Assembly (NCBI GenBank): GCA_041301185.1
Contig: JBFYSV010000347.1
Span: forward strand, 1,697-65,696
Origin: Anaerolineae bacterium
GTDB taxonomy: Bacteria > Chloroflexota > Anaerolineae > Anaerolineales > UBA4823
Direction of reading: 5' to 3'
DNA length: 64,000 bases
Shown here: positions 1 through 64,000 of the stretch, one piece after another
How positions within the stretch are numbered: the first letter of the stretch is position 1
How the letters are laid out: each line of letters begins with the position of its first letter
Made by a program: the position numbers and the translations under genes
The notes under the pieces: model-generated
Databases searched by the model: none
The model's input: only the letters and a program-made list of their open reading frames with translations
What the model was told of the DNA's origin: nothing

Positions 1-248
1 CGCCCCGATTCATGTACACAGCCCATCTCGAGATTCGTTACCGGAAAAACGTCCCGGTTGGACAGCCATTGAGAATAGTTGGCACTGTAGTGAAGAGCAA
101 ATTCCGCGCAGGCACCTCAACTGGAGTGGTTTACGGTCCAGATGGCAGCGTGCTGGCAGAAGCAAACGCGTTATTGGTGGATGTCCCGGATGATTACTTG
201 AATGGAGTCAATTTGGATGCAATAGGATGGAAAGTATATGAAGAATAA
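1..248 (+). CDS. Hotdog-fold (PaaI-like) thioesterase, C-terminal part; 5' end lies outside the window
   Basis: ORF is open to the window edge. The product YTAHLEIRYRKNVPVGQPLRIVGTVV...GVVYGPDGSVLAEANALLV has the pattern of a hotdog thioesterase core. Confidence 0.55.
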   Translation, partial: PRFMYTAHLEIRYRKNVPVGQPLRIVGTVVKSKFRAGTSTGVVYGPDGSVLAEANALLVDVPDDYLNGVNLDAIGWKVYEE

Positions 249-266
249 GGCATGGAGTAAGCGCCA

Positions 267-1034
267 ATGATTGTTGAATACCATCGACCAGATAATCTAC
301 CAGAGGCAATCCGGTTACTTAACCGGAAAGAGATCAAAACCGTGCTGTTAGGGGGTGGCTCAGTGATCAATGCCCCTTCCATCGAGAGATTCGCTGTGGT
401 AGATCTGCAAGATCTGGGTCTCAATCAAATCCAGGTAAAAGATAACTTTCTGATCGTAGGGGCAACAGCGACATTACAAAACCTTTTAGACTCGCCGGAA
501 TTACCGGAAAATCTACCCGCTGTTATCCGGCACGAGGCAGCCTACAACCTGCGCCAGGTGGCAACCGTTGCCGGCGCGCTGGTTTCCGCAGACGGGCGGT
601 CTCCATTCGCGACTGCTCTTCTGGCGTTGGATGCACAGGTCACATTAGCGCCTGAAAATATGCAGGTTGGGTTAGGGGACATCTTTCTCCAACGAACTCA
701 GGGTTTACACGGAAGGATAATCACCACGATCCACATCCTCCGCAATGCCCGCTTGAGTTATGAGTATGTTGCCCGTACCCCTGCAGACCTACCTATTGTG
801 TGTATTGCCGCAGCAGCCTGGCCATCTGGCAGGGTGCGCGTGGTGGCCGGAGGATATGGGGATGCCCCTGCCCTTGTGTTGGACGGACCCGAAGCGGGCG
901 GGGTGGAGCTTGCAGCGCGAGATGCTTATCACGATGCAGGTGATCAATGGGCTAGCTCTGATTACCGGCGTGAGGTGGCTGGAGTGCTGGCACAGCGCTG
1001 TATCAAATCTTTGTTTGCTGGAGCAGATAACTAG
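267..1034 (+). CDS. FAD-binding (medium) subunit of a molybdenum hydroxylase, CoxM/YgfM-like
   Basis: 255 aa. N-terminus YHRPDNLPEAIRLL...LLGGGSVI and AAYNLRQVATVAGAL are typical of the FAD_binding_5 domain of the xanthine dehydrogenase family. GGAG lies upstream of the ATG. Confidence 0.85.
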   Translation: MIVEYHRPDNLPEAIRLLNRKEIKTVLLGGGSVINAPSIERFAVVDLQDLGLNQIQVKDNFLIVGATATLQNLLDSPELPENLPAVIRHEAAYNLRQVATVAGALVSADGRSPFATALLALDAQVTLAPENMQVGLGDIFLQRTQGLHGRIITTIHILRNARLSYEYVARTPADLPIVCIAAAAWPSGRVRVVAGGYGDAPALVLDGPEAGGVELAARDAYHDAGDQWASSDYRREVAGVLAQRCIKSLFAGADN

Positions 1035-1129
1035 GGGTAGAGATTTCGCAATACTACGATTGTGGGTAAAGTCACTGGACTTACCAAAAGGCAGCTAATC
1101 AATCGTGCCAACAACTCCTTCAATCTTAG

Positions 1130-2422
1130 TTATTGATCACTGTCATTATTGCTGGACCTATGGACTGAAACCAGTGTCAGGTCGTCTTCTTGCTCCCAAT
1201 CAGTACCGGTAAACTTGACCAGTGACGATAGGATATGGGAAACCAAATTCGTTTTCGGAATGGGTGATGTTAATATCTGCAACACTCTGGGAGTCCCTAG
1301 GATTTGTCCCTGGATGTCGTGGGCTTCTAACAGACCGTCGCTGAAAAGGACGACGATTTCCCCAGGTTCGATACAAGTCTCTTTATCTTCATAAATCATA
1401 CCGGGCAGGAGGCCGAGCGGCATACCTGTTGCTCGCAACTCAAGAGCCTTGGATGCGGTAACATGAATAGGCAGACAGTGACCGGCATTCGCAAATTGGA
1501 ACGATCCGTTCTCTGGATTCATCAGAGCCAGTATGCAGGTGACAAACATACCGGTGGGCATTTGTTGGCAAAGGAGGTCATTTGCCAGTGATAATGCTTC
1601 GCTAGGTGTGAGCCCTTGGTCCCCATCCATCCCAGCCATGATCGCGCGTAGAATAGAGCAAGTTGTTGCCATTACCAGGGCAGCTGGAATGCCTTTTCCG
1701 GTGGCATCCCCGATAATTATCCCGATCTTACCATCCTGAAATAGGATGTAATCGTAAAAATCACCGCCCACGGTGTGTGCCGGTTGCCAGTGGGCTGTAA
1801 TTTGCCAACCCGGTAGGGCAGGTGTCCCTTTAGGTAGGATACCCTGTTGGATCCTCTGAGCTAGCTCCAGTTCATGCTCGATTCGTTCCTTTTGAATTAA
1901 TTTCTCTTGTATCAATTTCAAGTTTTCATAAGCAATAACCAATTGCTGATTTTTTTCTTTTAACTCGGCAATAATTTCCTGTTCTGCATTGCTCCAGCGG
2001 ATTGTCATCTCCTTCATGACGTGATAACCCAGGTGGGGCTGCCGAAGAATAAGAGCTTCGAAATGGCTGTGGAGCATCTCTAAGAGCACCACTTCCGTTA
2101 TTGTTCGGGCGCTTGCATACCGTAAGCGGTTTGGAATAAGCAGACTCGACTCTCCAAAGATATCGACTGGCTTCAAGGACGACAGGCGGCGCTCCTCGTC
2201 TGTGCCCATTGATTTTACGATCTCGACTTCGCCCATGACCAGGATTGATAATCGATCTGCAATATCCCCTTCGTGAAACAGGACGGTTCCAGAGGGGAAA
2301 CGGCGAACCTGGAGTGTCTGAATAAGCGCTCCGATCTCCTCCTGGGGAAGATCTTTAATAAATGGCACCTGCTCTACCAACTGTTGAACAGTTACCTGTT
2401 CAATTTCCATCAAATCACCCAT
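1130..2422 (-). CDS. Cyclic-nucleotide-binding domain + coiled coil + PP2C/SpoIIE-type protein phosphatase
   Basis: 430 aa. N-terminal cNMP-binding pattern (FPSGTVLFHEGDIADRLSILVMGEVEI...FGESSLL), a central heptad-like segment, and C-terminal SpoIIE motifs (GGDFYDY, IGDATGKGIPAAL, NAGH, FSDGLLE). Confidence 0.85.
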   Translation of the reverse strand: MGDLMEIEQVTVQQLVEQVPFIKDLPQEEIGALIQTLQVRRFPSGTVLFHEGDIADRLSILVMGEVEIVKSMGTDEERRLSSLKPVDIFGESSLLIPNRLRYASARTITEVVLLEMLHSHFEALILRQPHLGYHVMKEMTIRWSNAEQEIIAELKEKNQQLVIAYENLKLIQEKLIQKERIEHELELAQRIQQGILPKGTPALPGWQITAHWQPAHTVGGDFYDYILFQDGKIGIIIGDATGKGIPAALVMATTCSILRAIMAGMDGDQGLTPSEALSLANDLLCQQMPTGMFVTCILALMNPENGSFQFANAGHCLPIHVTASKALELRATGMPLGLLPGMIYEDKETCIEPGEIVVLFSDGLLEAHDIQGQILGTPRVLQILTSPIPKTNLVSHILSSLVKFTGTDWEQEDDLTLVSVHRSSNNDSDQ

Positions 2423-2504
2423 GCGTCAATTATAGACTATAATAGTCTTATTTCCGGTGGAATATTTGGGGTGTCTGGAAATTACCGTGGTAGGGCGGTT
2501 CTGT

Positions 2505-2541
2505 GGGGGTGTTTTGCGGGCGAAGCCCGCAAAATACCCCC
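2505..2541. other. 17-bp stem / GAA-loop hairpin in the divergent phosphatase / methyltransferase intergenic region
   Basis: GGGGGTGTTTTGCGGGC-GAA-GCCCGCAAAATACCCCC (one G-T pair), followed by a second hairpin TGCCGTT-TGC-AACGGCA at 2547-2563. No U-tract on either strand. Confidence 0.6.
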
Positions 2542-2677
2542 ACATCTGCCGTTTGCAACGGCAAGTCCCAATGTCCCATATTTGGAATTACACAGTTGGT
2601 AGGAGGTCAGGTTTATCCCACAAAATGGTTTACAATTAGGTCAGGTTTTGCACACCAGATCGCTATTCAGGTATTGC

Positions 2678-3763
2678 ATGATGACCAGCACAGAGCTGCC
2701 CATCGACAAGATCATCATTGGGAATTGCATTGAAGTGCTTGAGGCCTTACCGCAGGGCTCGGTTGATTTGATCTTTGCTGATCCACCCTATAACCTGCAA
2801 TTAGAAAACGAGCTTTTCCGCCCTAATCGTACTCGGGTAAATGGGGTGGATGATCTCTGGGATAAGTTCAAAAGTTTTGAAGAGTATGATCGCTTTACCC
2901 GCGCCTGGCTTGAAGCCTGTCGGCGGGTATTAAAAGACACTGGCACTATCTGGGTGATAGGCACTTACCATAATATCTACCGGGTAGGTGCCATCCTGCA
3001 AGATTTGAGGTATTGGATCCTGAATGACGTGGTTTGGGTGAAGACAAACCCAATGCCAAATTTCAAGGGGGTGCGTTTTACGAATGCTCAGGAAACTCTA
3101 ATCTGGGCACAAAAACACCGCGGAGCACAATATACGTTTAACCACCACGCAGTCAAAGCCCTGAACGATGATTTGCAGATGCGCAGCGACTGGCATCTGC
3201 CGCTATGTACCGGGAAAGAGCGTATCAAAGTCAATGGCAGCAAAGCTCACGCAACCCAGAAACCGGAATCACTGCTTTACCGGGTGATCTTATCTAGCTC
3301 CAACCGAGACGATATAATTTTGGACCCCTTTTTTGGAACCGGGACCACCGGCGCGGTTGCCAAGAAGCTGAAACGACACTGGATCGGGATTGAAGAGCAC
3401 AAAGCTTATATTGATATTGCCCAGGAAAGAATTGATCATATCCAGGTGAACGACGATGAAGCGATAAATTTTGTTTTCGAGACCAAGCCGCGCCAGTCCA
3501 GGGTGCCTTTTGGGGCTCTCCTGGAGTATGGGTTATTGATGCCGGGGCAAGTCCTTTACTTTAATCAGCGCGAGGACTCGCCTGCAGTGATATTGTCCAG
3601 CGGTCACATCCGGTATCAGGAGATCACCGGATCGATACACCAGGTTGGCAGGACTATTTTGAACGCTCCGTGCAACGGCTGGCAGCACTGGTATTACCAG
3701 GATGTGTCCAGCGGGCAAATGGTGGTGATTGATCACTTGCGCCAGGGATTGGTAAGTGGATAA
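2678..3763 (+). CDS. Beta-class N6-adenine DNA methyltransferase, CcrM/M.HinfI family, with a CcrM-like C-terminal extension; no partner endonuclease seen
   Basis: Motif IV IFADPPYN precedes motif I LDPFFGTGTTG. NPMPNFKG and AHATQKPESLLYRVI are family signatures. The C-terminal RVPFGALLEYGLL...GSIHQVG...NGWQHWYY resembles the CcrM C-terminal domain. The ORF opens at TTG 2648, but ATG 2678/2681 is the likelier start. Confidence 0.9.
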   Translation: MMTSTELPIDKIIIGNCIEVLEALPQGSVDLIFADPPYNLQLENELFRPNRTRVNGVDDLWDKFKSFEEYDRFTRAWLEACRRVLKDTGTIWVIGTYHNIYRVGAILQDLRYWILNDVVWVKTNPMPNFKGVRFTNAQETLIWAQKHRGAQYTFNHHAVKALNDDLQMRSDWHLPLCTGKERIKVNGSKAHATQKPESLLYRVILSSSNRDDIILDPFFGTGTTGAVAKKLKRHWIGIEEHKAYIDIAQERIDHIQVNDDEAINFVFETKPRQSRVPFGALLEYGLLMPGQVLYFNQREDSPAVILSSGHIRYQEITGSIHQVGRTILNAPCNGWQHWYYQDVSSGQMVVIDHLRQGLVSG

Positions 3764-3799
3764 TTATTGCCGGAGCATCGGGATGGGAGGGATTGTTTT

Positions 3800-6700
3800 A
3801 TGGAATTGACTCTAACTATTAACCAGGCTGTGGCCCAAGTTGATGTATGTCCTGGAGAAAGCTTGTTACAGGTATTACGAGGCCTGGGTTATTTTGGAGT
3901 TAAACATGGTTGTGAAACGGGAGATTGTGGCGCTTGCACCGTACTGTTGGATGGAAAACCCGTCAATTCCTGCGTCTTTCTGGCAGCTCAAGCGGAGGGA
4001 CACACGATCGAGACCATTGAGTCGATCGGTCAGCATCCGGAACTGGGCTGGAAACCCAGCCAGGGATTACACCCCTTGCAACACGCATTTATCGACACGG
4101 GCGCGATCCAATGCGGCTTTTGTACACCCGCTCAGGTGTTGGTAGCAAAAGAATTGCTGGAGCGCAACCCATCACCCACCGAGAGCGAGGTGCGTGAAGC
4201 ATTATCGGGAGTCTTGTGCCGGTGCACCGGTTACCTTAAACCCGTCCAGGCGGTGCTGAGGGCAGCCGCCATCCTGAGGGGAGAAGATGTTGAACCCATC
4301 GGAAGAGCGGATACGGTCATTCCTGCTCCCAGCGAGTGGCTTTCTCCCAAAACAGCACTGGGTGGAGCGATTGGCGAGCCACCCGCTCCACTCGGTCCTG
4401 CTGAAGAAGTCTTGACCGGCATCCGGGTAATGCCGCAAATCCAGTCGACTCCCGAAACACAGCCTTATCAACGAGTGGGAAAGCCGGAAAGAAAGGTGGA
4501 TGCAGTTAAGCTGGTTCAAGGAAAGCCGGCTTTTGCGGCTGATTTCGAGCAGCGGGGTATGTTGGTTGCTAAGGTATTGCATAGCCCCGTGGCACACGCC
4601 CGGATCAAGCACATAGACACCACCCGGGCTACCCAGCTCCCCGGTGTTGCGGCTGTACTAACCTACAAGGATATCCCCCGGGTGATCTTCTCCACGGCAG
4701 GACAATCGGACCCGATCCCCGGCCCGCTGGATACGTTTTCTTTAGACGAGAAAGTTCGTTTCGTTGGTGACCGGGTGGCTTTTATAGCTGCAGAGACCGC
4801 AGCAATTGCCGAGCAGGCATTGAGCTTGATTGAAGTCGAATACGAAGCCCTGCCCGTTCTGCTTGATCCTGCGCAGGCAATGGAACCCGGTGCTCCCATC
4901 CTGCACGACGAAGCGGAGTACGTCAATTTTGCGGAATCAGATCCTACCCGCAACCTGGCAGCCAAGATCAGGATAGATATCGGAGATGTGGAAAAAGGCT
5001 TTGCCGAAGCAGATTATATTTTCGAAGATGAGTACGAAGTCCCGAAAGTCCAGCAAGCCCATATTGAGCCACACGTCGTTGTCACTTACTGGGACGAGGA
5101 TGATCGCCTTGTTATCCGCACCAGCACCCAGGTTCCTTTCCATGCGCGGAGAATATTGTCACCTGTCTTAAACTTACCGATCAAGCGTATCCGGGTGATC
5201 AAGCCTCGGATAGGTGGCGGCTTCGGAGGCAAACAAGAAATATTAATCGAGGATGTAGCCGCCCATCTGACGATCGCTACCGGACGTCCGGTAATTTTTG
5301 AGTACACCCGGGAAGAAGAGTTCGTTGCAGCTCGCTCGCGGCACCCCATGCGCATCCGGATGAAAACGGGTGTCAAGAAGGATGGCACGCTGACAGCCAA
5401 TGCTATGTATGCTCTGAGCGATACCGGGGCATATGGGTGCCATGCACTCACCGTGACCGGAAACACCGGGCACAAGGCAATGGCGTTGTATGTCGGTGAC
5501 GATCCTTACCGGGAGAAACCCAATATCCAATTTTATGCGGATATCGTCTACACCAACCATCCACCCGCCGGAGCCTATCGGGGATACGGTGTGCCGCAAG
5601 GGTATTGGCCGGTGGAACGGCATATGGAGAAAATTGTCCGCCAATTGGGCCTTGATCCGATCGAATTCCGCCTAAAAAATGCTCTGCGAGCAGGGGAGCA
5701 ACATCCATTCAGCACAGCCTGGAGTGAGGGGCGCGAGCCTCGCCCTGAGACTATTGAAACATGCGGCCTGGCGGAGTGCGCCCGCCAGGGTAAGGCAGCG
5801 ATTGGCTGGGATCAAAAGTACGCCAACCCCGCCTGGCATGAGATCCCTGGCAAGCCTCACCTGCGCAAAGGGATTGGGGTCGCCCTGGTGATGCAGGGCA
5901 CAGCAATTCCCTACCTGGATATGGGTGGTGCCAGCATAAAAATGAACGATGATGGTTCATTCAATTTGCTGGTGGGCGCAACCGATCTTGGGACGGGCTC
6001 AGACACCGTTCTGGCTCAGATGGCAGCCGAGGTGCTTGGCGTGCAGCTGGAAGACATGCTGACCTATTCCTCAGACACGGATTTCACTCCCTTTGATAAG
6101 GGAGCTTATGCTTCCAGCACGACGTATATCTCAGGGGCAGCGGTTGTTAAAGCTGCTGAGCAGGTAGCCGAACGCATCCGGATCAGAGCTGCGCGAATGC
6201 TGAACGAAGCGAATCAAGGTGTTGAAGTTACACCAGACGAGATCCACCTGGTAGACCGTAATGCGGTCAGCCCCGATGGTCGCACGGTGAGCCTGTCCGC
6301 GATTGCCCACAATGCACTGCACCATGTTGACCAGGAGCAAATCATGGCAGTGGCTTCGTATGTGTCGCCGGTTTCTCCGCCTCCTTTTGCAGCCCAGTTT
6401 GCCGAGGTAACCGTTGATAGCGAAACAGGGCAGGTGGTAGTAGACAAACTGGTGATGGCAGTGGACTCGGGTGTAATCGTCAACCCGATCACAGCCTCCG
6501 GGCAGGTGGAAGGCGGTATGGTGCAAGCGTTGGGGTACGCTGTATGCGAGGAGATGCGCTACGACGAGGAGGGACGTGCCCGTGAGCGGGATTTGCGAGA
6601 GTACCATATCTTCCGCTCGAACGAGATGCCTGAGCTAGAGACGATCTTCATCGAGACATTCGAGCCTTCGCATCCTTTCGGGGTAAAGGCAGTGGCAGAG

Positions 6701-6811
6701 ATTCCGATGGATGGTGTAGCCCCGGCGGTCGGAAACGCAATTCTGGATGCGTGTGGGGTCCAGGTGGATGATAATCCGGTCACCCCGGAGAAAATCTGGC
6801 GCGGCATGTAG
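3800..6811 (+). CDS. Fused [2Fe-2S] + molybdopterin-binding subunit of a molybdenum hydroxylase (XdhD / aldehyde oxidoreductase Mop-like architecture)
   Basis: N-terminus has GCETGDCGACTV and QCGFCTP...LCRCTGY (two 2Fe-2S sites). After a linker comes the Moco domain (GGGFGGK, AYRGYG, a MOSC-free large-subunit pattern). GGGAGGG lies upstream of ATG 3800; the ORF track starts at TTG 3767. Confidence 0.9.
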   Translation: MELTLTINQAVAQVDVCPGESLLQVLRGLGYFGVKHGCETGDCGACTVLLDGKPVNSCVFLAAQAEGHTIETIESIGQHPELGWKPSQGLHPLQHAFIDTGAIQCGFCTPAQVLVAKELLERNPSPTESEVREALSGVLCRCTGYLKPVQAVLRAAAILRGEDVEPIGRADTVIPAPSEWLSPKTALGGAIGEPPAPLGPAEEVLTGIRVMPQIQSTPETQPYQRVGKPERKVDAVKLVQGKPAFAADFEQRGMLVAKVLHSPVAHARIKHIDTTRATQLPGVAAVLTYKDIPRVIFSTAGQSDPIPGPLDTFSLDEKVRFVGDRVAFIAAETAAIAEQALSLIEVEYEALPVLLDPAQAMEPGAPILHDEAEYVNFAESDPTRNLAAKIRIDIGDVEKGFAEADYIFEDEYEVPKVQQAHIEPHVVVTYWDEDDRLVIRTSTQVPFHARRILSPVLNLPIKRIRVIKPRIGGGFGGKQEILIEDVAAHLTIATGRPVIFEYTREEEFVAARSRHPMRIRMKTGVKKDGTLTANAMYALSDTGAYGCHALTVTGNTGHKAMALYVGDDPYREKPNIQFYADIVYTNHPPAGAYRGYGVPQGYWPVERHMEKIVRQLGLDPIEFRLKNALRAGEQHPFSTAWSEGREPRPETIETCGLAECARQGKAAIGWDQKYANPAWHEIPGKPHLRKGIGVALVMQGTAIPYLDMGGASIKMNDDGSFNLLVGATDLGTGSDTVLAQMAAEVLGVQLEDMLTYSSDTDFTPFDKGAYASSTTYISGAAVVKAAEQVAERIRIRAARMLNEANQGVEVTPDEIHLVDRNAVSPDGRTVSLSAIAHNALHHVDQEQIMAVASYVSPVSPPPFAAQFAEVTVDSETGQVVVDKLVMAVDSGVIVNPITASGQVEGGMVQALGYAVCEEMRYDEEGRARERDLREYHIFRSNEMPELETIFIETFEPSHPFGVKAVAEIPMDGVAPAVGNAILDACGVQVDDNPVTPEKIWRGM

Positions 6812-6886
6812 CCGAAAAGGACCGGGTGGAACGAGCAGGTGCGTGAACTCGTATAGCATTCTTCGAGCAGGGAGTAGATTTATTTT

Positions 6887-8230
6887 ATGAGTGTGATCTA
6901 TGTAATCGGTCATGTCAATCCAGATACCGATTCTATTGCATCTGCGATGGGTTACGCCTGGTTGCTCCACGAGCGGGATCATGCGGATGTGGTGGCAGCC
7001 CGAGCCGGTCCTACCAACCCACAGACCACCTGGGTTTTGAAGCAGCTTGGATTGGAAGCACCTCTATTACTGAGCGATGCCTCGCCAATATTTGAATCAG
7101 TCACCCGTCGCTTAGATACAGTGCAACCGAGCGATCCGCTACGCGATGCCTGGGCGATCACCAGCCGCACGGAAGGTATTGCGCCTGTTGTGGAGGAGGA
7201 TGGAATTCCGTTCGGCCTGATTACAGGAGCCAGTTTGTTCAACCTGTTTGGAAAGCTGGTTGGACCACATCCCCGCCGGCAAGAGATGCGGATCAGCGAG
7301 ATCCTGGATCTGCCATGTAAAGACGCGACCGATACGAGTACGCCCCGCTTCCAGGTCAAGACCCGGATTCGAGATGTGATCAATCGCATCTTGCGGGATT
7401 TGCACAGCGATTTTCTGATTGTTGATGAAAACGGTTATTATGTCGGTGTGAGCCACCAGAGAGACGTGCTTAACCCGCCCAGATTGAAATTGATCCTGGT
7501 TGATCACAACGAGCCGAGTCAGGCGGTTGGTGCCCTGGATGAAGCCGAGCTGCTTGAAATTTTAGATCATCACCGCCTGGGTAACCCGACCACCCATATC
7601 CCAATCCGGTTTTCGGTAGACGTGGTCGGTAGCACCAGCACCCTGGTCTCTGCGCGAATCGAAGAGGCCGGTCTGAGCGCGCCGCCCGCCCTGGCAGGGA
7701 TGCTTTTAGCGGGTTTGCTCGCAGACACTTTAATCCTGTCTTCCCCGACAACAACAGAACGAGATCGAGTGGCTGCTGAGCGGCTGGGCCGCTGGGCTTT
7801 TGTCCGAAACGGTCCGCTGGCAGGAGAAACGGTGCAATCCTTTGGAAAGAAGGTGCTTGACTCCGGCGCAGGGCTGGCGACCCGTGATCCGCAGATGATT
7901 GTCACTTCTGACCTTAAGCTATATGAAGCAGGGGGGATGGAATTCGCCATTGCACAGGTTGAGGTAACCAGCCTGTTACAGTTGGATGAGCACCTGGAAC
8001 AGCTCAAGCAAGCCCTGGAGCAGCTCCAGCAATCGAGAGGCTTGAGCTTCTCTATGTTGATGGTAACCGACGTTGTCAGCGGCTCCAGCCGGTTATTGAT
8101 CTCCAATGAGCCGCCGGTGCTGGGAGGATTGCCTTACCCGCGCCAACCGGATGGAACCCGCCTGGCAGAAGGGGTGGTCTCACGCAAGAAACAACTTTTG
8201 CCCATCGTGTTGGGACTATTAGAGAGCTGA
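6887..8230 (+). CDS. CBS-domain family II (DHH/DHHA2) inorganic pyrophosphatase
   Basis: DHH motifs GHVNPDTDSIASA, VDHNE and LDHHRLG. A roughly 120-aa insert with CBS-like sequence sits between motifs II and III. A DHHA2-like C-terminus is present. Confidence 0.8.
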   Translation: MSVIYVIGHVNPDTDSIASAMGYAWLLHERDHADVVAARAGPTNPQTTWVLKQLGLEAPLLLSDASPIFESVTRRLDTVQPSDPLRDAWAITSRTEGIAPVVEEDGIPFGLITGASLFNLFGKLVGPHPRRQEMRISEILDLPCKDATDTSTPRFQVKTRIRDVINRILRDLHSDFLIVDENGYYVGVSHQRDVLNPPRLKLILVDHNEPSQAVGALDEAELLEILDHHRLGNPTTHIPIRFSVDVVGSTSTLVSARIEEAGLSAPPALAGMLLAGLLADTLILSSPTTTERDRVAAERLGRWAFVRNGPLAGETVQSFGKKVLDSGAGLATRDPQMIVTSDLKLYEAGGMEFAIAQVEVTSLLQLDEHLEQLKQALEQLQQSRGLSFSMLMVTDVVSGSSRLLISNEPPVLGGLPYPRQPDGTRLAEGVVSRKKQLLPIVLGLLES

Positions 8231-8234
8231 GGTC

Positions 8235-9026
8235 ATGATATACCAGGCGATTGTGGATCTGCAAAATGAAAATGAAGCTGGGGCGTTGTGTACTGTCATT
8301 CGCGCCAGGGGATCCACGCCGCGCGGTGCCGCCTCGAAGATGCTGGTGTATGCGGATGGAAGTGCCCTGGGGACGATTGGTGGCGGGGAGATGGAAAGCC
8401 GGGTGGTAAGCGAGGCTTTGCAGGCAATTCAAGACGGGACGCCGCGCATCCTTGAATACAGTATGGTTGAACCAGGTCGAGGTGATCCGGGTGTGTGTGG
8501 CGGACAACTGGAGGTGTATGTGGAGCCAATCTTGCCTAAACCGGTGGTAGTGATTGTGGGATGCGGGCACGTGGGGAAAGCTGTTGCTCATCTGGCAAAA
8601 TGGCTCGGTTTCCGCGTGCTTGCCAGTGACGACCGACCTGAATTTTGCACTCCTGAGGCGATCCCGGATGCAGACCAATACATCCCGGTATTGATGCAAG
8701 AGTTACCAGAAATGATAAAGGTCAGACCCTGGATGTATTTTGTCTTAACTACCCGAGGTGTGGATATCGATGTGCCCGGGCTGACTGTCTTGCTGGAGAA
8801 AGAGGTGGCTTACATAGGGGTAATCGGCTCGCGGCGCAGGTGGGAGACTACGCGTAAAAAATTGACCGATGCTGGTTTTGCCGACGAAATACTGGACAGG
8901 GTACGCTCGCCGATCGGTTTAGACCTGGGTGGAGAAACCCCGGAAGAAATTGCTCTGAGCATTATGGCTGAGATCCTCCTTTTGCGCCAGAGAAGGACAG
9001 CAAATATATCCAACTCGGCAGGTTGA
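8235..9026 (+). CDS. xdhC: XdhC/CoxI-family molybdenum cofactor insertion chaperone
   Basis: ALCTVIRARGSTPRGAASKMLV...GTIGGGEMES (XdhC N-domain), then a Rossmann-like segment VVVIVGCGHVGKAVA. The start is 4 nt after the previous stop. Confidence 0.85.
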   Translation: MIYQAIVDLQNENEAGALCTVIRARGSTPRGAASKMLVYADGSALGTIGGGEMESRVVSEALQAIQDGTPRILEYSMVEPGRGDPGVCGGQLEVYVEPILPKPVVVIVGCGHVGKAVAHLAKWLGFRVLASDDRPEFCTPEAIPDADQYIPVLMQELPEMIKVRPWMYFVLTTRGVDIDVPGLTVLLEKEVAYIGVIGSRRRWETTRKKLTDAGFADEILDRVRSPIGLDLGGETPEEIALSIMAEILLLRQRRTANISNSAG

Positions 9027-9050
9027 AATCAACAATTAACGGAGTACGAG

Positions 9051-10508
9051 ATGTGGACTGAATATATCAACGCTAGCAGTACCTATGAAGTATTACAAAT
9101 CTTGGATGAGCGCCGGGAACGCGCCCGTATTGTAGCTGGTGGGACTGATCTGATCCTGGAGATGGAGCGCGGGGTGCGCAAGGGGATTGACACCCTGGTA
9201 GATGTGACCCGCATCCCTGGTCTGGATCAAATTATTCTGGATGAAGACGAGCATATTCACCTGGGTCCGATGGTGACGCACAATCATTGCGTAGCATCCA
9301 GGCTGGTCGTCGAGCGGGCTTTCCCTCTGGCGCGGGCAGCCTGGGAGGTAGGCGCCCCGCAAATTCGCAACCGGGGTACGGTAGCCGGTAACCTGATTAC
9401 TGCTTCACCCGCTAATGACACGATCACCCCCCTGGTGGCGATGGGTGCCTGGGTGACGTTGGCCTCCCGGGCTGGTAAGCGGAATGTGCCTCTGGACCAG
9501 TTCTATACTGGGGTGCGTGGCACGGTTATGCGTCCAGACGAGATGCTGGTGGATATTGTCTTTCCAGCGATGGCTCAAGACGCCCGCGGCACCTTCATCA
9601 AGCTTGGCTTGCGCCGGGCGCAGGCGATTTCGCTCGTAAATGCGGCGATTGTTCTCTCCATTCAAGATGGGCGAGTGGGCAAGGCTTCTATCACCTTGGG
9701 ATCAGTCGCTCCAACGATTATTCATGCCAGCCAGGCAGAGGATTATCTGGTTGGCAGGACATTGGATGATGCCACGACCCAGACTGCGGCGACGTTGGCG
9801 GAGCAAGTTGCCCGGCCTATCACTGACGTGCGCAGTCCGGCAGACTATCGGAGCGAAATGGTGCGGGTATGTACGCTGCGCGGCTTGCAAAGCATTTGCA
9901 ATGGCGATGAGCGGGGGGATTTTCCAGCTCATCCAGTTTTGCTGAGGGGGCGAGATGCGCGGGAGAAAGCCTTGTCTTTGGATAAGAGCAGCATTCACCA
10001 ACCGGGGACGCCAATTGTCACCCGGATTAATGGCAAAAAGTACTCGTTTTCCAGCGGTCAAGAGAAAACCCTGCTGCGCTTGCTGCGCGAGGAAGCAGGA
10101 CTTACTGGTACAAAAGAGGGATGCGCAGAAGGCGAATGTGGCGCTTGTACCGTCTTTCTGGATGGTGTAGCAGTGATGAGCTGCCTGGTTCCTGCTCCGA
10201 GGGCGCACGGAGCGGAAATTGTCACGGTTGAGGGGCTGGCGCATGAAGGCGTTCTTCACCCTGTGCAGCAAGCCTTTATCGATGAAGGGGCGGTGCAATG
10301 CGGTTACTGCACCCCCGGCTTTTTGATGTCGGCAGCCATGTTGCTGGAGGAGAAGGTCGATCCGAATCTGGAGGAAATTCGCCAGGCTATCACGGGTAAT
10401 TTGTGCCGGTGCACTGGATATTACAGCATCGTATCTGCCATAGAAAAAGCGGCGCTGGAGTTGAGGAAAAGCCAGGCCGGTAGGGAGGTGAGCCATGTCG
10501 AAATATGA
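9051..10508 (+). CDS. Fused FAD-binding (CoxM-like, N-terminal) + [2Fe-2S] (CoxS-like, C-terminal) subunit of a molybdenum hydroxylase
   Basis: aa 1-290 carry the FAD_binding_5/CO_deh_flav_C pattern (IVAGGTDL, RNRGTVAGNL). aa from about 321 carry GCAEGECGACTV, VQCGYCTPG and NLCRCTGY. Confidence 0.9.
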   Translation: MWTEYINASSTYEVLQILDERRERARIVAGGTDLILEMERGVRKGIDTLVDVTRIPGLDQIILDEDEHIHLGPMVTHNHCVASRLVVERAFPLARAAWEVGAPQIRNRGTVAGNLITASPANDTITPLVAMGAWVTLASRAGKRNVPLDQFYTGVRGTVMRPDEMLVDIVFPAMAQDARGTFIKLGLRRAQAISLVNAAIVLSIQDGRVGKASITLGSVAPTIIHASQAEDYLVGRTLDDATTQTAATLAEQVARPITDVRSPADYRSEMVRVCTLRGLQSICNGDERGDFPAHPVLLRGRDAREKALSLDKSSIHQPGTPIVTRINGKKYSFSSGQEKTLLRLLREEAGLTGTKEGCAEGECGACTVFLDGVAVMSCLVPAPRAHGAEIVTVEGLAHEGVLHPVQQAFIDEGAVQCGYCTPGFLMSAAMLLEEKVDPNLEEIRQAITGNLCRCTGYYSIVSAIEKAALELRKSQAGREVSHVEI

Positions 10509-10881
10509 TAAGTTCAATAAAGGAAGCCGAATGCAGGAACGCCCGTGGAAAATCCACCCGATCTGGAGAGGGATCGGCTGCTTGTTGATGATCCTGATCC
10601 CGATTATGGCGTATGCTGGGGCGGTAGTACTTGTGCAGGCTAATCTGGAGCAAGGGTGGCTGCCAATGCCGCGGGAATTGATCCAGACTGTTGCGCTACC
10701 ATTCGTGGGGGAAGTCAAACAATTTTATGCAGTGGTCATTATGACGGCATTGTTAATGATCATCGGGTTTGGTGTGGTAACAATTCTCTACTCGCTGATC
10801 TACAGCGCAGTCGGACCGCCACGCCTGGGACCGCTGGACGCGCCTCCCGTACGGCGTTCGCCATCAAAGAAAAAATATTAA
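10495..10881 (+). CDS. Small two-TM membrane protein, unknown function, translationally coupled to the FAD/FeS subunit
   Basis: A strong GGGAGGTGA sits 4 nt upstream of the ATG. The gene overlaps the upstream stop by 14 nt. It has two hydrophobic helices (GIGCLLMILIPIMAYAGAVVLV, FYAVVIMTALLMIIGFGVVTILYSLIY) and a basic tail. Confidence 0.55.
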   Translation: MSKYDKFNKGSRMQERPWKIHPIWRGIGCLLMILIPIMAYAGAVVLVQANLEQGWLPMPRELIQTVALPFVGEVKQFYAVVIMTALLMIIGFGVVTILYSLIYSAVGPPRLGPLDAPPVRRSPSKKKY

Positions 10882-10891
10882 TACCAATGGC

Positions 10892-12337
10892 TTATAACCA
10901 GCGCAGCCCTTTGGGATAGTAGTTTTTGATGGTCTCCGCGCTGCGCTTGCCCCATCCCAGTGGGAAATCCTCCACGCATACCAGTATCCAGCCGTCCATC
11001 CCACCGGCATTAATAGGCTCTCCTCGCAGGTACTGAACTGCTGCACTCAGATTGATTGAGATTGATTGCTTAACCATTCGCCGATCTAATCCAAGAGCCA
11101 TCGCGTGGGAAGGCTCGAAGCGCAGGGTGCCCTTTCCGTAGCTCTGCTTGTAAGTGCCTAACCACCAACCGGGGTGGATTACCTGCAACCCTGTCAGATC
11201 GGGGGAGTCGGAGATGGATTGGTAAAGATAAGTGCCCTGGACACCCAGGAGATCAAACCTCACATCTGGTTGTAAGCTGGCTTTACAAAAATTCCGGAAG
11301 ACTGCCAGGTGTTCCGGCGCGATTCTGGTTTCTCTTCGTGCGGGCGGTCTCTTCAACGGGTGATTGCCGTTCCGCTGAAGGCGGGCGATGAAATGACCGT
11401 CCCCGTTTAGCAGGTGAGGCCATAATCGGATCGTCTTATCCATTTGGGAGGCAATCTCCGGAGGTACCCGACCTGCCCAATCGGGTTTGCCAGGCCTGGC
11501 TCCAGGTATAGGCGGGCAATTCACCAGCGTGAAATCCGGATGGCGTTCGAGAAAACCGGCAATCACAGCTTCGTTCTCCTGGGGAGAAAAGGTGCAGGTG
11601 GAATAGACCAGAGTCCCCCCAGGGCGCAATAGAATGACTGCCTGTTCGAGTAGTCCGGATTGGCGTTCAGCGCACCGTTCGACGTGTTCAATAGACCAAT
11701 CCTGGCGGGCGGATGCGCTTTTGCGGAACATGCCTTCGCCGGAGCAAGGGGCATCCAGCAGCACCCGATCGAAGTATAGGTGAAAACTATCTGCCAGGCG
11801 GGCAGGGCTCTCATTAAGAATGATCGTATTGTGTGCCCCCCACCTCTCCAGGTTTTCTGCCAGATCCCAGACCCGGCGCGGGTGGATTTCATTAGCAACA
11901 ACCAGCCCGGTATTATCCAGCCGGGAGACGATCTGAGTCGTCTTGCCGCCGGGTGCTGCTGCCAGGTCGAGCACACGCTCGCCGGGCTGGGGATCGAGGA
12001 TTTCCACCGGAGCCATAGCGGTCGGTTCCTGGAGATAATGTAAACCAGCAGCATGGTAGGGGTGTTTGCCGGGTGTTCTCTCGCTACCGATATCTGCTTC
12101 TTGTTCCAATGAGTAACCTTCTGGGCACCATGGAACCGGTACAAGTTTTGGCGGAAAGCGTATCTGGAATTCCGCTGGGGGGATTTTGAGAGGATTGATG
12201 CGCAATCCGCTGACATAGGGCTTGGACAGGCTCTGGTGAAAAGATAGGTATTCCTCACCAAGCAGTTCCCGCATTTTTGTCAAAAAGGTCCTTGGGACGG
12301 GAATACTTTCATTAACCGGAGGCTGGTTACCTTTCAT
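10892..12337 (-). CDS. NOL1/NOP2/Sun-family rRNA cytosine-C5 methyltransferase (RsmF/RsmB-like)
   Basis: SAM motif LDLAAAPGGKTTQI, catalytic DAPCSGEGMFRK and LVYSTCTFSPQENE, plus a C-terminal PUA-like extension. Confidence 0.85.
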   Translation of the reverse strand: MKGNQPPVNESIPVPRTFLTKMRELLGEEYLSFHQSLSKPYVSGLRINPLKIPPAEFQIRFPPKLVPVPWCPEGYSLEQEADIGSERTPGKHPYHAAGLHYLQEPTAMAPVEILDPQPGERVLDLAAAPGGKTTQIVSRLDNTGLVVANEIHPRRVWDLAENLERWGAHNTIILNESPARLADSFHLYFDRVLLDAPCSGEGMFRKSASARQDWSIEHVERCAERQSGLLEQAVILLRPGGTLVYSTCTFSPQENEAVIAGFLERHPDFTLVNCPPIPGARPGKPDWAGRVPPEIASQMDKTIRLWPHLLNGDGHFIARLQRNGNHPLKRPPARRETRIAPEHLAVFRNFCKASLQPDVRFDLLGVQGTYLYQSISDSPDLTGLQVIHPGWWLGTYKQSYGKGTLRFEPSHAMALGLDRRMVKQSISINLSAAVQYLRGEPINAGGMDGWILVCVEDFPLGWGKRSAETIKNYYPKGLRWL

Positions 12338-12382
12338 AGCCGTATGTTCTCACCTTAAATAGTTTTAGGAGCGGAACTTAAT

Positions 12383-12462
12383 GTGCCTGGCACTTCAGGT
12401 TGAAAACGACTCGCTTCCGATACAATTTGCGTCTGTTCTTCCCGCCATAAAGTGCCAGGCAC
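12383..12462. repeat. Pair of palindromic 11-mers GTGCCWGGCAC, 69 bp apart, together forming a 13-bp long-range inverted repeat
   Basis: GTGCCTGGCACTT at 12383 and AAGTGCCAGGCAC ending at 12462. A third partial copy, GTGCCAGGAT, sits at 12510. The pair lies between the aminotransferase stop and the rsmF-like start. Confidence 0.6.
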
Positions 12463-12540
12463 CTGGTTTGAAGTATTTTGCACCAGATACCATAAAGATA
12501 AACGCCGGCGTGCCAGGATTCCTTGACGCCCCAGCGCTTA

Positions 12541-13893
12541 TTATTTGATAGCCTGGTCGCTGATCTCCAGGGCTTTATCCAGCAAGGCAAAACCCTCTTC
12601 GAGCTGTTCCTGGTTAATGATTAAGGGAGGGATTACCAATAATGTATGCCAGTGACTGTAGAGATATAAGCCATGATCGAGCAGGTATTTGCGAATAGCC
12701 ACCATCTCTGGGCTGGCGCCATCATAGGGTGCCAGGGGTTCTTTCGTCTGGCGATTGCGCACCAGTTCGATTACGCCAAAGAGACCGATCGAGCGCACTT
12801 CCCCGACCGAAGGATGCTGCTCACCCAGGTCAGTCAGCAGGCGATGCAGCACAGGACCCATCTCGGCAGTATGTTCCACAATCCGGTCTTCTTGCATCAC
12901 CTGGATATTGGCAATGGCTGCTGCCAGTGAAATGGGGTGGGCGTTATAGGTAAGCCCGCTCTGATAGACCCGATCATTAAAGAAATCTGCAATTTGGGGG
13001 CGCATAGCCACTGCACCCAGTGGGGCATAGCCGGATGTCAATCCCTTAGCCATGGTCATCAGATCAGGGATGATATCCCAGTGTTCCACTGCGAACCAAC
13101 GCCCGGTTCGTCCGAATCCCGACATGACCTCATCTGCGATCAACAATATTCCATAGCGGTCACACAGCTGGCGCACGCCCATTAGATAGCCTTCAGGCGG
13201 GATGATGATCCCGTTCGTCCCGGTTACAGTTTCCAGCAAGATAGCCGCGATGGTTTGAGGTCCTTCATAGGTGATGATCTCCTCCAGATGGTTTAAATAA
13301 TCAAGGGTAAAATCTGTTGGGGAAATGTCTGAGTTGGTGCGGTGGAAGGTGGAGCGGTAACGGTAGGGATCAAGGAAATGGACCACACCGGGCATCAGGT
13401 TCGGCTCCCAGATCAGGCGGCGTGGGTCGCCTGTGGCTGCCATCGCCCCGGCGCTGGCTCCGTGGTACGAACGGTAGCGGGCGAGGATTTTATGTTTTCC
13501 GGTATAAGCCCGGGCAATCTTGATTGCGTTCTCGTTTGCGTCAGCCCCACCCAGGGTAAATAGAAACCGATCCAGGTCGCCCGGGGTGATTTGAGAGAGC
13601 AGTTGTCCAAGAATCGCCCGCGGCTTGGTCGCCATTGGCGGACCGGCAAAGGGTAACTGGCGGGCTTGCTCGATAATTGCGTCAATGACTCGCTGGTCTC
13701 CATGACCGATATTCACGCACATGACCATCGAGTTGAAATCCAGGTAGCGCTTATCGTTCACATCCCAGAAATAGACTCCCAGGGCGCGTTTAACCGGGAT
13801 AGGAGAAACCTTCGATTGGGCAGACCAGGTCCAGAAACTATGGCGCATGGAGAGCGGCAGGATGTCGGAATCGGGCAGGTCGATCATAATCAC
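12541..13893 (-). CDS. Class III (omega) pyridoxal-phosphate aminotransferase
   Basis: 450 aa. SYHGAS, LIADEVMSGFGRTG and the PLP-lysine context TMAKGLTSGYAPLG. Confidence 0.9.
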   Translation of the reverse strand: MIMIDLPDSDILPLSMRHSFWTWSAQSKVSPIPVKRALGVYFWDVNDKRYLDFNSMVMCVNIGHGDQRVIDAIIEQARQLPFAGPPMATKPRAILGQLLSQITPGDLDRFLFTLGGADANENAIKIARAYTGKHKILARYRSYHGASAGAMAATGDPRRLIWEPNLMPGVVHFLDPYRYRSTFHRTNSDISPTDFTLDYLNHLEEIITYEGPQTIAAILLETVTGTNGIIIPPEGYLMGVRQLCDRYGILLIADEVMSGFGRTGRWFAVEHWDIIPDLMTMAKGLTSGYAPLGAVAMRPQIADFFNDRVYQSGLTYNAHPISLAAAIANIQVMQEDRIVEHTAEMGPVLHRLLTDLGEQHPSVGEVRSIGLFGVIELVRNRQTKEPLAPYDGASPEMVAIRKYLLDHGLYLYSHWHTLLVIPPLIINQEQLEEGFALLDKALEISDQAIK

Positions 13894-13959
13894 CTCAAAG
13901 ATGGATACGATGGATGCAATAGAATCGTATTATAAATCACAAAGCCAAATGAGATTTTC

Positions 13960-13988
13960 TTGACATTCCAGGGTATCTTTGTTAAAGT
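13960..13988 (+). promoter_or_regulatory. Candidate promoter with a long leader upstream of the 4-TM protein gene
   Basis: TTGACA (13960-13965), a 17-nt spacer, then TAAAGT (13983-13988). Confidence 0.4.
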
Positions 13989-14199
13989 AGTCTGGTTCAC
14001 CATTTGGGATGATTCGGAAAAATGCATGTCTGAAATTATGCTGGTGTAGGTTGAAATTGGATTCAACCTGATCTATCTGGTTGGGTATGGGGTCTGGTTG
14101 CTGTCATGATCTACAGACGGGAACTGGTAGCCCCGCAAGACCAGAAAGCAGCAGGTTGGTGATCTAGGACTTCAAAAAGACACAGTGGAGGTTAAGAAA

Positions 14200-14649
14200 A
14201 TGTACCCGGTTGTTTTAGCCATACATAATATCGTGAGGTGGGTGGTATTAATCCTGGGGATAATCGTCGTTGTGCGCGGCCTGCTCGGCTGGTTCGGCAA
14301 GCGCGAGTGGAGCACCCTGGACCGGAAGCTGGGGGTGTACTTCACATCAGCAATCGACGTCCAGCTCCTGGTTGGGCTTCTACTCTATTTCTTCCTGAGC
14401 GATAAAACTAAGGCTGTCTTCCAGGATTTTGGGGCAGTGATGAGCAATGATGGGCTGCGCTTCTTTGCGATCGAACATGCAGTGATCATGCTGCTGGCGG
14501 TGGTGTTTGCCCACCTGGGCGGGGTGTATTCGAAACGGGCCAGTGCTTCGAAAGACAAGTTCCGCATGGCTGCAATCTGGTATGGATTGGCTCTGATCGC
14601 CGTATTGCTCGGAATGCCATGGATGAATCCACTTCTTCCGGGATTGTAG
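14200..14649 (+). CDS. Four-TM membrane protein, unknown function
   Basis: GTGGAGG precedes ATG 14200; the ORF track starts at GTG 14185. It has four hydrophobic segments. A perfect terminator follows. Confidence 0.6.
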   Translation: MYPVVLAIHNIVRWVVLILGIIVVVRGLLGWFGKREWSTLDRKLGVYFTSAIDVQLLVGLLLYFFLSDKTKAVFQDFGAVMSNDGLRFFAIEHAVIMLLAVVFAHLGGVYSKRASASKDKFRMAAIWYGLALIAVLLGMPWMNPLLPGL

Positions 14650-14661
14650 TGAGAAAATAAT

Positions 14662-14695
14662 AAAAGTGTTCTGCACGATCGTGCAGAACACTTTT
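14662..14695. terminator. Bidirectional intrinsic terminator between convergent genes
   Basis: Perfect palindrome AAAAGTGTTCTGCAC-GATC-GTGCAGAACACTTTT. Confidence 0.8.
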
Positions 14696-14716
14696 CGTCT
14701 CCTGGCAGCAGAATAT

Positions 14717-15298
14717 CTAGCCTTGCCAGCCGCGTCCCGCCCATAGCGGGCGACCGTACTGATCGCGGACCTGGAATGAGGTACCCTGGGTCAGGTTTTC
14801 GATCGCTCCAACTTCGAAGCGTTCAGCATCTTCGTAAAATCCGGTTAGCCGTACCTGATCACCGGCTTGCAGAGTATAGCCGTTTTCCAGGGCGAATGAC
14901 CAGGAACGACCGGTGATTTCGACCGTATTTCCGTCCTGGAGTAGGATGACCGCCAGGGTGGAGTCTACGCTATTCACTGAGCCTTCTATCACCACCCATT
15001 CATCAACCTGTGCTTGCGGGCTGGGATTGTTGGGCTGGGCTTCCCTGACTGCTCCGCGTTCGCCATAACCATATTGGGAGGTCCCGCCGCTTTGTCTGCC
15101 CCGAAACCCCTCCCCATTTTGAGCGGGAGACTCGCCCGGCTCGATCTCAAGAGCATGGCGTTCAACCGGTAATTCGGCTGATATAGATCTGGGTTCATTC
15201 CCGCCTTCTTTGGCTAAAGTGCGGTTCACCGCGCCAAGGATTAACATGGCTGCGAAACCAACCAGTAAGCTAATTCCAACGATTTTCTTCAACATCAT
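14717..15298 (-). CDS. Membrane-anchored/secreted protein with a Gly/Arg-rich linker and a C-terminal beta-rich domain, unknown function
   Basis: N-terminal signal/anchor MMLKKIVGISLLVGFAAMLILGA, a low-complexity region, then DEWVVIEGSVNSVDS...ITGRSWSF...VRLTGFYED...GRPLWAGRG. It lies downstream of the DUF4405 gene on the same strand. Confidence 0.6.
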   Translation of the reverse strand: MMLKKIVGISLLVGFAAMLILGAVNRTLAKEGGNEPRSISAELPVERHALEIEPGESPAQNGEGFRGRQSGGTSQYGYGERGAVREAQPNNPSPQAQVDEWVVIEGSVNSVDSTLAVILLQDGNTVEITGRSWSFALENGYTLQAGDQVRLTGFYEDAERFEVGAIENLTQGTSFQVRDQYGRPLWAGRGWQG

Positions 15299-15337
15299 AA
15301 ACCTTCCTTTTGTTTATCGTATGATCTATTATTTGAG

Positions 15338-15991
15338 TCAAGCAGACGGCGCTGAGGGAGTATCAACCGCGACCTGCCTGGGGGAACGATGAAAGATCCA
15401 GAAAACACCCCGGGTAACCTTGACGACCCAATTCCAATGGATCACAAAGTGGATGACAGCAGCCAGGATCAGCACTACTCCGCCCCAGGTGTGCAGGATA
15501 TCCCAGGTCTGCCGGCTAAACAGGAACACCGGATCGACGACGCTCCGACTGCCGGGCACAAACAAGAAGTAGATCCCGCTCAGAGCAGTAACCAGGAAAC
15601 TAAATCCAATGGTGATATTAATTCCCAGGTTGAAGCGGCCTCGCGGGTTGAGTGTTTTGCTGCGGGTGAAGATTTCCTTGAGCATACGGCGGGTCATGTT
15701 CACCACCCAATGCCAGTGAAGGCTGAGATGGATGACAACAACCATGATCATCGCCACACCGCTCCAGGTGTGCAGATCATCCCAGGTGTGGCGGGTGAAC
15801 AAGATGACAAGATCGTAGGCTGGATTACGCCCGCCCTGGTAACCGCCGATAGGAAAGTACAAGAAATAAATCCCGGAAAGCATGGCAATTATCGCGCTGA
15901 TAAAGAGAGTTGCATCAAGCAACCAGTTATTCCGGGTGGGTTTGGATACGCTTTTCATTGTAGACATAGCCGTTCTCCTATTTTGGATCAC
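15338..15991 (-). CDS. DUF4405-like membrane protein (two internal repeats with conserved His, cytochrome-b-like)
   Basis: Two repeats, HTWDDLHTWSGVAMIMVVVIHLSLHWHWVV and QTWDILHTWGGVVLILAAVIHFVIHWNWVV, in four TM helices. The opposite-strand ORF is low-complexity. Confidence 0.7.
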   Translation of the reverse strand: MIQNRRTAMSTMKSVSKPTRNNWLLDATLFISAIIAMLSGIYFLYFPIGGYQGGRNPAYDLVILFTRHTWDDLHTWSGVAMIMVVVIHLSLHWHWVVNMTRRMLKEIFTRSKTLNPRGRFNLGINITIGFSFLVTALSGIYFLFVPGSRSVVDPVFLFSRQTWDILHTWGGVVLILAAVIHFVIHWNWVVKVTRGVFWIFHRSPRQVAVDTPSAPSA

Positions 15992-16193
15992 TGGGTGGAG
16001 TGAAAATTATCCGGTGATCGAATTGTTTCTGGTTCAATATTAAGCAAATCTTGTGAAGAAGATGTGAAGGCGGTAAGGATATTTTGTGAAATTAGTAGCG
16101 AGGGGACGGCCTTAATTGGGAGAGTGAAAGGAGAGGGTATAATCAAGAGGAAAAATTCATTCATACTATCCAAAACCCCATGGAGAGACAAAT

Positions 16194-18419
16194 ATGAAAA
16201 ATGTCGGATCATCTGCAACACGGATTGATGCGTTGGGGAAAGTAACTGGGGAGACTTTATATCCCGGTGATATCAATCTGCCAAACCAGGCAAGCATGAA
16301 GGTCCTGTTCGCCCATCGTCCGCACGCGATCATCCGCTCGATCAATACGACAAAAGCAGAAGCGATGGATGGTGTGATTGCTGTTTTCACTGCCATAGAT
16401 GTGCCGGTCAATGAGTATGGCTTGATCATGCCCGACCAACCCGTGCTTTGCGGGCCAGGAGGCGACAAGCCCTTTACCGACCGGGTGCGCTTTATCGGGG
16501 ATCAGGTTGCCCTGGTGGTTGCCGAGACTGAGGCGATAGCCAGCCGAGCGAGAGATTTGATCGAGGTAGTTTATGAAGATTTACCTGTTGTGACCGATGT
16601 AGAAGCAGCCATGCAGGCCGGCGCAACCTTGCTTCACCCCGAGAGAGAGTCGAATGTGTTTTGTCATTATCGTATCCTCAGAGGCGATATTGACGCAGCA
16701 TTTGCTCAAGCAGATGTAATTATCGATGGTGAGTACTGCACACCGGCTCAAGAACATGCTTACCTGCAACCGGAGGCGGGGATTGCCTTTATCGATGAAC
16801 AGGGCAGGGTTACGGTACAGGTAGCCGGTCAATGGACTCACGAAGATCAGGAGCAGATCGCCCATTCGCTGGGGTTGCCTTTAGATCAGGTCCGGGTGAT
16901 TTATCCTGCAATCGGTGGCGCGTTTGGTGGTCGAGAAGATATGTCGGTGCAGATTGTCCTGGCTCTGGCAGCCTGGCGGTTGCACCAAAGAGGGATACAT
17001 CGTCCGATTAAGATTGTTTGGAGCCGCGAAGAGTCGATCATTGGTCATCATAAACGGCACCCGTATATCATCCGCACCCGCTGGGGAGCCACCCGCCAGG
17101 GCAAGGTGATCGCAGCCGAAGTCGACCTAATTGCAGACGGTGGTGCTTATGCTTATACATCCACGAAAGTGATGGGGAATGCCACACTAATGTGCACCGG
17201 TCCCTACGAGATTCCCAATGTCAAGGTAGATTCTTACGCGGTCTATACCAATAACCTTCCCAATGGCGCCTTCAGGGGGTTTGGAGGCCCGCAGGGGGCG
17301 TTTGCCGCAGAAACCCAGATGAACCGCCTGGCAGAAACGCTCGGCATGGATCCGGTCGAGCTTCGCCTGAAGAATGTGCTGCGTGAAGGATCCCTGCTCT
17401 CCGTCAGGACACCCCTTCCAGCAGGGGTAAGCATGCCGCAGGTGGTTGAGGAGTGCGCTCGCACAGCTGGTTGGCAGGAAACGCCTGCGGGCTGGAAACG
17501 CCCTACCCAGGCAAGCAGGAATGCAGAGAAACCTACGCTTGTGCGGGGGACAGGCTTTGCCTGCGCTTACAAGAATGTGGGATTTTCCTTTGGCGCTCCT
17601 GAACATGCCTGGGCAACCGTCGAATTGCATGGTGGAGTACAGATCGAGCGGGCGGTAGTGTATCACGCCGGAGCAGATGTTGGTCAGGGGGCACACACGG
17701 TTTTCAAGCAGATTGCCGCTGAAGCTTTGGGCGTGGCTTTTGAGAAAGTCGAGATGGTGGTATCAGATACTGCCAGGACAGATAACTCTGGGAGCGCTTC
17801 TGCGTCCAGGTTAACCTTTATGGCAGGCAACTCTATCTTGGGAGCCTGCGAGCGTGCGCTTGAGAAATGGCACAATGAGGAGCGTCCGGCAGTTGCCCGA
17901 TACCAGTACCGCCCGCCAAAGACAACCCCTTACGACCCTGAGACAGGTGAATCGATGCCCAACTTTGCTTACGGGTATGTTGCCCAGGCAGCGACGGTCG
18001 AGGTGGACACTGAAACCGGTCATGTGCGGTTGATCGATATTGTCTCTGCAGATGATGTGGGCAAAGCCTTGAATCCGCAACAGGTGCGTGGTCAGATCGA
18101 GGGCGCGGTTGTCCAGGCAGCAGGTTATACCATTATGGAGAACTTTATCCAGAAGGATGGCTATGTCCAGACGCAACATCTGTCTACCTACCTGATTCCG
18201 ACCATCCTGGATGTACCGGACCGCGTTCAGTCCTTAATCCTGGAGTACCCCGATCCGATTGGACCACTAGGAGCGCGGGGTATGGCGGAGATGCCGTTTC
18301 TGCCAGTCGCCCCGGCGGTTATTGCCGCGGTGCAGGATGCAACCGGGGTTTGGATAAATGAGTTTCCCCTGACACCGGAACGCGTATTGCGCAGGTTAGG
18401 AAAAATAGGTCAGCCATGA
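16194..18419 (+). CDS. Molybdopterin-binding large subunit of a xanthine-dehydrogenase-family hydroxylase
   Basis: 741 aa. [29 protein letters not shown] and the C-terminal GARGMAEMP pattern. Confidence 0.9.
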
Positions 18420-19228
18420 TCGTCCTCATCCGTGGCGGTGGAGACCTGGCAAGTGGGGTGGCGTTGCGCCTGCAACACTGTGGAATTCGCGTGGTGATTT
18501 CTGAGCTCGAGCAACCCCTGGCGATCCGCCGGCTTGTCTCCTTCTCGCAGGCAATCTACACTGGTGAAACCAGTGTGGAAGGGATAACCGCCAGGCGCGT
18601 GCTGGACCCAACTGATACCCTGCGAGTTCTGCAAGTGCTGGCAAAAGGACATATCCCGGTTCTGATCGACCCGGAAGGCCAGGCAATCAAAGCGCTGCAC
18701 CCCTATGTGGTGGTTGACGCGCGCATGCTCAAAACGATGGTGGAATTAATCCCAACCCAGGTCGAGTTGATCATTGGCCTGGGGCCCGGATTCGTCACCG
18801 GGCAGAACTGCCATGCAGTGATCGAAACCAAACGAGGACACTATCTGGGCAGGGTGATCTGGCAGGGAGGTGCTGAGGGGGATAGCGGCATCCCTGAGGC
18901 TGTCAATTCAATGGACAAGGGCCGGGTGCTCAGAGCACCGAATGACGGGGTTCTCCAGGCACATGCCGAAATCGGCGAGCATCTCTCCGCAGGGCAACTG
19001 GTAGCAGAGGTTGATGGTCAAGCAGTTTATGCGCCGTTTCCTGGAGTATTGCGCGGCATGCTTCACCCGGGGATCATCGTGAAAAACGGCATGAAAATTG
19101 GTGATGTGGACCCCAGGGATGATCCGGCTTATTGCCGGATGGTCTCCGATAAAGCCCTGGCAATTGGCGGTGGAGTCCTGGAAGCAATTTTATCTCGCCC
19201 GGAGCTAAGACCTCACCTATGGTCTTAA
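18416..19228 (+). CDS. yqeB: YqeB/EF2563-family selenium-dependent molybdenum hydroxylase system protein
   Basis: N-terminus [62 protein letters not shown] matches my recollection of the TIGR03309 family signature. ATGA overlap with the large-subunit gene. Confidence 0.75.
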
Positions 19229-20607
19229 GCCTGCCTGTCCCCGGTATGATTAATCTGGCAAGTGCTCTCAACGCAACAAAATATTGCTGCCTGGCATTCG
19301 TGGGGGCGGGTGGTAAATCCAGCGCGATGTTTCAGGTAGCGGAGGGGTTATCGCCACCGGTGATCCTGGCGGTAACCACCCACCTGGCAATATCCCAGAC
19401 ATCTATAGCAGACCGGTGGGTGGTCGCACAAACTGCTTCGGATTTGCCCGAGGCTGGAGCGATTTCGGGCTTACGGGTTTTGTTCACCGGTCCACAGGAC
19501 CACCCGGAGAAAGTAGGGGGTGTGTCCAGCGGTGTGCTGGAGCGGATCTGGCATCTGGCTGCGGACCTCAATTGCCAATTGTTGGTCGAAGCAGATGGCT
19601 CCCGGCAATTGCCGCTCAAAGCGCCTGCCGAACATGAACCGGTTATCCCACCCTTCAGTGACCTGGTTGTTGTTGTAGCCGGGCTATCTGGATTGGGCAA
19701 ACCCCTCGACGAGAGGTGGGTTCACAGGCTGGACCGCTACGCCAGGCTATCTGGTCTGGAGCGAGGGCAGACGATAACCGTCGAAGCAATAGCCCAGGTT
19801 TTGCTGCACCCACTCGGGGGAATGCGGAATATCCCTGCCGGTTCGCGCAAGGTGGCTTTACTGAATCAGGCTGATGCCCCCCACCTGCAGGCGCAGGCAA
19901 AAAAATTGGCAGGCATGTTGTTAGGGGAATTCGATGCCGTCCTGGTCACCCGCTTAAGAACTGGCACCGACCCAGGTGAAGCATCCAGTGGAGATTCCCA
20001 ACCTAATGGGGTTCTTGCAGTTCATCAACGGATCGGCGGTGTAGTCCTGGCTGCAGGTGGAGCGCGCCGTTATGGAGCGCCAAAGCTGCTCTTGCCCTGG
20101 AAGGGCGAAGCGATTGTTCGCCAGGTGGTAAAGACTGCCCTATCGGCGGGGCTCAGCCCGGTTGTCGTGGTGGCTGGCGAACAGATTGACGAAATCCGCG
20201 ATGCAGTATCTGATCTGGATGTGAAGCTGGTTCACAACCTAGATTGGGAGAGCGGGCAGAGCAGCTCTGTAAAGGCAGGTATTGGCGCAATACCAGCCAA
20301 CGCGGGAGGTTGTATATTTATGCTGGGGGACCAACCAAGAATACCCCCGGCGCTGGTGAGTGCGTTGGTTGAAAAGCACGCTGCCAGCCTGTCACCGCTT
20401 GTAGCGCCGCTTGTAGACGGTCAGCGAGGCAATCCTGTATTGTTTGACCGTGAGACTTTTCCGGACTTTTTGACATTAAGCGGTGATGCTGGGGGGAGGT
20501 CCTTGTTTTCTCGCTACCCGGTGGAGTGGGTTCCCTGGCACGACGCGGGTGTGTTGATGGATGTGGATACTCCACAGGATTACCAGCGGCTGAAAGATGC
20601 AGCTTGA
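19219..20607 (+). CDS. Fusion of YqeC-like selenium-dependent hydroxylase accessory protein (N) and MobA/MocA-like molybdenum cofactor nucleotidyltransferase (C)
   Basis: N part: P-loop-like FVGAGGKSSAMF, AVTTHL, VEADGSRQLPLKAP, NQAD. C part from about aa 272: GVVLAAGGARRYGAPKLLLPW...VVVVAG...GDQP, a MobA-like NTP transferase. Confidence 0.75.
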   Translation: MVLSLPVPGMINLASALNATKYCCLAFVGAGGKSSAMFQVAEGLSPPVILAVTTHLAISQTSIADRWVVAQTASDLPEAGAISGLRVLFTGPQDHPEKVGGVSSGVLERIWHLAADLNCQLLVEADGSRQLPLKAPAEHEPVIPPFSDLVVVVAGLSGLGKPLDERWVHRLDRYARLSGLERGQTITVEAIAQVLLHPLGGMRNIPAGSRKVALLNQADAPHLQAQAKKLAGMLLGEFDAVLVTRLRTGTDPGEASSGDSQPNGVLAVHQRIGGVVLAAGGARRYGAPKLLLPWKGEAIVRQVVKTALSAGLSPVVVVAGEQIDEIRDAVSDLDVKLVHNLDWESGQSSSVKAGIGAIPANAGGCIFMLGDQPRIPPALVSALVEKHAASLSPLVAPLVDGQRGNPVLFDRETFPDFLTLSGDAGGRSLFSRYPVEWVPWHDAGVLMDVDTPQDYQRLKDAA

Positions 20608-20637
20608 AATTCCGGCAGGTATTGCGAGTTTTGTCGC

Positions 20638-20667
20638 TTGACTCCAGGGTAATTTTTGCCGTAGAAT
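20638..20667 (+). promoter_or_regulatory. Candidate promoter for the REC-thpR-rsfS genes
   Basis: TTGACT, an 18-nt spacer, then TAGAAT. Confidence 0.4.
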
Positions 20668-20748
20668 CGTCAATAATTCGATTTACCATGATCGAACTTC
20701 AATATTTGGTCCGGTTTTTTGGGAAATCAGTTTGGGAGCTTGAAATCC

Positions 20749-21126
20749 ATGTTATCTCTACCTAAAGTCGTGGTTGTCGTGGATGATGAACCAGAGACCA
20801 CTGAGATGATTTCCGAGATGGTACGTCTTAGCGGTTGCCAGGCAATCCCTTCTTTTGGTGGAACGCCGGCTATGAACCTGATCGCCCGGGAGAAGCCGGA
20901 TGCGGTGGTGCTGGATGTGATGATGCCTGATCTTTCCGGATACGATGTGCTGCGCTTTATCCGCAAAGATCCCCGGCTCAAGCATATTCCCGTGATCTTG
21001 GTATCTGCCCGGAGTCGGCCAGAAGACATCCGGGAAGGGCTGAATGCAGGAGCCGAGGTGTACCTGACGAAACCAGTGGCATTTGCAGACTTGCGGCAGG
21101 CGGTGCAGAAGGCAACTGCAAATTGA
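20749..21126 (+). CDS. Single-domain response regulator (CheY-like receiver)
   Basis: VVVVDDEPE, phospho-acceptor context VVLDVMMPDLSG, VSARS and YLTKP. The ORF opens at TTG 20719, but ATG 20749 is the likelier start. Confidence 0.85.
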   Translation: MLSLPKVVVVVDDEPETTEMISEMVRLSGCQAIPSFGGTPAMNLIAREKPDAVVLDVMMPDLSGYDVLRFIRKDPRLKHIPVILVSARSRPEDIREGLNAGAEVYLTKPVAFADLRQAVQKATAN

Positions 21127-21147
21127 TGAGAAAGTTGAGCTGATTGG

Positions 21148-21744
21148 ATGTCGGTAATCCGGGCATTTATTGCGATCAATATCTCGCCTGAGATCAAGCA
21201 ACGATTGACCGTACTCTCGGGAGATCTTCAACGCGTTTTGGGCGGGGTGCCTGTTCGCTGGGTTCCGGTCGAAAACATCCACCTGACCTTGAAATTCCTG
21301 GGCGATGTCTCTGAAACAAACCTGGAATTGCTAAAAAAAATGATGAAGAGTGAAGCTGCTGAGCATCCGGTATTTGAGCTTAGCGCTGGAGAGTTGGGTG
21401 CATTTCCAACGATACGCAGGCCGCGGGTGATTTGGGTGAACATCCAGGCGCCGGCAGAGCTGGTTAGTTTGCAACGGGGCATTGATCATGAGACAGCCCG
21501 CCTGGGTTATGCCCGAGAAGATCGCCCTTTCTCAGCGCATCTTACGTTAGGGCGAGTCTCTCGGAATGCAAATGTGAATGACCTGCGCAAGATCAGCGAG
21601 GAACTGTCTTCATTCAAAGTGGGTTTCATTGGTGCTGCAAATGTGCAGCAGGTGCATTTATATCGCAGTGACTTACAGCCATCCGGTGCGATCTATACGC
21701 TCATATATTCTGCCGGTTTGGCTGCTTCTAGCGAGAATCATTAA
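21148..21744 (+). CDS. thpR: RNA 2',3'-cyclic phosphodiesterase (2H family, ThpR/LigT)
   Basis: Two HxT/S motifs, HLTLKFLG and HLTLGRV, at the expected spacing. Confidence 0.85.
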   Translation: MSVIRAFIAINISPEIKQRLTVLSGDLQRVLGGVPVRWVPVENIHLTLKFLGDVSETNLELLKKMMKSEAAEHPVFELSAGELGAFPTIRRPRVIWVNIQAPAELVSLQRGIDHETARLGYAREDRPFSAHLTLGRVSRNANVNDLRKISEELSSFKVGFIGAANVQQVHLYRSDLQPSGAIYTLIYSAGLAASSENH

Positions 21745-21814
21745 ATTTGCCTGATCAGATAACTGATGAAATTGGAGGTGACTTCTGGACGCTTTAGATT
21801 TATCCCGCACAATT

Positions 21815-22129
21815 GTGAATGTAATCGAAGAGAGAAAAGGTGAAAATATTGTCTTACTCGACATCCAGGGTTTAGCCCCATTTGCTGATTATTTTGTCAT
21901 TTGCTCCGGCTCCAGCGATCGTATGCTCCAGGCTTTAGCAGACGCGGCGGTAGAAAAGGTCCACAAGCAGTACCAATTACCGGCGAGAGTCGAGGGCATT
22001 CCCCAAGAAGGCTGGGTGCTGGTCGATTTTGGGGATGTGATCTTGCATCTATTCTCCCCCAACCGTCGTGATTATTACCGGTTAGAAGAATTGTGGGCGC
22101 AAGGGAAAGTATTGGTCCGCCTGCAATAA
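21815..22129 (+). CDS. rsfS: Ribosome silencing factor RsfS (iojap family)
   Basis: KGENIVLLDIQGLAPFADYFVICSGSSDRMLQALADA...WVLVDFGDVILHLF. The true start may be CTG 21785 (see findings). Confidence 0.85.
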   Translation: MNVIEERKGENIVLLDIQGLAPFADYFVICSGSSDRMLQALADAAVEKVHKQYQLPARVEGIPQEGWVLVDFGDVILHLFSPNRRDYYRLEELWAQGKVLVRLQ

Positions 22130-22133
22130 ACAC

Positions 22134-22172
22134 CCGCAGATTGCGTCCGTATATTGCGGCCGCAATTTGCGG
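22134..22172. terminator. Hairpin between convergent rsfS and SDR genes
   Basis: CCGCAGATTGCG / CGCAATTTGCGG (12 bp, one G-U pair). The loop contains the palindrome ATTGCGGCCGCAAT. Confidence 0.45.
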
Positions 22173-22178
22173 CTGCTA

Positions 22179-22970
22179 TCAAAAAACCCCTTTATACATC
22201 CCGCCATCTACTGATAACATGACGCCGGTAATATAGCTGGCGGCAGGAGACAGGAGAAAGACGGCTGCGTTGGCAAACTCATTTGGAGAGCCCATGCGGT
22301 TAAAGGCGCTATCTTTGGACTGCCGGGCGATTTCTTCTTCGATTGTCCCGCCGCTGATACTGGCGCGGTGAGCCATCAATTCGTAGACGCGCTCGGTCTC
22401 TGTCCAGGCGGGCAATATGGAGTTAAAGCGAATGCCCTCCGAGCCCAGCTCCAACGCCAGGGATTTTGTCAGACCCACGGTAGCCGCTCGAATACTGTTG
22501 GACAGCACCAGGTTGGGGATAGGCTGCTTGACGGAGTAGGAGGTGATGGTCAGCACGCTGGCAGCCGCGGACCGTCTCAAGTGCGGGACGGCAGCCCGGA
22601 TCAAGCGGACGTGGCTTAACAGGCTCAACTCCACCGCTCTCTCCCAGGTGGCGTCGTCGAAATCAATGAATTTACCCGCTGGTGGCCCCCCTGAGTTAGT
22701 GACCAGCAAATCAAGCCCGGCAAAGTCAGCCACCGTTTGCTGTACCAGTTGGTCCGCGCTGGCGGGCTGGGTCACATCCCCGGAAAGTGGCAGGATGGTT
22801 GCCCCTGTCGCAGCCCTTATCTTATCGGCAGCGGCGGAGATGCTCTCGGCGTTGCGGCTGTTGATCGCCACCTGGCAGCCTTCTGCCGCCAGGCCGAGCG
22901 CCGTAGCATAACCCAGACCTCGGCTGGCGCCTGTCACCAATGCAGTTTTTCCGGATAACTTGAGATCCAT
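22179..22970 (-). CDS. Short-chain dehydrogenase/reductase (SDR)
   Basis: TGASRGLG cofactor motif, NSGG, a catalytic Ser/Tyr/Lys region, and the C-terminal ASYITGVMLSVDGG. Confidence 0.9.
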   Translation of the reverse strand: MDLKLSGKTALVTGASRGLGYATALGLAAEGCQVAINSRNAESISAAADKIRAATGATILPLSGDVTQPASADQLVQQTVADFAGLDLLVTNSGGPPAGKFIDFDDATWERAVELSLLSHVRLIRAAVPHLRRSAAASVLTITSYSVKQPIPNLVLSNSIRAATVGLTKSLALELGSEGIRFNSILPAWTETERVYELMAHRASISGGTIEEEIARQSKDSAFNRMGSPNEFANAAVFLLSPAASYITGVMLSVDGGMYKGVF

Positions 22971-22984
22971 ATTTACCTCGCTGG

Positions 22985-23269
22985 TTAGAAGATTTCTATT
23001 TCCTCACTGGATACATCCACATCCGGCCAGGAGTGATCGATCCATTCCAGCACATGTTGCAGTGCTCGCTGAGTGTGGCGGTGATCGTTGCTGACCAGTG
23101 CGCAGGCGATCATTGCCTCTTGCCAGGAATCGTTCTGCTCCATCTCGGCTACCGAGATATTAAACTCGCGGTGTAAGCGCGCCAGGAGAGGCTTGAGGCG
23201 GCTGCGTTTTTCTTTAAGGGATGTACAGCCAGGCAGGTGCAAGTGCAGGGTTAGCACGCCAACTGACAT
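22985..23269 (-). CDS. DUF503 (YlxP-like) small protein
   Basis: 94 aa. LHLHLPGCTSLKEKRSRLKPLLARLHREFNISVAE is the characteristic DUF503 opening. Confidence 0.75.
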   Translation of the reverse strand: MSVGVLTLHLHLPGCTSLKEKRSRLKPLLARLHREFNISVAEMEQNDSWQEAMIACALVSNDHRHTQRALQHVLEWIDHSWPDVDVSSEEIEIF

Positions 23270-23270
23270 C

Positions 23271-24122
23271 CTAGATCCTGTTGTTCCACTCCGGGTTGGA
23301 GTATTTTTCGATTATGAGCTGCTCAGCCCGTACAAGCTCTTTACGGGTCAGGTCACCGGGCTGTAAATCCAGATTCAGGATCCGCTGAAAGGCCTGGATA
23401 AATGCCTGTGAGACGGTCTGCCAATCCAGACGTCGCCGTATGATCATTTCCACCGTGGTGGCACGTTCTAGTATCCGAGCGGCAGCCGCGGCTCTTTGGG
23501 TTTCATCCGGAAAGGAGAGCACCTGGACAATGCGCGTCAGATCGCCAAACAGCGGTAGCGAGCCGTGTTGCAGGACGCCCTCCCTCCGGCGCGCCTGGGC
23601 GCTACCGAGGATTTTCTTACCGTTGGCAACGATTTCATAGCTGGAGGGAACCTCGAAACAGACTGGTCCATTCATGATCTGGGAGTCTGGTTCTGGATTA
23701 TCCTGGTGGTTGATGGCTGGGTTTTTCGTTTCGGCAGGGATGGATAACTGGTGCAGGGCTTCGAGTAACGCGCTGGAGAGCACCTGATAGCTCTCCAGAA
23801 CACTACCGGCGAGGCGAGGCTCTTCCTGCGGGCTGATGACCGAGTAAGTTAATTCGTCTGTGTGCAGGATGGCGCGCCCACCGGTAGGGCGGCGGACGAT
23901 ACCCCAGCCAAGTTGCGCCAGGCGAGCCGGATCAACATCCGAGGCAGGCTGCGCATAGCCTATAGACAAGCAGGGCTTATGCCAGGCATACAAGCGCAGC
24001 GTAGGAACCATGCCCTGGTCGCCTAGTGATTGCAATATCGCCTCGTCAATAGCCATATTCCATTCACCACGCGCAGGCGGCGTGATCAAATATCTCCAGG
24101 TGGTCATTTCGAAAGATTTCAT
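23271..24122 (-). CDS. Lipoate-protein ligase / octanoyltransferase (BPL/LPL catalytic domain, LplA/LipM-like)
   Basis: RRPTGGRAILH, PVCFEVPSSYEI and GKKILGSAQARRREGVLQHGSLPL. Confidence 0.85.
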   Translation of the reverse strand: MKSFEMTTWRYLITPPARGEWNMAIDEAILQSLGDQGMVPTLRLYAWHKPCLSIGYAQPASDVDPARLAQLGWGIVRRPTGGRAILHTDELTYSVISPQEEPRLAGSVLESYQVLSSALLEALHQLSIPAETKNPAINHQDNPEPDSQIMNGPVCFEVPSSYEIVANGKKILGSAQARRREGVLQHGSLPLFGDLTRIVQVLSFPDETQRAAAAARILERATTVEMIIRRRLDWQTVSQAFIQAFQRILNLDLQPGDLTRKELVRAEQLIIEKYSNPEWNNRI

Positions 24123-26482
24123 GGTGCTGGATACGGAGTAGCTGAAGGAATAACCGTTGGGGAGGGGGTTTGGGTCGCGTTGGGATCGGGGGTCGGCGTA
24201 GCGGTTGGCGGTGTGCCAGTGACCGTGGGCGTATTTGTAATTGCCAACGTGAGGGTTATGGTGGGTGTGGCGCTGGGGATAAAGGCAGGACCTTTCAACC
24301 GCAAGCGAGCCATAGTTGTATATGGGCTTCTCGAATAGTCAAACCATAATTTCAGCAAGTATTCAATGGCTGTCTGCGGGTCGCCGGCTAATTCTGAGAC
24401 GAGAGCCACTGCATAGTAATAGCGGTCACAACTCCAGGTCGGCTGGCAGAGCAGTCCGGGATAGATTTGCAAATCGAGCAAGCGTTGCTGAATGTCTTCC
24501 GGCGATGCTCCGTTGAATAGGTCTGCCAGGGCAGCTTCCAATCCGTCGGTAAACCGATTAGGCCAAAACCGTGGCAGTTGAGGGAAATCCAGGTAAGGCT
24601 GCAAAGTCCCGGGCAGTCGATTCATCTGGAACGCAGTTTCTCCATTCAATAGGGTCACCGGGGGTAGTTCATCATCCTGGTAGGGTTGTAAGTCTGGGAG
24701 ATTCGAGTCGATCTGATCGACCATAAATACTTTGATCCCCTGGAGATAGCTGGCGAGAATCCAGAACTCGAGCTTCTCACCCGGGCGGTGCTGGACGGTG
24801 ATCCAGCTTTCCGTTGTGCCATCACCGTCAAAATCGTAATATCCCGATGAGCGCTGGGCGATCCCAGCCTGCCAGAGATACGACAAAATATCCGGATATT
24901 GGCTTGCCGGTAATGCCTCAACCATGTGTTTGAGTGCCTGGTCTGCAGCGCAGTAGGTATGTGTGACACATGCCCGATACAGATCCGCCGGGCTGCGGTA
25001 GACCTCCAAAAACTGGCGGGCAGGCTCGATCCAGCGACTGGTAAGTGTGGCTGGATTCTCGATGATTGCGTTCAGTTGGCTCGTCGCCTGATCAAAGTCA
25101 CCGTTCAAGGCATGATAGATGCCCAGGCGGAACCTCAGCTCGTCGCTGGCATCCACGGGGTAAGGGTCACCGTTAAGATCCGCCTCCGGCGGCCACTCGG
25201 GCAGCAGGGTCTCTGCAAGCAATATGCTTGGCCCGGCTCCCCACACGCGGTAGGCATGTTCCAGGACCTGGTCACAATAAGCCAGCGTCCCCCGGTTGGG
25301 CTGAAGCTGGTACTCTGCCGGTGAGCCTTCGAGCCACTCGCCGTTCCAGGTATAGCTCCGGCTGATCGTGACCGGGCAGAACGGGAAGACGTTGGTCTCA
25401 AAACGCAGCACGTTCCCCTGGCTGGAATCGGTCTCAGCAGACCAGCGTGGGGTGAAATCGGTGCCGACCGGTAGACTTGCCAGGGCAGGGTTAAAGGCAA
25501 GCTGCTCATACGGCGAAGCGGATAGGTCGAAGACCCGCGGCGGTTCCAGGATCAGCTCATCTCCCGCAGCCTGGGAATATACGACTATTTCCTGGATACC
25601 ATCCCCGGTCAGGTCGCTGCTAAACGCACCCAAGGGTGCAGGGTTGATAAAATTGAAATTGCTCTCCAGTACATGAGATTGAAACCCTGCGGGTGTCTCC
25701 AATAACAGGAAGATCGTTCCTCCAGCCAGATCAACATGTACCAGGTGGGTGCTCAGGTATCCTGGCAATGGATCCATCTGGATTACATTTATCTCCAAAC
25801 CGGGTTGCTTTTCCTGGATCCAGCTGGATAATTTCTTCAGGTCGGTCTCCTGACGGTTCAGAGCAGTCGTGACCAGCTGGGCGTATTGGTACCCAGCACC
25901 AGGATCGCCTGTGCGCGCCAGGCTGTATGCCAGGCTCCAGCGCCAGCGATCTGCCTGGGGAGACTGTGGGAACCGCAGCAGAGCTTCGTTTAATGCTAAC
26001 ACCGCATGCTGGAAAGCCGCGTAATAATTTTCATCATTCTCACCGCGTGCCTGGCGGGGTAGGGTGTTGGGATAATCGCCAACCAGGGCGATTACCTCAT
26101 CGGCTTTTTCTGCTGACCAGGGTAACAAGCTGTAAATATTCTCATCGACGATGGGGCGCGCCGGAGTCAGCGTGGGTGGTCCGACCGGGGTCGGGGTCTC
26201 GCTGGGCTCAGGCGTGAGGGATGGGGTTAACGTGGCGGTAGGGGTGAAGGTGGGGTGCCGTGTGGCAGTTGCCCGGGGAGTCTGGGTGATGGTGGGCGTC
26301 AGGCTTGGAGTTAGGGTGATGGTGCGAGTCAGGGTGAGGGTAGGGGTAAGTGTTGGGGGCGGTGCCAAAACTAGCGGATAAGCAGCCAATAGCACCAACA
26401 GGGTCAATATAAAGATAAAGATTATTCCCAGGCTGGTGAGAAGAAAGCGATTGCGGGCTGCGTTGCTCGGTGCTTCAGACAT
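24119..26482 (-). CDS. Large membrane-anchored extracytoplasmic protein with Thr/Pro-rich N- and C-terminal regions, unknown function
   Basis: 787 aa. One N-terminal TM, then about 80 aa of T/P/L repeats, a roughly 600-aa globular part with DLTGDGIQEIVVY and YDFDGDGTTE (FG-GAP/VCBS-like), and a T/P-rich tail. ATGA overlap with the ligase gene. Confidence 0.7.
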   Translation of the reverse strand: MSEAPSNAARNRFLLTSLGIIFIFILTLLVLLAAYPLVLAPPPTLTPTLTLTRTITLTPSLTPTITQTPRATATRHPTFTPTATLTPSLTPEPSETPTPVGPPTLTPARPIVDENIYSLLPWSAEKADEVIALVGDYPNTLPRQARGENDENYYAAFQHAVLALNEALLRFPQSPQADRWRWSLAYSLARTGDPGAGYQYAQLVTTALNRQETDLKKLSSWIQEKQPGLEINVIQMDPLPGYLSTHLVHVDLAGGTIFLLLETPAGFQSHVLESNFNFINPAPLGAFSSDLTGDGIQEIVVYSQAAGDELILEPPRVFDLSASPYEQLAFNPALASLPVGTDFTPRWSAETDSSQGNVLRFETNVFPFCPVTISRSYTWNGEWLEGSPAEYQLQPNRGTLAYCDQVLEHAYRVWGAGPSILLAETLLPEWPPEADLNGDPYPVDASDELRFRLGIYHALNGDFDQATSQLNAIIENPATLTSRWIEPARQFLEVYRSPADLYRACVTHTYCAADQALKHMVEALPASQYPDILSYLWQAGIAQRSSGYYDFDGDGTTESWITVQHRPGEKLEFWILASYLQGIKVFMVDQIDSNLPDLQPYQDDELPPVTLLNGETAFQMNRLPGTLQPYLDFPQLPRFWPNRFTDGLEAALADLFNGASPEDIQQRLLDLQIYPGLLCQPTWSCDRYYYAVALVSELAGDPQTAIEYLLKLWFDYSRSPYTTMARLRLKGPAFIPSATPTITLTLAITNTPTVTGTPPTATPTPDPNATQTPSPTVIPSATPYPAP

Positions 26483-27389
26483 TCTCCACCTGGTCCAGTT
26501 CGGCTGCAGCCAGATATTCGATATCTACGGGTAGGTCCAGCAACGGGGGTCGCACAGGCCAGCGGCGGAGGTGATGTCTCGAGCTTAGGAGAGCCTTCAA
26601 CACAGGTGGAGCGGGAGGATAGCGATCCAGGATTGTGCGGCAGGCATCCAGGCGAGCCTGTGCTTGCGGGTCTGCTGCACCTGCCAGGTGGGCATCCCAC
26701 ACTCGGCGCAGGTCTGGCGAGTAGAGGGTCGCCATGGCAGTGATGCAACCAGCTGCACCAGCCTGTAAGGCATGGCTGAAGAGACGGTCATTGCCATTGA
26801 ATACGACCAACTCGTGACCAAAATAGCTGCCCAAAATGGTTGCGTGCTCGGGGCTACCGGATGAATCTTTTATTCCCAAGAAGCGAGTTGGGTAGGCGTC
26901 TTTCAAACGCGAGATTAATTCGATTGAGAGCGGAACGCCAGATACACCCGGGATATGGTACCCAAGCAGTGCACCACCTTCAGGAACGGCGCGGTCGATG
27001 ATTCGGCTGAACCAGGAGAGCAATCCTTCATCGCTAACCTTGCGGAAGTAGTATGGGGGCAGCACAACCACCCCATCCAGACCAAGGTCAAAGGCAGAGC
27101 GGGTGTTCAGGATGGTCTCTTCCAGGCTGGGAGTGCCTGTCCCAGCAAGCAGACCGAAATCTGGAGCTACCTGGCGTACTCTCAATGCTGAGCGCATCAA
27201 TTCAGCTCGTTCATGGTGAGCGAAAGAAGGACCTTCGCCGGTCGTACCAAGCAAGAGGGCGCCATGACAACCGCGCTGTGCAAGGAATTCCAGGTAACCG
27301 GGGAGGGTATCGAGATCGATGGTTTGATCTCCTAACAGCGGGGTTAGCGCGGCGGCAAATACCCCCCTCATAGATTGGTTGATCATCAT
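26475..27389 (-). CDS. Dihydrodipicolinate synthase / N-acetylneuraminate lyase family (class I aldolase)
   Basis: AALTPL, LLGTTGEGPS, PPYYF and the Schiff-base lysine context GIKDSSG. Confidence 0.85.
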   Translation of the reverse strand: MMINQSMRGVFAAALTPLLGDQTIDLDTLPGYLEFLAQRGCHGALLLGTTGEGPSFAHHERAELMRSALRVRQVAPDFGLLAGTGTPSLEETILNTRSAFDLGLDGVVVLPPYYFRKVSDEGLLSWFSRIIDRAVPEGGALLGYHIPGVSGVPLSIELISRLKDAYPTRFLGIKDSSGSPEHATILGSYFGHELVVFNGNDRLFSHALQAGAAGCITAMATLYSPDLRRVWDAHLAGAADPQAQARLDACRTILDRYPPAPPVLKALLSSRHHLRRWPVRPPLLDLPVDIEYLAAAELDQVENV

Positions 27390-27543
27390 GGGCAGATTAT
27401 ACTGGATAATACGCCTGGGATTGCTCGGATACGCAGAGTGGTTGCCCCGCCGTAGCAGAAGATGAAATTCAGTAGAGGCTATAGCTAGAAAACACTGAAC
27501 AGCAATTCGCCCATTGTGAACATCTCTAACATCTTTATATACT

Positions 27544-27562
27544 TTGTCAATTTACTTGACAA
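27544..27562. promoter_or_regulatory. Inverted repeat TTGTCAA-N5-TTGACAA overlapping the -35 box; candidate operator
   Basis: Perfect 7-bp arms read directly from the sequence. AATTTAC(T)-like words recur at about 27550, 27586 and 27601. Confidence 0.4.
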
Positions 27563-27584
27563 TATGAAATATTTGGTATATAAT
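27556..27584 (+). promoter_or_regulatory. Consensus sigma-70-type promoter upstream of the ROK regulator
   Basis: TTGACA (27556-27561), a 17-nt spacer, then TATAAT (27579-27584) in an AT-rich intergenic region. Confidence 0.55.
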
Positions 27585-27636
27585 ATTTACAATAAAGGTA
27601 ATTTACTCGTAATAAATTCGCGATCCAGGTGCAAAT

Positions 27637-28851
27637 TTGTTAACTAATCTGTCAGATATCCATTCCAGATACTATAACAAACGCGTCAGCCTGGATTTAA
27701 TCCGTTTTACGCCCGGGGGGATATCACGGGCAGATCTGGCACGCAGCCTGGCAATTACTCGTTCCGCAGTCACCACCATCGTTAATGACTTGATAGAGGC
27801 CAGTATCGTCCGCGAGGCTGAAGATGGTCCAACAACCGGTGGGCGGCGACCGATCTTATTGGAGCTGAACCCTCAGCGCGGCAAATTTGTGGGGGTCGAC
27901 ATCGGGGCAACTCACGTTGGGTTTTTGGTCACCGATTTTGCGTGCGGCGTCCTGCATGAGGTTGAGAAATCCTTTGATATATCTGTATCTCCTGATCTTG
28001 GCTTAAACCAAATCGACCGGTATTTACGGGAAATGCTCACAGGGCTTTCCCTTGATCTGAGTGAAATATTGGTGATTGGGGTTGGGATCCCGGGTCCGGT
28101 AGAATCTGACCAAGGCCTGGTTATTTCACCTCCGCTCATGCCGGGTTGGGAAAATTACCCGATCCGCGCCCATCTGGAGGAGATGTGGAAGCTGCCAGTC
28201 AGCCTCAACAATGATGCTGAGCTGGGTGCCTTGGGGGAATGGGCATATGGAGCCGGACGAGGGGAGCGCCACCTGGCATATATTAAAGTTGGATCAGGAA
28301 TCGGAGCAGGCCTGTTAATTGATGGTAAGATTTTTCGCGGTGCAACTGGCTCCGCTGGCGAGATTGGTCATACAACCATCAGGGAGGATGGCCCTTTGTG
28401 CACTTGCGGCAACCATGGTTGCCTGGAGACACTCGCTGGGGGAAAAGCAATCGCTAATCGAGCGAACGAAGCTGTGCAATCCGGCCGGCGCACAATGATG
28501 GCTTCCATCGAGCCAGTCAACCACATCACAGCTCGAGACGTGGCGGATGCAGCCCGCCGAGGGGATTTGGTTGCACAGCAGATTATGAAAGATGCGGGAA
28601 CATACCTGGGTATCGCGATTGCCAGCCTGGTCAATCTATTCAATCCGAATATGGTCGTTGTTGGGGGTGGCATAGCGCAGATGGGCGATCTTCTATTACA
28701 GCCTATCCGCCAGGTGGTGCAACAGCGCAGCTTGCGCTCTTCAGTGCAAGCGGTGCGAATCAACACTTCGGTCCTTGGTCGCCGGTCCAGTAGTATGGGA
28801 GCGGTCGTCCAGGCACAAAACACTTTTCTAGACCATTGGACTAAGGAGTAG
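27637..28851 (+). CDS. ROK-family transcriptional regulator (N-terminal wHTH + sugar-kinase fold)
   Basis: GISRADLARSLAITRSAVTTIVNDL, GVDIGATH and the zinc motif CTCGNHGCLE. No in-frame ATG near the 5' end, so a TTG start is assumed. Confidence 0.85.
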   Translation: MLTNLSDIHSRYYNKRVSLDLIRFTPGGISRADLARSLAITRSAVTTIVNDLIEASIVREAEDGPTTGGRRPILLELNPQRGKFVGVDIGATHVGFLVTDFACGVLHEVEKSFDISVSPDLGLNQIDRYLREMLTGLSLDLSEILVIGVGIPGPVESDQGLVISPPLMPGWENYPIRAHLEEMWKLPVSLNNDAELGALGEWAYGAGRGERHLAYIKVGSGIGAGLLIDGKIFRGATGSAGEIGHTTIREDGPLCTCGNHGCLETLAGGKAIANRANEAVQSGRRTMMASIEPVNHITARDVADAARRGDLVAQQIMKDAGTYLGIAIASLVNLFNPNMVVVGGGIAQMGDLLLQPIRQVVQQRSLRSSVQAVRINTSVLGRRSSSMGAVVQAQNTFLDHWTKE

Positions 28852-29002
28852 AGGATTATAATGTTGAACAAGGAGGTTATACCATTTGGAGAATTGAGAG
28901 AACACGCCCTATATGTTTAATCACAATGATCAACCACAAAATCCCATTGTCAGGTTCGCCTGACGAAACACACACTTCCTAAGGTTAAGGAGAAGGTTAC
29001 AA

Positions 29003-31399
29003 ATGAGTAAGAAACTATGGACATTGTTTAGCTTGCTTCTGGTTTCAGCGATGATCCTGACCGCCTGTGGCGGACAGGCCACTGAAGCGCCAGTAGCTAC
29101 CGAAGCTCCGGCAGAGGAAGCACCTGCTGCCACCGAAGCACCCGTTGAAGAAGAGGCACCCTCCCTCTCTGGAAACATCACCCTGTGGCACTCGCTTAAA
29201 GAAGGCGAGATCGAGGGTATGACTGCAGCTGCTGAGCTTTTCTCGGCTGCCAACCCAGATGTGACATTCGACCAGCTCTTCATCCCGTTTGATGACCTGC
29301 GCGGTAAATACGAGACCGCGGTTGGATCCGGCGAGGGTCCGTGCCTGTTGATCGGCGCGGCGGACTGGGGTCCGGCGATGTACAATGCTGACCTGGTGAT
29401 GGATGTCAGCCAGTTTGCTGAGCTGGAATTCCTGCAGGGCATTAACCAGGCTGCATTGGCCTCCGTGCGCTACAAGGATGCCATCATCGGTCTGCCTCTG
29501 GGACTGAAGGGCGTGGTCATGTTCCGCAACGCCAGCATCATTCCTGAAGCCCCGGCTGATTTTGACGACCTGGTGGCGAAGGCACAGGCTGCGACCGCTG
29601 GCGATGTGGTTGGCGCCAACCTGGAGCGTGGCTTCTTCTTCTCCGCCGGGCACCTGGCGGGGCAGGGTGGTCAGCTCATGGATACCGATGGCAACCCGAC
29701 CTTCAATGACGATACGGGTATTGCCTGGGCAGAACTGTTGAACCGCTTCACCGAAGCTGGTCCGGCTGAGTACTACACCGATAACGATGTCAACCTGTTC
29801 AAAGCTAACGCAGCCGGTATGATCATCGACGGCACCTGGAACATGAACGACCTGGCGGCTGCCATCGGTGAAGAGAACCTGCAGGTTGACCCGTGGCCGG
29901 CGGGGATGTCGGGTTATGTCCAGAACGACAACCTTTTTATGGGCGCCAACACCACAGAAGAAGACCAGGCTGCATGCTGGGGCTTTATGGAGTACCTCCT
30001 GACTCAAGAAGCCCAGGCAGTGATTGCTGAGAACAACACCGGCTTCTTGCCGGCAGCGCTGGGTGTGTCTGTCCCGGATCGCCTGCGCCAGCAGGCAGTG
30101 GCAGCTTTTGAAGGCGGTACAGCCTTCCCGGTGATCCCCGAGATGGGCGCTTACTGGGGTCCGATGGATACCGCCCTGAAGTCCGTTTTTGACGAGAGCG
30201 GCGATCCGGCGTTTGCACTGGCTCAGGCAGAGAACTCGGTCAATGCCGCTGTGGCCGAAATTCGCGGCGAAGCAGCTCCTGAGGCTGAAGTACTCGGCAC
30301 AATCACCCTGTGGCACTCGCTGAAAGAAGGCGAGATCGAGGGTCTGACTGCGGCTGCTGAACTGTTCGCAGAGAGAAATCCTGGGATTACCTTCGACCAG
30401 CTCTTCGTCCCGTTCGAAGACCTGCGCGCCAAGTACGAGACCGCAGTAGCTTCGGGTGAAGGCCCGACCCTGCTCATCGGCGCGGCGGACTGGGGTCCGG
30501 CGTTCTACAATGCCGAGTTGGTGACCGACCTGACTCCCTTTGCCAGCACTGCCTTCCTGACTTCAATCAACCAGGCGGCTCTGGCATCTACCCAGTACAA
30601 GGGCGCGCTGGTAGGCCTGCCTTTGGGACTTAAGGGTGTGGTGATGTACCGCAACGCCAGCATTGTAGCTGAACCCCCCACTGATTTCGATGACTTGGTG
30701 GCCAAGGCACAGGCTGCGACCGCCGGTGATGTGGTCGGCGCCAGCCTGGAGCGCGGTCAATTCTTTGCATTTGGACACCTATCTGGACTTGGCGGACAAT
30801 TGATGACCCCTGAAGGCGACCCGGCATTCAATACCGAAGAAGGTGTTGCTTGGCTCGAGATGCTGAATCGCTTCACAGAAGCTGGCCCGGCAGAGTTCAA
30901 TGTCGATAACGATGTCAACCTGTTCAAGGCTGGCGCGGCTGGCATCATCATCGACGGCACCTGGAACCTGAACGATCTGGCGACAGCCATCGGCGAAGAT
31001 AACTTGAAGGTAGATGTCTGGCCGGCGGGGATGTCGGGTTACGTGCAGAACGACAATATCTACATGGGCGCCAATGCTGTGGACAACGATCAGGCAGCCA
31101 CCTGGGCTTTCATGAAGTTCCTGCTCACCCCAGATGCCCAGAAGCTGATTGCTGACAACAATAAGGGCTATATCCCCTCCGTGGCGGGTGTCGAAGTGCC
31201 TGACCGGCTGCGCCAGGAAGCCGTGGCAGCTTTCGCAGCTGGCACAGCTTTCCCGGTGATCCCCGAGATGAACGCATACTGGGGCCCGATGGAGACAGCT
31301 ATGAAATTAGTCTTTGACCAGGGCTCGGACCCGACGACCGCTTTAGGCGATGCTGAGACTGCGATCAACGAGGCTTTGCCTGCGATCCGTGGGCAATAA
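29003..31399 (+). CDS. Lipoprotein made of two tandem ABC sugar (maltodextrin-type) solute-binding domains
   Basis: Signal peptide + lipobox LTAC, an EAP-rich linker, then two roughly 370-aa family-1 SBP domains that are highly similar to each other (see the repeat feature). Confidence 0.9.
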   Translation: MSKKLWTLFSLLLVSAMILTACGGQATEAPVATEAPAEEAPAATEAPVEEEAPSLSGNITLWHSLKEGEIEGMTAAAELFSAANPDVTFDQLFIPFDDLRGKYETAVGSGEGPCLLIGAADWGPAMYNADLVMDVSQFAELEFLQGINQAALASVRYKDAIIGLPLGLKGVVMFRNASIIPEAPADFDDLVAKAQAATAGDVVGANLERGFFFSAGHLAGQGGQLMDTDGNPTFNDDTGIAWAELLNRFTEAGPAEYYTDNDVNLFKANAAGMIIDGTWNMNDLAAAIGEENLQVDPWPAGMSGYVQNDNLFMGANTTEEDQAACWGFMEYLLTQEAQAVIAENNTGFLPAALGVSVPDRLRQQAVAAFEGGTAFPVIPEMGAYWGPMDTALKSVFDESGDPAFALAQAENSVNAAVAEIRGEAAPEAEVLGTITLWHSLKEGEIEGLTAAAELFAERNPGITFDQLFVPFEDLRAKYETAVASGEGPTLLIGAADWGPAFYNAELVTDLTPFASTAFLTSINQAALASTQYKGALVGLPLGLKGVVMYRNASIVAEPPTDFDDLVAKAQAATAGDVVGASLERGQFFAFGHLSGLGGQLMTPEGDPAFNTEEGVAWLEMLNRFTEAGPAEFNVDNDVNLFKAGAAGIIIDGTWNLNDLATAIGEDNLKVDVWPAGMSGYVQNDNIYMGANAVDNDQAATWAFMKFLLTPDAQKLIADNNKGYIPSVAGVEVPDRLRQEAVAAFAAGTAFPVIPEMNAYWGPMETAMKLVFDQGSDPTTALGDAETAINEALPAIRGQ
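29171..31396 (+). repeat. Intragenic tandem duplication, period 1125 nt (375 codons), giving the two SBP domains
   Basis: The unit starting at 29171 and the unit starting at 30296 differ at 4 of their first 48 nt. 62 of the first 76 aa are identical (GNITLWHSLKEGEIEG... vs GTITLWHSLKEGEIEG...). Confidence 0.9.
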
Positions 31400-31440
31400 C
31401 AGCCCTGGATTATCCGTCGTGATTGGCTACTGATTACCTG

Positions 31441-31472
31441 CGCGGGTGGAAGGGATTTCCCTTCCACCCGCG
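31441..31472 (+). terminator. Strong stem-loop after the binding-protein gene (partial terminator or mRNA stabiliser)
   Basis: CGCGGGTGGAAGGGA / TCCCTTCCACCCGCG, 15-bp arms. The downstream U-tract is poor. Confidence 0.5.
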
Positions 31473-31536
31473 TTCGTAATATAATTAAGCTATTCACCGT
31501 TGAGACCCAATCTATCCATCATACAGGAGAGCGACT

Positions 31537-32589
31537 ATGGCCCAACAGACCCTGCCTTCTGCAACTCCAACCGATCTAAAGCTTGTCAGGCGTCAAGAGT
31601 TCAAGCACCGCCTGAAAGTCTCTCGCACTGCATGGTTATATATTCTGCCTTCCGGGATCCTGATGCTGATTATCTCTTTCTGGCCTCAGATTTACCAGGT
31701 GGGGATGTCTTTCACGGATTACCGGATTACAAACCTGCGTTTCAACCTGTTCAGGCCTGAAACCTGGGAGAAATACGCCCCTACGGTCATCGGTCTGGAA
31801 AACTATATCAAAGTTTTGACAAGCAATCTGGCAATCGAGAATTATAATTTCGTTCGTTTGCTGTTATTCAATATCGTCTGGACCCTCAGTAATATCATTT
31901 TTCATGTCGCGTTCGGCGTGCTCATCGCCCTGGCGTTGAACAGTAAGAACCTGATCGGTCGGAAATTCTATCGAGTGATGTTTGTACTCCCCTGGGCGAT
32001 CCCAGGTTATATTGCAGTACAAACCTGGCGCAATATGTACGATCCGCGCTTTGGGGCGATCAACCTGCTATTGGTAAAAGTAAATGATTTCTTAGGCACC
32101 AGTTTCCCAACCGACACGCGCTGGTTGGAAGTAGCTCACCAGTCAGGATTTTTATATTTTCTTCCGGTAGCCTTCTTTGCGGTCTTACTCGCCAACATCT
32201 GGTTGGGTTGGCCGTTCATGATGGTGGTTGCCACGGGTGCGTTGCAGTCAATTCCCAGCGAGCTTTACGAAGCGGCAGATATTGATGGCGCAAGTAGCTG
32301 GCAGAAATTTTGGAATGTGACTGTGCCGCTGATCCGCCCGGCGATGGTGCCGGCGATTATGTTGGGTACGATCTGGACTTTCAACCAGTTTAATGTCATT
32401 TACTTTATCTCTCGAGGCGGACCGTTTGGTCGTACCGAAATTCTGGTTACCCAGGCTTTCAAGCTGGTGTACGAGCAGCGCCTGTATGGCGTTGCGGCTG
32501 CTTTCAGCATCGTGGTGTTCTTTGTCTTACTGATAATCACCCTGATCAACAACCGTGTGACTCGTGCGACGGAGGCCTACAATGCCTAG
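31537..32589 (+). CDS. ABC sugar transporter permease (MalF/CUT1 type)
   Basis: Six TM segments. EAA loop: YEAADIDGASSWQKFWNVTVPLIRP. Confidence 0.9.
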   Translation: MAQQTLPSATPTDLKLVRRQEFKHRLKVSRTAWLYILPSGILMLIISFWPQIYQVGMSFTDYRITNLRFNLFRPETWEKYAPTVIGLENYIKVLTSNLAIENYNFVRLLLFNIVWTLSNIIFHVAFGVLIALALNSKNLIGRKFYRVMFVLPWAIPGYIAVQTWRNMYDPRFGAINLLLVKVNDFLGTSFPTDTRWLEVAHQSGFLYFLPVAFFAVLLANIWLGWPFMMVVATGALQSIPSELYEAADIDGASSWQKFWNVTVPLIRPAMVPAIMLGTIWTFNQFNVIYFISRGGPFGRTEILVTQAFKLVYEQRLYGVAAAFSIVVFFVLLIITLINNRVTRATEAYNA

Positions 32590-33481
32590 GAAAACCAAAG
32601 AAATTCTCAAACAAATCGGCTTGCAGATCTTTTTACTGACTGTGCTCGCCGCGGTGTTGTTCCCCTTCCTGTGGATTTTCTCAATGGCGCTCGACCCGCG
32701 CAATATCGACAAGCCACTTGAACTAACGATCTTCCCCCCTGGCGCGTCGCTGGATGCTTTTCGCAGGGTGCTATTAGAACCCTGGGGATTGTTGTGCAAA
32801 AACCCCAGCCTGCCTGAGACGTGCATGACCTTTGGCAAGTTGCTCGTGAACAGCCTGATTGTGTCATTAGGTGTTTCGGTGTTCGCGGTAGTTTTAGGTG
32901 CCTCAGCGGCATACGCCTTTTCCCGCTTCTCGTTTATTGGACGTCAGGCAGGTATGCTTGGATTCATTATTCTTCTGATGTTGCCTGCCAGCGCAACCCT
33001 GGCGCCTCTTTATGTATTACTGAGCCAGATCCGGATTGGAGGTGAAGCCCTGCGCGCCAGTCTGCTGGGATTGTCGATTGCTTATGCGGCAGGCACATTA
33101 CCTTTCGCGGTCTGGAATTTGAAAGGCTACTTTGATACCGTGCCAAAGGAATTGGAGGAGGCGGCGCTGATCGACGGCGCGACAGTAACCCAGACCTTCA
33201 TCCGTGTGATCATCCCGCTCTCGGTGCCCGCGTTGGCAGTGACGATCCTGTTCAGCTTTATGACAGGCTGGACGGAATTCATCCTGGCTTGGAGCTTCCT
33301 GGAAGATCCAGCCCGGTTCACCCTGGCGATGGCATTGCGCTCAATGGTAGGGCAGTTCTCCACGCCCTGGTCGGATTTCTCTGCCATGTCGATCCTGATG
33401 AGCGTGCCGATCATTCTACTCTTCTTCCTGCTGCAGCGCTATCTGGTCTCTGGTTTGACCGTTGGCGGTGTAAAGGGCTAA
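32582..33481 (+). CDS. ABC sugar transporter permease (MalG/CUT1 type)
   Basis: EAA loop EEAALIDGATVTQTFIRVIIPLSVP. ATG 32582 overlaps the upstream stop by 8 nt; the ORF track starts at 32564. Confidence 0.9.
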   Translation: MPRKTKEILKQIGLQIFLLTVLAAVLFPFLWIFSMALDPRNIDKPLELTIFPPGASLDAFRRVLLEPWGLLCKNPSLPETCMTFGKLLVNSLIVSLGVSVFAVVLGASAAYAFSRFSFIGRQAGMLGFIILLMLPASATLAPLYVLLSQIRIGGEALRASLLGLSIAYAAGTLPFAVWNLKGYFDTVPKELEEAALIDGATVTQTFIRVIIPLSVPALAVTILFSFMTGWTEFILAWSFLEDPARFTLAMALRSMVGQFSTPWSDFSAMSILMSVPIILLFFLLQRYLVSGLTVGGVKG

Positions 33482-33501
33482 TAACCGTTTATCAGTAAAA
33501 T

Positions 33502-35181
33502 ATGCTCAAGCGATTATCCAAGGCGGTGCCTGGGCTTTTGGTTGTCATGTTTGTGTTGTCAGCATGCTCCCAGGCATCGCCTGCTCCCGTGCAAACAGAA
33601 TCACTTAGGCTTTCCCCAACGCCAGGCATAACGCCTCCACAAGAAACCACCCAGGGGTCTGCGCCGACGGAGAGCGTCCAGCCAACCCCGGCAGCTACTC
33701 TGATCCCATACGAGACCCCGGACTGGTTCGATGGCGATATCCTTTACGAAATCTTCGTGCGGTCGTTTGCCGATTCAGATGGGGACGGCATCGGGGATTT
33801 GAATGGGATCACAGAACGATTAGATTATCTCCAGACTTTGGGAGTTGACACAGTCTGGTTAATGCCGGTCTACCCCTCTCCCTCAGATCATGGCTATGAT
33901 GTAAGCGATTATTTCGCGGTCAATCCACAATACGGCAGCCTCGAAGATCTACAGGCCCTGGTACAGGCTGTTCATGAGCGCGATATGCGCATTATCCTCG
34001 ATTTTGTACCTTCTCATCTCTCCAACCAGAATCCGATTTTTCAAGACGCTTTCAAGAATCCAGAATCAAAATATAGCGATTGGTTCGTCTGGACCAATGA
34101 AGCGCATAGTACCTATGCCGGGTTTGCGGATAATGAGGAGATGCCGCGCTTCAATCATTACAATCCCGAAGTGGTGGCTTACCTGGCGGAGGCGGCACGC
34201 TACTGGCTGGATCTGGACGGCGACGGTGATCTGACAGATGGTGTGGATGGTTTCCGGGTAGATAATATCACTTTTCCCCCGCAGGAGTTCCTGGTTGCCT
34301 TGCGCCAGGAGGTCAAATCTGCCAACCCCCAAGCCTTGCTGTTGGGAGAAGCCTGGGTGCATAACCCATCGGATATGAGTCGCTTCTATCCGGACCAATT
34401 CGATGCTTTGTTTGATTTCCCCTTGTATGAGATCATGCAGGGCAACCAGGACTCGAATGGGGATGGATTACTGGCTGGCAAGAGTTTTCCGGTGCTGATC
34501 ACCAGTCTGATGAAAGAGCAAGCCGCACGTTTTCCCGAGGAGGCAATTGCGCTGCGGTTTTTCAGCAATCATGATACCAACCGGATTGCAACTGAGCTAG
34601 CCGGTGATCCGGCTCGGCAGCGCTTAGCAATTGCTCTATTGGCAGCTTATCCAGGCCCGATGTTAGTTTATTATGGTGAAGAAATTGGCATGCCTGGACA
34701 AAAAGGCGGACCTCCAGATTACGATAACTACCGACGTGAGCCAATGGATTGGTACGCTGCCGAGGAAGGTCCTGGGCAGGCGAGTTGGTTCAAACCGGAG
34801 GATGGCTGGAACCAGCCGGGAGATGGTATCTCGGTTGAAGAGCAGGATTCTGACCCGGAATCGCTACTGGGCTACTATCGAAATGCACTGGCGATCCGCC
34901 AGCAAAATGCAGCCCTCCACCAGGGAGATTTTGCTATCTTGCAGCTGGATGCCAGCGGACCGGGAGCTTGGGCTTTCGTTCGCAGCCAAGGCGAGGACAG
35001 GGTGGTTGCTCTATTCAATTTCTCTGACCAGGATTTGGACGTAACCATCCCGGAGTTTCCATTTTCTGCGGGTGGTTTGGTTGATCTGTTATCCGGCACA
35101 GAATTCCCCCCAGTCGAGATGAGCCAGCCGTACACCTTGAGATTACCAGCTGCATCGGCGGTGTGGCTGTCAGCCAATTGA
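33502..35181 (+). CDS. Secreted GH13 alpha-amylase-family lipoprotein
   Basis: Lipobox LSAC, a T/P-rich linker, and GH13 regions DGDGIGDL, GVDTVWLMP, DGFRVDN, GEAW and FSNHD. Confidence 0.9.
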   Translation: MLKRLSKAVPGLLVVMFVLSACSQASPAPVQTESLRLSPTPGITPPQETTQGSAPTESVQPTPAATLIPYETPDWFDGDILYEIFVRSFADSDGDGIGDLNGITERLDYLQTLGVDTVWLMPVYPSPSDHGYDVSDYFAVNPQYGSLEDLQALVQAVHERDMRIILDFVPSHLSNQNPIFQDAFKNPESKYSDWFVWTNEAHSTYAGFADNEEMPRFNHYNPEVVAYLAEAARYWLDLDGDGDLTDGVDGFRVDNITFPPQEFLVALRQEVKSANPQALLLGEAWVHNPSDMSRFYPDQFDALFDFPLYEIMQGNQDSNGDGLLAGKSFPVLITSLMKEQAARFPEEAIALRFFSNHDTNRIATELAGDPARQRLAIALLAAYPGPMLVYYGEEIGMPGQKGGPPDYDNYRREPMDWYAAEEGPGQASWFKPEDGWNQPGDGISVEEQDSDPESLLGYYRNALAIRQQNAALHQGDFAILQLDASGPGAWAFVRSQGEDRVVALFNFSDQDLDVTIPEFPFSAGGLVDLLSGTEFPPVEMSQPYTLRLPAASAVWLSAN

Positions 35182-35249
35182 CCGCGGTTTTCGATGGCAG
35201 ATAACCTGCCTCGGCAGGTTGGGAATCTTGTTATCAATTTCAAAGCAAT

Positions 35250-36329
35250 ATGAAGAAATCAAAAACTCAAGTATCCAAGGGTTCGCAGCAGTCGCCTCAA
35301 ATCGAGGGGCAGCGGGTGACCATCATCTGGAAGGGGAGCAGTCCGCCACAGCTGGTGGGGGATTTTACCGATTGGGAAAGGGGAGGGCGGATTGACCTGG
35401 TCAGAGCTGGTCGAAACGTATGGGTGCACGAAATGGAACTGCCAGACGACGCTTATATGGAATATAGTTTTATCGATGGTGACGAGCGCATCCCTGACCC
35501 AATGAATCCAAACCTGACGCCGGATGGTTTTGGGCACAAGAACAACTATATTTATATGCATGGCGCTGCGCCAACCGATCTGACCAGGCGCGTGCCTGGG
35601 GTGGCTTATGGCACGCTAAAGACTTTCCAGGTAAAAACCTGGAAATTGATCGCAGGGAATTTGCGGCGTGTCCATCTTTACCAGCCGTCCACACCACAGG
35701 CTTGCCCGCTCCTGGTTGTGTGGGATGGGCGCGAATATTTGCGGCGAGCAAGATTACCCTATATCTTGGATAACCTGGTCCATCAGAAACGCATTCGCCC
35801 CGTAGCGTTGGCAATGGTAGAAAACAGCCAGTCGGGACGGATGATGGAATATTCGTGTAGTGATAGCACGCTGGTGTTCTTGCAGCATATCGTATTGCCT
35901 CTAGCACAAGAAGAGTTGAACCTGGTGGATATCTCCAACCAGCCCGGCGCGTACGGTGTATTGGGAGCTTCCATGGGCGGGCTGATGGCGCTATATACAG
36001 GTCTCAGGCTCTCGCATATATTTGGACACGTTCTCAGCCAATCCGGGGGTTTTACCCTTGCCGAAGGTGAAACCGTTGTGTACGAGCTGGTCAGGCGAGG
36101 TGATCTCAGAGCAATAAAGATCTGGATGAATGTGGGACTCTATGATTTTGTGAGTTTGTTGGCAGCCAACCGGGAGATGTACCCCTTGTTATCCAGCCGG
36201 GGATATGATGTAAGCTACCGGGAGTATCATGGCGGGCACAATTATCCCTCCTGGCGGAATGACCTGTGGCGCGGCTTGGAACATCATTTCGGTGAGCGTA
36301 ATTCCCCGGAGTCTGATCTACCCACGTAA
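35250..36329 (+). CDS. Esterase-family alpha/beta hydrolase with an N-terminal E-set/CBM48-like domain
   Basis: N-terminus VTIIWKGSSPPQLVGDFTDWE...MELPDDAYMEYSF. Nucleophile elbow GASMGGLMAL. C-terminal YHGGHN. Confidence 0.75.
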   Translation: MKKSKTQVSKGSQQSPQIEGQRVTIIWKGSSPPQLVGDFTDWERGGRIDLVRAGRNVWVHEMELPDDAYMEYSFIDGDERIPDPMNPNLTPDGFGHKNNYIYMHGAAPTDLTRRVPGVAYGTLKTFQVKTWKLIAGNLRRVHLYQPSTPQACPLLVVWDGREYLRRARLPYILDNLVHQKRIRPVALAMVENSQSGRMMEYSCSDSTLVFLQHIVLPLAQEELNLVDISNQPGAYGVLGASMGGLMALYTGLRLSHIFGHVLSQSGGFTLAEGETVVYELVRRGDLRAIKIWMNVGLYDFVSLLAANREMYPLLSSRGYDVSYREYHGGHNYPSWRNDLWRGLEHHFGERNSPESDLPT

Positions 36330-36372
36330 ACAGCGATCTCGCGCTGCAATAACGCGATCGATGTGAGCAAAG

Positions 36373-38526
36373 ATGATGCGGCGCATATTTTTATGGCTGG
36401 CGATCTTATGTGTGGTTGGGCTTGCCTGGGGGTTAAGGTTGCGCGCATTGGAGCAGCTACCCATCGACTATGATGAAGACGATTACCTTGGGGCGGCGAT
36501 TCATTATGCGCAGGCGCTCCGCGAGCGGGATCTGGCGGAGATTATCAACTATGATTACAACTATGAGCATCCCCCATTAACAAAACTGGCGTACGGGCTG
36601 GCGATCTTGCCGCTCACACCCGCTTCACCCATCATCGAGAGACCTTCCAGTGCCCCAATTGTTTCTAGCCTGCCCGAGCCGCATTTTCAGACCGCTCGCA
36701 AGCTTTCGATTATCCTTGGCACACTCCAGGTCTTAGTTCTGGCTTTGATCGATCCTCTAGCTGGTCTGTTACTGGCGATCAATACCTGGCAGATCAAGTA
36801 CACCAGCCAGATCATGCTGGAGCCGCTCCCTTCACTAACCAGTATTTTGGCTGTGATCTTATATATTAAATCTGGGAGGAGATGGAATGTCTGGCTATTC
36901 CTGTCTACTCTGGCGCTGGGTATCACTGTGGCGGCAAAATTTCCATATGGCATAGTGGGAGTAGCCATTGCTGTCCACTGGTTGATGGAGGAATACCCAG
37001 CCCAGGAGCGCCTCAAGGGTTTGAAACTTATTCGGTGGCTTGCACCTGTGGCGGGATTTGCCATTCTGGCAGCGATCACTTTCTTCGCAACCAACCCGCG
37101 TTTGTGGACTGATCCGCTCAGCCGGCTTGGAGCAGCGATAACCTTCCATGGGGATTACGCTACCAGCGATTATGTCCGCGGGGCAGGCTTGCCTCCCTGG
37201 CAGCCGTTCGTTTGGCTCTTCCAGTCTGTACCCTGGCATCCCGGGGTATTCCTGGTCTCTATGGATGTATTGATCACCCTGATGGCAATCCTCGGGTATA
37301 AACAGATGTGGGAACGCCAGCGAGTATTTGCCCTGTGGCTGGTGATTGCGCTTGGTTTCTTACTGGTTTGGCCAACCAAGTGGCCGCAGTATATTTTGAT
37401 TCTGACCGTCCCCCTTAGCTTGGCATCTGCCTACGGATTTAGGGCATCGATCTGGCAACCTTTAGTAAACTGGATCAAGCGGGATAAACATCATACCCGT
37501 GCCCGCATTGCTGGCTCACCGTTGAAGATCGGCTGGCAGGAACTGCGCAAAGCACTTCCCTGGCTGATCCCTGGGCTGGTTGTCCTGGGATTTATTACGG
37601 TCTATCCGATGGTGTTCCAGGGAGCGATGGCGCTGACCGATTTCGGATCGTCCGCCATTCGGGATGGCTTGAGTGGTGGGGTGTGGCGAGAAACCTGGAA
37701 AGGGTTTTCCGGACAGGTTGAACCGGTTACAGCGGCTTTTTTCCAGCGCTCGATGTCCAAGGAGGTGCACTACGCTGGGACTACATTGCTCCGGCAGCTT
37801 ATCGGCGGGGCAGCCGCTGACTACCTAGTCTTTGGGATACTTTGGACTTTCCTGGCAATAGCGTCCCAGACTGCACTGGGGGTCAGTGTGGCGTTATTGC
37901 TAGACCGGGCTGGTGTTCTTTTCAAGGGCTGGTGGCGAGCGATTTATATCCTACCCTGGGCGATCCCGGAATTCGTGGGTGGTTTGATGTGGGCACAGAT
38001 ATTTGACCCGCGGTTTGGCTGGTTCAACCAGGCGGGCAAAACCTGGTACGAGACTGCAGATTATCCAGGAGCAGCTAATTTCATCACCCAATGGCAATCT
38101 AATCCAACCTACGCATTATTGGTTCTGCTGATTACTGCTACCTGGTGCGGGTTTCCCTTTATGATGCTGGCAGCATCAGCGGGTCTGAAACTGATCCCCG
38201 TGGACTTGCACGATGCGGCTGAGATCGATGGCGCTGGCGGCTGGAAGAAATTCCGCTTTGTCATCTGGCCTTTGTTGGTGCCATTGTTGTTACCAGCAGT
38301 CATCATTCGGGCTATCTTTTCATTCAACCAGTTTTATCTCTTTCTTGTCTTAGAGCCACCATTCCCCCTGGCCACCTTTTCGGTTACATCATTTTTCTTC
38401 TTTGACCAGCTTGGACAGTACGGAGCATCGGCTGCCATCAATATCTTCACAATTTTAGTGTTGATTGCGCTGATTTTATGGTTCAACCAATGGAGTAAAG
38501 CCGCTGAAGGGTATACCTATGCGTAA
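36373..38526 (+). CDS. Fusion protein: N-terminal PMT/ArnT-like GT-C glycosyltransferase membrane domain + C-terminal MalF-type ABC permease
   Basis: aa 1 to about 375: multi-TM, with first-loop DYDEDDY and EHPPLTKLAYGL (an HPPL-K motif as in GT39/PMT_2). aa from about 385 are collinear with the permease at 31537, including EAA loop HDAAEIDGAGGWKKFRFVIWPLLVP. Confidence 0.8.
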   Translation: MMRRIFLWLAILCVVGLAWGLRLRALEQLPIDYDEDDYLGAAIHYAQALRERDLAEIINYDYNYEHPPLTKLAYGLAILPLTPASPIIERPSSAPIVSSLPEPHFQTARKLSIILGTLQVLVLALIDPLAGLLLAINTWQIKYTSQIMLEPLPSLTSILAVILYIKSGRRWNVWLFLSTLALGITVAAKFPYGIVGVAIAVHWLMEEYPAQERLKGLKLIRWLAPVAGFAILAAITFFATNPRLWTDPLSRLGAAITFHGDYATSDYVRGAGLPPWQPFVWLFQSVPWHPGVFLVSMDVLITLMAILGYKQMWERQRVFALWLVIALGFLLVWPTKWPQYILILTVPLSLASAYGFRASIWQPLVNWIKRDKHHTRARIAGSPLKIGWQELRKALPWLIPGLVVLGFITVYPMVFQGAMALTDFGSSAIRDGLSGGVWRETWKGFSGQVEPVTAAFFQRSMSKEVHYAGTTLLRQLIGGAAADYLVFGILWTFLAIASQTALGVSVALLLDRAGVLFKGWWRAIYILPWAIPEFVGGLMWAQIFDPRFGWFNQAGKTWYETADYPGAANFITQWQSNPTYALLVLLITATWCGFPFMMLAASAGLKLIPVDLHDAAEIDGAGGWKKFRFVIWPLLVPLLLPAVIIRAIFSFNQFYLFLVLEPPFPLATFSVTSFFFFDQLGQYGASAAINIFTILVLIALILWFNQWSKAAEGYTYA

Positions 38527-39364
38527 GATCTTGTGGTGGCAGCAAATGGTCTACCAGTTGCTCTTGCTGGCAGTAGGGCTGTTTGCCTTGTTACCTGTGT
38601 GGGGAATGCTGCGGATTGCTTTAGATGGAGCGATCAAGGGGGCGCCAACCGAATTCCGGCTATGGCCAGAAGAATTCACCCTGGCTGTGTTCCAGCATGT
38701 ATGGGAAAATCCCTCGCAAACCCTTTCGATCCCCGGTTTGCTGAAAAACAGCATGATTGTCGCGGGCGGTGCAGCCATCTTTTCGGTCGTCTTCGGGGCA
38801 AGCATGGCTTATGCCTTTGCGCGTTTTCGTTTCCCTGGTCGGAAAACGGGGTTGTTTGCCCTTCTGGTTGGAGCGATGCTGCCGCCGGTTGCATTAATGA
38901 CTCCGTTGTATGTTTTACTTTCTGCACTTGGGTTACGAACTTCATTGTTGGGGCTGATGATTGTATATGCCGCTTTCTCGATGGTTTTCTGCATCTGGAG
39001 TATGCGGGCATCGTTTCAAGCGGTGCCGCTCGAGCTGGAAGAGGCATCCTATCTGGACGGCGCTACGCATTGGGTGACTTTCTTGAAAGTATCCTTGCCC
39101 CTGGCTTTACCGTCGATCGCGGTTGCGGCTCTGCTGGCGTTTTTATTGGGTTACACTGAATTTGCAATTGGTTGGTTGTTTGTGGAAAGCAGCGATAATG
39201 TTACAATGGCTATGGCTGTGTCTGGGATGATGCGCCAGTCTGGTGCAGAATGGGGTAACCTATCTGCGCTTGCATTGTTGATGAGCATCCCAGTGGTGAT
39301 CATTTTTATGATTTTATACCGATATTTGATGCGAGGCATGCTGGCAGGCCGGCTGGAAGATTGA
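38519..39364 (+). CDS. ABC sugar transporter permease (MalG/CUT1 type)
   Basis: EAA loop EEASYLDGATHWVTFLKVSLPLALP. 8-nt overlap with the upstream gene, the same junction as at 32582. Confidence 0.9.
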   Translation: MRKILWWQQMVYQLLLLAVGLFALLPVWGMLRIALDGAIKGAPTEFRLWPEEFTLAVFQHVWENPSQTLSIPGLLKNSMIVAGGAAIFSVVFGASMAYAFARFRFPGRKTGLFALLVGAMLPPVALMTPLYVLLSALGLRTSLLGLMIVYAAFSMVFCIWSMRASFQAVPLELEEASYLDGATHWVTFLKVSLPLALPSIAVAALLAFLLGYTEFAIGWLFVESSDNVTMAMAVSGMMRQSGAEWGNLSALALLMSIPVVIIFMILYRYLMRGMLAGRLED

Positions 39365-39404
39365 CAGCCCGATCGCATGCTTGGCGAGAGAGAAATTACC
39401 CGGC

Positions 39405-40733
39405 ATGGATAAACCGCAATTCCACCACCAACTCAATGCCAGCGTTTTGGTTATGCTCAGCCTGGTATTGACTGCTTGTAGTATTTGGAATAGCCCAACT
39501 CCAACGCCATTACCCACGCCATCGCCAACCCTTCGTGCGGCAGCCACCGCGATCCCTACCCCAACCGAAACCGTGGTAAGCGGCACGGTTAGCATCTGGC
39601 ACGCCCTAGATGAGCAACAATTCCCCTGGTTGTTGAAAGCGATTGCAGAGTTCCAATCCCAATATCCCAATGTACAGTTTGATGTCTCGTTTATCCCTGC
39701 ACTTGACCTGAAAACGAGTTTTGAGGTCGCCAGTTCGGAGGGCAGACAGCCGATGATCCTGATCGGACCGGGTAGTTGGGGACCAGAATTCTTCGATCGC
39801 GGCTGGTTGGCAGATCTTTCCGGGTTAGCATCCGCTGAGTTGACCGGCAACCTGAACCCGGCTGCACTTGGGGCAGCCCAATACGACGGGGCGCTGATCG
39901 GATTGCCGCTTCATATCCAGGGTGTGGTCCTGTATCGCAATTCAAGCATCATTATTGAGCAAGCCAATACTTTGGAAAAAATGCTTTCCATGGCGCGGCA
40001 GGCAAATCGGGATGATGTGCGCGGGGCATATTTGGAGCGCAGCTTTTTTTACTCTGGCGGGCACCTGTCTGGCTTGGGTGGCAGGCTGATGGATGAGGAT
40101 GGATATCCGGCATTCAACGATGAGTTTGGTCTGGAGTGGATCGGACTCTTAAGAGAGTTCGAGCTGATGGGACCGACCGAATTCTTTGGCGATAATGATT
40201 TACAGGCTTTCACAGAAAACCATGCTGGATATATTATTGAAAGCACCCGCATTCGCAGCTCCCTGAGAGACGCGCTTGGCACGATGAATATTGCCATTGA
40301 TCCCTGGCCGATCATGGATCAGGGTATCCTGTCCGGTTATGTTGAGTCTGAGAACATCTACCTGACTCCAGGGGCACTGGACCAGCTCGCAATGCCTGCC
40401 TGGAGATTTGTGGAATCTTTATTTTCAGCGGAGATTGTGACGGAGCTGGCAGCTGCCGGGATGATCCCCTCGATCCGTGCATCGGTTGCCCTTGCGCCGG
40501 GAAGTGGAATTTCAATCAATGATGACCTGACCAAGGAGGCGATGATTGCACTTGAGGATGGCACCACGTATCCGGTGGTGCCAGAAATGGTTTATTATCC
40601 GCCACAAATGAACATCGCCTTGCAATCGATATTTTTTGATAATGCCGAACCCGCCGAAGCCTTGCAAGCTGCGGCAGACGCAATCAGCGGGTCGATAATC
40701 TCGATCGAAAGCACACCAACTTCTCTACCTTGA
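39405..40733 (+). CDS. ABC sugar solute-binding lipoprotein with a Thr/Pro-rich linker
   Basis: Lipobox LTAC, linker SPTPTPLPTPSPT...IPTPTET, and an SBP core (VSIWHALDE...ILIGPGSWGPEFF) distantly paralogous to 29003. The ORF opens at TTG 39381. Confidence 0.85.
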   Translation: MDKPQFHHQLNASVLVMLSLVLTACSIWNSPTPTPLPTPSPTLRAAATAIPTPTETVVSGTVSIWHALDEQQFPWLLKAIAEFQSQYPNVQFDVSFIPALDLKTSFEVASSEGRQPMILIGPGSWGPEFFDRGWLADLSGLASAELTGNLNPAALGAAQYDGALIGLPLHIQGVVLYRNSSIIIEQANTLEKMLSMARQANRDDVRGAYLERSFFYSGGHLSGLGGRLMDEDGYPAFNDEFGLEWIGLLREFELMGPTEFFGDNDLQAFTENHAGYIIESTRIRSSLRDALGTMNIAIDPWPIMDQGILSGYVESENIYLTPGALDQLAMPAWRFVESLFSAEIVTELAAAGMIPSIRASVALAPGSGISINDDLTKEAMIALEDGTTYPVVPEMVYYPPQMNIALQSIFFDNAEPAEALQAAADAISGSIISIESTPTSLP

Positions 40734-40748
40734 AACATTGGGGTATGT

Positions 40749-42146
40749 ATGACTGTACCGTATTGGGTGAAAGACGCAATTTTCTACCAGATTTTTCCGG
40801 ATCGTTTTGAAAATGGGGATCATAGCAATGATCCAGCCAATGTCCAACCCTGGGATGCCCCTCCATCCGGCGGGCACTTCCAGGGAGGCGATTTGCGCGG
40901 CATCATCAAGCGGCTGGATTACCTGCTCGAGCTGGGGATCAATGCGATCTACCTGAATCCCATTTTCCAGGCGACCTCGAATCATCGCTATAACACCAGC
41001 GATTATTTCAAAATCGATCCCAAGCTGGGTGATCTCAATGATTTCCATGCCCTGTTGGATGTAGCCCATCGAAATGGGATTCGCGTAATCTTAGATGGTG
41101 TTTTTAACCATTGCGGGCGTGGTTTTTTTGCCTTTGTGGACCTGCTCGAAAACCAGGTAAACTCTCCGTATTGCAACTGGTTCCACCCACTTTCATACCC
41201 GGTCGATGCCTACTCGCCTGGAGATGCAAAGGATTATCTCGCCTGGTGGGGGATCAAGAGCTTGCCGAAATTCAATACGAATGAACCTGCAGTGAGGCGC
41301 TATCTCCTGGATATTGCTCGTTATTGGATAGAGCAGGGCGCAGATGGTTGGCGGCTAGATGTTCCCAACGAGATCGATGATGACACTTTTTGGGCAGAAT
41401 TCCGGCATGAGGTTAAGTCTGTCAACCAGGATGCCTACCTGGTTGGCGAGATCTGGACGGCGGATCAGCGCTGGGTGGGAGATGGGCATTTCGATGGATT
41501 GATGAACTATCCTTTTCGGGATTGCATGTTGCATGTGCTGCAATCCCACCATTACGATACCTCTGCCTGTACTGCCAGGCTGGAGTCGTTGCTGCAATTA
41601 TATCCCCGTGAGAATACTTATGCCATGTACGTGCCGCTTGGTTCACATGATACGGAAAGGATCATGACCAAGCTGGAGGGGAGCCTGGAGATGGTTAAGT
41701 TAGCGTTCCTATTCCAGTTTGCTTTCCCCGGAGCACCGGCGGTGTACTATGGCGACGAGATTGGATTGCATGGTGGGAAAGACCCGGAATGCAGGGGGAC
41801 ATTTCCATGGGATGAAGGCAGGTGGAATCAAGAAATGCTTAGCTGGGTAAAACGCCTGATTTCTCTTCGGAAACGACATGCAGTGCTCCGGCGCGGCAAT
41901 TTCACTCATGTTTTAAGCGACGACCGCCGGCGAGCTTATGCCTTTTCGCGCCAGCTTGGCGATGAAAGTGTTCTCGTTGTCATCAACGCCAGCCCAACCA
42001 AGCGTAATCTTCGACTGCCGGTAAGTGGATTGAATTACATGGAAGGGCAAGTCTTGCGAGATTTGCTGGGCAAGAGCGAATACCTGGTAAGCGGAGGAAA
42101 TGTCTCGATCAGTCTGCCGCCCAGGAGCGGAATCTGGCTGGTTTGA
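40749..42146 (+). CDS. Cytoplasmic GH13 enzyme (cyclomaltodextrinase / neopullulanase / alpha-glucosidase-like)
   Basis: No signal peptide. GGDLRGI, INAIYLNPIF, DGVFNH, GWRLDVPNE, GEIW and GSHD. Confidence 0.9.
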   Translation: MTVPYWVKDAIFYQIFPDRFENGDHSNDPANVQPWDAPPSGGHFQGGDLRGIIKRLDYLLELGINAIYLNPIFQATSNHRYNTSDYFKIDPKLGDLNDFHALLDVAHRNGIRVILDGVFNHCGRGFFAFVDLLENQVNSPYCNWFHPLSYPVDAYSPGDAKDYLAWWGIKSLPKFNTNEPAVRRYLLDIARYWIEQGADGWRLDVPNEIDDDTFWAEFRHEVKSVNQDAYLVGEIWTADQRWVGDGHFDGLMNYPFRDCMLHVLQSHHYDTSACTARLESLLQLYPRENTYAMYVPLGSHDTERIMTKLEGSLEMVKLAFLFQFAFPGAPAVYYGDEIGLHGGKDPECRGTFPWDEGRWNQEMLSWVKRLISLRKRHAVLRRGNFTHVLSDDRRRAYAFSRQLGDESVLVVINASPTKRNLRLPVSGLNYMEGQVLRDLLGKSEYLVSGGNVSISLPPRSGIWLV

Positions 42147-42273
42147 GCTTATACAGGACTTTTGTTTTATAAGAATGGTGACAGTTGGCACTACCCAAGG
42201 GTAGTTTCAAGAGCGATAATAAATCAGGATATCTATCAAACTTTACCTAACTAATCGGAAAAGGAGTATCAGG

Positions 42274-42519
42274 ATGCCTGTAAAGGGATGGATAGAGGTA
42301 AATCCATTGTATTGTAAAGGTTGTGAGTTATGTGTCTCGGCGTGTCCTCAAGATGTGATCAGCCTGGATATGGAACATCTTACGCCTAAGGGATATCACC
42401 CGGCTTACCTGGTGATGGACGGATGTACAGGTTGTGGGATTTGCGCCCTGGTATGTCCCGAAGCTGCCCTGACGGTCTACCGGGAAGTTCCGCAGCGGGC
42501 AGCTAGAGCGGTAGTGTAG
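42274..42519 (+). CDS. 2x[4Fe-4S] ferredoxin-type delta subunit of 2-oxoacid:ferredoxin oxidoreductase
   Basis: CKGCELCVSACP and CTGCGICALVCP. Confidence 0.85.
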   Translation: MPVKGWIEVNPLYCKGCELCVSACPQDVISLDMEHLTPKGYHPAYLVMDGCTGCGICALVCPEAALTVYREVPQRAARAVV

Positions 42520-42529
42520 GAGAATTTGA

Positions 42530-43651
42530 ATGGCTCGTGAGCTTTGGAAAGGCAATGAGGCCATGGCCGAGGCAGCGGTGCGGGCGGGTGTCCAGGCGTA
42601 TTTCGGTTACCCGATTACACCTCAAACCGAAGTGCTGGAGTATATGTCCAAGCGTTTACCGGAGCTTGGGCGCACATTTTTACAAGCAGAGAGCGAGCTG
42701 GCTGCTATCAACATGGTCTATGGGGCAGCCTGCACCGGGGTCAGGGTGATGAGCTCTTCCTCCAGCCCAGGTGTCAGCCTGATGATGGAGGGGATGTCGT
42801 ATATTGCCGGTACGGAGATACCGGCTGTCCTGATTGATGTGGTCAGGGGTGGTCCCGGGCTTGGGAATATCGCTCCCTCGCAAGGCGATTACAACCAGAT
42901 TGTCCACGGCGGCGGGCACGGCGATTATCACCCGATTGTGCTGGCGCCCTCTAGCGTGCAGGAAGCGATTGACCTGACCGTGCTGGCGTTCGATTTGGCA
43001 GAGAAGTACCGCTTGATCGTCATCGTCTTGGCTGATGGCAGCATTGGGCAGATGATGGAACCAGCCGAATTGCCTCCCATGCGCCCACTGCGGACGGAAT
43101 ATCCTGAATGGTCGGTGCGCGGGGCACAAGGACGAGAGCGACGGATACTGAGCTCGATCTACATCGACCCCATAGACGAAGAGGTGATGAATTACCGCCT
43201 GATGCGGCAATGGTCTGAGATCGAGGCCAATGAGATCCGTTATAAACAATATTTTCTGGATGATGCAGAATACGTGGTGATCGGCTTTGGAACAGCTGGT
43301 AGGGTGGCTTTATCGGCGGTCCGGGCAGCGCGTGCTGAAGGGATCCGGGTAGGCCTTTTTCGCCCGATCGGTCTCAGTCCATTTCCTTATGCACAAATCG
43401 AAGCACTAACCGAGCAAGCCAAAGCAATCCTGGTTGTAGAAATGAATGCAGGACAGATGCTGGATGATGTTTTGCGGGCGGTGAAGGGGCGTGTGCCTGT
43501 AGAATTTTACGGGCGCATGGGCGGGATCATGCCATTCCCAGATGAGATTGAGGCAGAAATGCAGCGGATAATCCAGGTACCCCCGGTATTGAACGGCGAT
43601 CCACGGAAAAAGTGGTTGCAGCGTTTTGGTAAGGTAATTCACGCAGAATAG
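42530..43651 (+). CDS. 2-oxoacid:ferredoxin oxidoreductase alpha subunit (KorA/VorB-like)
   Basis: [27 protein letters not shown] and [13 protein letters not shown]. Confidence 0.9.
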
Positions 43652-43674
43652 TATATGGCTTAGGGAGAGTGATT

Positions 43675-44451
43675 ATGGTGGCAATTGCCCCTACCCAACT
43701 GGTCTACCAGCGTCCCGAATCATTATCGGATACTCCAACACATTATTGCCCGGGCTGTACGCATGGCGTTGCCCATCGATTAGTTGCAGAAGTCCTGGAC
43801 GAGATGAATGTGAGAGAATCTACCATCGGGGTCGCGCCGGTTGGTTGTTCGGTATTCGCATACAATTACTTCGATTGTGATTTTGTAGAAGCAGCCCACG
43901 GGCGGGCGCCAGCCATGGCAACCGGTATCAAACGGGTTCTACCGGATCGTGTGGTATTTACTTACCAGGGAGATGGAGACCTGGCCTCAATTGGAATGGC
44001 GGAGATCGTCCACGCTGCCGCGCGGGGAGAGAATATCACCGTTGTCTTCATCAACAACGCGATTTATGGAATGACAGGGGGGCAGATGGCGCCTACTACC
44101 CTGCCCGGACAGAAAACGACCTCATCCCCAGGTGGTAGAGATGTCGAGCAGATGGGTTTCCCGATCAGGATGTCTGAAATGTTGTCTTCCTTAGATGGAA
44201 CCGGGTACGTGGTCCGGCGGAGCCTGCACGACCCAAAGAATATCCGCCTGGCGAAAAAGGCGATCCGGCTGGCTTTTGAAACTCAGGTGCGCGGGCTGGG
44301 TTTTTCAATGGTAGAACTGCTATCATCGTGTCCTACCAACTGGGGGTTAACGCCCCTCGAAGCATTGCGCTGGATTGAGGATCACATGGTTCCGGTCTAT
44401 CCTTTGCAAGATTTTAAAGTATCACCGGCTGTGGCGGAAATTCGGGTGTAA
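43675..44451 (+). CDS. 2-oxoacid:ferredoxin oxidoreductase beta (TPP-binding) subunit
   Basis: [12 protein letters not shown] and [18 protein letters not shown] lies 7 nt upstream of ATG 43675; the ORF track starts at GTG 43669. Confidence 0.9.
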
Positions 44452-44462
44452 GGAGAATCAGC

Positions 44463-45026
44463 ATGCAGAATGAAATCATCATTGCTGGATTCGGAGGCCA
44501 GGGAGTGCTGTTTGCCGGGCAAGTTCTGGCGTATGCCGCGCTAGATGAAGGTCGTGAGGTGACCTGGATCCCATCCTATGGTCCAGAAATGCGCGGCGGA
44601 ACGGCAAACTGCACTGTGATCATATCGGATGAAGAAATTGGCTCGCCGCTGGTACGTAATCCTAAAGCTGCGATTGTTCTAAACCTGCCTTCCCTTGAGA
44701 AGTATGAGCCGATGATTACTGCGGGTGGCGTGCTGGTCGCAAATTCTTCACTAATCAATCGATGTCCGGAACGCTCGGATATCTCCACTGTTTTCTTACC
44801 GGCGAACGACATCGCTGAATCCCTGGGTAACAAGCGCCTGATGAACATGGTTGCCCTGGGAGCATTGCTGGAATTGATGCCAGTGTTATCCATCCAGGCG
44901 ATCGAGAAGGCATTGGATAACCACCTGCCAGAGCGGCATAAGCGTCTACTCCCGGTAAATTACCAAGCCCTCCGCCGGGGTGCTGAGTTTGCTGCGCAAC
45001 AAGCCGTGCTGGCAGCGATTGCTTAA
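44463..45026 (+). CDS. 2-oxoacid:ferredoxin oxidoreductase gamma subunit
   Basis: IIIAGFGGQGVLFAGQVLA...SYGPEMRGG. Confidence 0.9.
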   Translation: MQNEIIIAGFGGQGVLFAGQVLAYAALDEGREVTWIPSYGPEMRGGTANCTVIISDEEIGSPLVRNPKAAIVLNLPSLEKYEPMITAGGVLVANSSLINRCPERSDISTVFLPANDIAESLGNKRLMNMVALGALLELMPVLSIQAIEKALDNHLPERHKRLLPVNYQALRRGAEFAAQQAVLAAIA

Positions 45027-45047
45027 TTTGGATACTCAAAACATAAG

Positions 45048-45092
45048 ATTCTGGCTTGTGGGTGTGGACGACTCTCGCTAGCCAGAATTTTT
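45048..45092 (+). terminator. Intrinsic terminator after the oxidoreductase operon
   Basis: ATTCTGGCT / AGCCAGAAT 9-bp stem followed by TTTT. Confidence 0.6.
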
Positions 45093-45390
45093 AAATTCTC
45101 TCATTGAGATTGCCTGCCCGGTTGTACACGGGCTGCTATAATAGCCTTATCATGCTTGATCTGCCCTTCGATCCATTCAACTAACAACCTGCTGGGCGAG
45201 TATGGGTCAATCACTGAGTGTAAATAATCGAATGATAGAAATCTTCGATACTGCGATGGAGTCAGGCAACATTGCCATCGTAGAGCTCGTACCAGCCCTC
45301 CCTCTCGATCAAGTACAGATGGAAACAATAAGACATAATTTTCCTTTCCGACCGTCTCTTGTATGCGGAAGTAATAGGATTGCATAATCT

Positions 45391-48333
45391 ATGAAAACTA
45401 TACAAACCGAGGTTCTTGTCATCGGTGGAGGTGCAACCGGCACGGGTGTGGTCCGTGACCTGGCAATGCGGGGTTTTAAAGCAGTCCTGGTTGAAAAAAG
45501 CGACCTGGCAACGGGAACTACAGGGCGCTACCATGGCTTGCTCCATAGCGGGGGACGGTATGTTGTGAAAGATCCCCAGGCTGCCAGGGAGTGTATTGTA
45601 GAGAACCAGATCCTGCGCCAGATCATGCCGCAATGTATAGAAGATACCGGTGGATTCTTTGTTGTAACGCCCTGGGATGATCCCGGCTATGCTCCACAAT
45701 TCGTAGAAGGATGCCGTACTGCCGGGATCCCGGTTGAGAAGGTACCCATCGAGCAAGCCCTGCGCGAAGAACCTCTACTTAATCCGAAAATCACTCACTG
45801 TTATCGAGTGCCAGATGCCGCAGCTGACTCGTGGCTTGCAGCAGATCTGAACGCCAGATCGGCAAAGGAATACGGCTCAACGATATTGAGTTACCACACG
45901 ACCATCCATCTTTTGCGAAATGGGGATAGAGTATTTGGGGCGTTGTGCCAGGATTTGGTTAAAGATGAGCCGGTTACGATTTACGCGGATATTGTAGTAA
46001 ACGCAGCGGGTGCGTGGGCAGGGCAGATCGCTGGCTCGGTGGGGATCCCGATGAATATTGTGCCAGGAAAGGGGATTATGATCGCCGCGAGCCGGCGAAT
46101 TCTTAATACCGTTATCAATCGCTGCAAGATGCCGGCAGATGGCGATATCCTGGTCCCCATCCACACTGTTACCGTGATCGGTACAACGGATGTAAAAGTG
46201 GACGATCCAGATCGCTACGCAATCGAGCCTTGGGAAGTCCAGCTCATGCTAGAGGAAGGTGAGAAACTGGTACCCGGCTTCAAGGATATGCGGATGCTGC
46301 GTGTCTGGGCAGGAGTGCGCCCGCTTTACCAGGAGGCGCCAGGTGAAGATACGCGAGATATTACCCGGGCGTATGTCTTGCTCGACCATGAAAAGCGGGA
46401 CGGGGTCGGGGGATTGGTGACGATCACCAGTGGGAAGTGGACCACCTACCGAAAAATGGCTGAAGTGACCGCCGATCTGGTATGTGAGAAGGTCGGCGTA
46501 CAGCGTCCCTGCCGGACTCACCAGGAGGTCTTGCCCGATAACGGATCGCATGGGTATCATAAGCTGGGGAGCAGATTGACTCATGTCGAGCGAAATCACG
46601 ATTATGGCAAGCTGATTTGCGAGTGTGAACTGGCTACATATGACGATGTTGTTTCTGCGATTGTCCAGGGAGAGGCAAAAACGATCGATGATGTTCGCCG
46701 GGATGTTCGCTTGGGAATGGGACCTTGCCAGGGTGGTTTTTGCACTTACCGGATTGCTGGTCTCTTGCACGACCTGCGCAACAATCCGGTGCAACAGACA
46801 AATGTTGCCTTACGCGACTTTCTGCAAGAACGCTGGAAGGGCTTGCTGCCCATCCTGTGGGGTCAGCAATTACGCCAGGAGAGGTTAAATGAGCTGATCT
46901 ACTCAAGCCTGCTCAATGCACAGGATTTGCCAGGTCCGGAGACTTCTTCTCTAAGCCCAGAGCTATATTTATCCCCAGAAAAGGACACCACCATCGAAGC
47001 TGTTGCGCAAGCGGACGAGGGAGGAAAGGAAACGAGCCAGGATGCAGCCCCCCCTGGCGGATTTGGCGTGCCAGACGTTGTGGTGATCGGTGCCGGGTTA
47101 GCAGGCCTGGTTGCGGGATGGCAGGCAGCCAAACAGGGCGAGCGAGTGCGCGTCATTAGCAAAGGTTGGGGATCCCTGTATTGGCACACCGGCTGTATCG
47201 ATGTCTTGGGGCGGGATGGAAAGCATCTGGTCACCAGTGTGTTATCACCAGCTGAGTTATTGCCCGAATTTATCAACGATCAGCCAGGTCATCCTTATTC
47301 GTTGGCGGGTATGGATGCTCTGGTTGAAGCAATTGAAGAGATCAAAGAGCTTGCCAGACGGTCTGGTTACCCGCTGCGCGGTTCATTAGAGCGAAACTGG
47401 TTGTTGCCAACAGCGCTTGGCACAACCCGGCAAACCTGCCTGGCTCCAGAGACAATGATTGCCGGGGACTTAAACCAGCCGGGCGATATACTGATTGTGG
47501 GTTTTGACCAGTTTCTTGATTTCTACCCGCATCTGATCGCTGATAACCTGAATGAACAAGGGTTTAAGGTATTCCATGTCAGCCTGAATTTGGACGCTTT
47601 GCGCGAGCAGAGATTTGTCACTGGCAGGGTATTGGCAGAATTATTCGAGCAGGCTGAATTCAGATCATCTGTGGTTGAGGCAATGGATACTGCCCTGAAG
47701 GAGCACAACCCTGCACGGATTGGTTTCCCGGCCGTCCTAGGTTTCCAATCCGCGTTGATGGTTAAGGGTGATCTGGAGGAGAGGTTAGGACGCCCCGTGT
47801 TCGAAATTCCCACCTTACCCCCGTCGATCCCTGGAATACGCCTCCATAGCATGCTGGTAAAGGCGATCGAGCAAAATGGGGGACGGGTTGTGGATGGTAC
47901 ACAGGTGATCTCCGCTGATGTTCAAGATGGAACAGTTAAGGCGGTGTGGAGCGAGGCAGCCGCTCGTTCCAAGCCGCACCGGGCCAGGCGATATATCCTG
48001 GCTACAGGAGGGATATTAGGTGGAGGCTTCCAGATGGAAGCCAATAGCAGGCTGAAGGAACTTGCACTGGATCTGAAGCTGGAAGATGAAAACCCGGGAG
48101 GAAGCAGGTTTGCCAGCCTCTTCTTGAGCCGCGAGGGCCATCTGGTATTCCGTACAGGGATAAAGGTAAATAATGATTTTAGACCTATTGATGAATCGAG
48201 TCACATATTATTGCATAATCTAAATATTGCAGGTGCCGCATTGGGAGGCTTTGACCCAATCCAGGAACTCTCGATGGAAGGGGTTGCCCTGGTGAGTGGT
48301 TATCTTGCCGGCAGGAAGGGAATTATCCAATGA
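45391..48333 (+). CDS. Fused anaerobic glycerol-3-phosphate dehydrogenase subunits A and B (GlpA-GlpB)
   Basis: aa 1 to about 520: VLVIGGGATGTGV, GRYHGLLHSGGRY, and the BFD-like CECE...GMGPCQGGFC. aa from about 560: a second dinucleotide fold VVVIGAGLAGLVAGW with a GlpB-like remainder. Confidence 0.85.
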   Translation: MKTIQTEVLVIGGGATGTGVVRDLAMRGFKAVLVEKSDLATGTTGRYHGLLHSGGRYVVKDPQAARECIVENQILRQIMPQCIEDTGGFFVVTPWDDPGYAPQFVEGCRTAGIPVEKVPIEQALREEPLLNPKITHCYRVPDAAADSWLAADLNARSAKEYGSTILSYHTTIHLLRNGDRVFGALCQDLVKDEPVTIYADIVVNAAGAWAGQIAGSVGIPMNIVPGKGIMIAASRRILNTVINRCKMPADGDILVPIHTVTVIGTTDVKVDDPDRYAIEPWEVQLMLEEGEKLVPGFKDMRMLRVWAGVRPLYQEAPGEDTRDITRAYVLLDHEKRDGVGGLVTITSGKWTTYRKMAEVTADLVCEKVGVQRPCRTHQEVLPDNGSHGYHKLGSRLTHVERNHDYGKLICECELATYDDVVSAIVQGEAKTIDDVRRDVRLGMGPCQGGFCTYRIAGLLHDLRNNPVQQTNVALRDFLQERWKGLLPILWGQQLRQERLNELIYSSLLNAQDLPGPETSSLSPELYLSPEKDTTIEAVAQADEGGKETSQDAAPPGGFGVPDVVVIGAGLAGLVAGWQAAKQGERVRVISKGWGSLYWHTGCIDVLGRDGKHLVTSVLSPAELLPEFINDQPGHPYSLAGMDALVEAIEEIKELARRSGYPLRGSLERNWLLPTALGTTRQTCLAPETMIAGDLNQPGDILIVGFDQFLDFYPHLIADNLNEQGFKVFHVSLNLDALREQRFVTGRVLAELFEQAEFRSSVVEAMDTALKEHNPARIGFPAVLGFQSALMVKGDLEERLGRPVFEIPTLPPSIPGIRLHSMLVKAIEQNGGRVVDGTQVISADVQDGTVKAVWSEAAARSKPHRARRYILATGGILGGGFQMEANSRLKELALDLKLEDENPGGSRFASLFLSREGHLVFRTGIKVNNDFRPIDESSHILLHNLNIAGAALGGFDPIQELSMEGVALVSGYLAGRKGIIQ

Positions 48334-49613
48334 TTCAGGGACGATCAGCCAATCGCGGGCATTTTCCGGTTGAAATATCGATTGATCAGTGTATTAAGTG
48401 CAATATCTGCACAACCGTCTGTCCAGTATCGGCAGTGACCGATCTTTTTCCAGGTCCAAAGTACGAAGCACCCCAGGCAGGGCGCTTCAGGTCGCCAGCT
48501 CAAGACACCCCGGATTGGTCGGTGGATTACTGTAGTGGATGCCGGATGTGTAATATGGTCTGCCCGACCGGGGTGAAGATTGCTGAGATGAATGCCCGGG
48601 CACGAGCCTGGATGGTAGAGCAGAACAAGGTTCCCCTGCAGTTGAGATTGCGCAATAATTTGCTTGCACGCTCGGAGTTGATCGGGAAAATCGGGCAACC
48701 GGTTGCTCCAATAGCCAACGCAGTGCTTTCAAACCGGGCAATTCGGAAAGCCACTGAGGCGGTATTGGCGATCCACCACGAAGCGCCACTGCCAGCGTTT
48801 TCCAGCCAAAAGTTTACCACCTGGTTCAACCAGCATAAGCCGGATGGAAAAGCCACTCGCAAGGTGGTTTATTTCCATGGATGTTCAACCCAATATTACG
48901 AGCCTAGAGTCGGCCGAGCGGCAGTGAACGTCCTGGAAGCGAATGGCTTCGAAGTAATTGTTCCACAACAGAATTGTTGCGGTTTGCCTCTCTTATCGAA
49001 TGGGGAATTTGGCGCCGCGCGTGTTTACCATAGTAGTAATGTGCGCAGCCTGGTAGAGTATGCCCGCCAGGGAATTCCAATTGTTGGCACTTCAACGAGC
49101 TGCACACTAACTTTGAAGGAAGAAGCGCCTGAGTTATTGGATATGCACGATGAAGATACTCGCCTGGTTGCTGAGAATACATATGACTTTAACGAGTTTT
49201 TGCTGACTTTGATTGATGAAGGCAGCCTGATTACAGAGCTCAGGGCTTTGCCCATGCGGCTGCCTTACCATGCCCCTTGCCAGTATCGCGCCCATCGCCT
49301 GGGACGTTTGGCGCTGGATGTTTTGGATCTTATCCCTGAACTGCAAGTCGAGGATAGCAAGGCGGCTTGCTGCGGGATCGCCGGGACCTACGGTTACAAA
49401 ACCGAGAAATATGAGATCGGAATGGCGGTTGGAGAAGATTTGTTTGAATTTATTCGCCAGTCTCCTGCCTCGTTTGCAATCTGTGACAGTGAAACTTGCC
49501 GATGGCAAATCACCCATGCCACAGGAAAACCAGCAGTTCACCCGGTGGAGCTAATGGCGGTTGCCTATGGGTTTAAGCCCGAAGGAGCGTTGGCGAAGCT
49601 GCTTACGGTTTAG
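48330..49613 (+). CDS. glpC: Anaerobic glycerol-3-phosphate dehydrogenase subunit C (2x 4Fe-4S + two CCG domains)
   Basis: CIKCNICTTVCP, CSGCRMCNMVCP, CCGLP and CCGIAG. ATGA overlap with the glpAB fusion. Confidence 0.85.
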   Translation: MIQGRSANRGHFPVEISIDQCIKCNICTTVCPVSAVTDLFPGPKYEAPQAGRFRSPAQDTPDWSVDYCSGCRMCNMVCPTGVKIAEMNARARAWMVEQNKVPLQLRLRNNLLARSELIGKIGQPVAPIANAVLSNRAIRKATEAVLAIHHEAPLPAFSSQKFTTWFNQHKPDGKATRKVVYFHGCSTQYYEPRVGRAAVNVLEANGFEVIVPQQNCCGLPLLSNGEFGAARVYHSSNVRSLVEYARQGIPIVGTSTSCTLTLKEEAPELLDMHDEDTRLVAENTYDFNEFLLTLIDEGSLITELRALPMRLPYHAPCQYRAHRLGRLALDVLDLIPELQVEDSKAACCGIAGTYGYKTEKYEIGMAVGEDLFEFIRQSPASFAICDSETCRWQITHATGKPAVHPVELMAVAYGFKPEGALAKLLTV

Positions 49614-49751
49614 CCAGCTGTTGCTCCGGCAGCAGGTTGAATTGGGTGTAAAATTGGTGCTGCTTTGCCGGGAATGACGGTTGCCAGTTCGTGTGCGATC
49701 CGTAAATATTAATCCGGCAGGAGGGCCTGTTGGAACACTCTCCCTTCGAGG

Positions 49752-50483
49752 ATGGTTATGATTAACGTAGATGCTTTTCAAAAAGTTGTATTGATCTTGA
49801 TCATCATTTTGTTATTGGCTGCATGCGCTGCGCCCACCCCGGACCCCACGCCGGTTCCTCCCAGCCCAACGCTTGTTGCGCCTACCAAAACCCAGATACC
49901 AGCAAGTGCCACTCCCACCCAGACCGCCACTGAGGTGCCTACGAATACTCCGCAGCCCACGGCTACTCAGCCAAAACCATCCGCTACAGCAACCGCGACA
50001 GCTCTGCCGACGGAGACAGTCACAGCCACCCCTACAGCGACCCCATCCCAGGAGGAAGCTTCGCTACCGGCTGCATCCAAAGAGAATGTTTCCTTCTTCT
50101 TGATCCAGGAGCAGGTGGGCGGTTCGATTTGTGGCGATGCGGCAGTCGCGGTCGGCGCAGGAGTCAAACGCACTGGGAGCATATCGGATGATGTATCCAA
50201 CGCGCTAAAGCAGCTGTTCTCGCTCAAGTCAGAGTACGTGGGCGGGTTGTTGAACCCTCTGTTCAGGTCAAACTTGCGCGTCAACAACGTGAACTTCAAT
50301 AGTAAAAATGGACTGATCACGGTGGACCTGACCGGCACTTATAAACCTACTGGTGATGATTGTGACAACTCGCGAGTAAAAGCACAGATCTGGCAAACCA
50401 TTCGCCAGTATAGAGAAATAAAGGCAACCAATATCTACTTGAACGGGATACCGTTTGGGGATAGATTGTCCAACGATAAATAA
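49752..50483 (+). CDS. Lipoprotein with a Thr/Pro-rich linker and a C-terminal GerMN-like domain
   Basis: Lipobox LLAAC, about 90 aa of T/P/A linker, and a roughly 140-aa domain ending QIWQTIRQYREIKATNIYLNG. Confidence 0.7.
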   Translation: MVMINVDAFQKVVLILIIILLLAACAAPTPDPTPVPPSPTLVAPTKTQIPASATPTQTATEVPTNTPQPTATQPKPSATATATALPTETVTATPTATPSQEEASLPAASKENVSFFLIQEQVGGSICGDAAVAVGAGVKRTGSISDDVSNALKQLFSLKSEYVGGLLNPLFRSNLRVNNVNFNSKNGLITVDLTGTYKPTGDDCDNSRVKAQIWQTIRQYREIKATNIYLNGIPFGDRLSNDK

Positions 50484-50501
50484 ATCCGGTTTTTACCATC
50501 T

Positions 50502-51206
50502 ATGTCAACCATACACCGCCATCCAATTATCAGTTACCTGTTCGTGCTGTTTATTCTTGTCAGTATTAGCTCATGTGGGTCAGCAAATGTGGCACCAGAG
50601 CAGGATCAGCCAGGGGTCAGTCCAAGCGTGGTATTTTCTTCTACCCCTTCTGGAACGCCAACGCCACAACCGCCCACGGATACTCCTTTACCCCCAACCG
50701 AGACAGTTACTCCCACGGCGTCAGTGACCCCAATCCCATCGGATACACCCACACCCTCCGAGACGCCGACCGAGACCGCGCCGCCACCGACTGCCTCAGG
50801 TGAGGAAGCGATCTATGTTTATTACATCTTATTAGGCGATGATGGACCTCTCTCCTGTGGGGATAGTGCAGTAAAGGTTAATACTGGAGTGTATCGTACA
50901 GGTGATGTCGAGACCGATGTGGCGACAGCCCTGAAGCGCCTGTTTAGCAAGCAGCAGTACGTAGGGAACTTGTATAATCCCGTTTATCTCTCCAATTGGC
51001 GAGTAGACAGCGTGGAATTTAAGGCTTACGAAGGACTGGTAAATGTGTCTTTAAGTGGCGGATACGTCCGGTCAGGGGACCGATGTGATGACAGCCGGGT
51101 GCGGACACAGATCTGGTCGACTATCCGGCAATTTCCTGGCGTAAAGACTGTGTACATCTTGATGAATGGTAATTTGCTGGGGGATATTCTGGCTACCGGT
51201 AAGTAA
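50502..51206 (+). CDS. Paralogous lipoprotein with a Thr/Pro-rich linker and a GerMN-like domain
   Basis: Lipobox ISSC. The domain is collinear with the previous gene (CGD...RTG...ALKRLFS...CDDSRVRTQIWSTIRQFPGVKTVYILMNG). Confidence 0.7.
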   Translation: MSTIHRHPIISYLFVLFILVSISSCGSANVAPEQDQPGVSPSVVFSSTPSGTPTPQPPTDTPLPPTETVTPTASVTPIPSDTPTPSETPTETAPPPTASGEEAIYVYYILLGDDGPLSCGDSAVKVNTGVYRTGDVETDVATALKRLFSKQQYVGNLYNPVYLSNWRVDSVEFKAYEGLVNVSLSGGYVRSGDRCDDSRVRTQIWSTIRQFPGVKTVYILMNGNLLGDILATGK

Positions 51207-51210
51207 AAGC

Positions 51211-51246
51211 ATCCAGGCAGGTGCCGGGGAGGCCACCTGCCTGGAT
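51211..51246 (-). terminator. Stem-loop terminator downstream of ppdK (convergent junction)
   Basis: 13-bp perfect stem ATCCAGGCAGGTG / CACCTGCCTGGAT. A T-rich run follows on the minus strand. Confidence 0.6.
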
Positions 51247-51281
51247 CGTATTCCTCTCCTCCAAGAGAAGAAACTAACGAA

Positions 51282-54050
51282 TTAGAGGTCCAAATCGATC
51301 GACACGCCTTTATGCTTGAGGGCGGCATGCGCTGCAGCCAGGCGGGCTATCGGTACCCGGAACGGGGAGCAGCTCACATAATTGTTGCCAATCATGTGGC
51401 AGAATTCGATTGAAGAAGGGTCGCCCCCGTGCTCACCACAAATTCCGACCTCCAGGTTAGCTCGAGTAGAACGCCCTTCTTTTACCGCAATATCCATCAA
51501 ACGCCCAACTCCTTCCCGGTCGATGGTCTGGAAGGGATTCTTGGGCAGGATGCCGTCTTCGACATACTTAAGCAGGAAATTCCGCTCGGCATCATCCCGG
51601 CTGTAGCCGTATGTCATCTGGGTCAGGTCATTGGTGCCGAAGGAGAAGAACTCAGCCAGGGTGGCGATCTCCGCAGCCGTGACAGCTGCCCGCGGGATTT
51701 CGATCATCGTACCAAACTTGTAGGGGAATTCCACGCCCTTCTCAGCCATAACCTGCTTGGCGATCGTCTCCAGGCTCGGCTGGATCACTTTCAGTTCGTT
51801 GACATGACCGGTCAGCGGGATCATAACCTCAGGCTTGGCATGAAAACCTTTCAATGTGGCATCTGCCGCCCCTTCGAATATCGCCCGGACCTGCATTTCG
51901 ACGATCTCCGGCATCACGATGCTCAAGCGAATTCCACGCAAACCCATCATTGGGTTGCTCTCATGGAGTGATTGGATATTGCGGAGAAGCTCCTCTTTTT
52001 CATCCAGTCCTTCCTTCTGGCCTTTGACCTGCATGGTGATCACTTCTTCGAGGGTGTCCTCGTAAGAGGGAAGGAACTCGTGCAACGGCGGATCGATCAA
52101 CCGGATGATTACCGGGTATCCATCCATGGCTGTGAACAGACCCTCGAAGTCAGAGCGCTGGTAAGGCAGCAATTCGGTTAGGGCAGATTTCCTCTCCGGG
52201 CTGGATTTAGCCAGGATCATTCGCTGTACGATGGGAAGACGTTCTGGCTCGAAGAACATATGCTCCGTGCGGCAGAGGCCGATGCCTACCGCGCCGTAAG
52301 AGCGTGCCCGGCGAGCGTCGGCGGGATAATCGGCGTTTGCCCATACCTGCAGTCCAGTCGTAGGCCAGCCAGCGGGGGCCTTGCGGATGCCAGGGGTAGC
52401 GCAAATATCATCTGCCCATTTCAACAGGGTGAGCAGGTCGGTTTGCTCTTCCAGGGTGGGTGAAACGGTAGAGATTTTACCCAGGAAGACCTCTCCGCTG
52501 GTGCCATCGACCGAGATCCACTCGCCTTCCTTGACCAGCGTGCCGTCTACGCTCATCTCGCGTTTTTCCAGGTCAATGCGGATGGAGGCAGCACCCACTA
52601 TACATGGGACACCGAACTGGCGGGCGACGACGGCAGCATGAGAGGTTGCGCCGCCCTCGCTGGTGAGGATACCTTTGGCAGCCAGCATACCGTGGACATC
52701 GTCTGGTTTGGTGAAGGGGCGCACCATGATCACATCTTGCCCTTCCTCTTTCGCCATCCGCTCGGCTGTATCGGCATCGAAGTACACCTGCCCCACTGCC
52801 GCGCCTGGAGATGCATTGACACCGGTGGCGTATAGCCGTCCCTCGTTGCGGGCGGTGGATTTCGCTTTGGTATCGAAATGGGGGTGGAGCAGGGTATCTA
52901 CCTGTTCAGGGGTGATCTTTAAGATCGCAGTTTCTTTGCTGATCAAACCTTCGTTGGCCATATCCACTGCAATTTTTACCGCGGCTTTCGCAGTGCGTTT
53001 TCCATCGCGGGTTTGCAGCATCCACAATTTTCCCTGCTCGACGGTGAACTCAACATCTTGCATTTCGTGATAATGGTCTTCCAGGTTTTGGCAAATCTCC
53101 AGGAATTGCTGGTATGCTTCTGGCATATCCTTGCCGAGATTCTCGATTTTCTCAGTATTGCGAATACCGGCAACCACGTCTTCGCCCTGGGCGTTGAGCA
53201 GGTAATCGCCGTACATTCTCTTCTCGCCATTGGCGGGATCACGGGTAAATGCCACACCAGTACCTGAGTTCCAGCCCATATTCCCAAAGACCATGGTTAC
53301 GATGTTGACCGCGGTGCCGAGGTCATGGGAGATACCGGCAGCATTGCGGTAATCGATTGCCCGCTTGCCATTCCAAGATTTGAAAACTGCTTCAGTCGCC
53401 AATCGCAGTTGCTCGAAGGGGTCCTGTGGGAAATCAAAACCTTTGTGTTGGTGAATGATCTGCTGGAATTTTTTAGTCAGGGTTTTCCAGTCCTGGGCAT
53501 CAAGATCTGTATCGGATTTGACGCCCTTTTGGTGTTTGTATTCTTCCAGTACATCCTCGAAAGCCTCATCCGGCATATCCAACACTACCGACCCAAACAT
53601 CTGCACCAGGCGGCGATAAGCATCATAGACGAAGCGCTCGTCACCAGTAAGCTTGACCATTGCTGCGGCAGTCTGGTCATTCAAGCCGATATTGAGCACG
53701 GTGTCCATCATTCCAGGCATGGAAAATTTCGCGCCAGAACGACAGGAAACTAGCAACGGGTTGTTTGTACCGCCGAACGTTTTGCCTGTCTGCTGTTCGA
53801 CGTGCTTTAAAGCATCTAGCTCTTGTTCCCACATGCCGGGCGGGAATTTTTCACCTTCTGCCAGGTAGGCGTTGCAGGCTTCTGTGGTTACGATGAAACC
53901 CGGTGGTACCGGAACCTTGATGCGGGTCATTTCTGCCAGATTCGCACCCTTGCCTCCCAGGAGCGAGCGCACATTATCCCATTTTCCGCCTACATACTTT
54001 TCAGCCTGGTCTAATTCGCTGAATAGATATACCCATTTGTTATTTGTCAT
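51282..54050 (-). CDS. ppdK: Pyruvate, phosphate dikinase
   Basis: 922 aa. GGKGANLAEM, phospho-His loop GGATSHAAVVARQFG, and C-terminal GICGEHGGDP. Confidence 0.95.
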   Translation of the reverse strand: MTNNKWVYLFSELDQAEKYVGGKWDNVRSLLGGKGANLAEMTRIKVPVPPGFIVTTEACNAYLAEGEKFPPGMWEQELDALKHVEQQTGKTFGGTNNPLLVSCRSGAKFSMPGMMDTVLNIGLNDQTAAAMVKLTGDERFVYDAYRRLVQMFGSVVLDMPDEAFEDVLEEYKHQKGVKSDTDLDAQDWKTLTKKFQQIIHQHKGFDFPQDPFEQLRLATEAVFKSWNGKRAIDYRNAAGISHDLGTAVNIVTMVFGNMGWNSGTGVAFTRDPANGEKRMYGDYLLNAQGEDVVAGIRNTEKIENLGKDMPEAYQQFLEICQNLEDHYHEMQDVEFTVEQGKLWMLQTRDGKRTAKAAVKIAVDMANEGLISKETAILKITPEQVDTLLHPHFDTKAKSTARNEGRLYATGVNASPGAAVGQVYFDADTAERMAKEEGQDVIMVRPFTKPDDVHGMLAAKGILTSEGGATSHAAVVARQFGVPCIVGAASIRIDLEKREMSVDGTLVKEGEWISVDGTSGEVFLGKISTVSPTLEEQTDLLTLLKWADDICATPGIRKAPAGWPTTGLQVWANADYPADARRARSYGAVGIGLCRTEHMFFEPERLPIVQRMILAKSSPERKSALTELLPYQRSDFEGLFTAMDGYPVIIRLIDPPLHEFLPSYEDTLEEVITMQVKGQKEGLDEKEELLRNIQSLHESNPMMGLRGIRLSIVMPEIVEMQVRAIFEGAADATLKGFHAKPEVMIPLTGHVNELKVIQPSLETIAKQVMAEKGVEFPYKFGTMIEIPRAAVTAAEIATLAEFFSFGTNDLTQMTYGYSRDDAERNFLLKYVEDGILPKNPFQTIDREGVGRLMDIAVKEGRSTRANLEVGICGEHGGDPSSIEFCHMIGNNYVSCSPFRVPIARLAAAHAALKHKGVSIDLDL

Positions 54051-54299
54051 GAGAATCCTCCAAAATTTTGTTGATAAACTTACGCAGAGGGTTGTTTTTC
54101 GTTTGCTGCGTAACTTCTAAATTTAAAGTTGGGTAAACCAACGTTATAGTTTACCACAATCTCTGAACCCTCTCTCGGGGGAAGCCACCTAGATTTGCAA
54201 TAGCCCGGTATAAGTAGAGGTATATGTCGAAATGCATTATTTATTGTAGATATTCATGTACAATATATAATGTATATATTAAGATATTTTAATTATATA

Positions 54300-54328
54300 T
54301 TGACTATTGCCTGATTTTATGGTAGGAT
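54300..54328 (+). promoter_or_regulatory. Candidate promoter of an orphan short transcription unit
   Basis: TTGACT (54300-54305), a 17-nt spacer, then TAGGAT (54323-54328), immediately downstream of a very AT-rich stretch. Confidence 0.4.
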
Positions 54329-54460
54329 AGTTGTGTCATGTAATTGAGAATGTATAAACCTGATGGGGGTGATTCAGGAAGCTCTCCTCTATAACTGTCC
54401 GGATTATTGCCATTATCGACTGCGTTATTGCGCCTCTTCGCTCTCCCCTCCCCTCCCCTG

Positions 54461-54501
54461 CCCCCGTCCTTTTGCGTGTTGAAAGGACGGGGGGCTCTTT
54501 T
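54461..54501 (+). terminator. Intrinsic terminator of the orphan unit
   Basis: Perfect 12-bp stem CCCCCGTCCTTT / AAAGGACGGGGG with a 9-nt loop, then GCTCTTTTG. A U-run is present only on the + strand. Confidence 0.65.
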
Positions 54502-54536
54502 GTAGAGCAAATTTCTAAAATTCCTTGCAAAATTGG

Positions 54537-54565
54537 TTGACAGCTTTTACTATCCCTTGTATAAT
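54537..54565 (+). promoter_or_regulatory. Consensus sigma-70-type promoter for rplU-rpmA
   Basis: TTGACA (54537-54542), a 17-nt spacer, then TATAAT (54560-54565). Confidence 0.6.
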
Positions 54566-54579
54566 TCCTTTTTGCCCTG

Positions 54580-54611
54580 CCCCGGCAGCATGTGTGCTGG
54601 GGGTTTATTTT
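54580..54611 (+). terminator. Leader hairpin + U-tract between the rplU promoter and the rplU start; candidate attenuator
   Basis: CCCC(GG)CAGCA-TGTG-TGCTGGGGG followed by TTTATTTT. Confidence 0.4.
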
Positions 54612-54699
54612 GTATCCCCAACTTCCCCTTACCTCGGCGGATATCGCAGTGGCAGACGAACGCGGAGAGTAAGGTGAAGTGAAGCTTGGAGGAAAGCTG

Positions 54700-55017
54700 A
54701 TGAAATACGCAATTGTTGAAGACGGTGGAAAACAGTACAAAGCCGTCGAAGGTAGTACGATCGATGTTGACCATTTTGCTTCTGAGATCGGTGAGCAACT
54801 TGATCTGGAAAGAGTGCTGCTCATTTCAGACGATGGCGGTGTAACTGTTGGCACCCCCCTGGTGCAAGGTGCGAAGATCCAGGCAACAGTGGTTGAACAG
54901 ATCAAAGGCGATAAGATCGTTGTATTCAAATACAAACCCAAGAAACGTTACCGCGTCAAAAGCGGTCACCGGCAGAAGTATACACGATTGAAGATTGACT
55001 CGATCGCTGTGGAATAG
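54700..55017 (+). CDS. rplU: 50S ribosomal protein L21
   Basis: [19 protein letters not shown]...[23 protein letters not shown] at 54688-54693; the ORF track starts at 54679. Confidence 0.95.
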
Positions 55018-55028
55018 GAGAAGGTGAG

Positions 55029-55307
55029 ATGGCGCATAAGAAAGGTGGCGGCTCCAGCCGCAATGGTCGTGATAGCCAGTCCCAACGTCTGGGTGTAAAG
55101 GTTTTTGGTGGTCAGCAGGTTATCTCTGGGAATATTCTTGTCCGGCAGCGTGGCACACGCATCAAACCGGGACGCAATGTTGGGCGCGGGAGAGATGACA
55201 CGTTGTTCGCGACGATGGATGGTGTTGTGTTCTACGAAACCATTCGTGATGATCGAAAACGGGTGAATGTGCTGACAATGGAAGAGTACACTGCCCTTAT
55301 TTCTTGA
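55029..55307 (+). CDS. rpmA: 50S ribosomal protein L27
   Basis: [29 protein letters not shown]...RQRGT. Confidence 0.95.
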
Positions 55308-55360
55308 GAGAATTCAGCACAACATGCTCTCGAGAAAATTTTGAAAGGTGATTATATATT

Positions 55361-55834
55361 ATGAAGTCAGATACCCACCCCACTTTTTATACCGATGCCA
55401 AAGTAATCTGTGCATGTGGTAATACCTGGACGACTGGCTCGACAAAGAAGGTTATCCATACCGACGTATGCTCACGTTGCCATCCCTTCTTCACCGGCGA
55501 GCAGCGTATTGTCGACTCCGAAGGACAGGTGGATCGCTTTTACCGCAAACTGCAAGCCCGCCAGCAGTATTTGGACGATCGCGAGGCTCGCGAGTCAGCT
55601 CGCACATCGCCAGAACGTCCAATCGCTGAACTGGAGCTAGGTCCCCGGGCTGTAGATGCGCTTGCTAAAGCCGGCATCACTCATGTCGGTCAGGTGCTGG
55701 AAAAACTTGCCCTTGGCGAGGACACCCTTCTATCGATCGATGGTTTTGGTCGTAAATCGCTTTCCGATCTAAAGAAACGTCTCCGCCAGTTTGGTTATGC
55801 CATGCCCGAAGCTGGTGAAGAGATCACAGTATAG
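55361..55834 (+). CDS. rpmE: 50S ribosomal protein L31 (Zn-ribbon type) with a C-terminal RpoA-alphaCTD-like helix-hairpin-helix domain
   Basis: aa 1-65 are a canonical L31 (HPTFY...CACG...CSRCHPFFTG...VDRFYRK). aa 87-146, IAELELGPRAVDALAKAGITHVGQVLE...LLSIDGFGRKSLSDLKKRL, match the alphaCTD pattern. Confidence 0.85.
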   Translation: MKSDTHPTFYTDAKVICACGNTWTTGSTKKVIHTDVCSRCHPFFTGEQRIVDSEGQVDRFYRKLQARQQYLDDREARESARTSPERPIAELELGPRAVDALAKAGITHVGQVLEKLALGEDTLLSIDGFGRKSLSDLKKRLRQFGYAMPEAGEEITV

Positions 55835-55872
55835 CTTCCTGGCATACTTCATCAGGTATTCAATGGTGATAA

Positions 55873-55911
55873 CCCCTCTCAGAGTGATTTTTTCTGAGAG
55901 GGGATTTTATT
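55873..55911 (+). terminator. Intrinsic terminator after rpmE
   Basis: CCCCTCTCAG / CTGAGAGGGG stem followed by ATTTTATT. Confidence 0.75.
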
Positions 55912-56020
55912 AAGCCGTGTTGGATGTCTTGCTAACGGGCAGGTGTGATAGAATTTCCCATCAGGTACGGAAAGGTCGGCTCCTGCGAACCCGAAATTCT
56001 TCTATCTTCACGAGGGAATC

Positions 56021-56593
56021 ATGAAACATCATACTGGCTCGATAGAGGTCATCACTGGCTCCATGTTTTGTGGCAAAACGGATGAGTTGATCCGCCGTCT
56101 GCGCCGAGCAACGATCGCCCGCCAGAAGGTCCAGGTATTTAAACCCGCAATCGATAACCGATATGCGGTCGAGAAAGTTACTTCCCATGCCGGTAGCGAG
56201 TTTGACGCCCTGCCCATTCGTAATGCACGGGAAATCCTGGACTACCTCAACAAGGATACGACCGTAATTGCCGTCGACGAATGCCAATTCTTTGATGCCG
56301 CGATTAATATTATTTGCCAGAAACTGGCCGACCAGGGGTTGCGTGTCATTGTGGCAGGATTGGATACAGACTTTAGAGGCGAGCCTTTCGGACCAATGCC
56401 GGCACTCATGGCTCAGGCAGAACGCGTTGACAAGCTGCATGCCATCTGCATGGTGTGTGGCGAGTCTGCTTCACGAACCCAGCGCCTGGTGGATGGGCGT
56501 CCCGCCCATTATGATGAGCCGGTAGTTGTTGTCGGGGCAGCAGAAATGTACGAGGCGCGCTGCCGTGAGCACCATGAAGTACCGAGGGATTAA
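56021..56593 (+). CDS. tdk: Thymidine kinase
   Basis: P-loop [21 protein letters not shown] and the Zn site C..CG...R. Confidence 0.95.
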
Positions 56594-56595
56594 TC

Positions 56596-57153
56596 ATGCA
56601 GGATTATCACGAATTCTTGTCCGAAATTTTGATCACCGAAGACCAGCTCAGGCAGCGAATTGCTGAGCTCGGCGCGGAGATCAGCCATGATTACCAGGGT
56701 AACGTGTTGCACCTGGTGTGTATTTTGCGGGGTGGGGTGCTCTTTCTGGGTGACCTGATGCGCCAGCTTACAGTACCCAATACGATCGATTTCATGGCTG
56801 TGTCCTCCTACGGGGTTGGAGCCAGACAATCTACCGGACAGGTCAGGATAAGCCTGGACTTAAAAGAGGATATTCGCGACCGGCATGTTTTATTGGTGGA
56901 AGACATCGTGGACAGCGGTTACACCATTGCTACGGTAATGGAATTTCTGGCTACCCGCCATCCAGCCAGCTTAAAGGTCTGTACCTTGCTGGATAAAGAG
57001 GAGCGCCGGGAAACATTTGTCCCTATCCATTACTGTGGTTTTAAGATCCCGGATAAGTTTGTGTTTGGTTATGGGTTGGATATCGACGAGTTATACCGGA
57101 ACCTGCCGTTTATTGGTGCCGTGGATCCCATCCGGTACCGGCCTCCCAAATAA
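56596..57153 (+). CDS. hpt: Hypoxanthine(-guanine) phosphoribosyltransferase
   Basis: PRPP motif VLLVEDIVDSGYT, plus FVFGYGLD. Confidence 0.9.
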   Translation: MQDYHEFLSEILITEDQLRQRIAELGAEISHDYQGNVLHLVCILRGGVLFLGDLMRQLTVPNTIDFMAVSSYGVGARQSTGQVRISLDLKEDIRDRHVLLVEDIVDSGYTIATVMEFLATRHPASLKVCTLLDKEERRETFVPIHYCGFKIPDKFVFGYGLDIDELYRNLPFIGAVDPIRYRPPK

Positions 57154-57215
57154 GCCGTAGAGCTGCACAGCGGCGAAATTGCGAAAGCCAATAATCACTC
57201 CTGGATATTGCTAAA

Positions 57216-58724
57216 GTGGATACTACTCTGAGCGATTCTCCAATCCATTCCTTACCCTGGATAAAGCAAATCCGCGCCAGGCTTGCGAGCACAGACTCGC
57301 TTCACCTGGTTGGTGGAGCGGTCCGTGACCTGTTGCTCAAACGTGAAATCCACGATATGGATTTTATCGTTCCCCAAGGCGCCTTACAATTCTCGCGCCG
57401 GGTTGCCAATCAGCTGGGAGGCGCGTTTTATCCATTGGATAAAGAACGTGAAACCGGACGTGTCATCCAGATGGATGATTCGGGTAAGAAGTGGCATTTG
57501 GATTTTGCCGTCTATCGTGGAACGGATCTGGATAGCGATTTGCGGGGGCGGGATTTTACCATCAATGCCATGGCGATCGATCTACACCAGCCTGGAAGCA
57601 TCTACGATCCCCTTGGTGGGGCTTTAGATTTGCACCGCAAGCAGCTGAGGACCTGTACGCCAGCCAGCCTGGAGGACGACCCTGTCCGAATTTTACGCGC
57701 AATCCGGTTTGCCGCGGCTTACCAGATGCGCATTGAGCCAGAGACCTTGAGGAACATGCAACGCCTGGTGAGTCGCCTGGGGGAAGTATCTCCTGAGCGT
57801 TTGCGGGATGAGTTCTTTCGGATTTTGGAAGACCCACACCCTGTAATTTGCTTGCGGGTGTTAGATTATATCGGCGGGCTGAGGGTCATGTTCCCGGAGT
57901 TGGAACTGTTGCGGGGATTGCCACAACCACCCCCACATACTTTGGATGGGTGGGCGCATACCCTGGAGGTAGTTTCCCGTCTTAGCCAGGTGCTCGGTGT
58001 GCTCGGTGTGCCTTATGACGAAGAGTCGGCTTCTAATCTAAACGCAGGTTTAATTGTTTTACAACTGGGCCGCTACCGAGACCAGATTAGTACACTGTTG
58101 CAATCGGAGCTCAGTGAGGGGCGAACGCAACGATCTTTGTTGTTTTTCGCTGCACTGTTCCATGATGTTGGCAAGTCACAGACTATACAGACTGATGAGA
58201 CAGACCGGATCAGATTCTTCGACCATGATAAAGCTGGCAGCTCGATCGTGTCTGACCGGGCGCGGGTGATGCACCTGAGCGGGGTGGAAATCGATCGTCT
58301 TAAATTGCTAGTGCAAACTCATATGCGACCGATATTATTGTCGAATGCTGGCTCTCACCCATCCCGCAAAGCGATCTATCGTTTCTTCCGTGACACGGGA
58401 GAAGCTGGTGTTGTGGTTTGCCTGCTATCCCTGGCAGACATGTGGGGTACGTATGGTTCCGCCCTGCCACAGACTGTCTGGCAAAATCATCTGGAGGTGG
58501 TGCGCTCTTTGCTTTGTGCCTTTTGGGAAAAACCGGAAGAAAGCGTGTCTCCTCCGGCGCTCATCAACGGGAATCAACTGATGGCAGAATTGAGGATTGA
58601 TCCGGGACCATTGGTAGGCGAATTGTTGGATGAGATTCGGGAAGCACAAGCCACAGGCCTGGTTGAGAGTCCGGCACAGGCGCTAGATCTGGCTCGTTCA
58701 CTGCTCGCTAAACAAAAGCTTTAA
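57216..58724 (+). CDS. cca: CCA-adding tRNA nucleotidyltransferase / poly(A) polymerase family with an HD domain
   Basis: GGAVRDLLL...DMDF head domain, RDFTINA, and HD motif FHDVGK. GTG start. Confidence 0.85.
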   Translation: MDTTLSDSPIHSLPWIKQIRARLASTDSLHLVGGAVRDLLLKREIHDMDFIVPQGALQFSRRVANQLGGAFYPLDKERETGRVIQMDDSGKKWHLDFAVYRGTDLDSDLRGRDFTINAMAIDLHQPGSIYDPLGGALDLHRKQLRTCTPASLEDDPVRILRAIRFAAAYQMRIEPETLRNMQRLVSRLGEVSPERLRDEFFRILEDPHPVICLRVLDYIGGLRVMFPELELLRGLPQPPPHTLDGWAHTLEVVSRLSQVLGVLGVPYDEESASNLNAGLIVLQLGRYRDQISTLLQSELSEGRTQRSLLFFAALFHDVGKSQTIQTDETDRIRFFDHDKAGSSIVSDRARVMHLSGVEIDRLKLLVQTHMRPILLSNAGSHPSRKAIYRFFRDTGEAGVVVCLLSLADMWGTYGSALPQTVWQNHLEVVRSLLCAFWEKPEESVSPPALINGNQLMAELRIDPGPLVGELLDEIREAQATGLVESPAQALDLARSLLAKQKL

Positions 58725-58746
58725 ATCAATTTTAGGGAAGGAATCC

Positions 58747-59043
58747 TTATGGGTAGATTTCATTCAGCATGGGTTCGTAAAAACACCGGCAACCCAGGCT
58801 ATGTGAGCATCCTTCAATAGGCAGATGTGGAGCAAGATCCTTGTCATAGGTTCCTTCTGCTAACCGGCAGGCGGGACAGCAGTTGTGAGCAACGACAAGG
58901 CGTATATTTTTTACACGCGGGTTAGCCTGAAGCCGTTTCAGAGAAACAGCAGTACTGGAAAACTCCCTCAAGTCCGCCTGGCAATTTATGCAATGTGTGG
59001 CTGAATCTGGCGACTGGGTGTAGCATTTGGTACAGGTCTGCAC
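58747..59043 (-). CDS. Cys-rich small protein with an N-terminal zinc ribbon, unknown function
   Basis: 98 aa. CTKC-x11-CINC, then further Cys (CCPAC, GCSHSLGCRC). Same strand as, and downstream of, the receiver gene. Confidence 0.55.
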   Translation of the reverse strand: MQTCTKCYTQSPDSATHCINCQADLREFSSTAVSLKRLQANPRVKNIRLVVAHNCCPACRLAEGTYDKDLAPHLPIEGCSHSLGCRCFYEPMLNEIYP

Positions 59044-59181
59044 GTCTCCGCCTCCGTGGGTTGTTTGAATAATTGTAATCGATCCTGTACTGCTGCGATA
59101 TGCGAATTTAGCGGAATGAACACATCCTCCAAGGTATGTTGGAGGATGTTGGGCTTTTTATCACCATTAGCACGGATTTAT

Positions 59182-59691
59182 TTACAGTCGGAGCAAAGGC
59201 AAATTGGTATTATTGGATTCTTGCTCTGCCCGCGCCCGCCGGGCAAGCCTTTTTAGGTGAGCGATCAGTACACTACTGGGCATTGGTTTGAGCAGGTAGT
59301 CGTCTGCTCCCTCATCCAGGGCACGCGCGATAATCCCGGGTTTGCTGATAGCGGAAAGTACAAGAATAGGAACCTGGCTAAATGTTCGAATCTCTTTACA
59401 CACCTCCCATCCATCCATTCCTGGCATAAGCAAATCCAGAACAACGACTTCTGGATTCAGGCGTTGGGTTGCTTCGATGCCTTCTGGTCCGGAATGTGCC
59501 TCATGCACATCGAATGCATTGGGTTCTAATACCAGGCGGAGCATCTCGGTCATTGCCTGATCATCGTCGATTACTAATATCCGCGTAAGCCCGTCCTTTT
59601 GCACCAAGGAATTCCTCTTCGTCAAAGTATCCATAGCCGCGGTAAGCTCTAACCCATTGGATGAGGGGTGGGCAATTTCCTGGCTATTCAT
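59182..59691 (-). CDS. Single-domain response regulator (receiver) with a roughly 35-aa N-terminal extension
   Basis: ILVIDDD, VVLDLLMPGMDG, LSAIS and YLLKP. Confidence 0.85.
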   Translation of the reverse strand: MNSQEIAHPSSNGLELTAAMDTLTKRNSLVQKDGLTRILVIDDDQAMTEMLRLVLEPNAFDVHEAHSGPEGIEATQRLNPEVVVLDLLMPGMDGWEVCKEIRTFSQVPILVLSAISKPGIIARALDEGADDYLLKPMPSSVLIAHLKRLARRARAEQESNNTNLPLLRL

Positions 59692-59913
59692 AGCTCCAAT
59701 TATGCATTAAAACCCCTGGGATTTACCTTACAAACACTTAACAGGTCATTTCGGTTCGTAGGCAAACCGCTGAAGACCACTTTGGAAAAATTGTAATTTG
59801 ATTAGCGATTTGTTTAAGCAATTCCCCGTCAATAGCCAGTCTTCTTTATTGACCTACTTTCAGCGAATTGCAGTAAAAGCCATTTTTAATAATCGGATTT
59901 TAAGAAAAAAGCC

Positions 59914-59942
59914 TTGCATCTTCATCAAAGAAAGGATATGAT
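59914..59942 (+). promoter_or_regulatory. Candidate promoter for the kinase-kinase-regulator operon
   Basis: TTGCAT, a 17-nt spacer, then TATGAT, about 40 nt upstream of the ATG at 59982. Confidence 0.4.
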
Positions 59943-59981
59943 TAGATCGAGCCGATACATACATCAGTCCATGGGGAATAG

Positions 59982-61145
59982 ATGACCGCCCTCGTTTCAT
60001 GCCCCAATTGTGAACTACCAGTAGACCCGCAAGCGCGTTTCTGCGATCATTGTGGCGTAAATCTGGCTGTAGCGGCTGTGGTTGCGGAAAGCAAGGTTGA
60101 GTTTTCCCTACCTCTGACCGAGGGCAAGATGGTCACACCGGAAATCCTGGTTCCACGTCTGGGGGATCTACTAATTGAGAAAGGGCTGATCAAGCCCGAA
60201 GATCTTAAACGAGCCCTTCAAAACCAGCAACAGAAAGCGGATCAGGGGACACCGGTCTTGCTGGGGTACGTACTCCGTGAGTTGCAGCTGATTGACCAAG
60301 AAACACTTGACCAGGTGGTGACACAACAAATCCTGGAGCTTCAAGCTGCTTTGAGACAATCAAATATGCAGCTGGAGCAAAGAATTCAAGAACGTACCCA
60401 GCAACTCCAGAATGCGCTGGAGAAGCTAACCGAGCACAACCGGTTGAAAGCGAATTTTATCGCCAATATCTCACACGAGCTCCGCACGCCTCTTACCCAT
60501 ATTAAAGGCTATCTGGATATCTTCTTGGAAGGTGGTTTCGGTGAGCTGAAGCCAGATCAGCGAGATGCCCTCCAGGTACTCAGGCGAGCAGAAGAGCGTC
60601 TCGAACGATTAATTGAGGATCTGATTCAGTTTTCGTTGGCCTCACGCGGAGAATTGACATTAGAATTAAGCCTGGTAAATTTAAATGACCTCGTCGATCG
60701 CGAGATAGAAAGTATGAAGCCCAGGGCGTATAGCGCAGGCATTGAGCTAATTAGCAAGGTATCCGCGAGCAATCTGCCGGTCAAATGTGATAGCGAGAAA
60801 ATGTCTTGGGTAATCTCCCATCTGCTGGATAATGCGGTGAAATTCACCGGAAGGGGAGGTAAAGTAGGGGTTGTCACGGATGATCGACGAGGATCGGCCG
60901 TTGTTGAAGTTCTGGATACCGGGATTGGTATCCCGCAAAATCGTCTGGACGAAATTTTTATGCCATTCCACCAACTGGATGGCTCACCTACCCGGCGTTA
61001 TGGAGGCACGGGCATCGGTCTTGCACTATGCAAGCAAATCATCGATGCACATCATGCCAGCCTCCGGGTATTCTCGGAGGTTGATAAAGGCTCGCGATTT
61101 GTTGTATCTGTACCGCTGGATGAAGATGAGAAAAGCTCACAATGA
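59982..61145 (+). CDS. Soluble histidine kinase: zinc ribbon + MshEN/T2SSE_N-like motif + coiled coil + HisKA + HATPase_c
   Basis: CPNC-x11-CDHC, RLGDLLIEKGLIKPEDLKRALQNQ, H-box SHELRTPLT, N-box LLDNAVKF and G-boxes DTGIGI, GGTGIGL. No TM segment. Confidence 0.85.
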   Translation: MTALVSCPNCELPVDPQARFCDHCGVNLAVAAVVAESKVEFSLPLTEGKMVTPEILVPRLGDLLIEKGLIKPEDLKRALQNQQQKADQGTPVLLGYVLRELQLIDQETLDQVVTQQILELQAALRQSNMQLEQRIQERTQQLQNALEKLTEHNRLKANFIANISHELRTPLTHIKGYLDIFLEGGFGELKPDQRDALQVLRRAEERLERLIEDLIQFSLASRGELTLELSLVNLNDLVDREIESMKPRAYSAGIELISKVSASNLPVKCDSEKMSWVISHLLDNAVKFTGRGGKVGVVTDDRRGSAVVEVLDTGIGIPQNRLDEIFMPFHQLDGSPTRRYGGTGIGLALCKQIIDAHHASLRVFSEVDKGSRFVVSVPLDEDEKSSQ

Positions 61146-62410
61146 GTACCCCAGAAGATATTAACGGTCCCGCAGTTCTACGTCCTGAGGAGCTGGAAGC
61201 AGTTTATACGATCAGCCGGGCGGTTGCCCAGGCGGTTAACCTGGATTCTGCACTGGATGAGATTATTAACCTTGCCCGACCGGTGTTTATCTTCGATAAT
61301 ATGGTGCTTTACCTAAAGAAGGGTGAAGAGGCTTTAGAACCGGCCTATGCCCGGGCAATCGGGCGGGGTCGATCTCACGAGGCTGACCTTGCCTGGGGCG
61401 AAACGACTGCCCACCAGGCGCTTCAAACCAACCAGGTTGCCATCCTCATCGAGAAGATGGAAAATTTTGAGACAGATCGCACCCGGCTGCGCTATTCCCT
61501 TGGATTACCATTGAGCTGGGGATCGGAAAACGCCCTGGGTGCGCTGGTTTTCATTCGTTTCGGTGGGCCATCTTTTAAACCAGACCAGATACGATTGTCC
61601 GAATTTATTGCTGTACATGTTGCCCAGTTAATGGGACATACTTATTTGGTTCAGCGGGTAGCCAGCCTGGAAGCAGAACGCCGGTTGAACCGCTTGCAGG
61701 AAGATTTTATTGCCACTGTGTCCCATGAGCTGCTCACACCGCTCGGCTTTATTAAAGGTTATGCAACCACGTTGCTCCGGGACGATATCGATTGGGATAG
61801 TAACACACGCCAGGAGTTCTTGAGCATAATCGATGACGAAGCAGATCGTCTGCGTGAGTTGATTGAGAACCTGATGGATTCTTCCCGATTACAGGCAGGC
61901 ACCCTGCGGATGAGCTTCCAGCCACTCCGATTGGATACCTTCCTCAAGGATATGGTCCTAAGAGCTGGATCACGCAACGAAGAAATTCAGATCTACCTTG
62001 ATCTAAAAATCAACGGTTTGCAAATCCAGGCTGATCCTACCCGGCTTGCCCAGGTATTCGATAACTTGCTTTCAAACGCAATCAAATATGCCCCAGGAGC
62101 GCAAGTCAAGATCACCCTGGCAAAGGAATCTGAACAAGCGCAGATGACGGTGAGCGATAATGGCCCGGGAATTGCATCGGAGAACCTGAAGAATCTGTTC
62201 AACAGGTTTTATCGGGTACCATCCAATAATGTGACGGTGCGAGGTACCGGTTTGGGTCTTTATATATGCCGCCGGATTATCCAGGCGCATGGGGGCGAAA
62301 TTACGGTTGAATCGGTTCTTGGAGAGGGAACAACCTTTCATATCTACCTTCCACTAGAGATGAAAGAAGTAACGGAAACCAGTATTTCACTAAGGGAGAG
62401 TAACCTATGA
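61142..62410 (+). CDS. GAF-domain histidine kinase
   Basis: GAF-like N-terminal half, H-box SHELLTPL, LLSNAIKY, DNGPGI and GTGLGLYICR. ATGA overlap with the upstream kinase. Confidence 0.85.
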   Translation: MSTPEDINGPAVLRPEELEAVYTISRAVAQAVNLDSALDEIINLARPVFIFDNMVLYLKKGEEALEPAYARAIGRGRSHEADLAWGETTAHQALQTNQVAILIEKMENFETDRTRLRYSLGLPLSWGSENALGALVFIRFGGPSFKPDQIRLSEFIAVHVAQLMGHTYLVQRVASLEAERRLNRLQEDFIATVSHELLTPLGFIKGYATTLLRDDIDWDSNTRQEFLSIIDDEADRLRELIENLMDSSRLQAGTLRMSFQPLRLDTFLKDMVLRAGSRNEEIQIYLDLKINGLQIQADPTRLAQVFDNLLSNAIKYAPGAQVKITLAKESEQAQMTVSDNGPGIASENLKNLFNRFYRVPSNNVTVRGTGLGLYICRRIIQAHGGEITVESVLGEGTTFHIYLPLEMKEVTETSISLRESNL

Positions 62411-63099
62411 GTGCCCGCATCTTGATTGTAGACGATGAACCACGTTACTTACGCTTAATGGAAGCCAACTTGATCACCGAGGGCTTCCAGGTGATCAAAG
62501 CCACCAATGGACAGGAAGCTGTGGATATTGTGGCCTCCCAGCAACCTGACCTGGTGTTATTGGATATCATGATGCCAATCCTGGATGGTTTTGGGGCATG
62601 TGAGCGGATCCGCGAGTTTTCCAGTGTGCCGATCATCATGGTGACTGCTCGTGGGGAAGAAAATGCGCGCGTCCGAGGTCTTGATTTAGGGGCTGATGAT
62701 TATATTGTCAAGCCTTTCTCAGCGACAGAGCTACTGGCCCGGGTGCGGGCTGTTCTGCGGCGTGTGAAAACTTCCGGCGGGACACAACAGGCAGTGTTCA
62801 CTCACGGCAATCTACGGATTGATTTTGCCCGGGCAGAAGTGTTTCGCGGCGAACGGATTGTGTATTTATCGGCTACTGAATACCGTCTATTGCTGCAATT
62901 TGCCCACAATATTGGCAAGGTGCTCAACTCTGAGGAGCTTTTGACCAATGTGTGGGGACCCGAGTATGGTGATGATAAAGAGATCCTGTGGGTCAGTATC
63001 TCCCGGCTACGCCAAAAGCTGGAAGATGATCCCAAGAACCCAACCCATATTGTTACCCGGTCTGGACTGGGATACACGATGCCCCCACTCCAGGATTAA
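62407..63099 (+). CDS. OmpR/PhoB-family response regulator (receiver + winged helix)
   Basis: ILIVDDEP, LVLLDIMMPILDG, DDYIVKPF and the C-terminal LSATEYRLL...RLRQKLE...GLGY. Confidence 0.9.
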   Translation: MSARILIVDDEPRYLRLMEANLITEGFQVIKATNGQEAVDIVASQQPDLVLLDIMMPILDGFGACERIREFSSVPIIMVTARGEENARVRGLDLGADDYIVKPFSATELLARVRAVLRRVKTSGGTQQAVFTHGNLRIDFARAEVFRGERIVYLSATEYRLLLQFAHNIGKVLNSEELLTNVWGPEYGDDKEILWVSISRLRQKLEDDPKNPTHIVTRSGLGYTMPPLQD

Positions 63100-63302
63100 G
63101 CTGGTTCATATGAACCTGTCATATCTATTAGGGATGATCTGAATAAGCAAGTCAACTGGTCGTTTCTGCTATAATGTTGGCGTTATTCTAAATTGGCAAT
63201 ATGCTGAACAAGCACGGAATGATTGCAGCATTAGACCACTAACGGATCAGCGGGTCTGGGTTCTTGCCTCTGTCTGACCTGGGAATCATAGGAGCAGCCG
63301 GG

Positions 63303-63980
63303 ATGGTTAATCCAACGACATTAAGTCTGCGAGCAAAAAAGCTAGGAGCGTTAATCACCGATGCCCGCCTGGCTTCCCGGAGGAGTATCGAGGAGTGCTC
63401 TGCAGCATTGGGCATGCCTGCAGCTACGTATGAAGCATATGAACAAGGGCAGAGATCGCCATCACTTCCCGAGCTGGAATTTCTGGCTTATTACCTGAAA
63501 GTTCCCATAGAGCATTTTTGGGGCAGCCAAACGCTGGCGGACAAAACCGATACAGACCAGAGAGTGGATGTTGAGAAGCTGATTAGCTTGCGGAACCGCA
63601 TGATTGGCGCCCAGCTGCGGATGGCGCGGACACGTGCCGGTTTCTCATTAGATGAGCTTTCCCAAAAATCCGGCCTGTCAATCAGCCAGCTTGAAACGTA
63701 TGAGCTGGGTTTACAGCCAGTCCCGGTACCGTTACTCGATGCCCTGAACGATCTAATGGGCGTTCCGGTGAAGGAATATTACGATAAGAAAGGTCCGGTA
63801 GGGCAGTGGTTTCATCAACAACGAGTTGTCCAGGATTTTTTAGAGATGCCAGCGGATTTACAGGCTTTTGTATCCAAGCCAGTTAACCAACCTTATATAG
63901 AAATGGCTGTACGCTTGAGTGGCATGTCGGTAGAGAAGCTGAGAGCGGTAGCCGAAGTATTATTAGAAATCACCTTCTAG
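63303..63980 (+). CDS. Transcriptional regulator with two XRE-type helix-turn-helix domains
   Basis: Two HTH_XRE-like units (RRSIEECSAALGMPAATYEAYEQGQRSPS and GFSLDELSQKSGLSISQLETYELGLQPVP). AGGAG lies 8 nt upstream of ATG 63303; the ORF opens at TTG 63264. Confidence 0.7.
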   Translation: MVNPTTLSLRAKKLGALITDARLASRRSIEECSAALGMPAATYEAYEQGQRSPSLPELEFLAYYLKVPIEHFWGSQTLADKTDTDQRVDVEKLISLRNRMIGAQLRMARTRAGFSLDELSQKSGLSISQLETYELGLQPVPVPLLDALNDLMGVPVKEYYDKKGPVGQWFHQQRVVQDFLEMPADLQAFVSKPVNQPYIEMAVRLSGMSVEKLRAVAEVLLEITF

Positions 63981-64000
63981 TGAAGATTTGATTATGAGCG

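Follow-up and report, generated by a model that had tools for sequence, protein, structure and literature searches.

The window, by which we mean the whole 64-kb stretch of DNA analysed here, carries a coding sequence for a beta-class N6-adenine DNA methyltransferase of the CcrM/M.HinfI family (2678-3763, forward strand), recognized from its open reading frame, from Pfam and NCBIfam models and from alignment to PDB 6PBD. A FAD_binding_5 gene resembling a medium subunit (267-1034, forward) was ancestrally the gene next to the methylase on its upstream side. Between the two lies a divergent gene for a cNMP-binding SpoIIE/PP2C phosphatase (1130-2422, reverse), which is a lineage-specific insert; both assignments come from Pfam, and the phosphatase is indeed the immediate upstream neighbour that a preliminary description had named. 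Downstream follow genes for an XdhD-like Fe-S/Mo subunit (3800-6811), a CBS-DHH pyrophosphatase (6887-8230), XdhC (8235-9026) and a FAD/Fe-S subunit (9051-10508), all on the forward strand and identified by Pfam and NCBIfam, and then a 128-aa open reading frame (10495-10881, forward) co-oriented with the methylase. The gaps between these successive downstream genes are 75, 4, 24 and -14 nt, so that the run of short gaps does extend to 10881 as described. Exactly 36 nt separate the end of the methylase stop codon (3763) from the XdhD-like ATG (3800), and the methylase shares the orientation and tight spacing of the molybdenum-hydroxylase genes. The spacer itself (3764-3799, forward) bears a Shine-Dalgarno-like GGGAGGG at 3785-3791; no terminator-like site was found in it, and 3740-3830 folds no more stably than shuffled sequences do (z +0.58).

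The longest open reading frame of the methylase runs from a TTG at 2648 to 3763 on the forward strand and encodes 371 aa. In a three-way alignment, however, relatives L083 and L085 keep the start at ATG 2678/2681, and the real length is therefore about 360 aa. In other words, the reading frame exists as first described but its 5' end had been placed 30-33 nt too far upstream, which is the sole correction to what had been observed there. The motif order is that of the beta class, as had been recognized, with DPPY (residues 35-38, numbered from ATG 2678) lying N-terminal to FGTGTTG. Both belong to the catalytic N6_N4_Mtase domain (2762-3427, forward; residues 39-260 of the 371-aa frame), DPPY as motif IV and FGTGTTG as motif I, which matches PF01555 from profile position 1 to 221 of 221 with 221.7 bits (cut-off 26.7, E 1.5e-65). 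A C-terminal RAMA domain (3479-3748, forward; residues 278-367) matches PF18755 with 41.3 bits (cut-off 35.2, E 1.6e-10) and is the counterpart of the 83-residue segment with which CcrM binds the non-target strand.

The collinearity with Caulobacter CcrM that had been described holds along the full length: M.CcrMI (PDB 6PBD) aligns over residues 10-355 with an E-value of 8e-128, and the two enzymes share their length, the beta-class core and the 83-residue C-terminal domain. Their overall identity is 56%, with the core (64%) more alike than the C-terminal domain (36%). The NCBIfam model for CcrM, NF050803, is matched over positions 2-348 of 350 with 539.2 bits; despite this full-length match, the score falls below the curated 830-bit cut-off of that Caulobacter CcrM equivalog. 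Measured against a relative of 81% identity, dN/dS of the methylase is about 0.06. The gene is intact and encodes a full-length enzyme of CcrM type.

The residues through which CcrM acts on its substrate, whose roles we take from PMC13092597 and PMC7672430, are kept to a great extent. Leaving aside G39/G40, the 22 catalytic, base-contact and phosphate-contact residues that we tested agree with CcrM both in the window and in almost all of 54 Chloroflexota sequences. D31, P32, P33, Y34, R44, W109, N124, F125, R129, R179, K187 and K193 (CcrM numbering) are all conserved in the methylase, and S315, H317, N330, W332 and R350 of the C-terminal domain are conserved in it and in 54/54 of the Chloroflexota sequences. 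From these residues and the methylomes of related organisms, we infer that the methylase would act as a dimer, like CcrM, with the RAMA domain of the second subunit holding the non-target strand during methylation of the adenine.

The C-terminal extension had been taken to separate cell-cycle CcrM from plain M.HinfI-type enzymes, a distinction that does not survive comparison. M.HinfI, the GANTC methylase of a type II restriction-modification system in Haemophilus influenzae, belongs to the same family as the window enzyme and carries the same C-terminal segment, and strand separation is likewise reported for it (PMC7672430). Within the Chloroflexota, homologues L042 and L045 have the extension and at the same time a full-length type II endonuclease gene that overlaps the methylase stop codon. 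The extension thus marks the entire CcrM/M.HinfI family, restriction-modification partners included, and not cell-cycle CcrM, which corrects a recurring assumption.

Upstream of the methylase, the three-way alignment shows good conservation of the intergenic sequence in one block alone (2617-2677, forward), and we regard this block as a candidate promoter and 5' leader. No GANTC lies in it in the window, and a GAGTC occurs at the equivalent place in L083 and L085. A scan for sigma-70 promoters and terminators gave no site beyond the chance rate near the start or the end of the methylase, and a search of 2300-4000 against Rfam returned matches at chance level only. The TACAAT at 2631-2636 within the conserved block may be read as a -10 element; this is our own reading of the block. 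Farther from the gene, the phosphatase/methylase intergenic region holds two stable tandem hairpins (2502-2563), an inverted repeat with a 20-bp stem and GAA loop followed by a 7-bp stem; it is 95% complementary, folds at -48.6 kcal/mol (z -7.7), has no U-tract and occurs once in the window. A regulatory role for these hairpins is unsupported, as they are absent from L083 and L085.

In Alphaproteobacteria, GANTC sites clustered in the promoter or leader of ccrM serve methylation-sensitive autoregulation, and the cell-cycle enzyme is further marked by an abundance restricted to part of the cell cycle through Lon proteolysis and by essentiality or a morphological phenotype. The window gene differs from alphaproteobacterial ccrM in its upstream region: the 150 nt before the methylase hold 0 GANTC sites, and the 54 Chloroflexota loci together hold 26, or 3.2 per kb where the background density is 2.7, whereas 24 alphaproteobacterial loci hold 82, or 22.8 per kb. 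A CtrA box (TTAA-N7-TTAA), even in relaxed form, was found within 300 nt upstream in 0/54 Chloroflexota loci, the window gene being likewise without such a site, although this is a weak test that only 3/24 alphaproteobacterial loci match. Lacking an upstream region rich in GANTC, the methylase does not appear to be regulated in the alphaproteobacterial way.

The attribution of the DNA to Chloroflexota and Anaerolineae is supported by near relatives and by the gene order shared with them. The methylase has thousands of homologues, among which the named best matches are from Anaerolineae and Chloroflexi at 66-73% identity, and Chloroflexota supply 51 of the 80 best species-level loci. In a tree with DpnA-like restriction-modification methylases as outgroup (plasmid matches without the C-terminal domain), the Chloroflexota sequences, mostly from Anaerolineae, form a clade of their own (SH-aLRT 92), apart from the alphaproteobacterial one to which Caulobacter CcrM belongs. 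Plasmid matches to the methylase are either alphaproteobacterial chromids or such DpnA-like enzymes. Besides its upstream region, the window methylase differs from CcrM in its place in a separate Chloroflexota clade, its score below the equivalog cut-off and the replacement of Gly39/Gly40, to which we return below.

As far as the 64-kb window shows, the methylase is an orphan. The earlier reading that no restriction endonuclease adjoins it holds, its neighbours being the PP2C phosphatase and the XdhD-like gene, and in this it resembles CcrM and differs from M.HinfI, as it does in occupying a conserved housekeeping locus. This orphan state is not shared by the whole clade. In L042, L045 and L065, a subclade of the Chloroflexota clade, there is a full-length REase_II gene that overlaps the stop codon of the methylase, an M.HinfI-like linkage, and L054 and L001 hold endonuclease remnants.

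The preliminary description placed the methylase at the head of a metabolic operon, but that position is a local accident. The PP2C gene is present in L085 and L086 and absent from L083, L084 and all 80 species-level loci; without it, relatives have the methylase internal, between the FAD-subunit and XdhD-like genes. The downstream gene order of the window (3800-10881) is repeated in L083-L086, and the order of FAD gene, methylase and XdhD-like gene is kept in L010, L013, L014, L015, L022, L023 and L030. In L022 and L030 the methylase immediately follows the FAD_binding_5 gene, after 22 and 25 nt respectively; in L010, L013, L015 and L023 that gene is found farther upstream. The position of the locus is kept in relatives down to about 60% identity, and the junction of methylase and XdhD-like gene is conserved in close relatives; given also the 36-nt gap without a terminator, co-transcription of the two genes is plausible. 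Judged by gene order, the association with molybdenum-enzyme genes is synteny within one lineage and not a property of the family.

We propose that the methylase is a solitary N6-adenine methyltransferase of the CcrM/M.HinfI family, vertically inherited and with a CcrM-like mechanism, and that it has its own promoter together with read-through into the genes downstream; for this explanation as a whole we put the probability at about 0.85. The gene would long have been part of Anaerolineae genomes and passed on by vertical descent; in this lineage it sits between the FAD-subunit and XdhD-like genes of a molybdenum-hydroxylase cluster. Its promoter probably lies some 45 nt upstream, within the conserved block, and transcription probably continues from the methylase into the XdhD-like gene. 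The link between methylase and redox genes would then be a gene order common to one lineage, as distinct from a demonstrated functional coupling.

A first alternative, which is compatible with this explanation, concerns the target: the enzyme might methylate a motif narrower than all GANTC, either GAWTC or GADTC. The Gly39-Gly40 pocket, by which CcrM accepts any base at the N position, is not kept in the window methylase, which has Glu/Asn there; at position 40 the Chloroflexota clade has mostly Gln or Asn, with Gly in 4/54. In marine Alphaproteobacteria a residue other than Gly at position 40 is associated with GAWTC specificity, although the D49G mutant in the same study left specificity unchanged (PMC8919816). 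Because of the altered pocket and this association, the exact motif of the window enzyme is uncertain. The footprint in the DNA points both ways. GANTC is depleted in coding DNA of the window (observed/expected 0.57) and not in intergenic DNA (1.11), a pattern shared with CcrM, but the shortfall is modest. With a maximal-order Markov model as background, GAWTC alone among the GANTC sites is depleted, ranking second for depletion among 512 pentamer pairs in the window (0.64, z -5.9), and GASTC shows no depletion (0.94). Under a first-order model, however, GAWTC and GASTC are similarly depleted in coding DNA (0.55 and 0.61), all four GANCC pentamers are depleted as well in the maximal-order table, which hints at an effect of codon context, and the difference between W and S is small in the pooled Chloroflexota loci. 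Furthermore, Anaerolineae of the CL500-11 group methylate 98.7% of all GANTC sites (PMC6329791), whatever residue their enzyme has at position 40. Since the two background models disagree, GAWTC-only specificity is a weak lead, and we regard a narrower target as possible, if rather unlikely.

A broader reading would join this narrowing to expression. It holds that CcrM-type enzymes of the Anaerolineae form an ancient, vertical orphan lineage that lays down a class-wide epigenetic mark under non-alphaproteobacterial control, with neither a GANTC-rich promoter nor a CtrA box, and that here the Glu/Asn pocket narrows the target towards GAWTC and read-through ties expression to the molybdenum-hydroxylase cluster. 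We consider this combination unlikely as a whole.

The last element of that combination can be taken further, to a functional coupling of methylase and molybdenum-hydroxylase genes, either as a co-regulated operon in which the level of methylase tracks the metabolic state or through methylation that controls the cluster. Such a coupling would fit the junction with the XdhD-like gene, which is tight and free of terminators in the window, L083, L085, L023 and L015, and the persistence of the association down to about 60% identity. Across the clade, however, the genes next to the methylase are unrelated to one another, the 98 neighbours carrying 140 Pfam families between them, and even in the syntenic set an M16C peptidase, AbiEii, a phosphodiesterase and the PP2C gene are variably inserted on either side of it. 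The lone GANTC at 3808, close to where the XdhD-like gene begins, is not kept by relatives, and we know of no biochemical link between a CcrM-type methylase and molybdenum hydroxylases. We hold functional coupling to be improbable.

The live pairs and remnants within the same Chloroflexota clade also raise the possibility that the window methylase belongs to a HinfI-like type II restriction-modification system as its modification enzyme, with the endonuclease encoded at another site in the genome, and the search for an endonuclease covered the 64-kb window. In that search restriction endonuclease models matched neither the neighbours nor any of the other 46 open reading frames, and the endonuclease of L042/L045, used as a tblastn query, found nothing in the window or in the syntenic relatives. 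The locus moreover keeps its place among housekeeping genes in relatives as distant as about 60% identity, and unlinked cognate endonucleases are uncommon in type II systems. On the evidence of the window and of these relatives, a missing partner of this kind is very improbable.

Horizontal acquisition had been suggested, but that the gene was recently acquired from Alphaproteobacteria or a mobile element is extremely improbable: for it speak 56-60% identity to alphaproteobacterial CcrM, an overall GC of 0.495 (1.4 SD below the mean of the window's genes) and a variably present PP2C gene next door, and against it stand the large, separate Chloroflexota clade in which the methylase falls, a position syntenic in many relatives, no adjacent integrase or transposase by Pfam, no full-length homologue in the phage collection and a GC3 of 0.583 against a window mean of 0.573, for which reason we do not take the low GC to indicate a foreign source.

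An undescribed regulatory role of methylation had been the other suggestion, but enzymes of this kind have precedents. Gonzalez et al. 2014 (PMC3973325) already listed Chloroflexi homologues of CcrM with the C-terminal domain, and Hiraoka et al. 2019 (PMC6329791) measured m6A at 93-99% of GANTC in genomes of Anaerolineae CL500-11, which encode an orphan methyltransferase of GANTC type. The CL500-11 enzymes (EMGBS3_04270 and its BD1 counterpart) are the closest published functional precedent, of the same class, orphan and GANTC-type by homology, a comparison that covers class and description. Since such genes and GANTC methylation in Anaerolineae were already in print, the methylase is a sound but ordinary find, and its value as a discovery is small.

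The comparison nevertheless yields a simple sequence test, as the upstream GANTC cluster separates alphaproteobacterial ccrM from the Chloroflexota clade. One and the same clade contains orphans fixed at a housekeeping locus, live restriction-modification pairs and decaying endonuclease remnants, and this mixed composition makes the clade a fair choice for work on the origin of orphan methylases.

The gene at 2648-3763 (+) encodes a complete adenine methyltransferase of the CcrM/M.HinfI family. Its reading frame, counted from a TTG, runs for 371 codons; comparison with the aligned upstream sequences of two close relatives places the conserved start at the ATG pair at 2678/2681, which gives a protein of about 360 aa. 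Pfam recognizes the N6_N4_Mtase domain over its full length (E 1.5e-65) and, at the C-terminus, a RAMA domain (E 1.6e-10), DPPY precedes FGTGTTG as in the beta class, and the solved structure of Caulobacter CcrM, 6PBD, is matched end to end (E 8e-128, residues 10-355). The reading frame, motif order and full-length collinearity with CcrM reported in the preliminary description are therefore confirmed. Overall, 56% of residues are identical to those of Caulobacter CcrM, a figure that rises to 64% in the core and drops to 36% in the C-terminal domain. Because the match to the NCBIfam equivalog model for Caulobacter CcrM, although full length, scores 539 bits and falls under the 830-bit cut-off, the gene is a member of the CcrM family and not an equivalog.

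Structural and kinetic studies of CcrM have identified its key residues (PMC13092597, PMC7672430). These are the catalytic motif DPPY (31-34), R44, which reads G, W109 and R129, which read T, N124, which stacks on C, F125, which keeps the separated strands pinned apart, and further R179, K187 and K193, together with five residues of the C-terminal segment that touch the non-target strand, S315, H317, N330, W332 and R350. The window protein has every one of these residues unchanged, as do essentially all of the 54 Chloroflexota homologues examined, from which we infer, with good support, that the window enzyme would separate the strands in the same way and act on a GANTC-type target. The sole exception is Gly39-Gly40 of CcrM, the pocket for the N base, which is Glu-Asn here; in the Chloroflexota clade position 40 is usually occupied by Gln or Asn.

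In the window GANTC is depleted in coding sequence (O/E 0.57, first-order Markov) and not between genes (1.11); alphaproteobacterial loci show a stronger bias of the same kind (0.41 and 1.11). With a maximal-order model, GAWTC, at O/E 0.64, ranks second in depletion among 512 pentamer pairs, whereas GASTC, at 0.94, is not depleted. Taken with the non-Gly pocket at positions 39-40 and with the GAWTC preference described for some marine Alphaproteobacteria (PMC8919816), this pattern could reflect a shift in specificity towards GAWTC. We regard such a shift as improbable, however, as the first-order and maximal-order backgrounds conflict on it, the W/S difference is small in pooled Chloroflexota loci, and nearly all GANTC sites are methylated in Anaerolineae of the CL500-11 group (PMC6329791). 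Depletion in the maximal-order table also extends to all four GANCC pentamers, which suggests a codon-context effect.

An enzyme with a GANTC-type target could act alone or within a restriction-modification (R-M) system. Restriction-enzyme models matched neither the neighbours nor any other ORF of the 64-kb window, in agreement with the earlier observation that no endonuclease is adjacent. The Chloroflexota methylase clade as a whole is mixed, containing R-M-linked members and others. Among the best 80 species-level loci with homologues, a full-length type II endonuclease (PADLOC PDLC03491) lies over the methylase stop codon in three (L042:8085-8885, L045:3454-4281, L065:1451-2116), a 74-residue remnant of the same enzyme persists in a fourth (L054:8088-8303), and a fragment of a different endonuclease is found in a fifth (L001:6550-6882). 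The clade looks like a series leading from R-M pair to orphan. Its R-M-linked methylases are full length, C-terminal domain included, and M.HinfI has the same C-terminal segment (PMC7672430); thus the extension, which had been taken as the mark of a cell-cycle CcrM, is not diagnostic of one.

Thousands of homologues were recovered by protein search, the best named ones from Anaerolineae/Chloroflexi at 66-73% identity. A species-level scan, with one genome per species, gave 592 relatives; the best 80 of these, which were examined, include 51 from Chloroflexota (57-68% identity) and 25 from Pseudomonadota, nearly all Alphaproteobacteria (54-62%). A maximum-likelihood tree rooted with DpnA-like methylases groups the Chloroflexota sequences in a single clade (SH-aLRT 92) with the window protein well within it, and places Caulobacter CcrM in a distinct alphaproteobacterial clade. 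The phylogeny called for in the preliminary description thus yielded a separate Chloroflexota lineage and not an alphaproteobacterial placement, although over-represented near hits and a long outgroup branch mean that the tree does not fix the direction of any ancient transfer between phyla. Horizontal acquisition was raised there as one option; a recent event of this kind is contradicted by a GC3 of 0.583 against a window mean of 0.573 (total GC alone is low, 0.495), by a dN/dS of 0.06 against a relative of 81% identity, and by a search of a phage collection that found no full-length homologue. Several members of this Anaerolineae-dominated clade carry other taxonomic labels (L063, Chthonomonadales; L065, Draconibacterium, on a 2.1-kb contig; L033, Dehalococcoidia; L001, Caldilineaceae), which may be errors of MAG binning or labelling, or occasional transfer.

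The neighbours and spacing are as originally described: a divergent cNMP-binding SpoIIE/PP2C phosphatase (Pfam) lies upstream at 1130-2422 (-), the methylase stop is 36 nt from the ATG at 3800, and the following gaps of 75, 4, 24 and -14 nt reach 10881. The same array occurs in two pairs of metagenomic relatives, at 81% (L083/L084) and 73% (L085/L086) protein identity: F420-biosynthesis genes, a 4HBT thioesterase, an FAD_binding_5 subunit, optionally the PP2C gene (-), and the methylase, followed by the XdhD-like gene, a CBS-DHH pyrophosphatase, XdhC, an FAD/Fe-S subunit, a 128-aa ORF and RsmF (-). Both the window and the 73% relatives have the PP2C gene. The 81% relatives, with a 76-aa ORF where it would stand, and all 80 species-level loci lack it, and it is therefore a later, lineage-specific insert. 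In seven Anaerolineae genomes at a greater distance (60-66% methylase identity) the FAD subunit, the methylase and the XdhD-like gene still occur in this order; the FAD-subunit gene stops 22-25 nt short of the methylase in L022 and L030, and at other syntenic loci an M16C peptidase, AbiEii toxin or phosphodiesterase flanks the methylase on either side. This comparison indicates that the methylase has long resided in the interval between the FAD-subunit and XdhD-like genes. It does lead a run of tightly spaced, co-oriented genes, as had been claimed for an operon, but is first only through the PP2C insertion upstream. Across the Chloroflexota clade the 98 immediate neighbours (140 Pfam families) are unrelated; the link with molybdenum-enzyme genes is therefore a matter of shared gene order in a single lineage and does not characterize the family.

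A large neighbourhood conserved between window 3-20607 and L083-L086 combines three gene sets: CofC, CofD and F420 ligase for F420 biosynthesis (in the relatives); two sets of molybdenum-hydroxylase subunits, namely XdhD-like (3800-6811, +), an FAD/Fe-S fusion (9051-10508) and a second MoCoBD subunit (Pfam tally, among the ORFs from 12541 on); and the CBS-DHH pyrophosphatase with XdhC.

The 36-nt spacer holds a GGGAGGG ribosome-binding site at 3785-3791 and no terminator-like site was found in it; the segment 3740-3830 folds no more stably than shuffled sequence (z +0.58), and the junction is equally tight in close relatives. Together these features make read-through from the methylase into the XdhD-like gene plausible. 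The only conserved stretch of the upstream intergenic region, 60 nt at 2617-2677 including TACAAT (2631-2636), is a candidate promoter and leader of the methylase's own. A direct repeat, AGGTCAGGTTT, overlaps this block at 2604-2660, its two copies lying 34 nt apart; relatives have GAGTCTGGTT as the second copy, with a GANTC site. The divergent intergenic region also contains, at 2502-2563, two adjacent and very stable hairpins (-48.6 kcal/mol, z -7.7), a 20-bp stem with a GAA loop and then a 7-bp stem, which are single copy in the window, lack a U-tract and are both missing in the two closest relatives.

Over 24 Pseudomonadota loci (23 alphaproteobacterial), 82 GANTC sites fall in the 150 nt preceding ccrM (22.8 per kb, ~11x background), and within 300 nt upstream nearly every ccrM of the alphaproteobacterial loci among L046-L080 has a cluster of 3-9 GANTC sites, often ~10 nt apart. 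In contrast, 54 Chloroflexota loci have an upstream density of 3.2 per kb, where the background is 2.7, and the 150 nt upstream of the window methylase contain none; one GAGTC in the conserved block of the two closest relatives is mutated in the window. The upstream cluster is thus a feature of alphaproteobacterial ccrM that does not rise above background in the Chloroflexota clade, and autoregulation of the alphaproteobacterial style is not present. No CtrA-box-like site lies upstream in any Chloroflexota locus, a weak test, as few alphaproteobacterial loci matched either.

Such genes are not new to Chloroflexota. Gonzalez et al. 2014 (PMC3973325) already placed "some Chloroflexi" among the CcrM homologues with the C-terminal domain and noted sporadic CcrM clades beyond Alphaproteobacteria, and Hiraoka et al. 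2019 (PMC6329791) reported 93-99% m6A at GANTC in CL500-11 Anaerolineae genomes with an orphan GANTC-type methylase. Of the bolder readings, neither a recent transfer nor a C-terminal domain that would single out cell-cycle CcrM is supported, and a functional operon of the methylase with redox enzymes is unlikely; the original finding is a correct annotation of an already known type of gene.

Follow-up and report, generated by a model that had tools for sequence, protein, structure and literature searches.

A PMT-like GT-C glycosyltransferase domain fused to a MalF-type ABC permease in Chloroflexota

Introduction

Sugar importers of the CUT1 type, such as MalFGK2 and LpqY-SugABC, contain a MalF-like permease subunit, and in E. 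coli MalF this subunit carries an N-terminal addition of two helices and the P2 loop. Covalent partners on the periplasmic face of a type-I importer permease have a precedent in OpuA and GlnPQ, in which substrate-binding domains are fused to the TMD.

Members of the GT-C superfamily share a polytopic membrane fold, in which a conserved N-terminal helix bundle is combined with a long first extracytoplasmic loop that bears short helices and an acidic catalytic motif, and their sugar donors are linked to a lipid phosphate. The GT-C enzymes ArnT, Emb/Aft and the YfhO type transfer sugars from polyprenyl-phosphate carriers to non-protein acceptors. The substrate of ArnT is lipid A phosphate; we know of no lipid A synthesis in Chloroflexota of this kind. 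PMT enzymes (GT39) include yeast Pmt1, Pmt2 and Pmt4 and, in Actinobacteria, Rv1002c and the S. coelicolor Pmt. To our knowledge, work on bacterial PMT-type protein O-glycosylation has been confined almost entirely to Actinobacteria, whose enzyme stands free. PstS and further solute-binding lipoproteins, as well as an ABC permease, are glycosylated by the Pmt of S. coelicolor, and in Mycobacterium tuberculosis Pmt acts in a coupled manner with Sec export (PMC6593405).

Here we analyze a 64,000-nucleotide stretch of Anaerolineae DNA (the window) in which an original prediction had seen one 717-codon ORF joining a GT-C-like module to a MalF-type permease. It had also supposed this architecture to be undescribed, and our full-text literature searches indeed returned no description of a GT-C domain combined with an ABC permease. 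The module fused in OpuA and GlnPQ is a binding domain, whereas here it is a polytopic glycosyltransferase; in the place of the two helices and P2 loop of E. coli MalF, this protein has what looks like a complete 377-aa enzyme.

Results

The ORF is uninterrupted on the + strand. Its product runs from a GT-C glycosyltransferase domain through a cytoplasmic linker to a MalF-type ABC permease domain, with the following features:

36373..38526, + strand: whole fusion gene, uninterrupted ATG-to-TAA ORF of 717 codons plus stop
36373..37503, + strand: predicted GT-C (PMT-like) glycosyltransferase domain, aa 1-377 (AlphaFold, Foldseek, profile searches, hhalign)
36466..36486, + strand: acidic, putatively catalytic D32-Y-D34-E35-D-D-Y38 motif, first extracytoplasmic loop (hhalign, conservation)
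36565..36585, + strand: E65-H66-P-P-L-T-K71, corresponding to the PMT 'VHPPLGK' motif (profile alignment and hhalign)
36697..36699, + strand: R109, equivalent of Pmt1 R138 (hhalign; 114/114)
36796..36822, + strand: K142-Y-T-S-Q-I-M-L-E150 motif, TM3/4, outer end (profile alignment and hhalign)
36937..36939, + strand: K189, equivalent of Pmt1 K234 and CtPmt4 K244 (profile alignment and hhalign; 114/114)
37369..37392, + strand: W333-P-T-K336-W-P-Q-Y340 motif, TM9-TM10, outer face (conservation)
37504..37521, + strand: short basic linker, flexible and cytoplasmic, that connects the long TM10 helix to permease TM1, aa 378-383 (pLDDT dip)
37522..38523, + strand: MalF/SugA-type type-I ABC importer TMD with a six-helix core, aa 384-717 (PF00528, Foldseek)
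38206..38283, + strand: EAA coupling loop, the ABC ATPase docking site, aa 612-637 (sequence and conservation)

The fused gene is real and has been conserved. At 90% identity the window protein falls into a cluster whose 15 members were drawn from NCBI, ENA, JGI and Logan assemblies; a length of 716-718 aa is shared by 13 of the 15. Both halves share one open frame in 71 of 83 genome-derived loci and in 63 of 80 metagenome loci, and of 173 related loci that we fetched, 135 carry the fusion without interruption, so that orthologous loci are mostly fused rather than split into two genes. At E<=1e-30 the fusion has 737 homologues, the best 120 of which are nearly all 705-755 aa, and hundreds of proteins of ~715 aa show the same uninterrupted fusion. 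A few related loci are split, with a 4-nt overlap between the GT-C and permease genes (L002/L072) or with apparent frameshifts (L033, L056), but an assembly or frameshift artefact uniting two adjacent genes has a negligible chance of being right and was ruled out by the 13 near-identical copies in independent assemblies, the one-frame loci and the homologue lengths. All 80 genome loci belong to Chloroflexota, and relatives of the PMT-like family occur in 393 species-representative genomes. A metagenome scan seeded with stand-alone proteins again recovered mostly fused loci.

We asked what the N-terminal half is. Scanned directly against Pfam and NCBIfam, the window protein gave no glycosyltransferase match (nothing to Pfam PMT at E<=1 and nothing to PMT_2), so placing aa 1-376 among GT-C enzymes required homologue scans, profiles and structure. 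AlphaFold modeled aa 1-377 with ten transmembrane helices and both termini in the cytoplasm (pLDDT 95.6, pTM 0.93). When this model was compared to the PDB with Foldseek, the best 32 matches were all GT-C enzymes (probability 0.96-1.00), headed by Pmt4, Pmt1 and Pmt2 (CtPmt4 9i5k_A, E 3e-5, TMq 0.63); ArnT (5f15, E 1e-3, TMq 0.55), ALG9, STT3/PglB, AftA and Emb followed closely. The profile searches were narrower: PMTs were the sole matches of the family profile among PDB sequences (E 3.4e-5 for Pmt4, and 1.3e-4), and hhalign of the family profile to PMT TM1-7, using PMT segments taken from the PDB profile-search output, gave a probability of 97.1% (E 7e-11, 175 columns). A profile of the first 112 residues found no GT-C match among PDB sequences; its one Rieske match (E 2.3) was dismissed as chance, and the DE-motif alignment described below came from hhalign instead.

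Homologues reached Pfam more readily than the window protein did. PMT (PF02366) was matched by 25 of 77 homologues, eight of which scored 25.1-29.0 bits (cutoff 22.7); the fused proteins P0139 and P0170 are among those over the gathering score. PMT_2 (PF13231) was touched by 20 of the 77, at a maximum of about 22.7 bits against a gathering threshold of 26.1. Thus the predicted GT-C identity of the N-terminal part held up in both structure and profile-profile alignment, and of the GT39, PMT_2 and ArnT-like relationships proposed for it, GT39 proved nearest, while neither the window protein nor its homologues passed PMT_2. The Pfam check originally suggested gave PMT matches for some homologues but none for the window protein itself. 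Taken together, these results indicate that aa 1-377 almost certainly adopt a GT-C/PMT-like fold.

This domain is closest to PMT among GT-C enzymes, yet it is not a canonical PMT, for it has no MIR domain, a different C-terminal module and no Pfam match of its own. It has ten helices where PMT has 11. Only three helices follow the large loop, and this three-helix module is unrelated to the four-helix PMT_4TMC, the source of R666, F669 and H672 in Pmt4: hhalign of the family profile to the PMT C-terminal module, with its RQxFLHHYLP motif, gave a probability of 0.1% and no similarity. A search for a MIR domain, present in eukaryotic PMTs, gave no match, and the loop in its position (aa 240-297) measures about 58 residues. 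In related paralogues a beta-rich extracytoplasmic domain occupies the N-terminus; it gave a weak galactose-binding-like match in one case and could bind glycans.

Next to these differences the putative active site is strongly conserved. We scored residue conservation in 114 fused homologues averaging 50% identity. The acidic motif lies directly after TM1 (aa 32-38), in the first extracytoplasmic loop as predicted, and its D34-E35 pair aligned with Pmt1 D77-E78, the PMT DE motif; D32, D34 and Y38 were found in 114/114 homologues and E35 in 113/114. An acidic first-loop motif followed by an aromatic residue, and an E-[H/K]-P-P-L type motif, are also features of ArnT. The second motif lies within EHPPLTKLAYGL (aa 65-76), and its H66 aligned with Pmt1 H98 (H66 and P67, 114/114). 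In CtPmt4 the His of the HPP motif, H105, contacts dolichol-phosphate, and K244, like Pmt1 K234, contacts the donor phosphate (PMC12705809). Pmt1 R138, the counterpart of R109, is cited as essential in PMC8698208. E150 (113/114) aligned with the Asp of the PMT 'ILLD' motif (Pmt1 D189, CtPmt4 D197), a proposed metal ligand, and K142, Y143 and Q146 of the same motif were invariant (114/114). The W333-Y340 motif is family-specific, nothing in the PMT C-terminal module corresponding to it; W333, T335, W337 and Q339 were conserved in 114/114 and K336 in 112/114. We would guess that K336 is a candidate second phosphate ligand, a role that must stay at the level of a guess because, with no similarity to the PMT C-terminal module, equivalents of R666, F669 and H672 cannot be mapped. 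Finally, the His that contacts the acceptor Thr in PMT (Pmt1 H80, CtPmt4 H87) aligned with Asp37 (Val or Ile in 7/114), so that acceptor chemistry may differ.

As judged by these alignments, the PMT-type catalytic and donor-binding residues D34-E35, H66, R109, E150 and K189 are present. The conserved polar and invariant residues cluster in loops that are extracellular according to the AlphaFold model and the positive-inside rule, as in PMT, whose active site faces outward. The GT-C module is thus probably a catalytically active, outward-facing enzyme.

The C-terminal half is a MalF-type permease. BPD_transp_1 (PF00528) matched aa 503-707 with 54.9 bits (cutoff 26.4), and the NCBIfam MalF equivalog NF008232 matched with E 2.7e-23 and 82.5 bits, under its 392-bit cutoff. 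This half superposed on MalF and SugA with TMt 0.84-0.86 (MalF 9nxc_H, E 3.4e-9; SugA 8hpr_A, TMt 0.86). It is collinear with the stand-alone permease at 31537-32589, as had been noticed (29% identity, E 1e-44), and the pairing of TM1 segments on which that observation was based falls inside the alignment. Going by sequence, this half is a MalF-type paralogue and no orthologue of E. coli MalF. The expected EAA-type loop, DAAEIDGAGGWKKFRFVIWPLLVP, has five positions invariant in the 114 homologues (D619, G620, A621, P633, P637); with this loop intact, the permease half is predicted to be functional.

In the full-length model (pLDDT 91.2, pTM 0.89) the linker pLDDT falls to 59-70. The spacing from Y340 to W397 has a median of 58 residues and is exactly 58 in 45 of the 114 homologues, with a median of 8 K+R against 2 D+E. 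A basic, cytoplasmic linker means that the GT-C and permease modules can lie next to each other in the membrane, and the pTM of 0.89, taken by itself, suggests that they may be held in a fixed arrangement.

We then examined the gene neighborhood, which comprises the following:

27637..35181, + strand: upstream half of the sugar locus (Pfam, ORF scan), made up of the next five genes
27637-28851, + strand: ROK regulator
29003-31399, + strand: 798-aa double binding protein
31537-32589, + strand: canonical MalF'
32564-33481, + strand: MalG'
33502-35181, + strand: secreted GH13 lipoprotein with a Thr/Pro linker
35250..36329, + strand: esterase (PF00756), immediately 5' of the fusion (Pfam and synteny)
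38519..39364, + strand: MalG-type partner permease (PF00528; MalG E 1e-36)
39381..40733, + strand: solute-binding lipoprotein with lipobox LTAC and a Thr/Pro tether (SBP_bac_8, SBP_bac_1)
40749..42146, + strand: cytoplasmic GH13 enzyme, nearest to cyclomaltodextrinase / maltodextrin glucosidase (383 bits against an equivalog cutoff of 540)

The window locus is a ROK-regulated alpha-glucan (maltodextrin-type) utilization locus. The MalG ATG overlaps the fusion stop by 8 nt and the two genes are translationally coupled; a MalG gene also lies 3' of the fusion in fused loci with sufficient downstream sequence. The esterase gene adjoins the fusion in other loci as well (L001, L004-L006, L011, L039, L054, L075, L088), the order ROK-SBP-F'-G'-fusion-G is repeated in L084, and MalF' and the double binding protein lie 5' of the fusion in 39/87 and 33/87 loci, respectively. 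An operon of the fusion with MalG, a linker-bearing binding lipoprotein and a GH13 enzyme had been proposed: all three follow the fusion here, but in most fused loci no binding-protein gene lies downstream, and one like that at 39381 is present in only 5 of 88. As in known CUT1 systems, the locus thus combines an EAA loop, a MalG partner, a binding lipoprotein and GH13 neighbors; unlike them, it has no ABC ATPase gene among the window ORFs scanned, and a shared MsiK-type ATPase encoded elsewhere is presumed to serve the transporter. The same scan found no gene for a polyprenyl-phosphate-sugar synthase (GT2).

The nearby binding proteins are all lipoproteins with Thr/Pro/Ala/Glu tethers, that of the 39381-40733 protein reading CSIWNSPTPTPLPTPSPT...IPTPTET. 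We also confirmed the Thr/Pro linkers listed earlier for the secreted proteins at 24119, 33502, 49752 and 50502. Secreted proteins of the window commonly bear such tethers, so their presence on the fusion's neighbors is not specific.

GT-C proteins of the family also exist on their own. ABC-importer genes, often for binding proteins, adjoin 8 of 12 distinct stand-alone loci. In L001 and L088-90 the permease has been deleted and an intact stand-alone GT-C is kept beside a binding-protein gene; in L046 and L171-173 the stand-alone GT-C comes last in canonical SBP-F'-G' operons; in L083 its gene overlaps that of a 792-aa binding protein by 4 nt; and in L085/L087 it follows a PhnD-type importer. 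No importer genes lie near the stand-alone copies of L086, L116, L130 and L152.

Discussion

The conserved fusion suggests a transporter that glycosylates some acceptor on the outer side of the membrane, where it is itself exposed. Our preferred reading, which we hold tentatively, is that the 36373-38526 product is one polypeptide with two working modules whose GT-C module glycosylates Thr/Pro tethers. The module would take a polyprenyl-phosphate hexose, the type of donor also used by ArnT, from the outer leaflet and, with D34 as the base, transfer the sugar to Ser/Thr hydroxyls in the Thr/Pro-rich tethers of lipoproteins that reach the transporter. Solute-binding lipoproteins docking on MalF-MalG would be the first candidate acceptors, with the secreted GH13 lipoprotein as a possible further one. 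With the enzyme tethered to the permease, substrates would be chosen by docking and not by Sec coupling, which serves the M. tuberculosis Pmt, and the glycan could make the tether stiffer or protease-proof.

The nearness to PMT, the gene neighborhoods of the stand-alone copies and the actinobacterial precedent make Ser/Thr on binding-protein tethers a candidate acceptor, though one that we regard with some reserve. Asp37 in place of the acceptor-contacting His, the dissimilarity to PMT_4TMC and the missing MIR domain count against it, as do the window protein's lack of a Pfam or NCBIfam glycosyltransferase match, the lack of a GT2 gene among the window ORFs scanned, the commonness of Thr/Pro tethers in the window, the rarity of downstream binding-protein genes and the four importer-free stand-alone loci.

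Some of the same observations would fit an active GT-C enzyme that uses a polyprenyl-phosphate sugar and a non-protein acceptor: a membrane glycolipid, an envelope polysaccharide or the transported oligosaccharide. ArnT, ALG9, STT3/PglB, AftA and Emb stand close behind PMT in the fold search, 20 of 77 homologues touch PMT_2, the acceptor His and C-terminal module depart from PMT, paralogues carry the beta-rich domain, and the locus is given over to alpha-glucan use. However, sequence profiles match PMT only, outscoring GT-C enzymes that act on lipids or glycans (the PMT_2 matches were weaker than the PMT matches and sub-cutoff), stand-alone copies adjoin binding-protein rather than envelope-biosynthesis genes, and no envelope glycan genes lie within the window. 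We consider such an acceptor possible but unlikely.

The enzyme might also O-glycosylate Thr/Pro-linker exoproteins of many kinds across the cell, joined to the permease only for the sake of co-expression, membrane insertion or stability and with no preference for the transporter's own binding protein. Mucin-like linkers on four unrelated secreted proteins of the window, stand-alone proteins about as common as fused ones (141 versus 148 fetched) and the stand-alone loci without an importer link all fit. Fusion, linker length and MalG pairing are nevertheless tightly kept in >130 loci, the full-length model has a defined two-domain arrangement, and importer genes flank most distinct stand-alone loci, which makes this reading improbable.

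It is very improbable that the GT-C domain lacks catalytic activity and serves as a scaffold that docks the binding protein or holds its lipid anchor, comparable to the MalF P2 loop, as the original prediction had offered by way of alternative. The failure of the window protein to reach the Pfam PMT and PMT_2 thresholds, the absence of MIR and of the PMT C-terminal module and the rigid attachment to the permease in the model could be read in this way. We disfavor it because the catalytic-site residues (DE motif, HPP His, R109, E150 and K189) are invariant or 113/114 at ~50% mean identity and because intact stand-alone copies outlive loss of the permease; moreover, the invariant residues gather in loops that face outward, where an active site would be expected.

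There is likewise only a slim chance that transfer and transport are coupled on one molecule, with the GT-C site at the periplasmic mouth of MalF-MalG transferring a lipid-linked hexose to the incoming alpha-glucan oligosaccharide, or gated by binding-protein docking and the ATPase cycle. If so, the fusion would be a single glycosylate-and-import or dock-and-glycosylate machine instead of two independent activities.

Because its proteins are named only 'ABC-type sugar transport system permease', a whole glycosyltransferase family has been hidden in the databases. The results reveal a compact PMT-like family spread over Chloroflexota, with the permease of an ABC sugar importer attached in the form that prevails among the sampled loci. 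If the enzyme glycosylates docking partners, structural and mechanistic studies would gain an attractive subject in a PMT-type enzyme reduced to about 377 aa and lacking MIR. It would also explain the fate of the long Thr/Pro tethers on Chloroflexota lipoproteins and represent a new route of substrate selection, by transporter docking.

A conserved gene joins a GT-C domain to a MalF-type permease

We analyzed the gene predicted to encode a GT-C domain (aa 1-377), a short linker (aa 378-383), and a MalF-type permease (aa 384-717). The features of the gene are as follows.

36373-38526, forward strand: fusion ORF, uninterrupted from ATG to TAA, 717 codons
aa 32-38 of the fusion: acidic motif DYDEDDY
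aa 65-76 of the fusion: EHPPLTKLAYGL

Both peptides had been quoted in the original prediction, and every feature it quoted was found in the fusion and its neighbours. The C-terminal half and the stand-alone permease at 31537-32589 are collinear (29% identity, E 1e-44); the proposed pairing of TM1 is part of this alignment, and the claimed EAA-type loop is present. The claimed neighbours are present as well: a MalG-type gene that overlaps the fusion stop by 8 nt at its ATG, a Thr/Pro-tethered binding lipoprotein, and a GH13 gene. In Pfam, the full protein matched only BPD_transp_1 (aa 503-707); aa 1-376 alone had no match in Pfam or NCBIfam.

The two-gene fusion is genuine. Its 90%-identity cluster contains 15 members from NCBI, ENA, JGI, and Logan assemblies, 13 of them 716-718 aa long. 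A full-length search returned 737 homologues at E<=1e-30, and the best 120 were nearly all 705-755 aa. Scanning one genome per GTDB species, we found a relative encoded in 393 stretches. The best 80 of these were all from Chloroflexota (Anaerolineae, Thermoflexales, Caldilinea, Ca. Amarolinea, Promineifilaceae, Limnocylindrales, and Bellilinea). Among the first 83 loci fetched, both halves shared one open frame in 71, were split or frameshifted in 5, and had no permease behind the GT-C domain in 7, 3 of which lay at a contig end. Metagenome loci (n=80) comprised 63 fused and 8 stand-alone genes and 9 cut by a contig edge. The junction is tightly kept: across 114 fused homologues the spacing from Y340 to W397 had a median of 58 residues (exactly 58 in 45, range 47-74). 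The linker is basic (median K+R 8 versus D+E 2), matching the expectation for a cytoplasmic connector. The two-module membrane protein is real and conserved.

The permease half retains its coupling loop

A full-length AlphaFold model built from the 114-sequence alignment had a pLDDT of 91.2 and a pTM of 0.89, and confidence dropped solely at aa 378-383. The two modules may be packed in a fixed arrangement, a reading whose sole basis is this pTM. For the C-terminal half of the model, structural matches were MalF (9nxc_H, E 3e-9) and mycobacterial SugA (TMt 0.84-0.86). The residues of the EAA loop do not vary among the 114 homologues, so docking of an ATPase is expected; no ABC ATPase gene was found among the scanned ORFs of the window. 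The permease module looks functional.

The N-terminal half is a divergent relative of protein O-mannosyltransferases

The N-terminal domain was modeled from a 77-homologue alignment (pLDDT 95.6, pTM 0.93) as ten transmembrane helices with a long first outer loop bearing short helices. In a Foldseek search of the PDB, the 32 best matches were all GT-C glycosyltransferases. CtPmt4 ranked first (E 3e-5, TMq 0.63), followed by ScPmt4 and Pmt1/Pmt2, then ArnT, ALG9, STT3, PglB, AftA, and Emb. Against PDB sequences, the family profile matched only PMTs (Pmt4, E 3.4e-5; CtPmt4, E 1.3e-4). Among the 77 homologues, 25 matched Pfam PMT and 20 PMT_2; eight that we rescanned reached 25.1-29.0 bits, above the PMT gathering cutoff of 22.7, and two of these eight are fused proteins. 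We also aligned the true TM1-7 segments of Pmt1, Pmt2, CtPmt4, and ScPmt4, taken from the PDB search output, and compared them with the family profile by hhalign, which gave a probability of 97.1% (E 7e-11, 175 columns).

The domain departs from PMTs in four respects. By hhalign, the C-terminal third of the domain had no detectable similarity to the four-helix C-terminal module of PMTs (probability 0.1%). The fusion lacks a MIR domain, and the acceptor-contacting His of PMTs is replaced by Asp. PMTs have 11 helices whereas the GT-C domain has 10, which would leave its C-terminus in the cytoplasm, as required for running on into permease TM1. Because of these four departures, the family is a compact, divergent sister of GT39 and not a canonical member.

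The hhalign alignment paired residues of the two families as follows.

Residues of the fusion and their Pmt1 counterparts
Y33: F76
D34-E35: D77-E78, catalytic DE motif
D37: H80
H66: H98
R109: R138
E150: D189
K189: K234

In the Pmt4 structure, dolichol-phosphate was assigned to the equivalents of H98 and K234, a possible metal site to that of D189, and the acceptor Thr to F83, D84, and H87 (PMC12705809). PMT activity requires R138 and the DE motif (PMC8698208). Among the 114 fused homologues (mean identity 50%), D32, D34, Y38, H66, P67, R109, K142, Y143, Q146, K189, W245, W276, Q277, W333, T335, W337, and Q339 are present in all, and E35 and E150 in 113. This pattern indicates strong purifying selection on the predicted catalytic and donor-binding residues of the PMT-like module. 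Taken with the positive-inside rule, the model would place most of these conserved residues in outward-facing loops, and the active site is predicted to face outward. The GT-C enzyme is probably active in catalysis.

The fusion lies in an alpha-glucan locus

The genes around the fusion form one ROK-headed alpha-glucan locus. In order, they encode ROK, a 798-aa double binding protein, the permeases MalF' and MalG', a GH13 lipoprotein that is secreted, and an esterase; the fusion comes next, and behind it MalG, a second binding lipoprotein, and finally a cytoplasmic GH13. This last enzyme has cyclomaltodextrinase and maltodextrin glucosidase as its nearest matches, with scores under their cutoffs. 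A like order (ROK-SBP-F'-G'-fusion-G) is found in related locus L084. Where the flanking sequence sufficed, 39 of 87 loci have a canonical MalF' upstream and 33 of 87 have a double binding protein there; downstream, a GH13 is present in 20 of 88, and a binding protein like the window's second one is rare (5 of 88). Individual genes showed further features.

29003-31399, forward strand: 798-aa binding lipoprotein, about twice normal size
35250-36329, forward strand: PF00756 esterase, enterochelin-esterase-like, with an N-terminal extension of about 140 aa
39381-40733, forward strand: second binding lipoprotein, whose tether contains SPTPTPLPTPSPT
45391-49613, forward strand: 980-aa ORF combining a DAO-type FAD oxidoreductase, a BFD-like [2Fe-2S] domain, and FAD_binding_2, then a CCG/4Fe-4S protein

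The best Pfam matches of the 798-aa protein, SBP_bac_8 and SBP_bac_1, span aa 446-731 in two matched stretches each. Relatives of it, 676-803 aa long, are found repeatedly upstream of GT-C genes; the large binding protein there has Peripla_BP_4 plus SBP_bac_8 in L083 and two SBP domains in L171. Synteny between the esterase and the fusion extends to several related loci, where the esterase lies directly upstream or a few genes downstream. For the second binding lipoprotein, the listed TTG start yields an odd N-terminus, LAREKLPGMDKPQF..., and a normal lipoprotein signal peptide follows the Met at codon 9 (nt 39405); to judge from this, the Met is more likely to be the start. Outside the locus, 45391-49613 resembles a fused system of the anaerobic glycerol-3-phosphate-dehydrogenase type.

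The GT-C gene also occurs unfused, usually beside importer genes

Searched exhaustively with the profile, 1.84 billion representatives yielded 349 clusters at E<=1e-30 and 1223 at E<=1e-3. The fetched proteins included 148 with GT-C plus permease, 141 stand-alone GT-C proteins of about 370-420 aa, and 12 with an N-terminal extracytoplasmic beta-rich region and extra helices ahead of the GT-C core. In this third architecture (P0310, P0341, P0354, P0373, and P0357), a signal-anchor precedes a beta-rich region of about 150-200 aa, with a weak galactose-binding-like match in one protein, and the acidic motif is relaxed to xDE/xDD.

L001 and L088-90, which are most closely related to the window locus (56% and 65% identity), retain the Esterase-GT-C-SBP-GH13 order with an intact GT-C gene and have lost the permease genes: the deletion is complete in L001 (7001-9561), and a 122-aa remnant persists in L088 (2386-5462), L089, and L090. 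The L088-90 arrangement is present on seven contigs. L046, L171, L172, and L173 have the order SBP-F'-G'-GT-C, and in L083 the GT-C gene shares a 4-nt overlap with the gene for a 792-aa binding protein. In L085 and L087 (4163-9146), a phosphonate-type importer (PhnD-like binding protein, ATPase, and 610-aa double permease) is followed directly by a stand-alone GT-C gene, so the association with ABC importers extends beyond sugar systems. L002 and L072 carry a split form, the GT-C gene overlapping the permease gene by 4 nt. Judging from these loci, the enzyme can apparently work unfused but mostly stays beside ABC-importer genes, binding-protein genes above all. No importer genes were found near the stand-alone GT-C at L086, L116, L130, and L152. 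Immediately upstream of the fused gene, L078 (4826-6025) and L080 (4922-5959) encode a stand-alone paralogue 38-43% identical to the window GT-C domain; by analogy with Pmt1-Pmt2, these pairs hint at hetero-oligomers.

Candidate acceptors

The enzyme would take a hexose off a polyprenyl-phosphate sugar and attach it to Ser/Thr of Thr/Pro lipoprotein tethers, and the acceptors would be those lipoproteins that dock on the transporter. The nearby binding proteins are all lipoproteins with Thr/Pro tethers. In S. coelicolor, PstS, several solute-binding lipoproteins, and an ABC permease carry glycans added by Pmt (PMC6593405). However, the His-to-Asp change and the C-terminal module unlike that of PMTs argue against a tether acceptor, as do the four stand-alone loci without importer context and the abundance of Thr/Pro linkers on this window's secreted proteins. 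We tentatively propose binding-protein tethers as the main acceptor; a lipid or glycan acceptor seems somewhat less probable still. The predicted fusion is confirmed, and its original interpretation is supported in part. Three further proteins of the window, with very long mucin-like Thr/Pro linkers, are plausible O-glycosylation substrates.

24119-26482, reverse strand: 787-aa membrane-anchored protein without a Pfam match, with about 80 residues of TLTPT-type repeats
49752-50483 and 50502-51206, both forward strand: adjacent Germane-domain lipoproteins

Full-text literature searches turned up no account of an ABC permease carrying a GT-C or PMT domain, and none describing PMT-type glycosylation in Chloroflexota. 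Databases name the family only "ABC-type sugar transport system permease subunit"; the name of one JGI entry also carries "ArnT-like glycosyltransferase". The GT-C and permease modules are each known: what is new is their combination, together with a compact PMT-like family.

Follow-up and report, generated by a model that had tools for sequence, protein, structure and literature searches.

[quoted passage not shown] The alpha-CTD is the domain classically used by RNA polymerase (RNAP) for recruitment. In the DNA analyzed here, both appear to be encoded by a single gene, which raises the questions of whether such a fusion is real and what an alpha-CTD-type domain might do on a ribosome. The window, i.e., the whole stretch of DNA that was analyzed, comprises 64,000 nt of an Anaerolineae bacterium (Chloroflexota; Anaerolineae; Anaerolineales; UBA4823 in GTDB) and corresponds to positions 1,697-65,696 of the forward strand of contig JBFYSV010000347.1 in assembly GCA_041301185.1.

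The L31 gene and its operon

The fusion gene, rpmE, is an uninterrupted open reading frame of 157 aa at 55361..55834 (+) and the third gene of an rplU-rpmA-rpmE operon. A candidate sigma-70-type promoter, a pattern match only (TTGACA-17-TATAAT, 12/12 in a consensus scan), lies at 54537..54565 (+). It is followed by rplU (bL21; 54679..55017, +), an open reading frame that was identified from its sequence and synteny, and by rpmA (bL27; 55029..55307, +), which is immediately 5' of the fusion gene in 80/80 related loci. The gene order L21-L27-L31 fusion was recovered by tblastn in 79/80 of these loci, and the other one begins at L27. A gap of 53 nt precedes rpmE and contains a Shine-Dalgarno-like AAAGGTGA at 55344..55351 (+), 9 nt 5' of the ATG. 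Behind the gene, an intrinsic-terminator-like hairpin of 12 pairs, 7 of them G-C, runs into a T-run (tail ATTTTATT; 55873..55903, +).

The N-terminal part of the protein (aa 1-64; 55361..55552, +) was matched by Ribosomal_L31 (PF01197) at 93.1 bits against a cut-off of 27. It also passed the NCBIfam equivalog models TIGR00105 (81.3 against 38.35) and NF000612 (90.7 against 70), whereas the type B model NF002462 stayed below its cut-off (45.9 against 86). The Zn-ligand cysteines C17, C19, C37, and C40 (CxC...CxxC) were invariant in 81 sequences. This part was 48-55% identical to solved bL31 chains, and Foldseek matched the N-part of the AlphaFold2 (AF2) model to bL31 chains. Judged from these profile and structure matches, it is a canonical Zn-type bL31 of type A, as a sequence-only reading of the gene had proposed for residues 1-65. 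It presumably sits at the usual bL31 position, bridge B1.

The same reading had found the protein too long for an L31, and the comparison bore this out. Canonical type A proteins have 70 aa in Escherichia coli and 71 aa in Thermus thermophilus, and L31 chains in the PDB span 63-97 aa, with chloroplast forms of up to 144 aa. None of these chains or solved ribosomes carries an alpha-CTD-type domain on L31. In the fusion, unlike in canonical bL31, the segment that binds the 30S head is predicted to run on through a long helix to a folded domain of 60 residues.

As with canonical RpmE, the fusion protein is the sole copy in a ribosomal protein operon. A profile search of the genome (4.17 Mb, 91.5% complete) gave the fusion gene as the only PF01197 match; no second, short L31 paralogue that could serve the ribosome was found. 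This result also bears on the idea that free L31 has an extraribosomal role, for instance as an autogenous regulator acting on the operon mRNA or as a moonlighting, transcription-factor-like protein. In E. coli, bL31 acts as a translational repressor of its own synthesis (PMC10931766), and the operon here has a long leader containing hairpins. However, a sole L31 must do ribosomal duty if L31 is used at all, and the E. coli protein represses through its N-terminal segment and not its C-terminus (PMC10931766). In addition, rpmE comes third in the operon, behind its 53-nt gap, and an Rfam scan of the operon for an RNA leader or riboswitch gave no match at E<=0.1, so a known element of this kind was dropped. 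We therefore regard an extraribosomal role as improbable.

The added module and its conservation

The remainder of the protein consists of a charged spacer, a globular module, and a short tail. The module (aa 86-146; 55616..55798, +) was matched by RNA_pol_A_CTD (PF03118) over aa 80-142 at 42.3 bits, well above the cut-off of 23.8. The isolated piece scored 43.4 bits, and the same region gave 44 bits in a six-frame search of the genome. A sequence search of the PDB with aa 80-157 (E<=10) returned 52 matches, all of them RNAP alpha subunits except two (E of 0.11 and 0.94); no NusA acidic repeat was among them. HHH_5 reached only 18-20 bits, below its cut-off. A generic HhH domain was thus dropped in favor of the alpha-CTD type, since PF03118 was above its cut-off and the PDB matches were RpoA chains apart from the two insignificant ones.

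The AF2 model, built from an 81-sequence alignment with a mean pLDDT of 76, agrees with this assignment. In Foldseek, its C-part matched the alpha-CTD structures 9dvt_A (TM 0.90, rmsd 0.9 A over 62 residues) and 7vpd_S (TM 0.90, rmsd 0.8 A). The main helices span residues 95-103, 109-118, 120-124, and 131-143, with a short helix (88-91) before them. In the model, the module is a compact alpha-CTD fold with four main helices and two HhH hairpins. The linker and alpha-CTD-like HhH domain described in the sequence-only reading, which had itself named the profile search as a point of possible refutation, were thus confirmed both by the profile and by the predicted fold.

In the AF2 model, one continuous helix is predicted from aa 56 to 81, and the spacer (aa 65-85; 55553..55615, +) forms its distal part and ends in a conserved S83-P84-x-R-P motif, in which S83 is at least 90% conserved in the 81 sequences. 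The segment of aa 62-85 has 22-24 residues in 81/81 sequences and a mean net charge of +1.8. The module resembles the alpha-CTD of RNAP in its fold and also hangs by a linker from a body domain. It differs from it in being carried by a ribosomal protein instead of the alpha-NTD, in a predicted helical linker of fixed length where RNAP has a flexible tether, and in its net basic charge with a basic last helix. The acidic tail (aa 147-157, with the stop codon; 55799..55834, +) reads A-M-P-E-A-G-E-E-I-T-V against a family consensus of [E/x]-L-P-E-A-A-E-E-I-x-V. Its mean charge is -3.1 and P149 is at least 90% conserved in the 81 sequences, while pLDDT falls below 50 for aa 152-157.

The fusion is widespread. 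The L31-alpha-CTD architecture was present in all 120 relatives among the matches listed, out of 7,948 significant matches, and in 80 named contigs of Anaerolineae or Anaerolineales genomes. Among 41 genomes of the order Anaerolineales, 37 encode a full-length fusion, one (G024) has the gene split in two frames, and three are incomplete and gave no L31 match. Every sampled Anaerolineales genome with an L31 gene therefore has the fused form (one split), and conservation of the C-terminal part in relatives, on which the sequence-only reading had made its case depend, was evident. The fusion was also found in 8 other families of the class Anaerolineae. A search of 301 genomes across the whole phylum at E<=1e-30, a threshold at which more divergent fusions would be missed, gave none outside the Anaerolineae. 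The module on bL31 is common to a large and environmentally abundant clade, Anaerolineales and relatives, for which the fusion would serve as a phylogenetic marker.

Selection acts on the whole protein, with dN/dS of 0.05 for the L31 part, 0.07 for the spacer, and about 0.08 for the module. Fifteen spacer and module positions are at least 90% conserved and G130 is invariant (81 sequences). The fusion is genuine and selectively maintained. That it is an artefact of annotation or assembly, or a neutral appendage without function, is effectively ruled out by this conservation: nothing was found in favor of such a reading beyond the one relative with a split gene, and against it stand thousands of independent metagenomic and genomic occurrences of 150-179 aa, the low dN/dS of the module, the conserved positions, and recurrent independent origins of the fusion. 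Read-through in particular, which had been discounted earlier because of the terminator at 55873-55903, is ruled out by conservation, dN/dS, and synteny. A literature search found no paper on an L31-alpha-CTD fusion, and L31 with such a module is a previously undescribed ribosome variant.

Other L31s of the Anaerolineae carry different extensions, either a C-terminal DUF4332 HhH domain or acidic repeats that end in a histone-H1-like basic tail (AKKP). In this class, the C-terminus of bL31 is an evolutionary hot-spot at which appendages are gained. The L31-DUF4332 fusion was seen on one metagenomic contig only, and none of the DUF4332 matches in a 150-genome sample of the class was at an L31 locus.

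Related modules on RpoA and NusA

Three alpha-CTD-type modules are encoded in the genome, on RpoA (69 bits), on bL31 (42 bits), and on NusA (23.3-26.7 bits). RpoA (323 aa) retains its own CTD, a point that the sequence-only reading had wanted checked, so loss of the rpoA CTD to L31 is ruled out. In a tree, RpoA CTDs formed a separate clade (support 99/94), and the main type of L31 module formed a clade of its own (97/89). Since the module is fused to L31, RpoA has its own CTD, and the module falls outside the RpoA clade, it is an alpha-CTD-type domain and not an RNAP subunit.

Within the genome, the L31 module shares 46% identity with the RpoA CTD and 31% with the NusA module. Net charges are +2 for L31, -1 for RpoA, and -5 for NusA, and the pattern is the same in two families, f29 and f32. 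With its positive charge, a pI of 9.3, and no NusA match in the PDB search, the L31 module of the source lineage is not of the NusA acidic-repeat type. The NusA module here (aa 435-494) is acidic and alpha-CTD-like, with an acidic spacer of 150 aa and a basic end motif behind it. Like AR1 and AR2 of E. coli NusA, it is an acidic HhH module placed after the KH domains; it differs from them in scoring as alpha-CTD-like and in being a single copy.

A different origin was observed in one relative, G165. Its L31 module is identical at 46 of 61 positions to the first module of NusA, which is encoded about 0.8 kb away, and it has a net charge of -6. In the tree, it pairs with the NusA module (support 99/86). 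Judged from this identity and the tree, this lineage built its L31 fusion by copying the NusA module. G165 L31 thus bears a near copy of the module on the neighboring NusA, and so the L31 fusion arose at least twice.

We also considered whether the L31 fusion and a NusA module strictly co-occur. The raw association was strong, with an alignable NusA module in 18/21 fusion genomes that had a NusA match and in about 11 of ~127 non-fusion genomes. However, lineages with a short L31 can also have alpha-CTD-like modules on NusA, and some of these score 60-80 bits. The co-occurrence is thus not specific and is confounded by phylogeny, with exceptions in both directions; strict co-occurrence was rejected, and the raw association does not amount to proof.

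DNA, RNA, or NusA as a possible partner

For the binding surfaces, we take R96, G130, K132, and S133 of the fusion to be equivalent to R265, G296, K298, and S299 of E. coli RpoA. These positions of the 265 determinant are kept in 79/81 (R265), 81/81 (G296), 64/81 (K298), and 59/81 (S299) L31 modules. The E302 position is D in 58/81. The 261 position is mixed (E 33, G 30, D 6), and variation is also seen at V287/E288, so that the L31 module, compared with the E. coli alpha-CTD, is without the conserved 261 and 287 determinants for activator and sigma contacts. From the alignment and the model, we infer that the L31 module does not preserve two of the three surfaces known from alpha-CTD and has kept much of the third, the 265 determinant, which in E. 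coli contacts both UP-element DNA and the acidic AR2 repeat of NusA.

The alpha-CTD fold and the retained equivalents of the minor-groove arginine R265 and of G296, K298, and S299 might suggest binding to double-stranded DNA, as the alpha-CTD binds UP elements; translating ribosomes would then be tethered to the nucleoid or to DNA under transcription. The H1-like tails on L31s of sister lineages point the same way, as such tails are classic DNA binders. Nevertheless, N268 and N294, DNA-backbone contacts in the E. coli alpha-CTD, are replaced by D/E (49/81) and by G (79/81), respectively. K298 is Ala or Ser in a Villigracilis-type subclade, several lineages have net-acidic L31 modules, and no A/T-rich target or DNA context could be inferred. 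DNA binding is therefore quite unlikely, though somewhat less so than the extraribosomal role.

RNA binding is a close rival to the adaptor reading proposed below. The module would then be a lineage-specific expansion with no role in transcription, binding rRNA (16S, 23S, or 5S) near the 30S head or the central protuberance to reinforce B1, or binding mRNA or tRNA. HhH motifs are generic backbone binders, and R96, G130, K132, and S133 are conserved. The L31 modules are mostly basic (mean charge +1.8, above 0 in 78% of 81 sequences), and the strongly conserved last helix is basic, with K138, K139, and R142 each at least 90% conserved. The spacer of 22-24 residues under purifying selection is what a defined docking geometry would give, and its constant length would be explained by a fixed docking site on the ribosome no less well than by a "fishing" adaptor. 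The H1-like tails and the DUF4332 HhH domain of sister L31s are nucleic-acid-binding appendages, which argues for generic nucleic-acid binding and against the adaptor reading. A comparable arrangement is known from bL25/CTC of T. thermophilus and Deinococcus radiodurans, whose extra C-terminal domains are packed on rRNA and are not of the HhH/alpha-CTD type. The L31 module is likewise a lineage-specific globular domain on a small ribosomal protein of the central protuberance; it differs in being of the HhH/alpha-CTD type and is known here from its sequence and a model.

Several observations do not fit RNA binding well. [quoted passage not shown] Net charges of -2 to -7, which are unfavorable to RNA binding, occur in the L31 modules of five families (f39, f59, f65, f66, and f67). 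The G165 module was copied from an acidic NusA module of the protein-interaction type, and the long acidic-spacer tails of sister lineages are unlike fixed rRNA-binding elements. On balance, we consider RNA binding less likely than not, though only slightly less probable than the adaptor reading. Even if the module merely bound rRNA, it would be a new case of domain recruitment into the bacterial ribosome.

We tentatively favor a ribosome-tethered adaptor that links the ribosome to the NusA/RNAP context, at a probability of roughly 0.38. The adaptor reading is favored because the 265 face is retained, an acidic NusA module is present in the genome, and the G165 fusion was derived from NusA. 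Further points in its favor are the opposite net charges of the L31 and NusA modules, the raw co-occurrence of the two, and the acidic L31 modules of f39 and f67, where NusA has no module. E. coli alpha-CTD binds NusA-AR2 and relieves NusA autoinhibition (PMC6614797). In the source organism, an alpha-CTD-type module with the AR2-binding face is present in the same cell as a NusA module; unlike in the E. coli pair, the partner proposed here would be borne by the ribosome, and the pairing is a proposal. Schweimer et al. (2011) reportedly showed that alpha-CTD-AR2 binding goes via the UP-element site.

In the adaptor reading, the helical spacer of fixed length would prolong the L31 C-terminal segment and hold out the (HhH)2 module and, behind it, the short acidic tail. 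The module might then serve as an adaptor onto which a polyanionic partner docks in the setting of transcription elongation. The likeliest partner would be NusA, whose long C-terminal arm bears the acidic alpha-CTD/AR-like HhH module and its acidic spacer. By analogy to alpha-CTD-AR2, the leading ribosome would thereby carry its own means of holding on to the NusA-RNAP elongation complex. As f65 and f66 have acidic modules on both L31 and NusA, simple charge complementarity would apply only to the source lineage and its nearest relatives.

A more specific version is doubtful but of interest, namely that an HhH-HhH pair of the L31 and NusA modules (or of an acidic L31 module and the RNAP alpha-CTD) wires the 30S head of the leading ribosome to the elongation complex. 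In known coupling, NusG bridges RNAP and uS10, and NusA touches the 30S subunit in expressome structures. The proposed outcome is alike, a link between the ribosome and the elongation complex that involves a Nus factor, but a ribosomal protein at bridge B1 would contain the adaptor, in place of a free factor, and the contact would be HhH-HhH. If this is true, transcription and translation would be coupled by a third architecture, one whose link is encoded within a ribosomal protein. The L31 module, the related NusA module, and the NusA-derived copy make ribosome-RNAP coupling directly testable beyond the E. coli, Bacillus, and Mycoplasma models, and cultured relatives exist (Anaerolinea, Leptolinea, Bellilinea, and Pelolinea).

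The location of the modules also varied among families. In f46, the NusA module was degenerate and L31 retained a type-1 module, which speaks against the adaptor reading. In f39 and f67, an acidic L31 module was accompanied by a NusA without a module. If the HhH-HhH pairing holds, it would explain this apparent NusA-or-L31 location as well as the repeated placement of the module on L31.

The fusion protein and its two modules

The ORF at 55361-55834 (+) is an uninterrupted reading frame of 157 aa whose product matches that given in the sequence-only reading of this DNA, and a ribosome-binding site, AAAGGTGA, lies upstream. That reading had also divided the product into an L31 N-part and an RNA polymerase alpha-CTD-type C-part, and both assignments held. 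In Pfam, Ribosomal_L31 scored 93.1 bits on aa 1 to 64 (cut-off, 27). Of the two families proposed for a profile search of the C-part, RNA_pol_A_CTD (PF03118) scored 42.3 bits on aa 80 to 142 (cut-off, 23.8), whereas the general HHH_5 model stayed under its cut-off. The L31 equivalogs of NCBIfam exceeded their cut-off, and eight NCBIfam rpoA models aligned aa 62 to 152. PDB sequence matches of the N-part were bL31 chains of 63 to 97 aa, and those of the C-part were RNAP alpha subunits, except for two insignificant matches; no NusA acidic repeat was found among the C-part matches.

From an alignment of 81 homologues, AlphaFold2 predicted, at a mean pLDDT of 76, an L31 beta-sheet, a single long helix (aa 56 to 81), and a helical bundle with helices at aa 88 to 91, 95 to 103, 109 to 118, 120 to 124, and 131 to 143. 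In Foldseek, the bundle matched the solved alpha-CTDs 9dvt_A and 7vpd_S (TM, 0.90; rmsd, 0.8 to 0.9 Å), and the N-part matched bL31 chains. The protein is a type A bL31 in every feature that could be tested, and both HMM and fold place its C-terminal domain in the alpha-CTD family. As an observation on sequence, the earlier description of the fusion was confirmed in all details.

The median dN/dS values (pairwise NG86, pairs with at least 80% amino-acid identity) were 0.05 for L31, 0.07 for the spacer, and 0.08 for the module; these figures are rough because dS is near saturation, yet dN was far under dS in every part. The spacer segment (aa 62 to 85) measured 22 to 24 residues in all 81 sequences and terminated in a conserved S-P-x-R-P motif. 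The module itself is basic overall (mean net charge, +1.8; pI of 9.3 in the source genome). K138, K139, and R142 in the last helix, together with G145 and P149, stand out as further near-invariant surface candidates. The protein ends in an acidic tail of 11 residues with the family consensus [E/x]-L-P-E-A-A-E-E-I-x-V.

The source assembly comprises 4.17 Mb in 361 contigs (91.5% complete), with the window on contig C158, and the fusion is its single L31 gene. Three alpha-CTD-type modules were found in this genome, on RpoA, L31, and NusA. The question of whether rpoA keeps its own CTD was answered positively (69 bits, in a 323-aa RpoA). It is established that the fusion is a real, selected, two-module bL31 and the sole L31 for the ribosome of this organism.

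Distribution and recurrent origins

All 120 relatives listed, of 7,948 significant matches (8,000 scored), carried both Pfam domains and measured 157 to 163 aa. The full-length fusion was present on 80 named genome contigs, from Anaerolineales, Anaerolineaceae, Leptolinea, Bellilinea, Pelolinea, Anaerolinea, Villigracilis, and Aggregatilineaceae. Conservation of the extension in relatives was evident within the same order (ranks are those of GTDB), where 37 of 41 genomes had the full-length fusion and one had it split into two frames; the remaining three (53 to 87% complete) gave no L31 match. In the class sample, an L31 match was obtained in 147 of 151 genomes; it spanned the module in 22 genomes from 10 families and was confined to aa 1 to about 70 to 110 in the others. 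In the phylum sample (301 genomes), matches at E<=1e-30 were confined to the same class, a threshold that would miss more divergent fusions in other classes. Among 1.84 billion representatives of 50% identity clusters, only 25 scored <=1e-30. The family is abundant yet compact. Its architecture is visible in sequence collections as precomputed Pfam pairs, named merely "ribosomal protein L31"; a literature search found no description of an L31-alpha-CTD fusion, and no solved ribosome containing one was found.

A domain tree was built from the L31, NusA, and RpoA modules of 20 genomes, 12 L31 modules from named contigs, and E. coli RpoA; its resolution is limited because it has 64 rows and 61 columns. 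RpoA CTDs formed a single clade (support, 99/94), as did the main L31-type modules (97/89), which came from the source genome, named Anaerolineales contigs, and five sampled families (f29, f32, f46, f65, and f66). The L31 module of another sampled genome, G165, grouped with the NusA module of G165 itself (99/86), matching the first of two tandem alpha-CTD-like NusA modules at 46/61 positions versus 32/61 for its RpoA. At this locus (L110, G165:C9:63500-68000), nusA and the rpmE fusion lie about 0.8 kb apart on opposite strands, in divergent orientation. The identity and the adjacency indicate that L31 recently received its module from NusA, by domain copying or gene conversion. The starred branches of the tree require that the L31 fusion arose at least twice, which is the chief new result.

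For appendages to bL31 in this class, the C-terminus is a hot-spot. Non-fusion Anaerolineae L31s are also variously extended (loci L089-L108): some carry short Arg-rich helical tails of the RRARARGD type, and in others the tail reaches up to 237 aa (whole L31, up to 303 aa), with acidic Pro/Val/Ala/Glu repeats (PVAQVEE-type) ending in an AKKP histone-H1-like basic tract. In family f65 (loci L115-L117), none of the four zinc cysteines remains in the L31 part and the N-domain is type-B-like (VIVDGEVVMTVGST...WSGTHPFYTG), with the alpha-CTD-type module kept. The orthologue P0166 (L109:284-1006 (+), a JGI metagenome contig) carries DUF4332, an HhH-type domain, in place of the module, within the same rpmA-rpmE-tdk synteny; no other L31-DUF4332 was found at the L31 locus in 150 sampled class genomes.

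The NusA arm and possible partners of the module

The source-genome NusA (679 aa; contig C7, L003:943-2982 (-)) contains NusA_N, S1, and KH domains. After KH come about 100 aa of helical linker, an alpha-CTD-like HhH module (aa 435 to 494; 23.3 bits by hmmscan, 26.7 in a six-frame search), about 150 aa of extremely acidic spacer, and a lysine-rich basic end with nine consecutive lysines followed by YKKKRKRGGPGEWGDNWEI; the net charge of this arm is -49. The same plan was found in 18 of 18 Anaerolineae lineages inspected, with the module present, degenerate, or absent. In families f39 and f67, NusA lacks a module, and the one on L31 is acidic (-3 to -7). Most of them share the end motif K-run...QL[IV][YF]DEELGxVVxxRxRKxGRRxxxWxD, of which the source-genome end is a divergent form; the motif may be a docking peptide. 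Two metagenomic representatives consist only of tandem alpha-CTD-type modules, P0213 (186 aa; two modules; PF03118, 113 bits) and P0255 (246 aa; three modules; 180 bits), and could be free-standing arrays or NusA-arm fragments.

Module positions were numbered by alignment to E. coli RpoA. Arg occupied the R265 position in 79 of 81 L31 modules, and G296 (81/81), K298 (64/81), and S299 (59/81) were kept; the N268 position was Asp or Glu in 49 and the N294 position Gly in 79. Across the 81 sequences, there was no conservation of the determinants at 261 and 287, through which the alpha-CTD contacts sigma and CAP. Unlike the RNAP alpha-CTD, the L31 module is no part of RNAP, and of the three functional surfaces it lacks two. 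The sole alpha-CTD face retained, and that in part, is therefore the one to which UP-element DNA and AR2, an acidic repeat of NusA, bind in E. coli (PMC6614797 and its reference 24).

In canonical bL31, the N-domain is bound to uL5 in the central protuberance, and uS13 in the 30S head is the partner of the C-terminal part (PMC10931766). By topology, the L31 part of the fusion would be placed likewise, and a helix of about 25 residues would carry the module outward from bridge B1 on its 30S-head side. We tentatively propose, at a probability of roughly 40%, that the module is a coupling adaptor. Its alpha-CTD identity and the selective retention of the AR2/UP-binding face would suit this role, as would the presence of an acidic, AR-like module on the cell's own NusA; in the source lineage, the two net charges are complementary (L31 module, +2; NusA module, -5). 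Further points in its favour are that one L31 fusion was built independently from a NusA module and that NusA and L31 seem interchangeable as carriers. However, NusA modules also occur without L31 fusions, and the charge complementarity breaks down in f65 and f66.

An RNA-binding ribosomal expansion, at a slightly lower probability, would fit the fixed spacer length, the shift of the module to basic, the generic nucleic-acid binding of HhH motifs, and the H1-like tails of L31 in sister lineages; the acidic residue at position 268, the loss of K298 in one subclade, and strongly acidic L31 modules in several lineages speak against it. Tethering of DNA by the module is improbable, an extraribosomal regulatory role of the fusion is more so, and an artefact deserves almost no credence, each being less likely than coupling or RNA binding.

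Gene neighbourhood

The fusion gene, rpmE, is third in the conserved cluster rplU-rpmA-rpmE-tdk-hpt-cca, and the core order of L27 followed by the L31 fusion was kept in 80 of 80 related loci. A perfect sigma-70 consensus, TTGACA-17-TATAAT, lies upstream of rplU as a pattern match (54537-54565 (+)), and the terminator noted earlier after the fusion gene was located as an intrinsic terminator-like element at 55873-55903.

Between rplU and a divergent pyruvate-phosphate-dikinase-like ORF (51282-54050, minus strand) lie 628 bp without genes (54051-54678), in which no Rfam match was found. This gap contains a strong terminator-like hairpin of 14 pairs (54461-54493 (+)) and, in the rplU leader, a second hairpin with a T-run (54580-54602); the gap may harbor a small RNA that has escaped annotation, a leader or attenuator of the r-protein genes, or both. 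After the terminator, 56021-58724 holds tdk and ORFs resembling hpt and a CCA-adding/poly(A) polymerase, all in the same orientation. This tdk-hpt-cca order was kept in most of the 80 related loci; tdk codes for thymidine kinase, with PF00265 identified in its counterpart at the orthologous locus L109.
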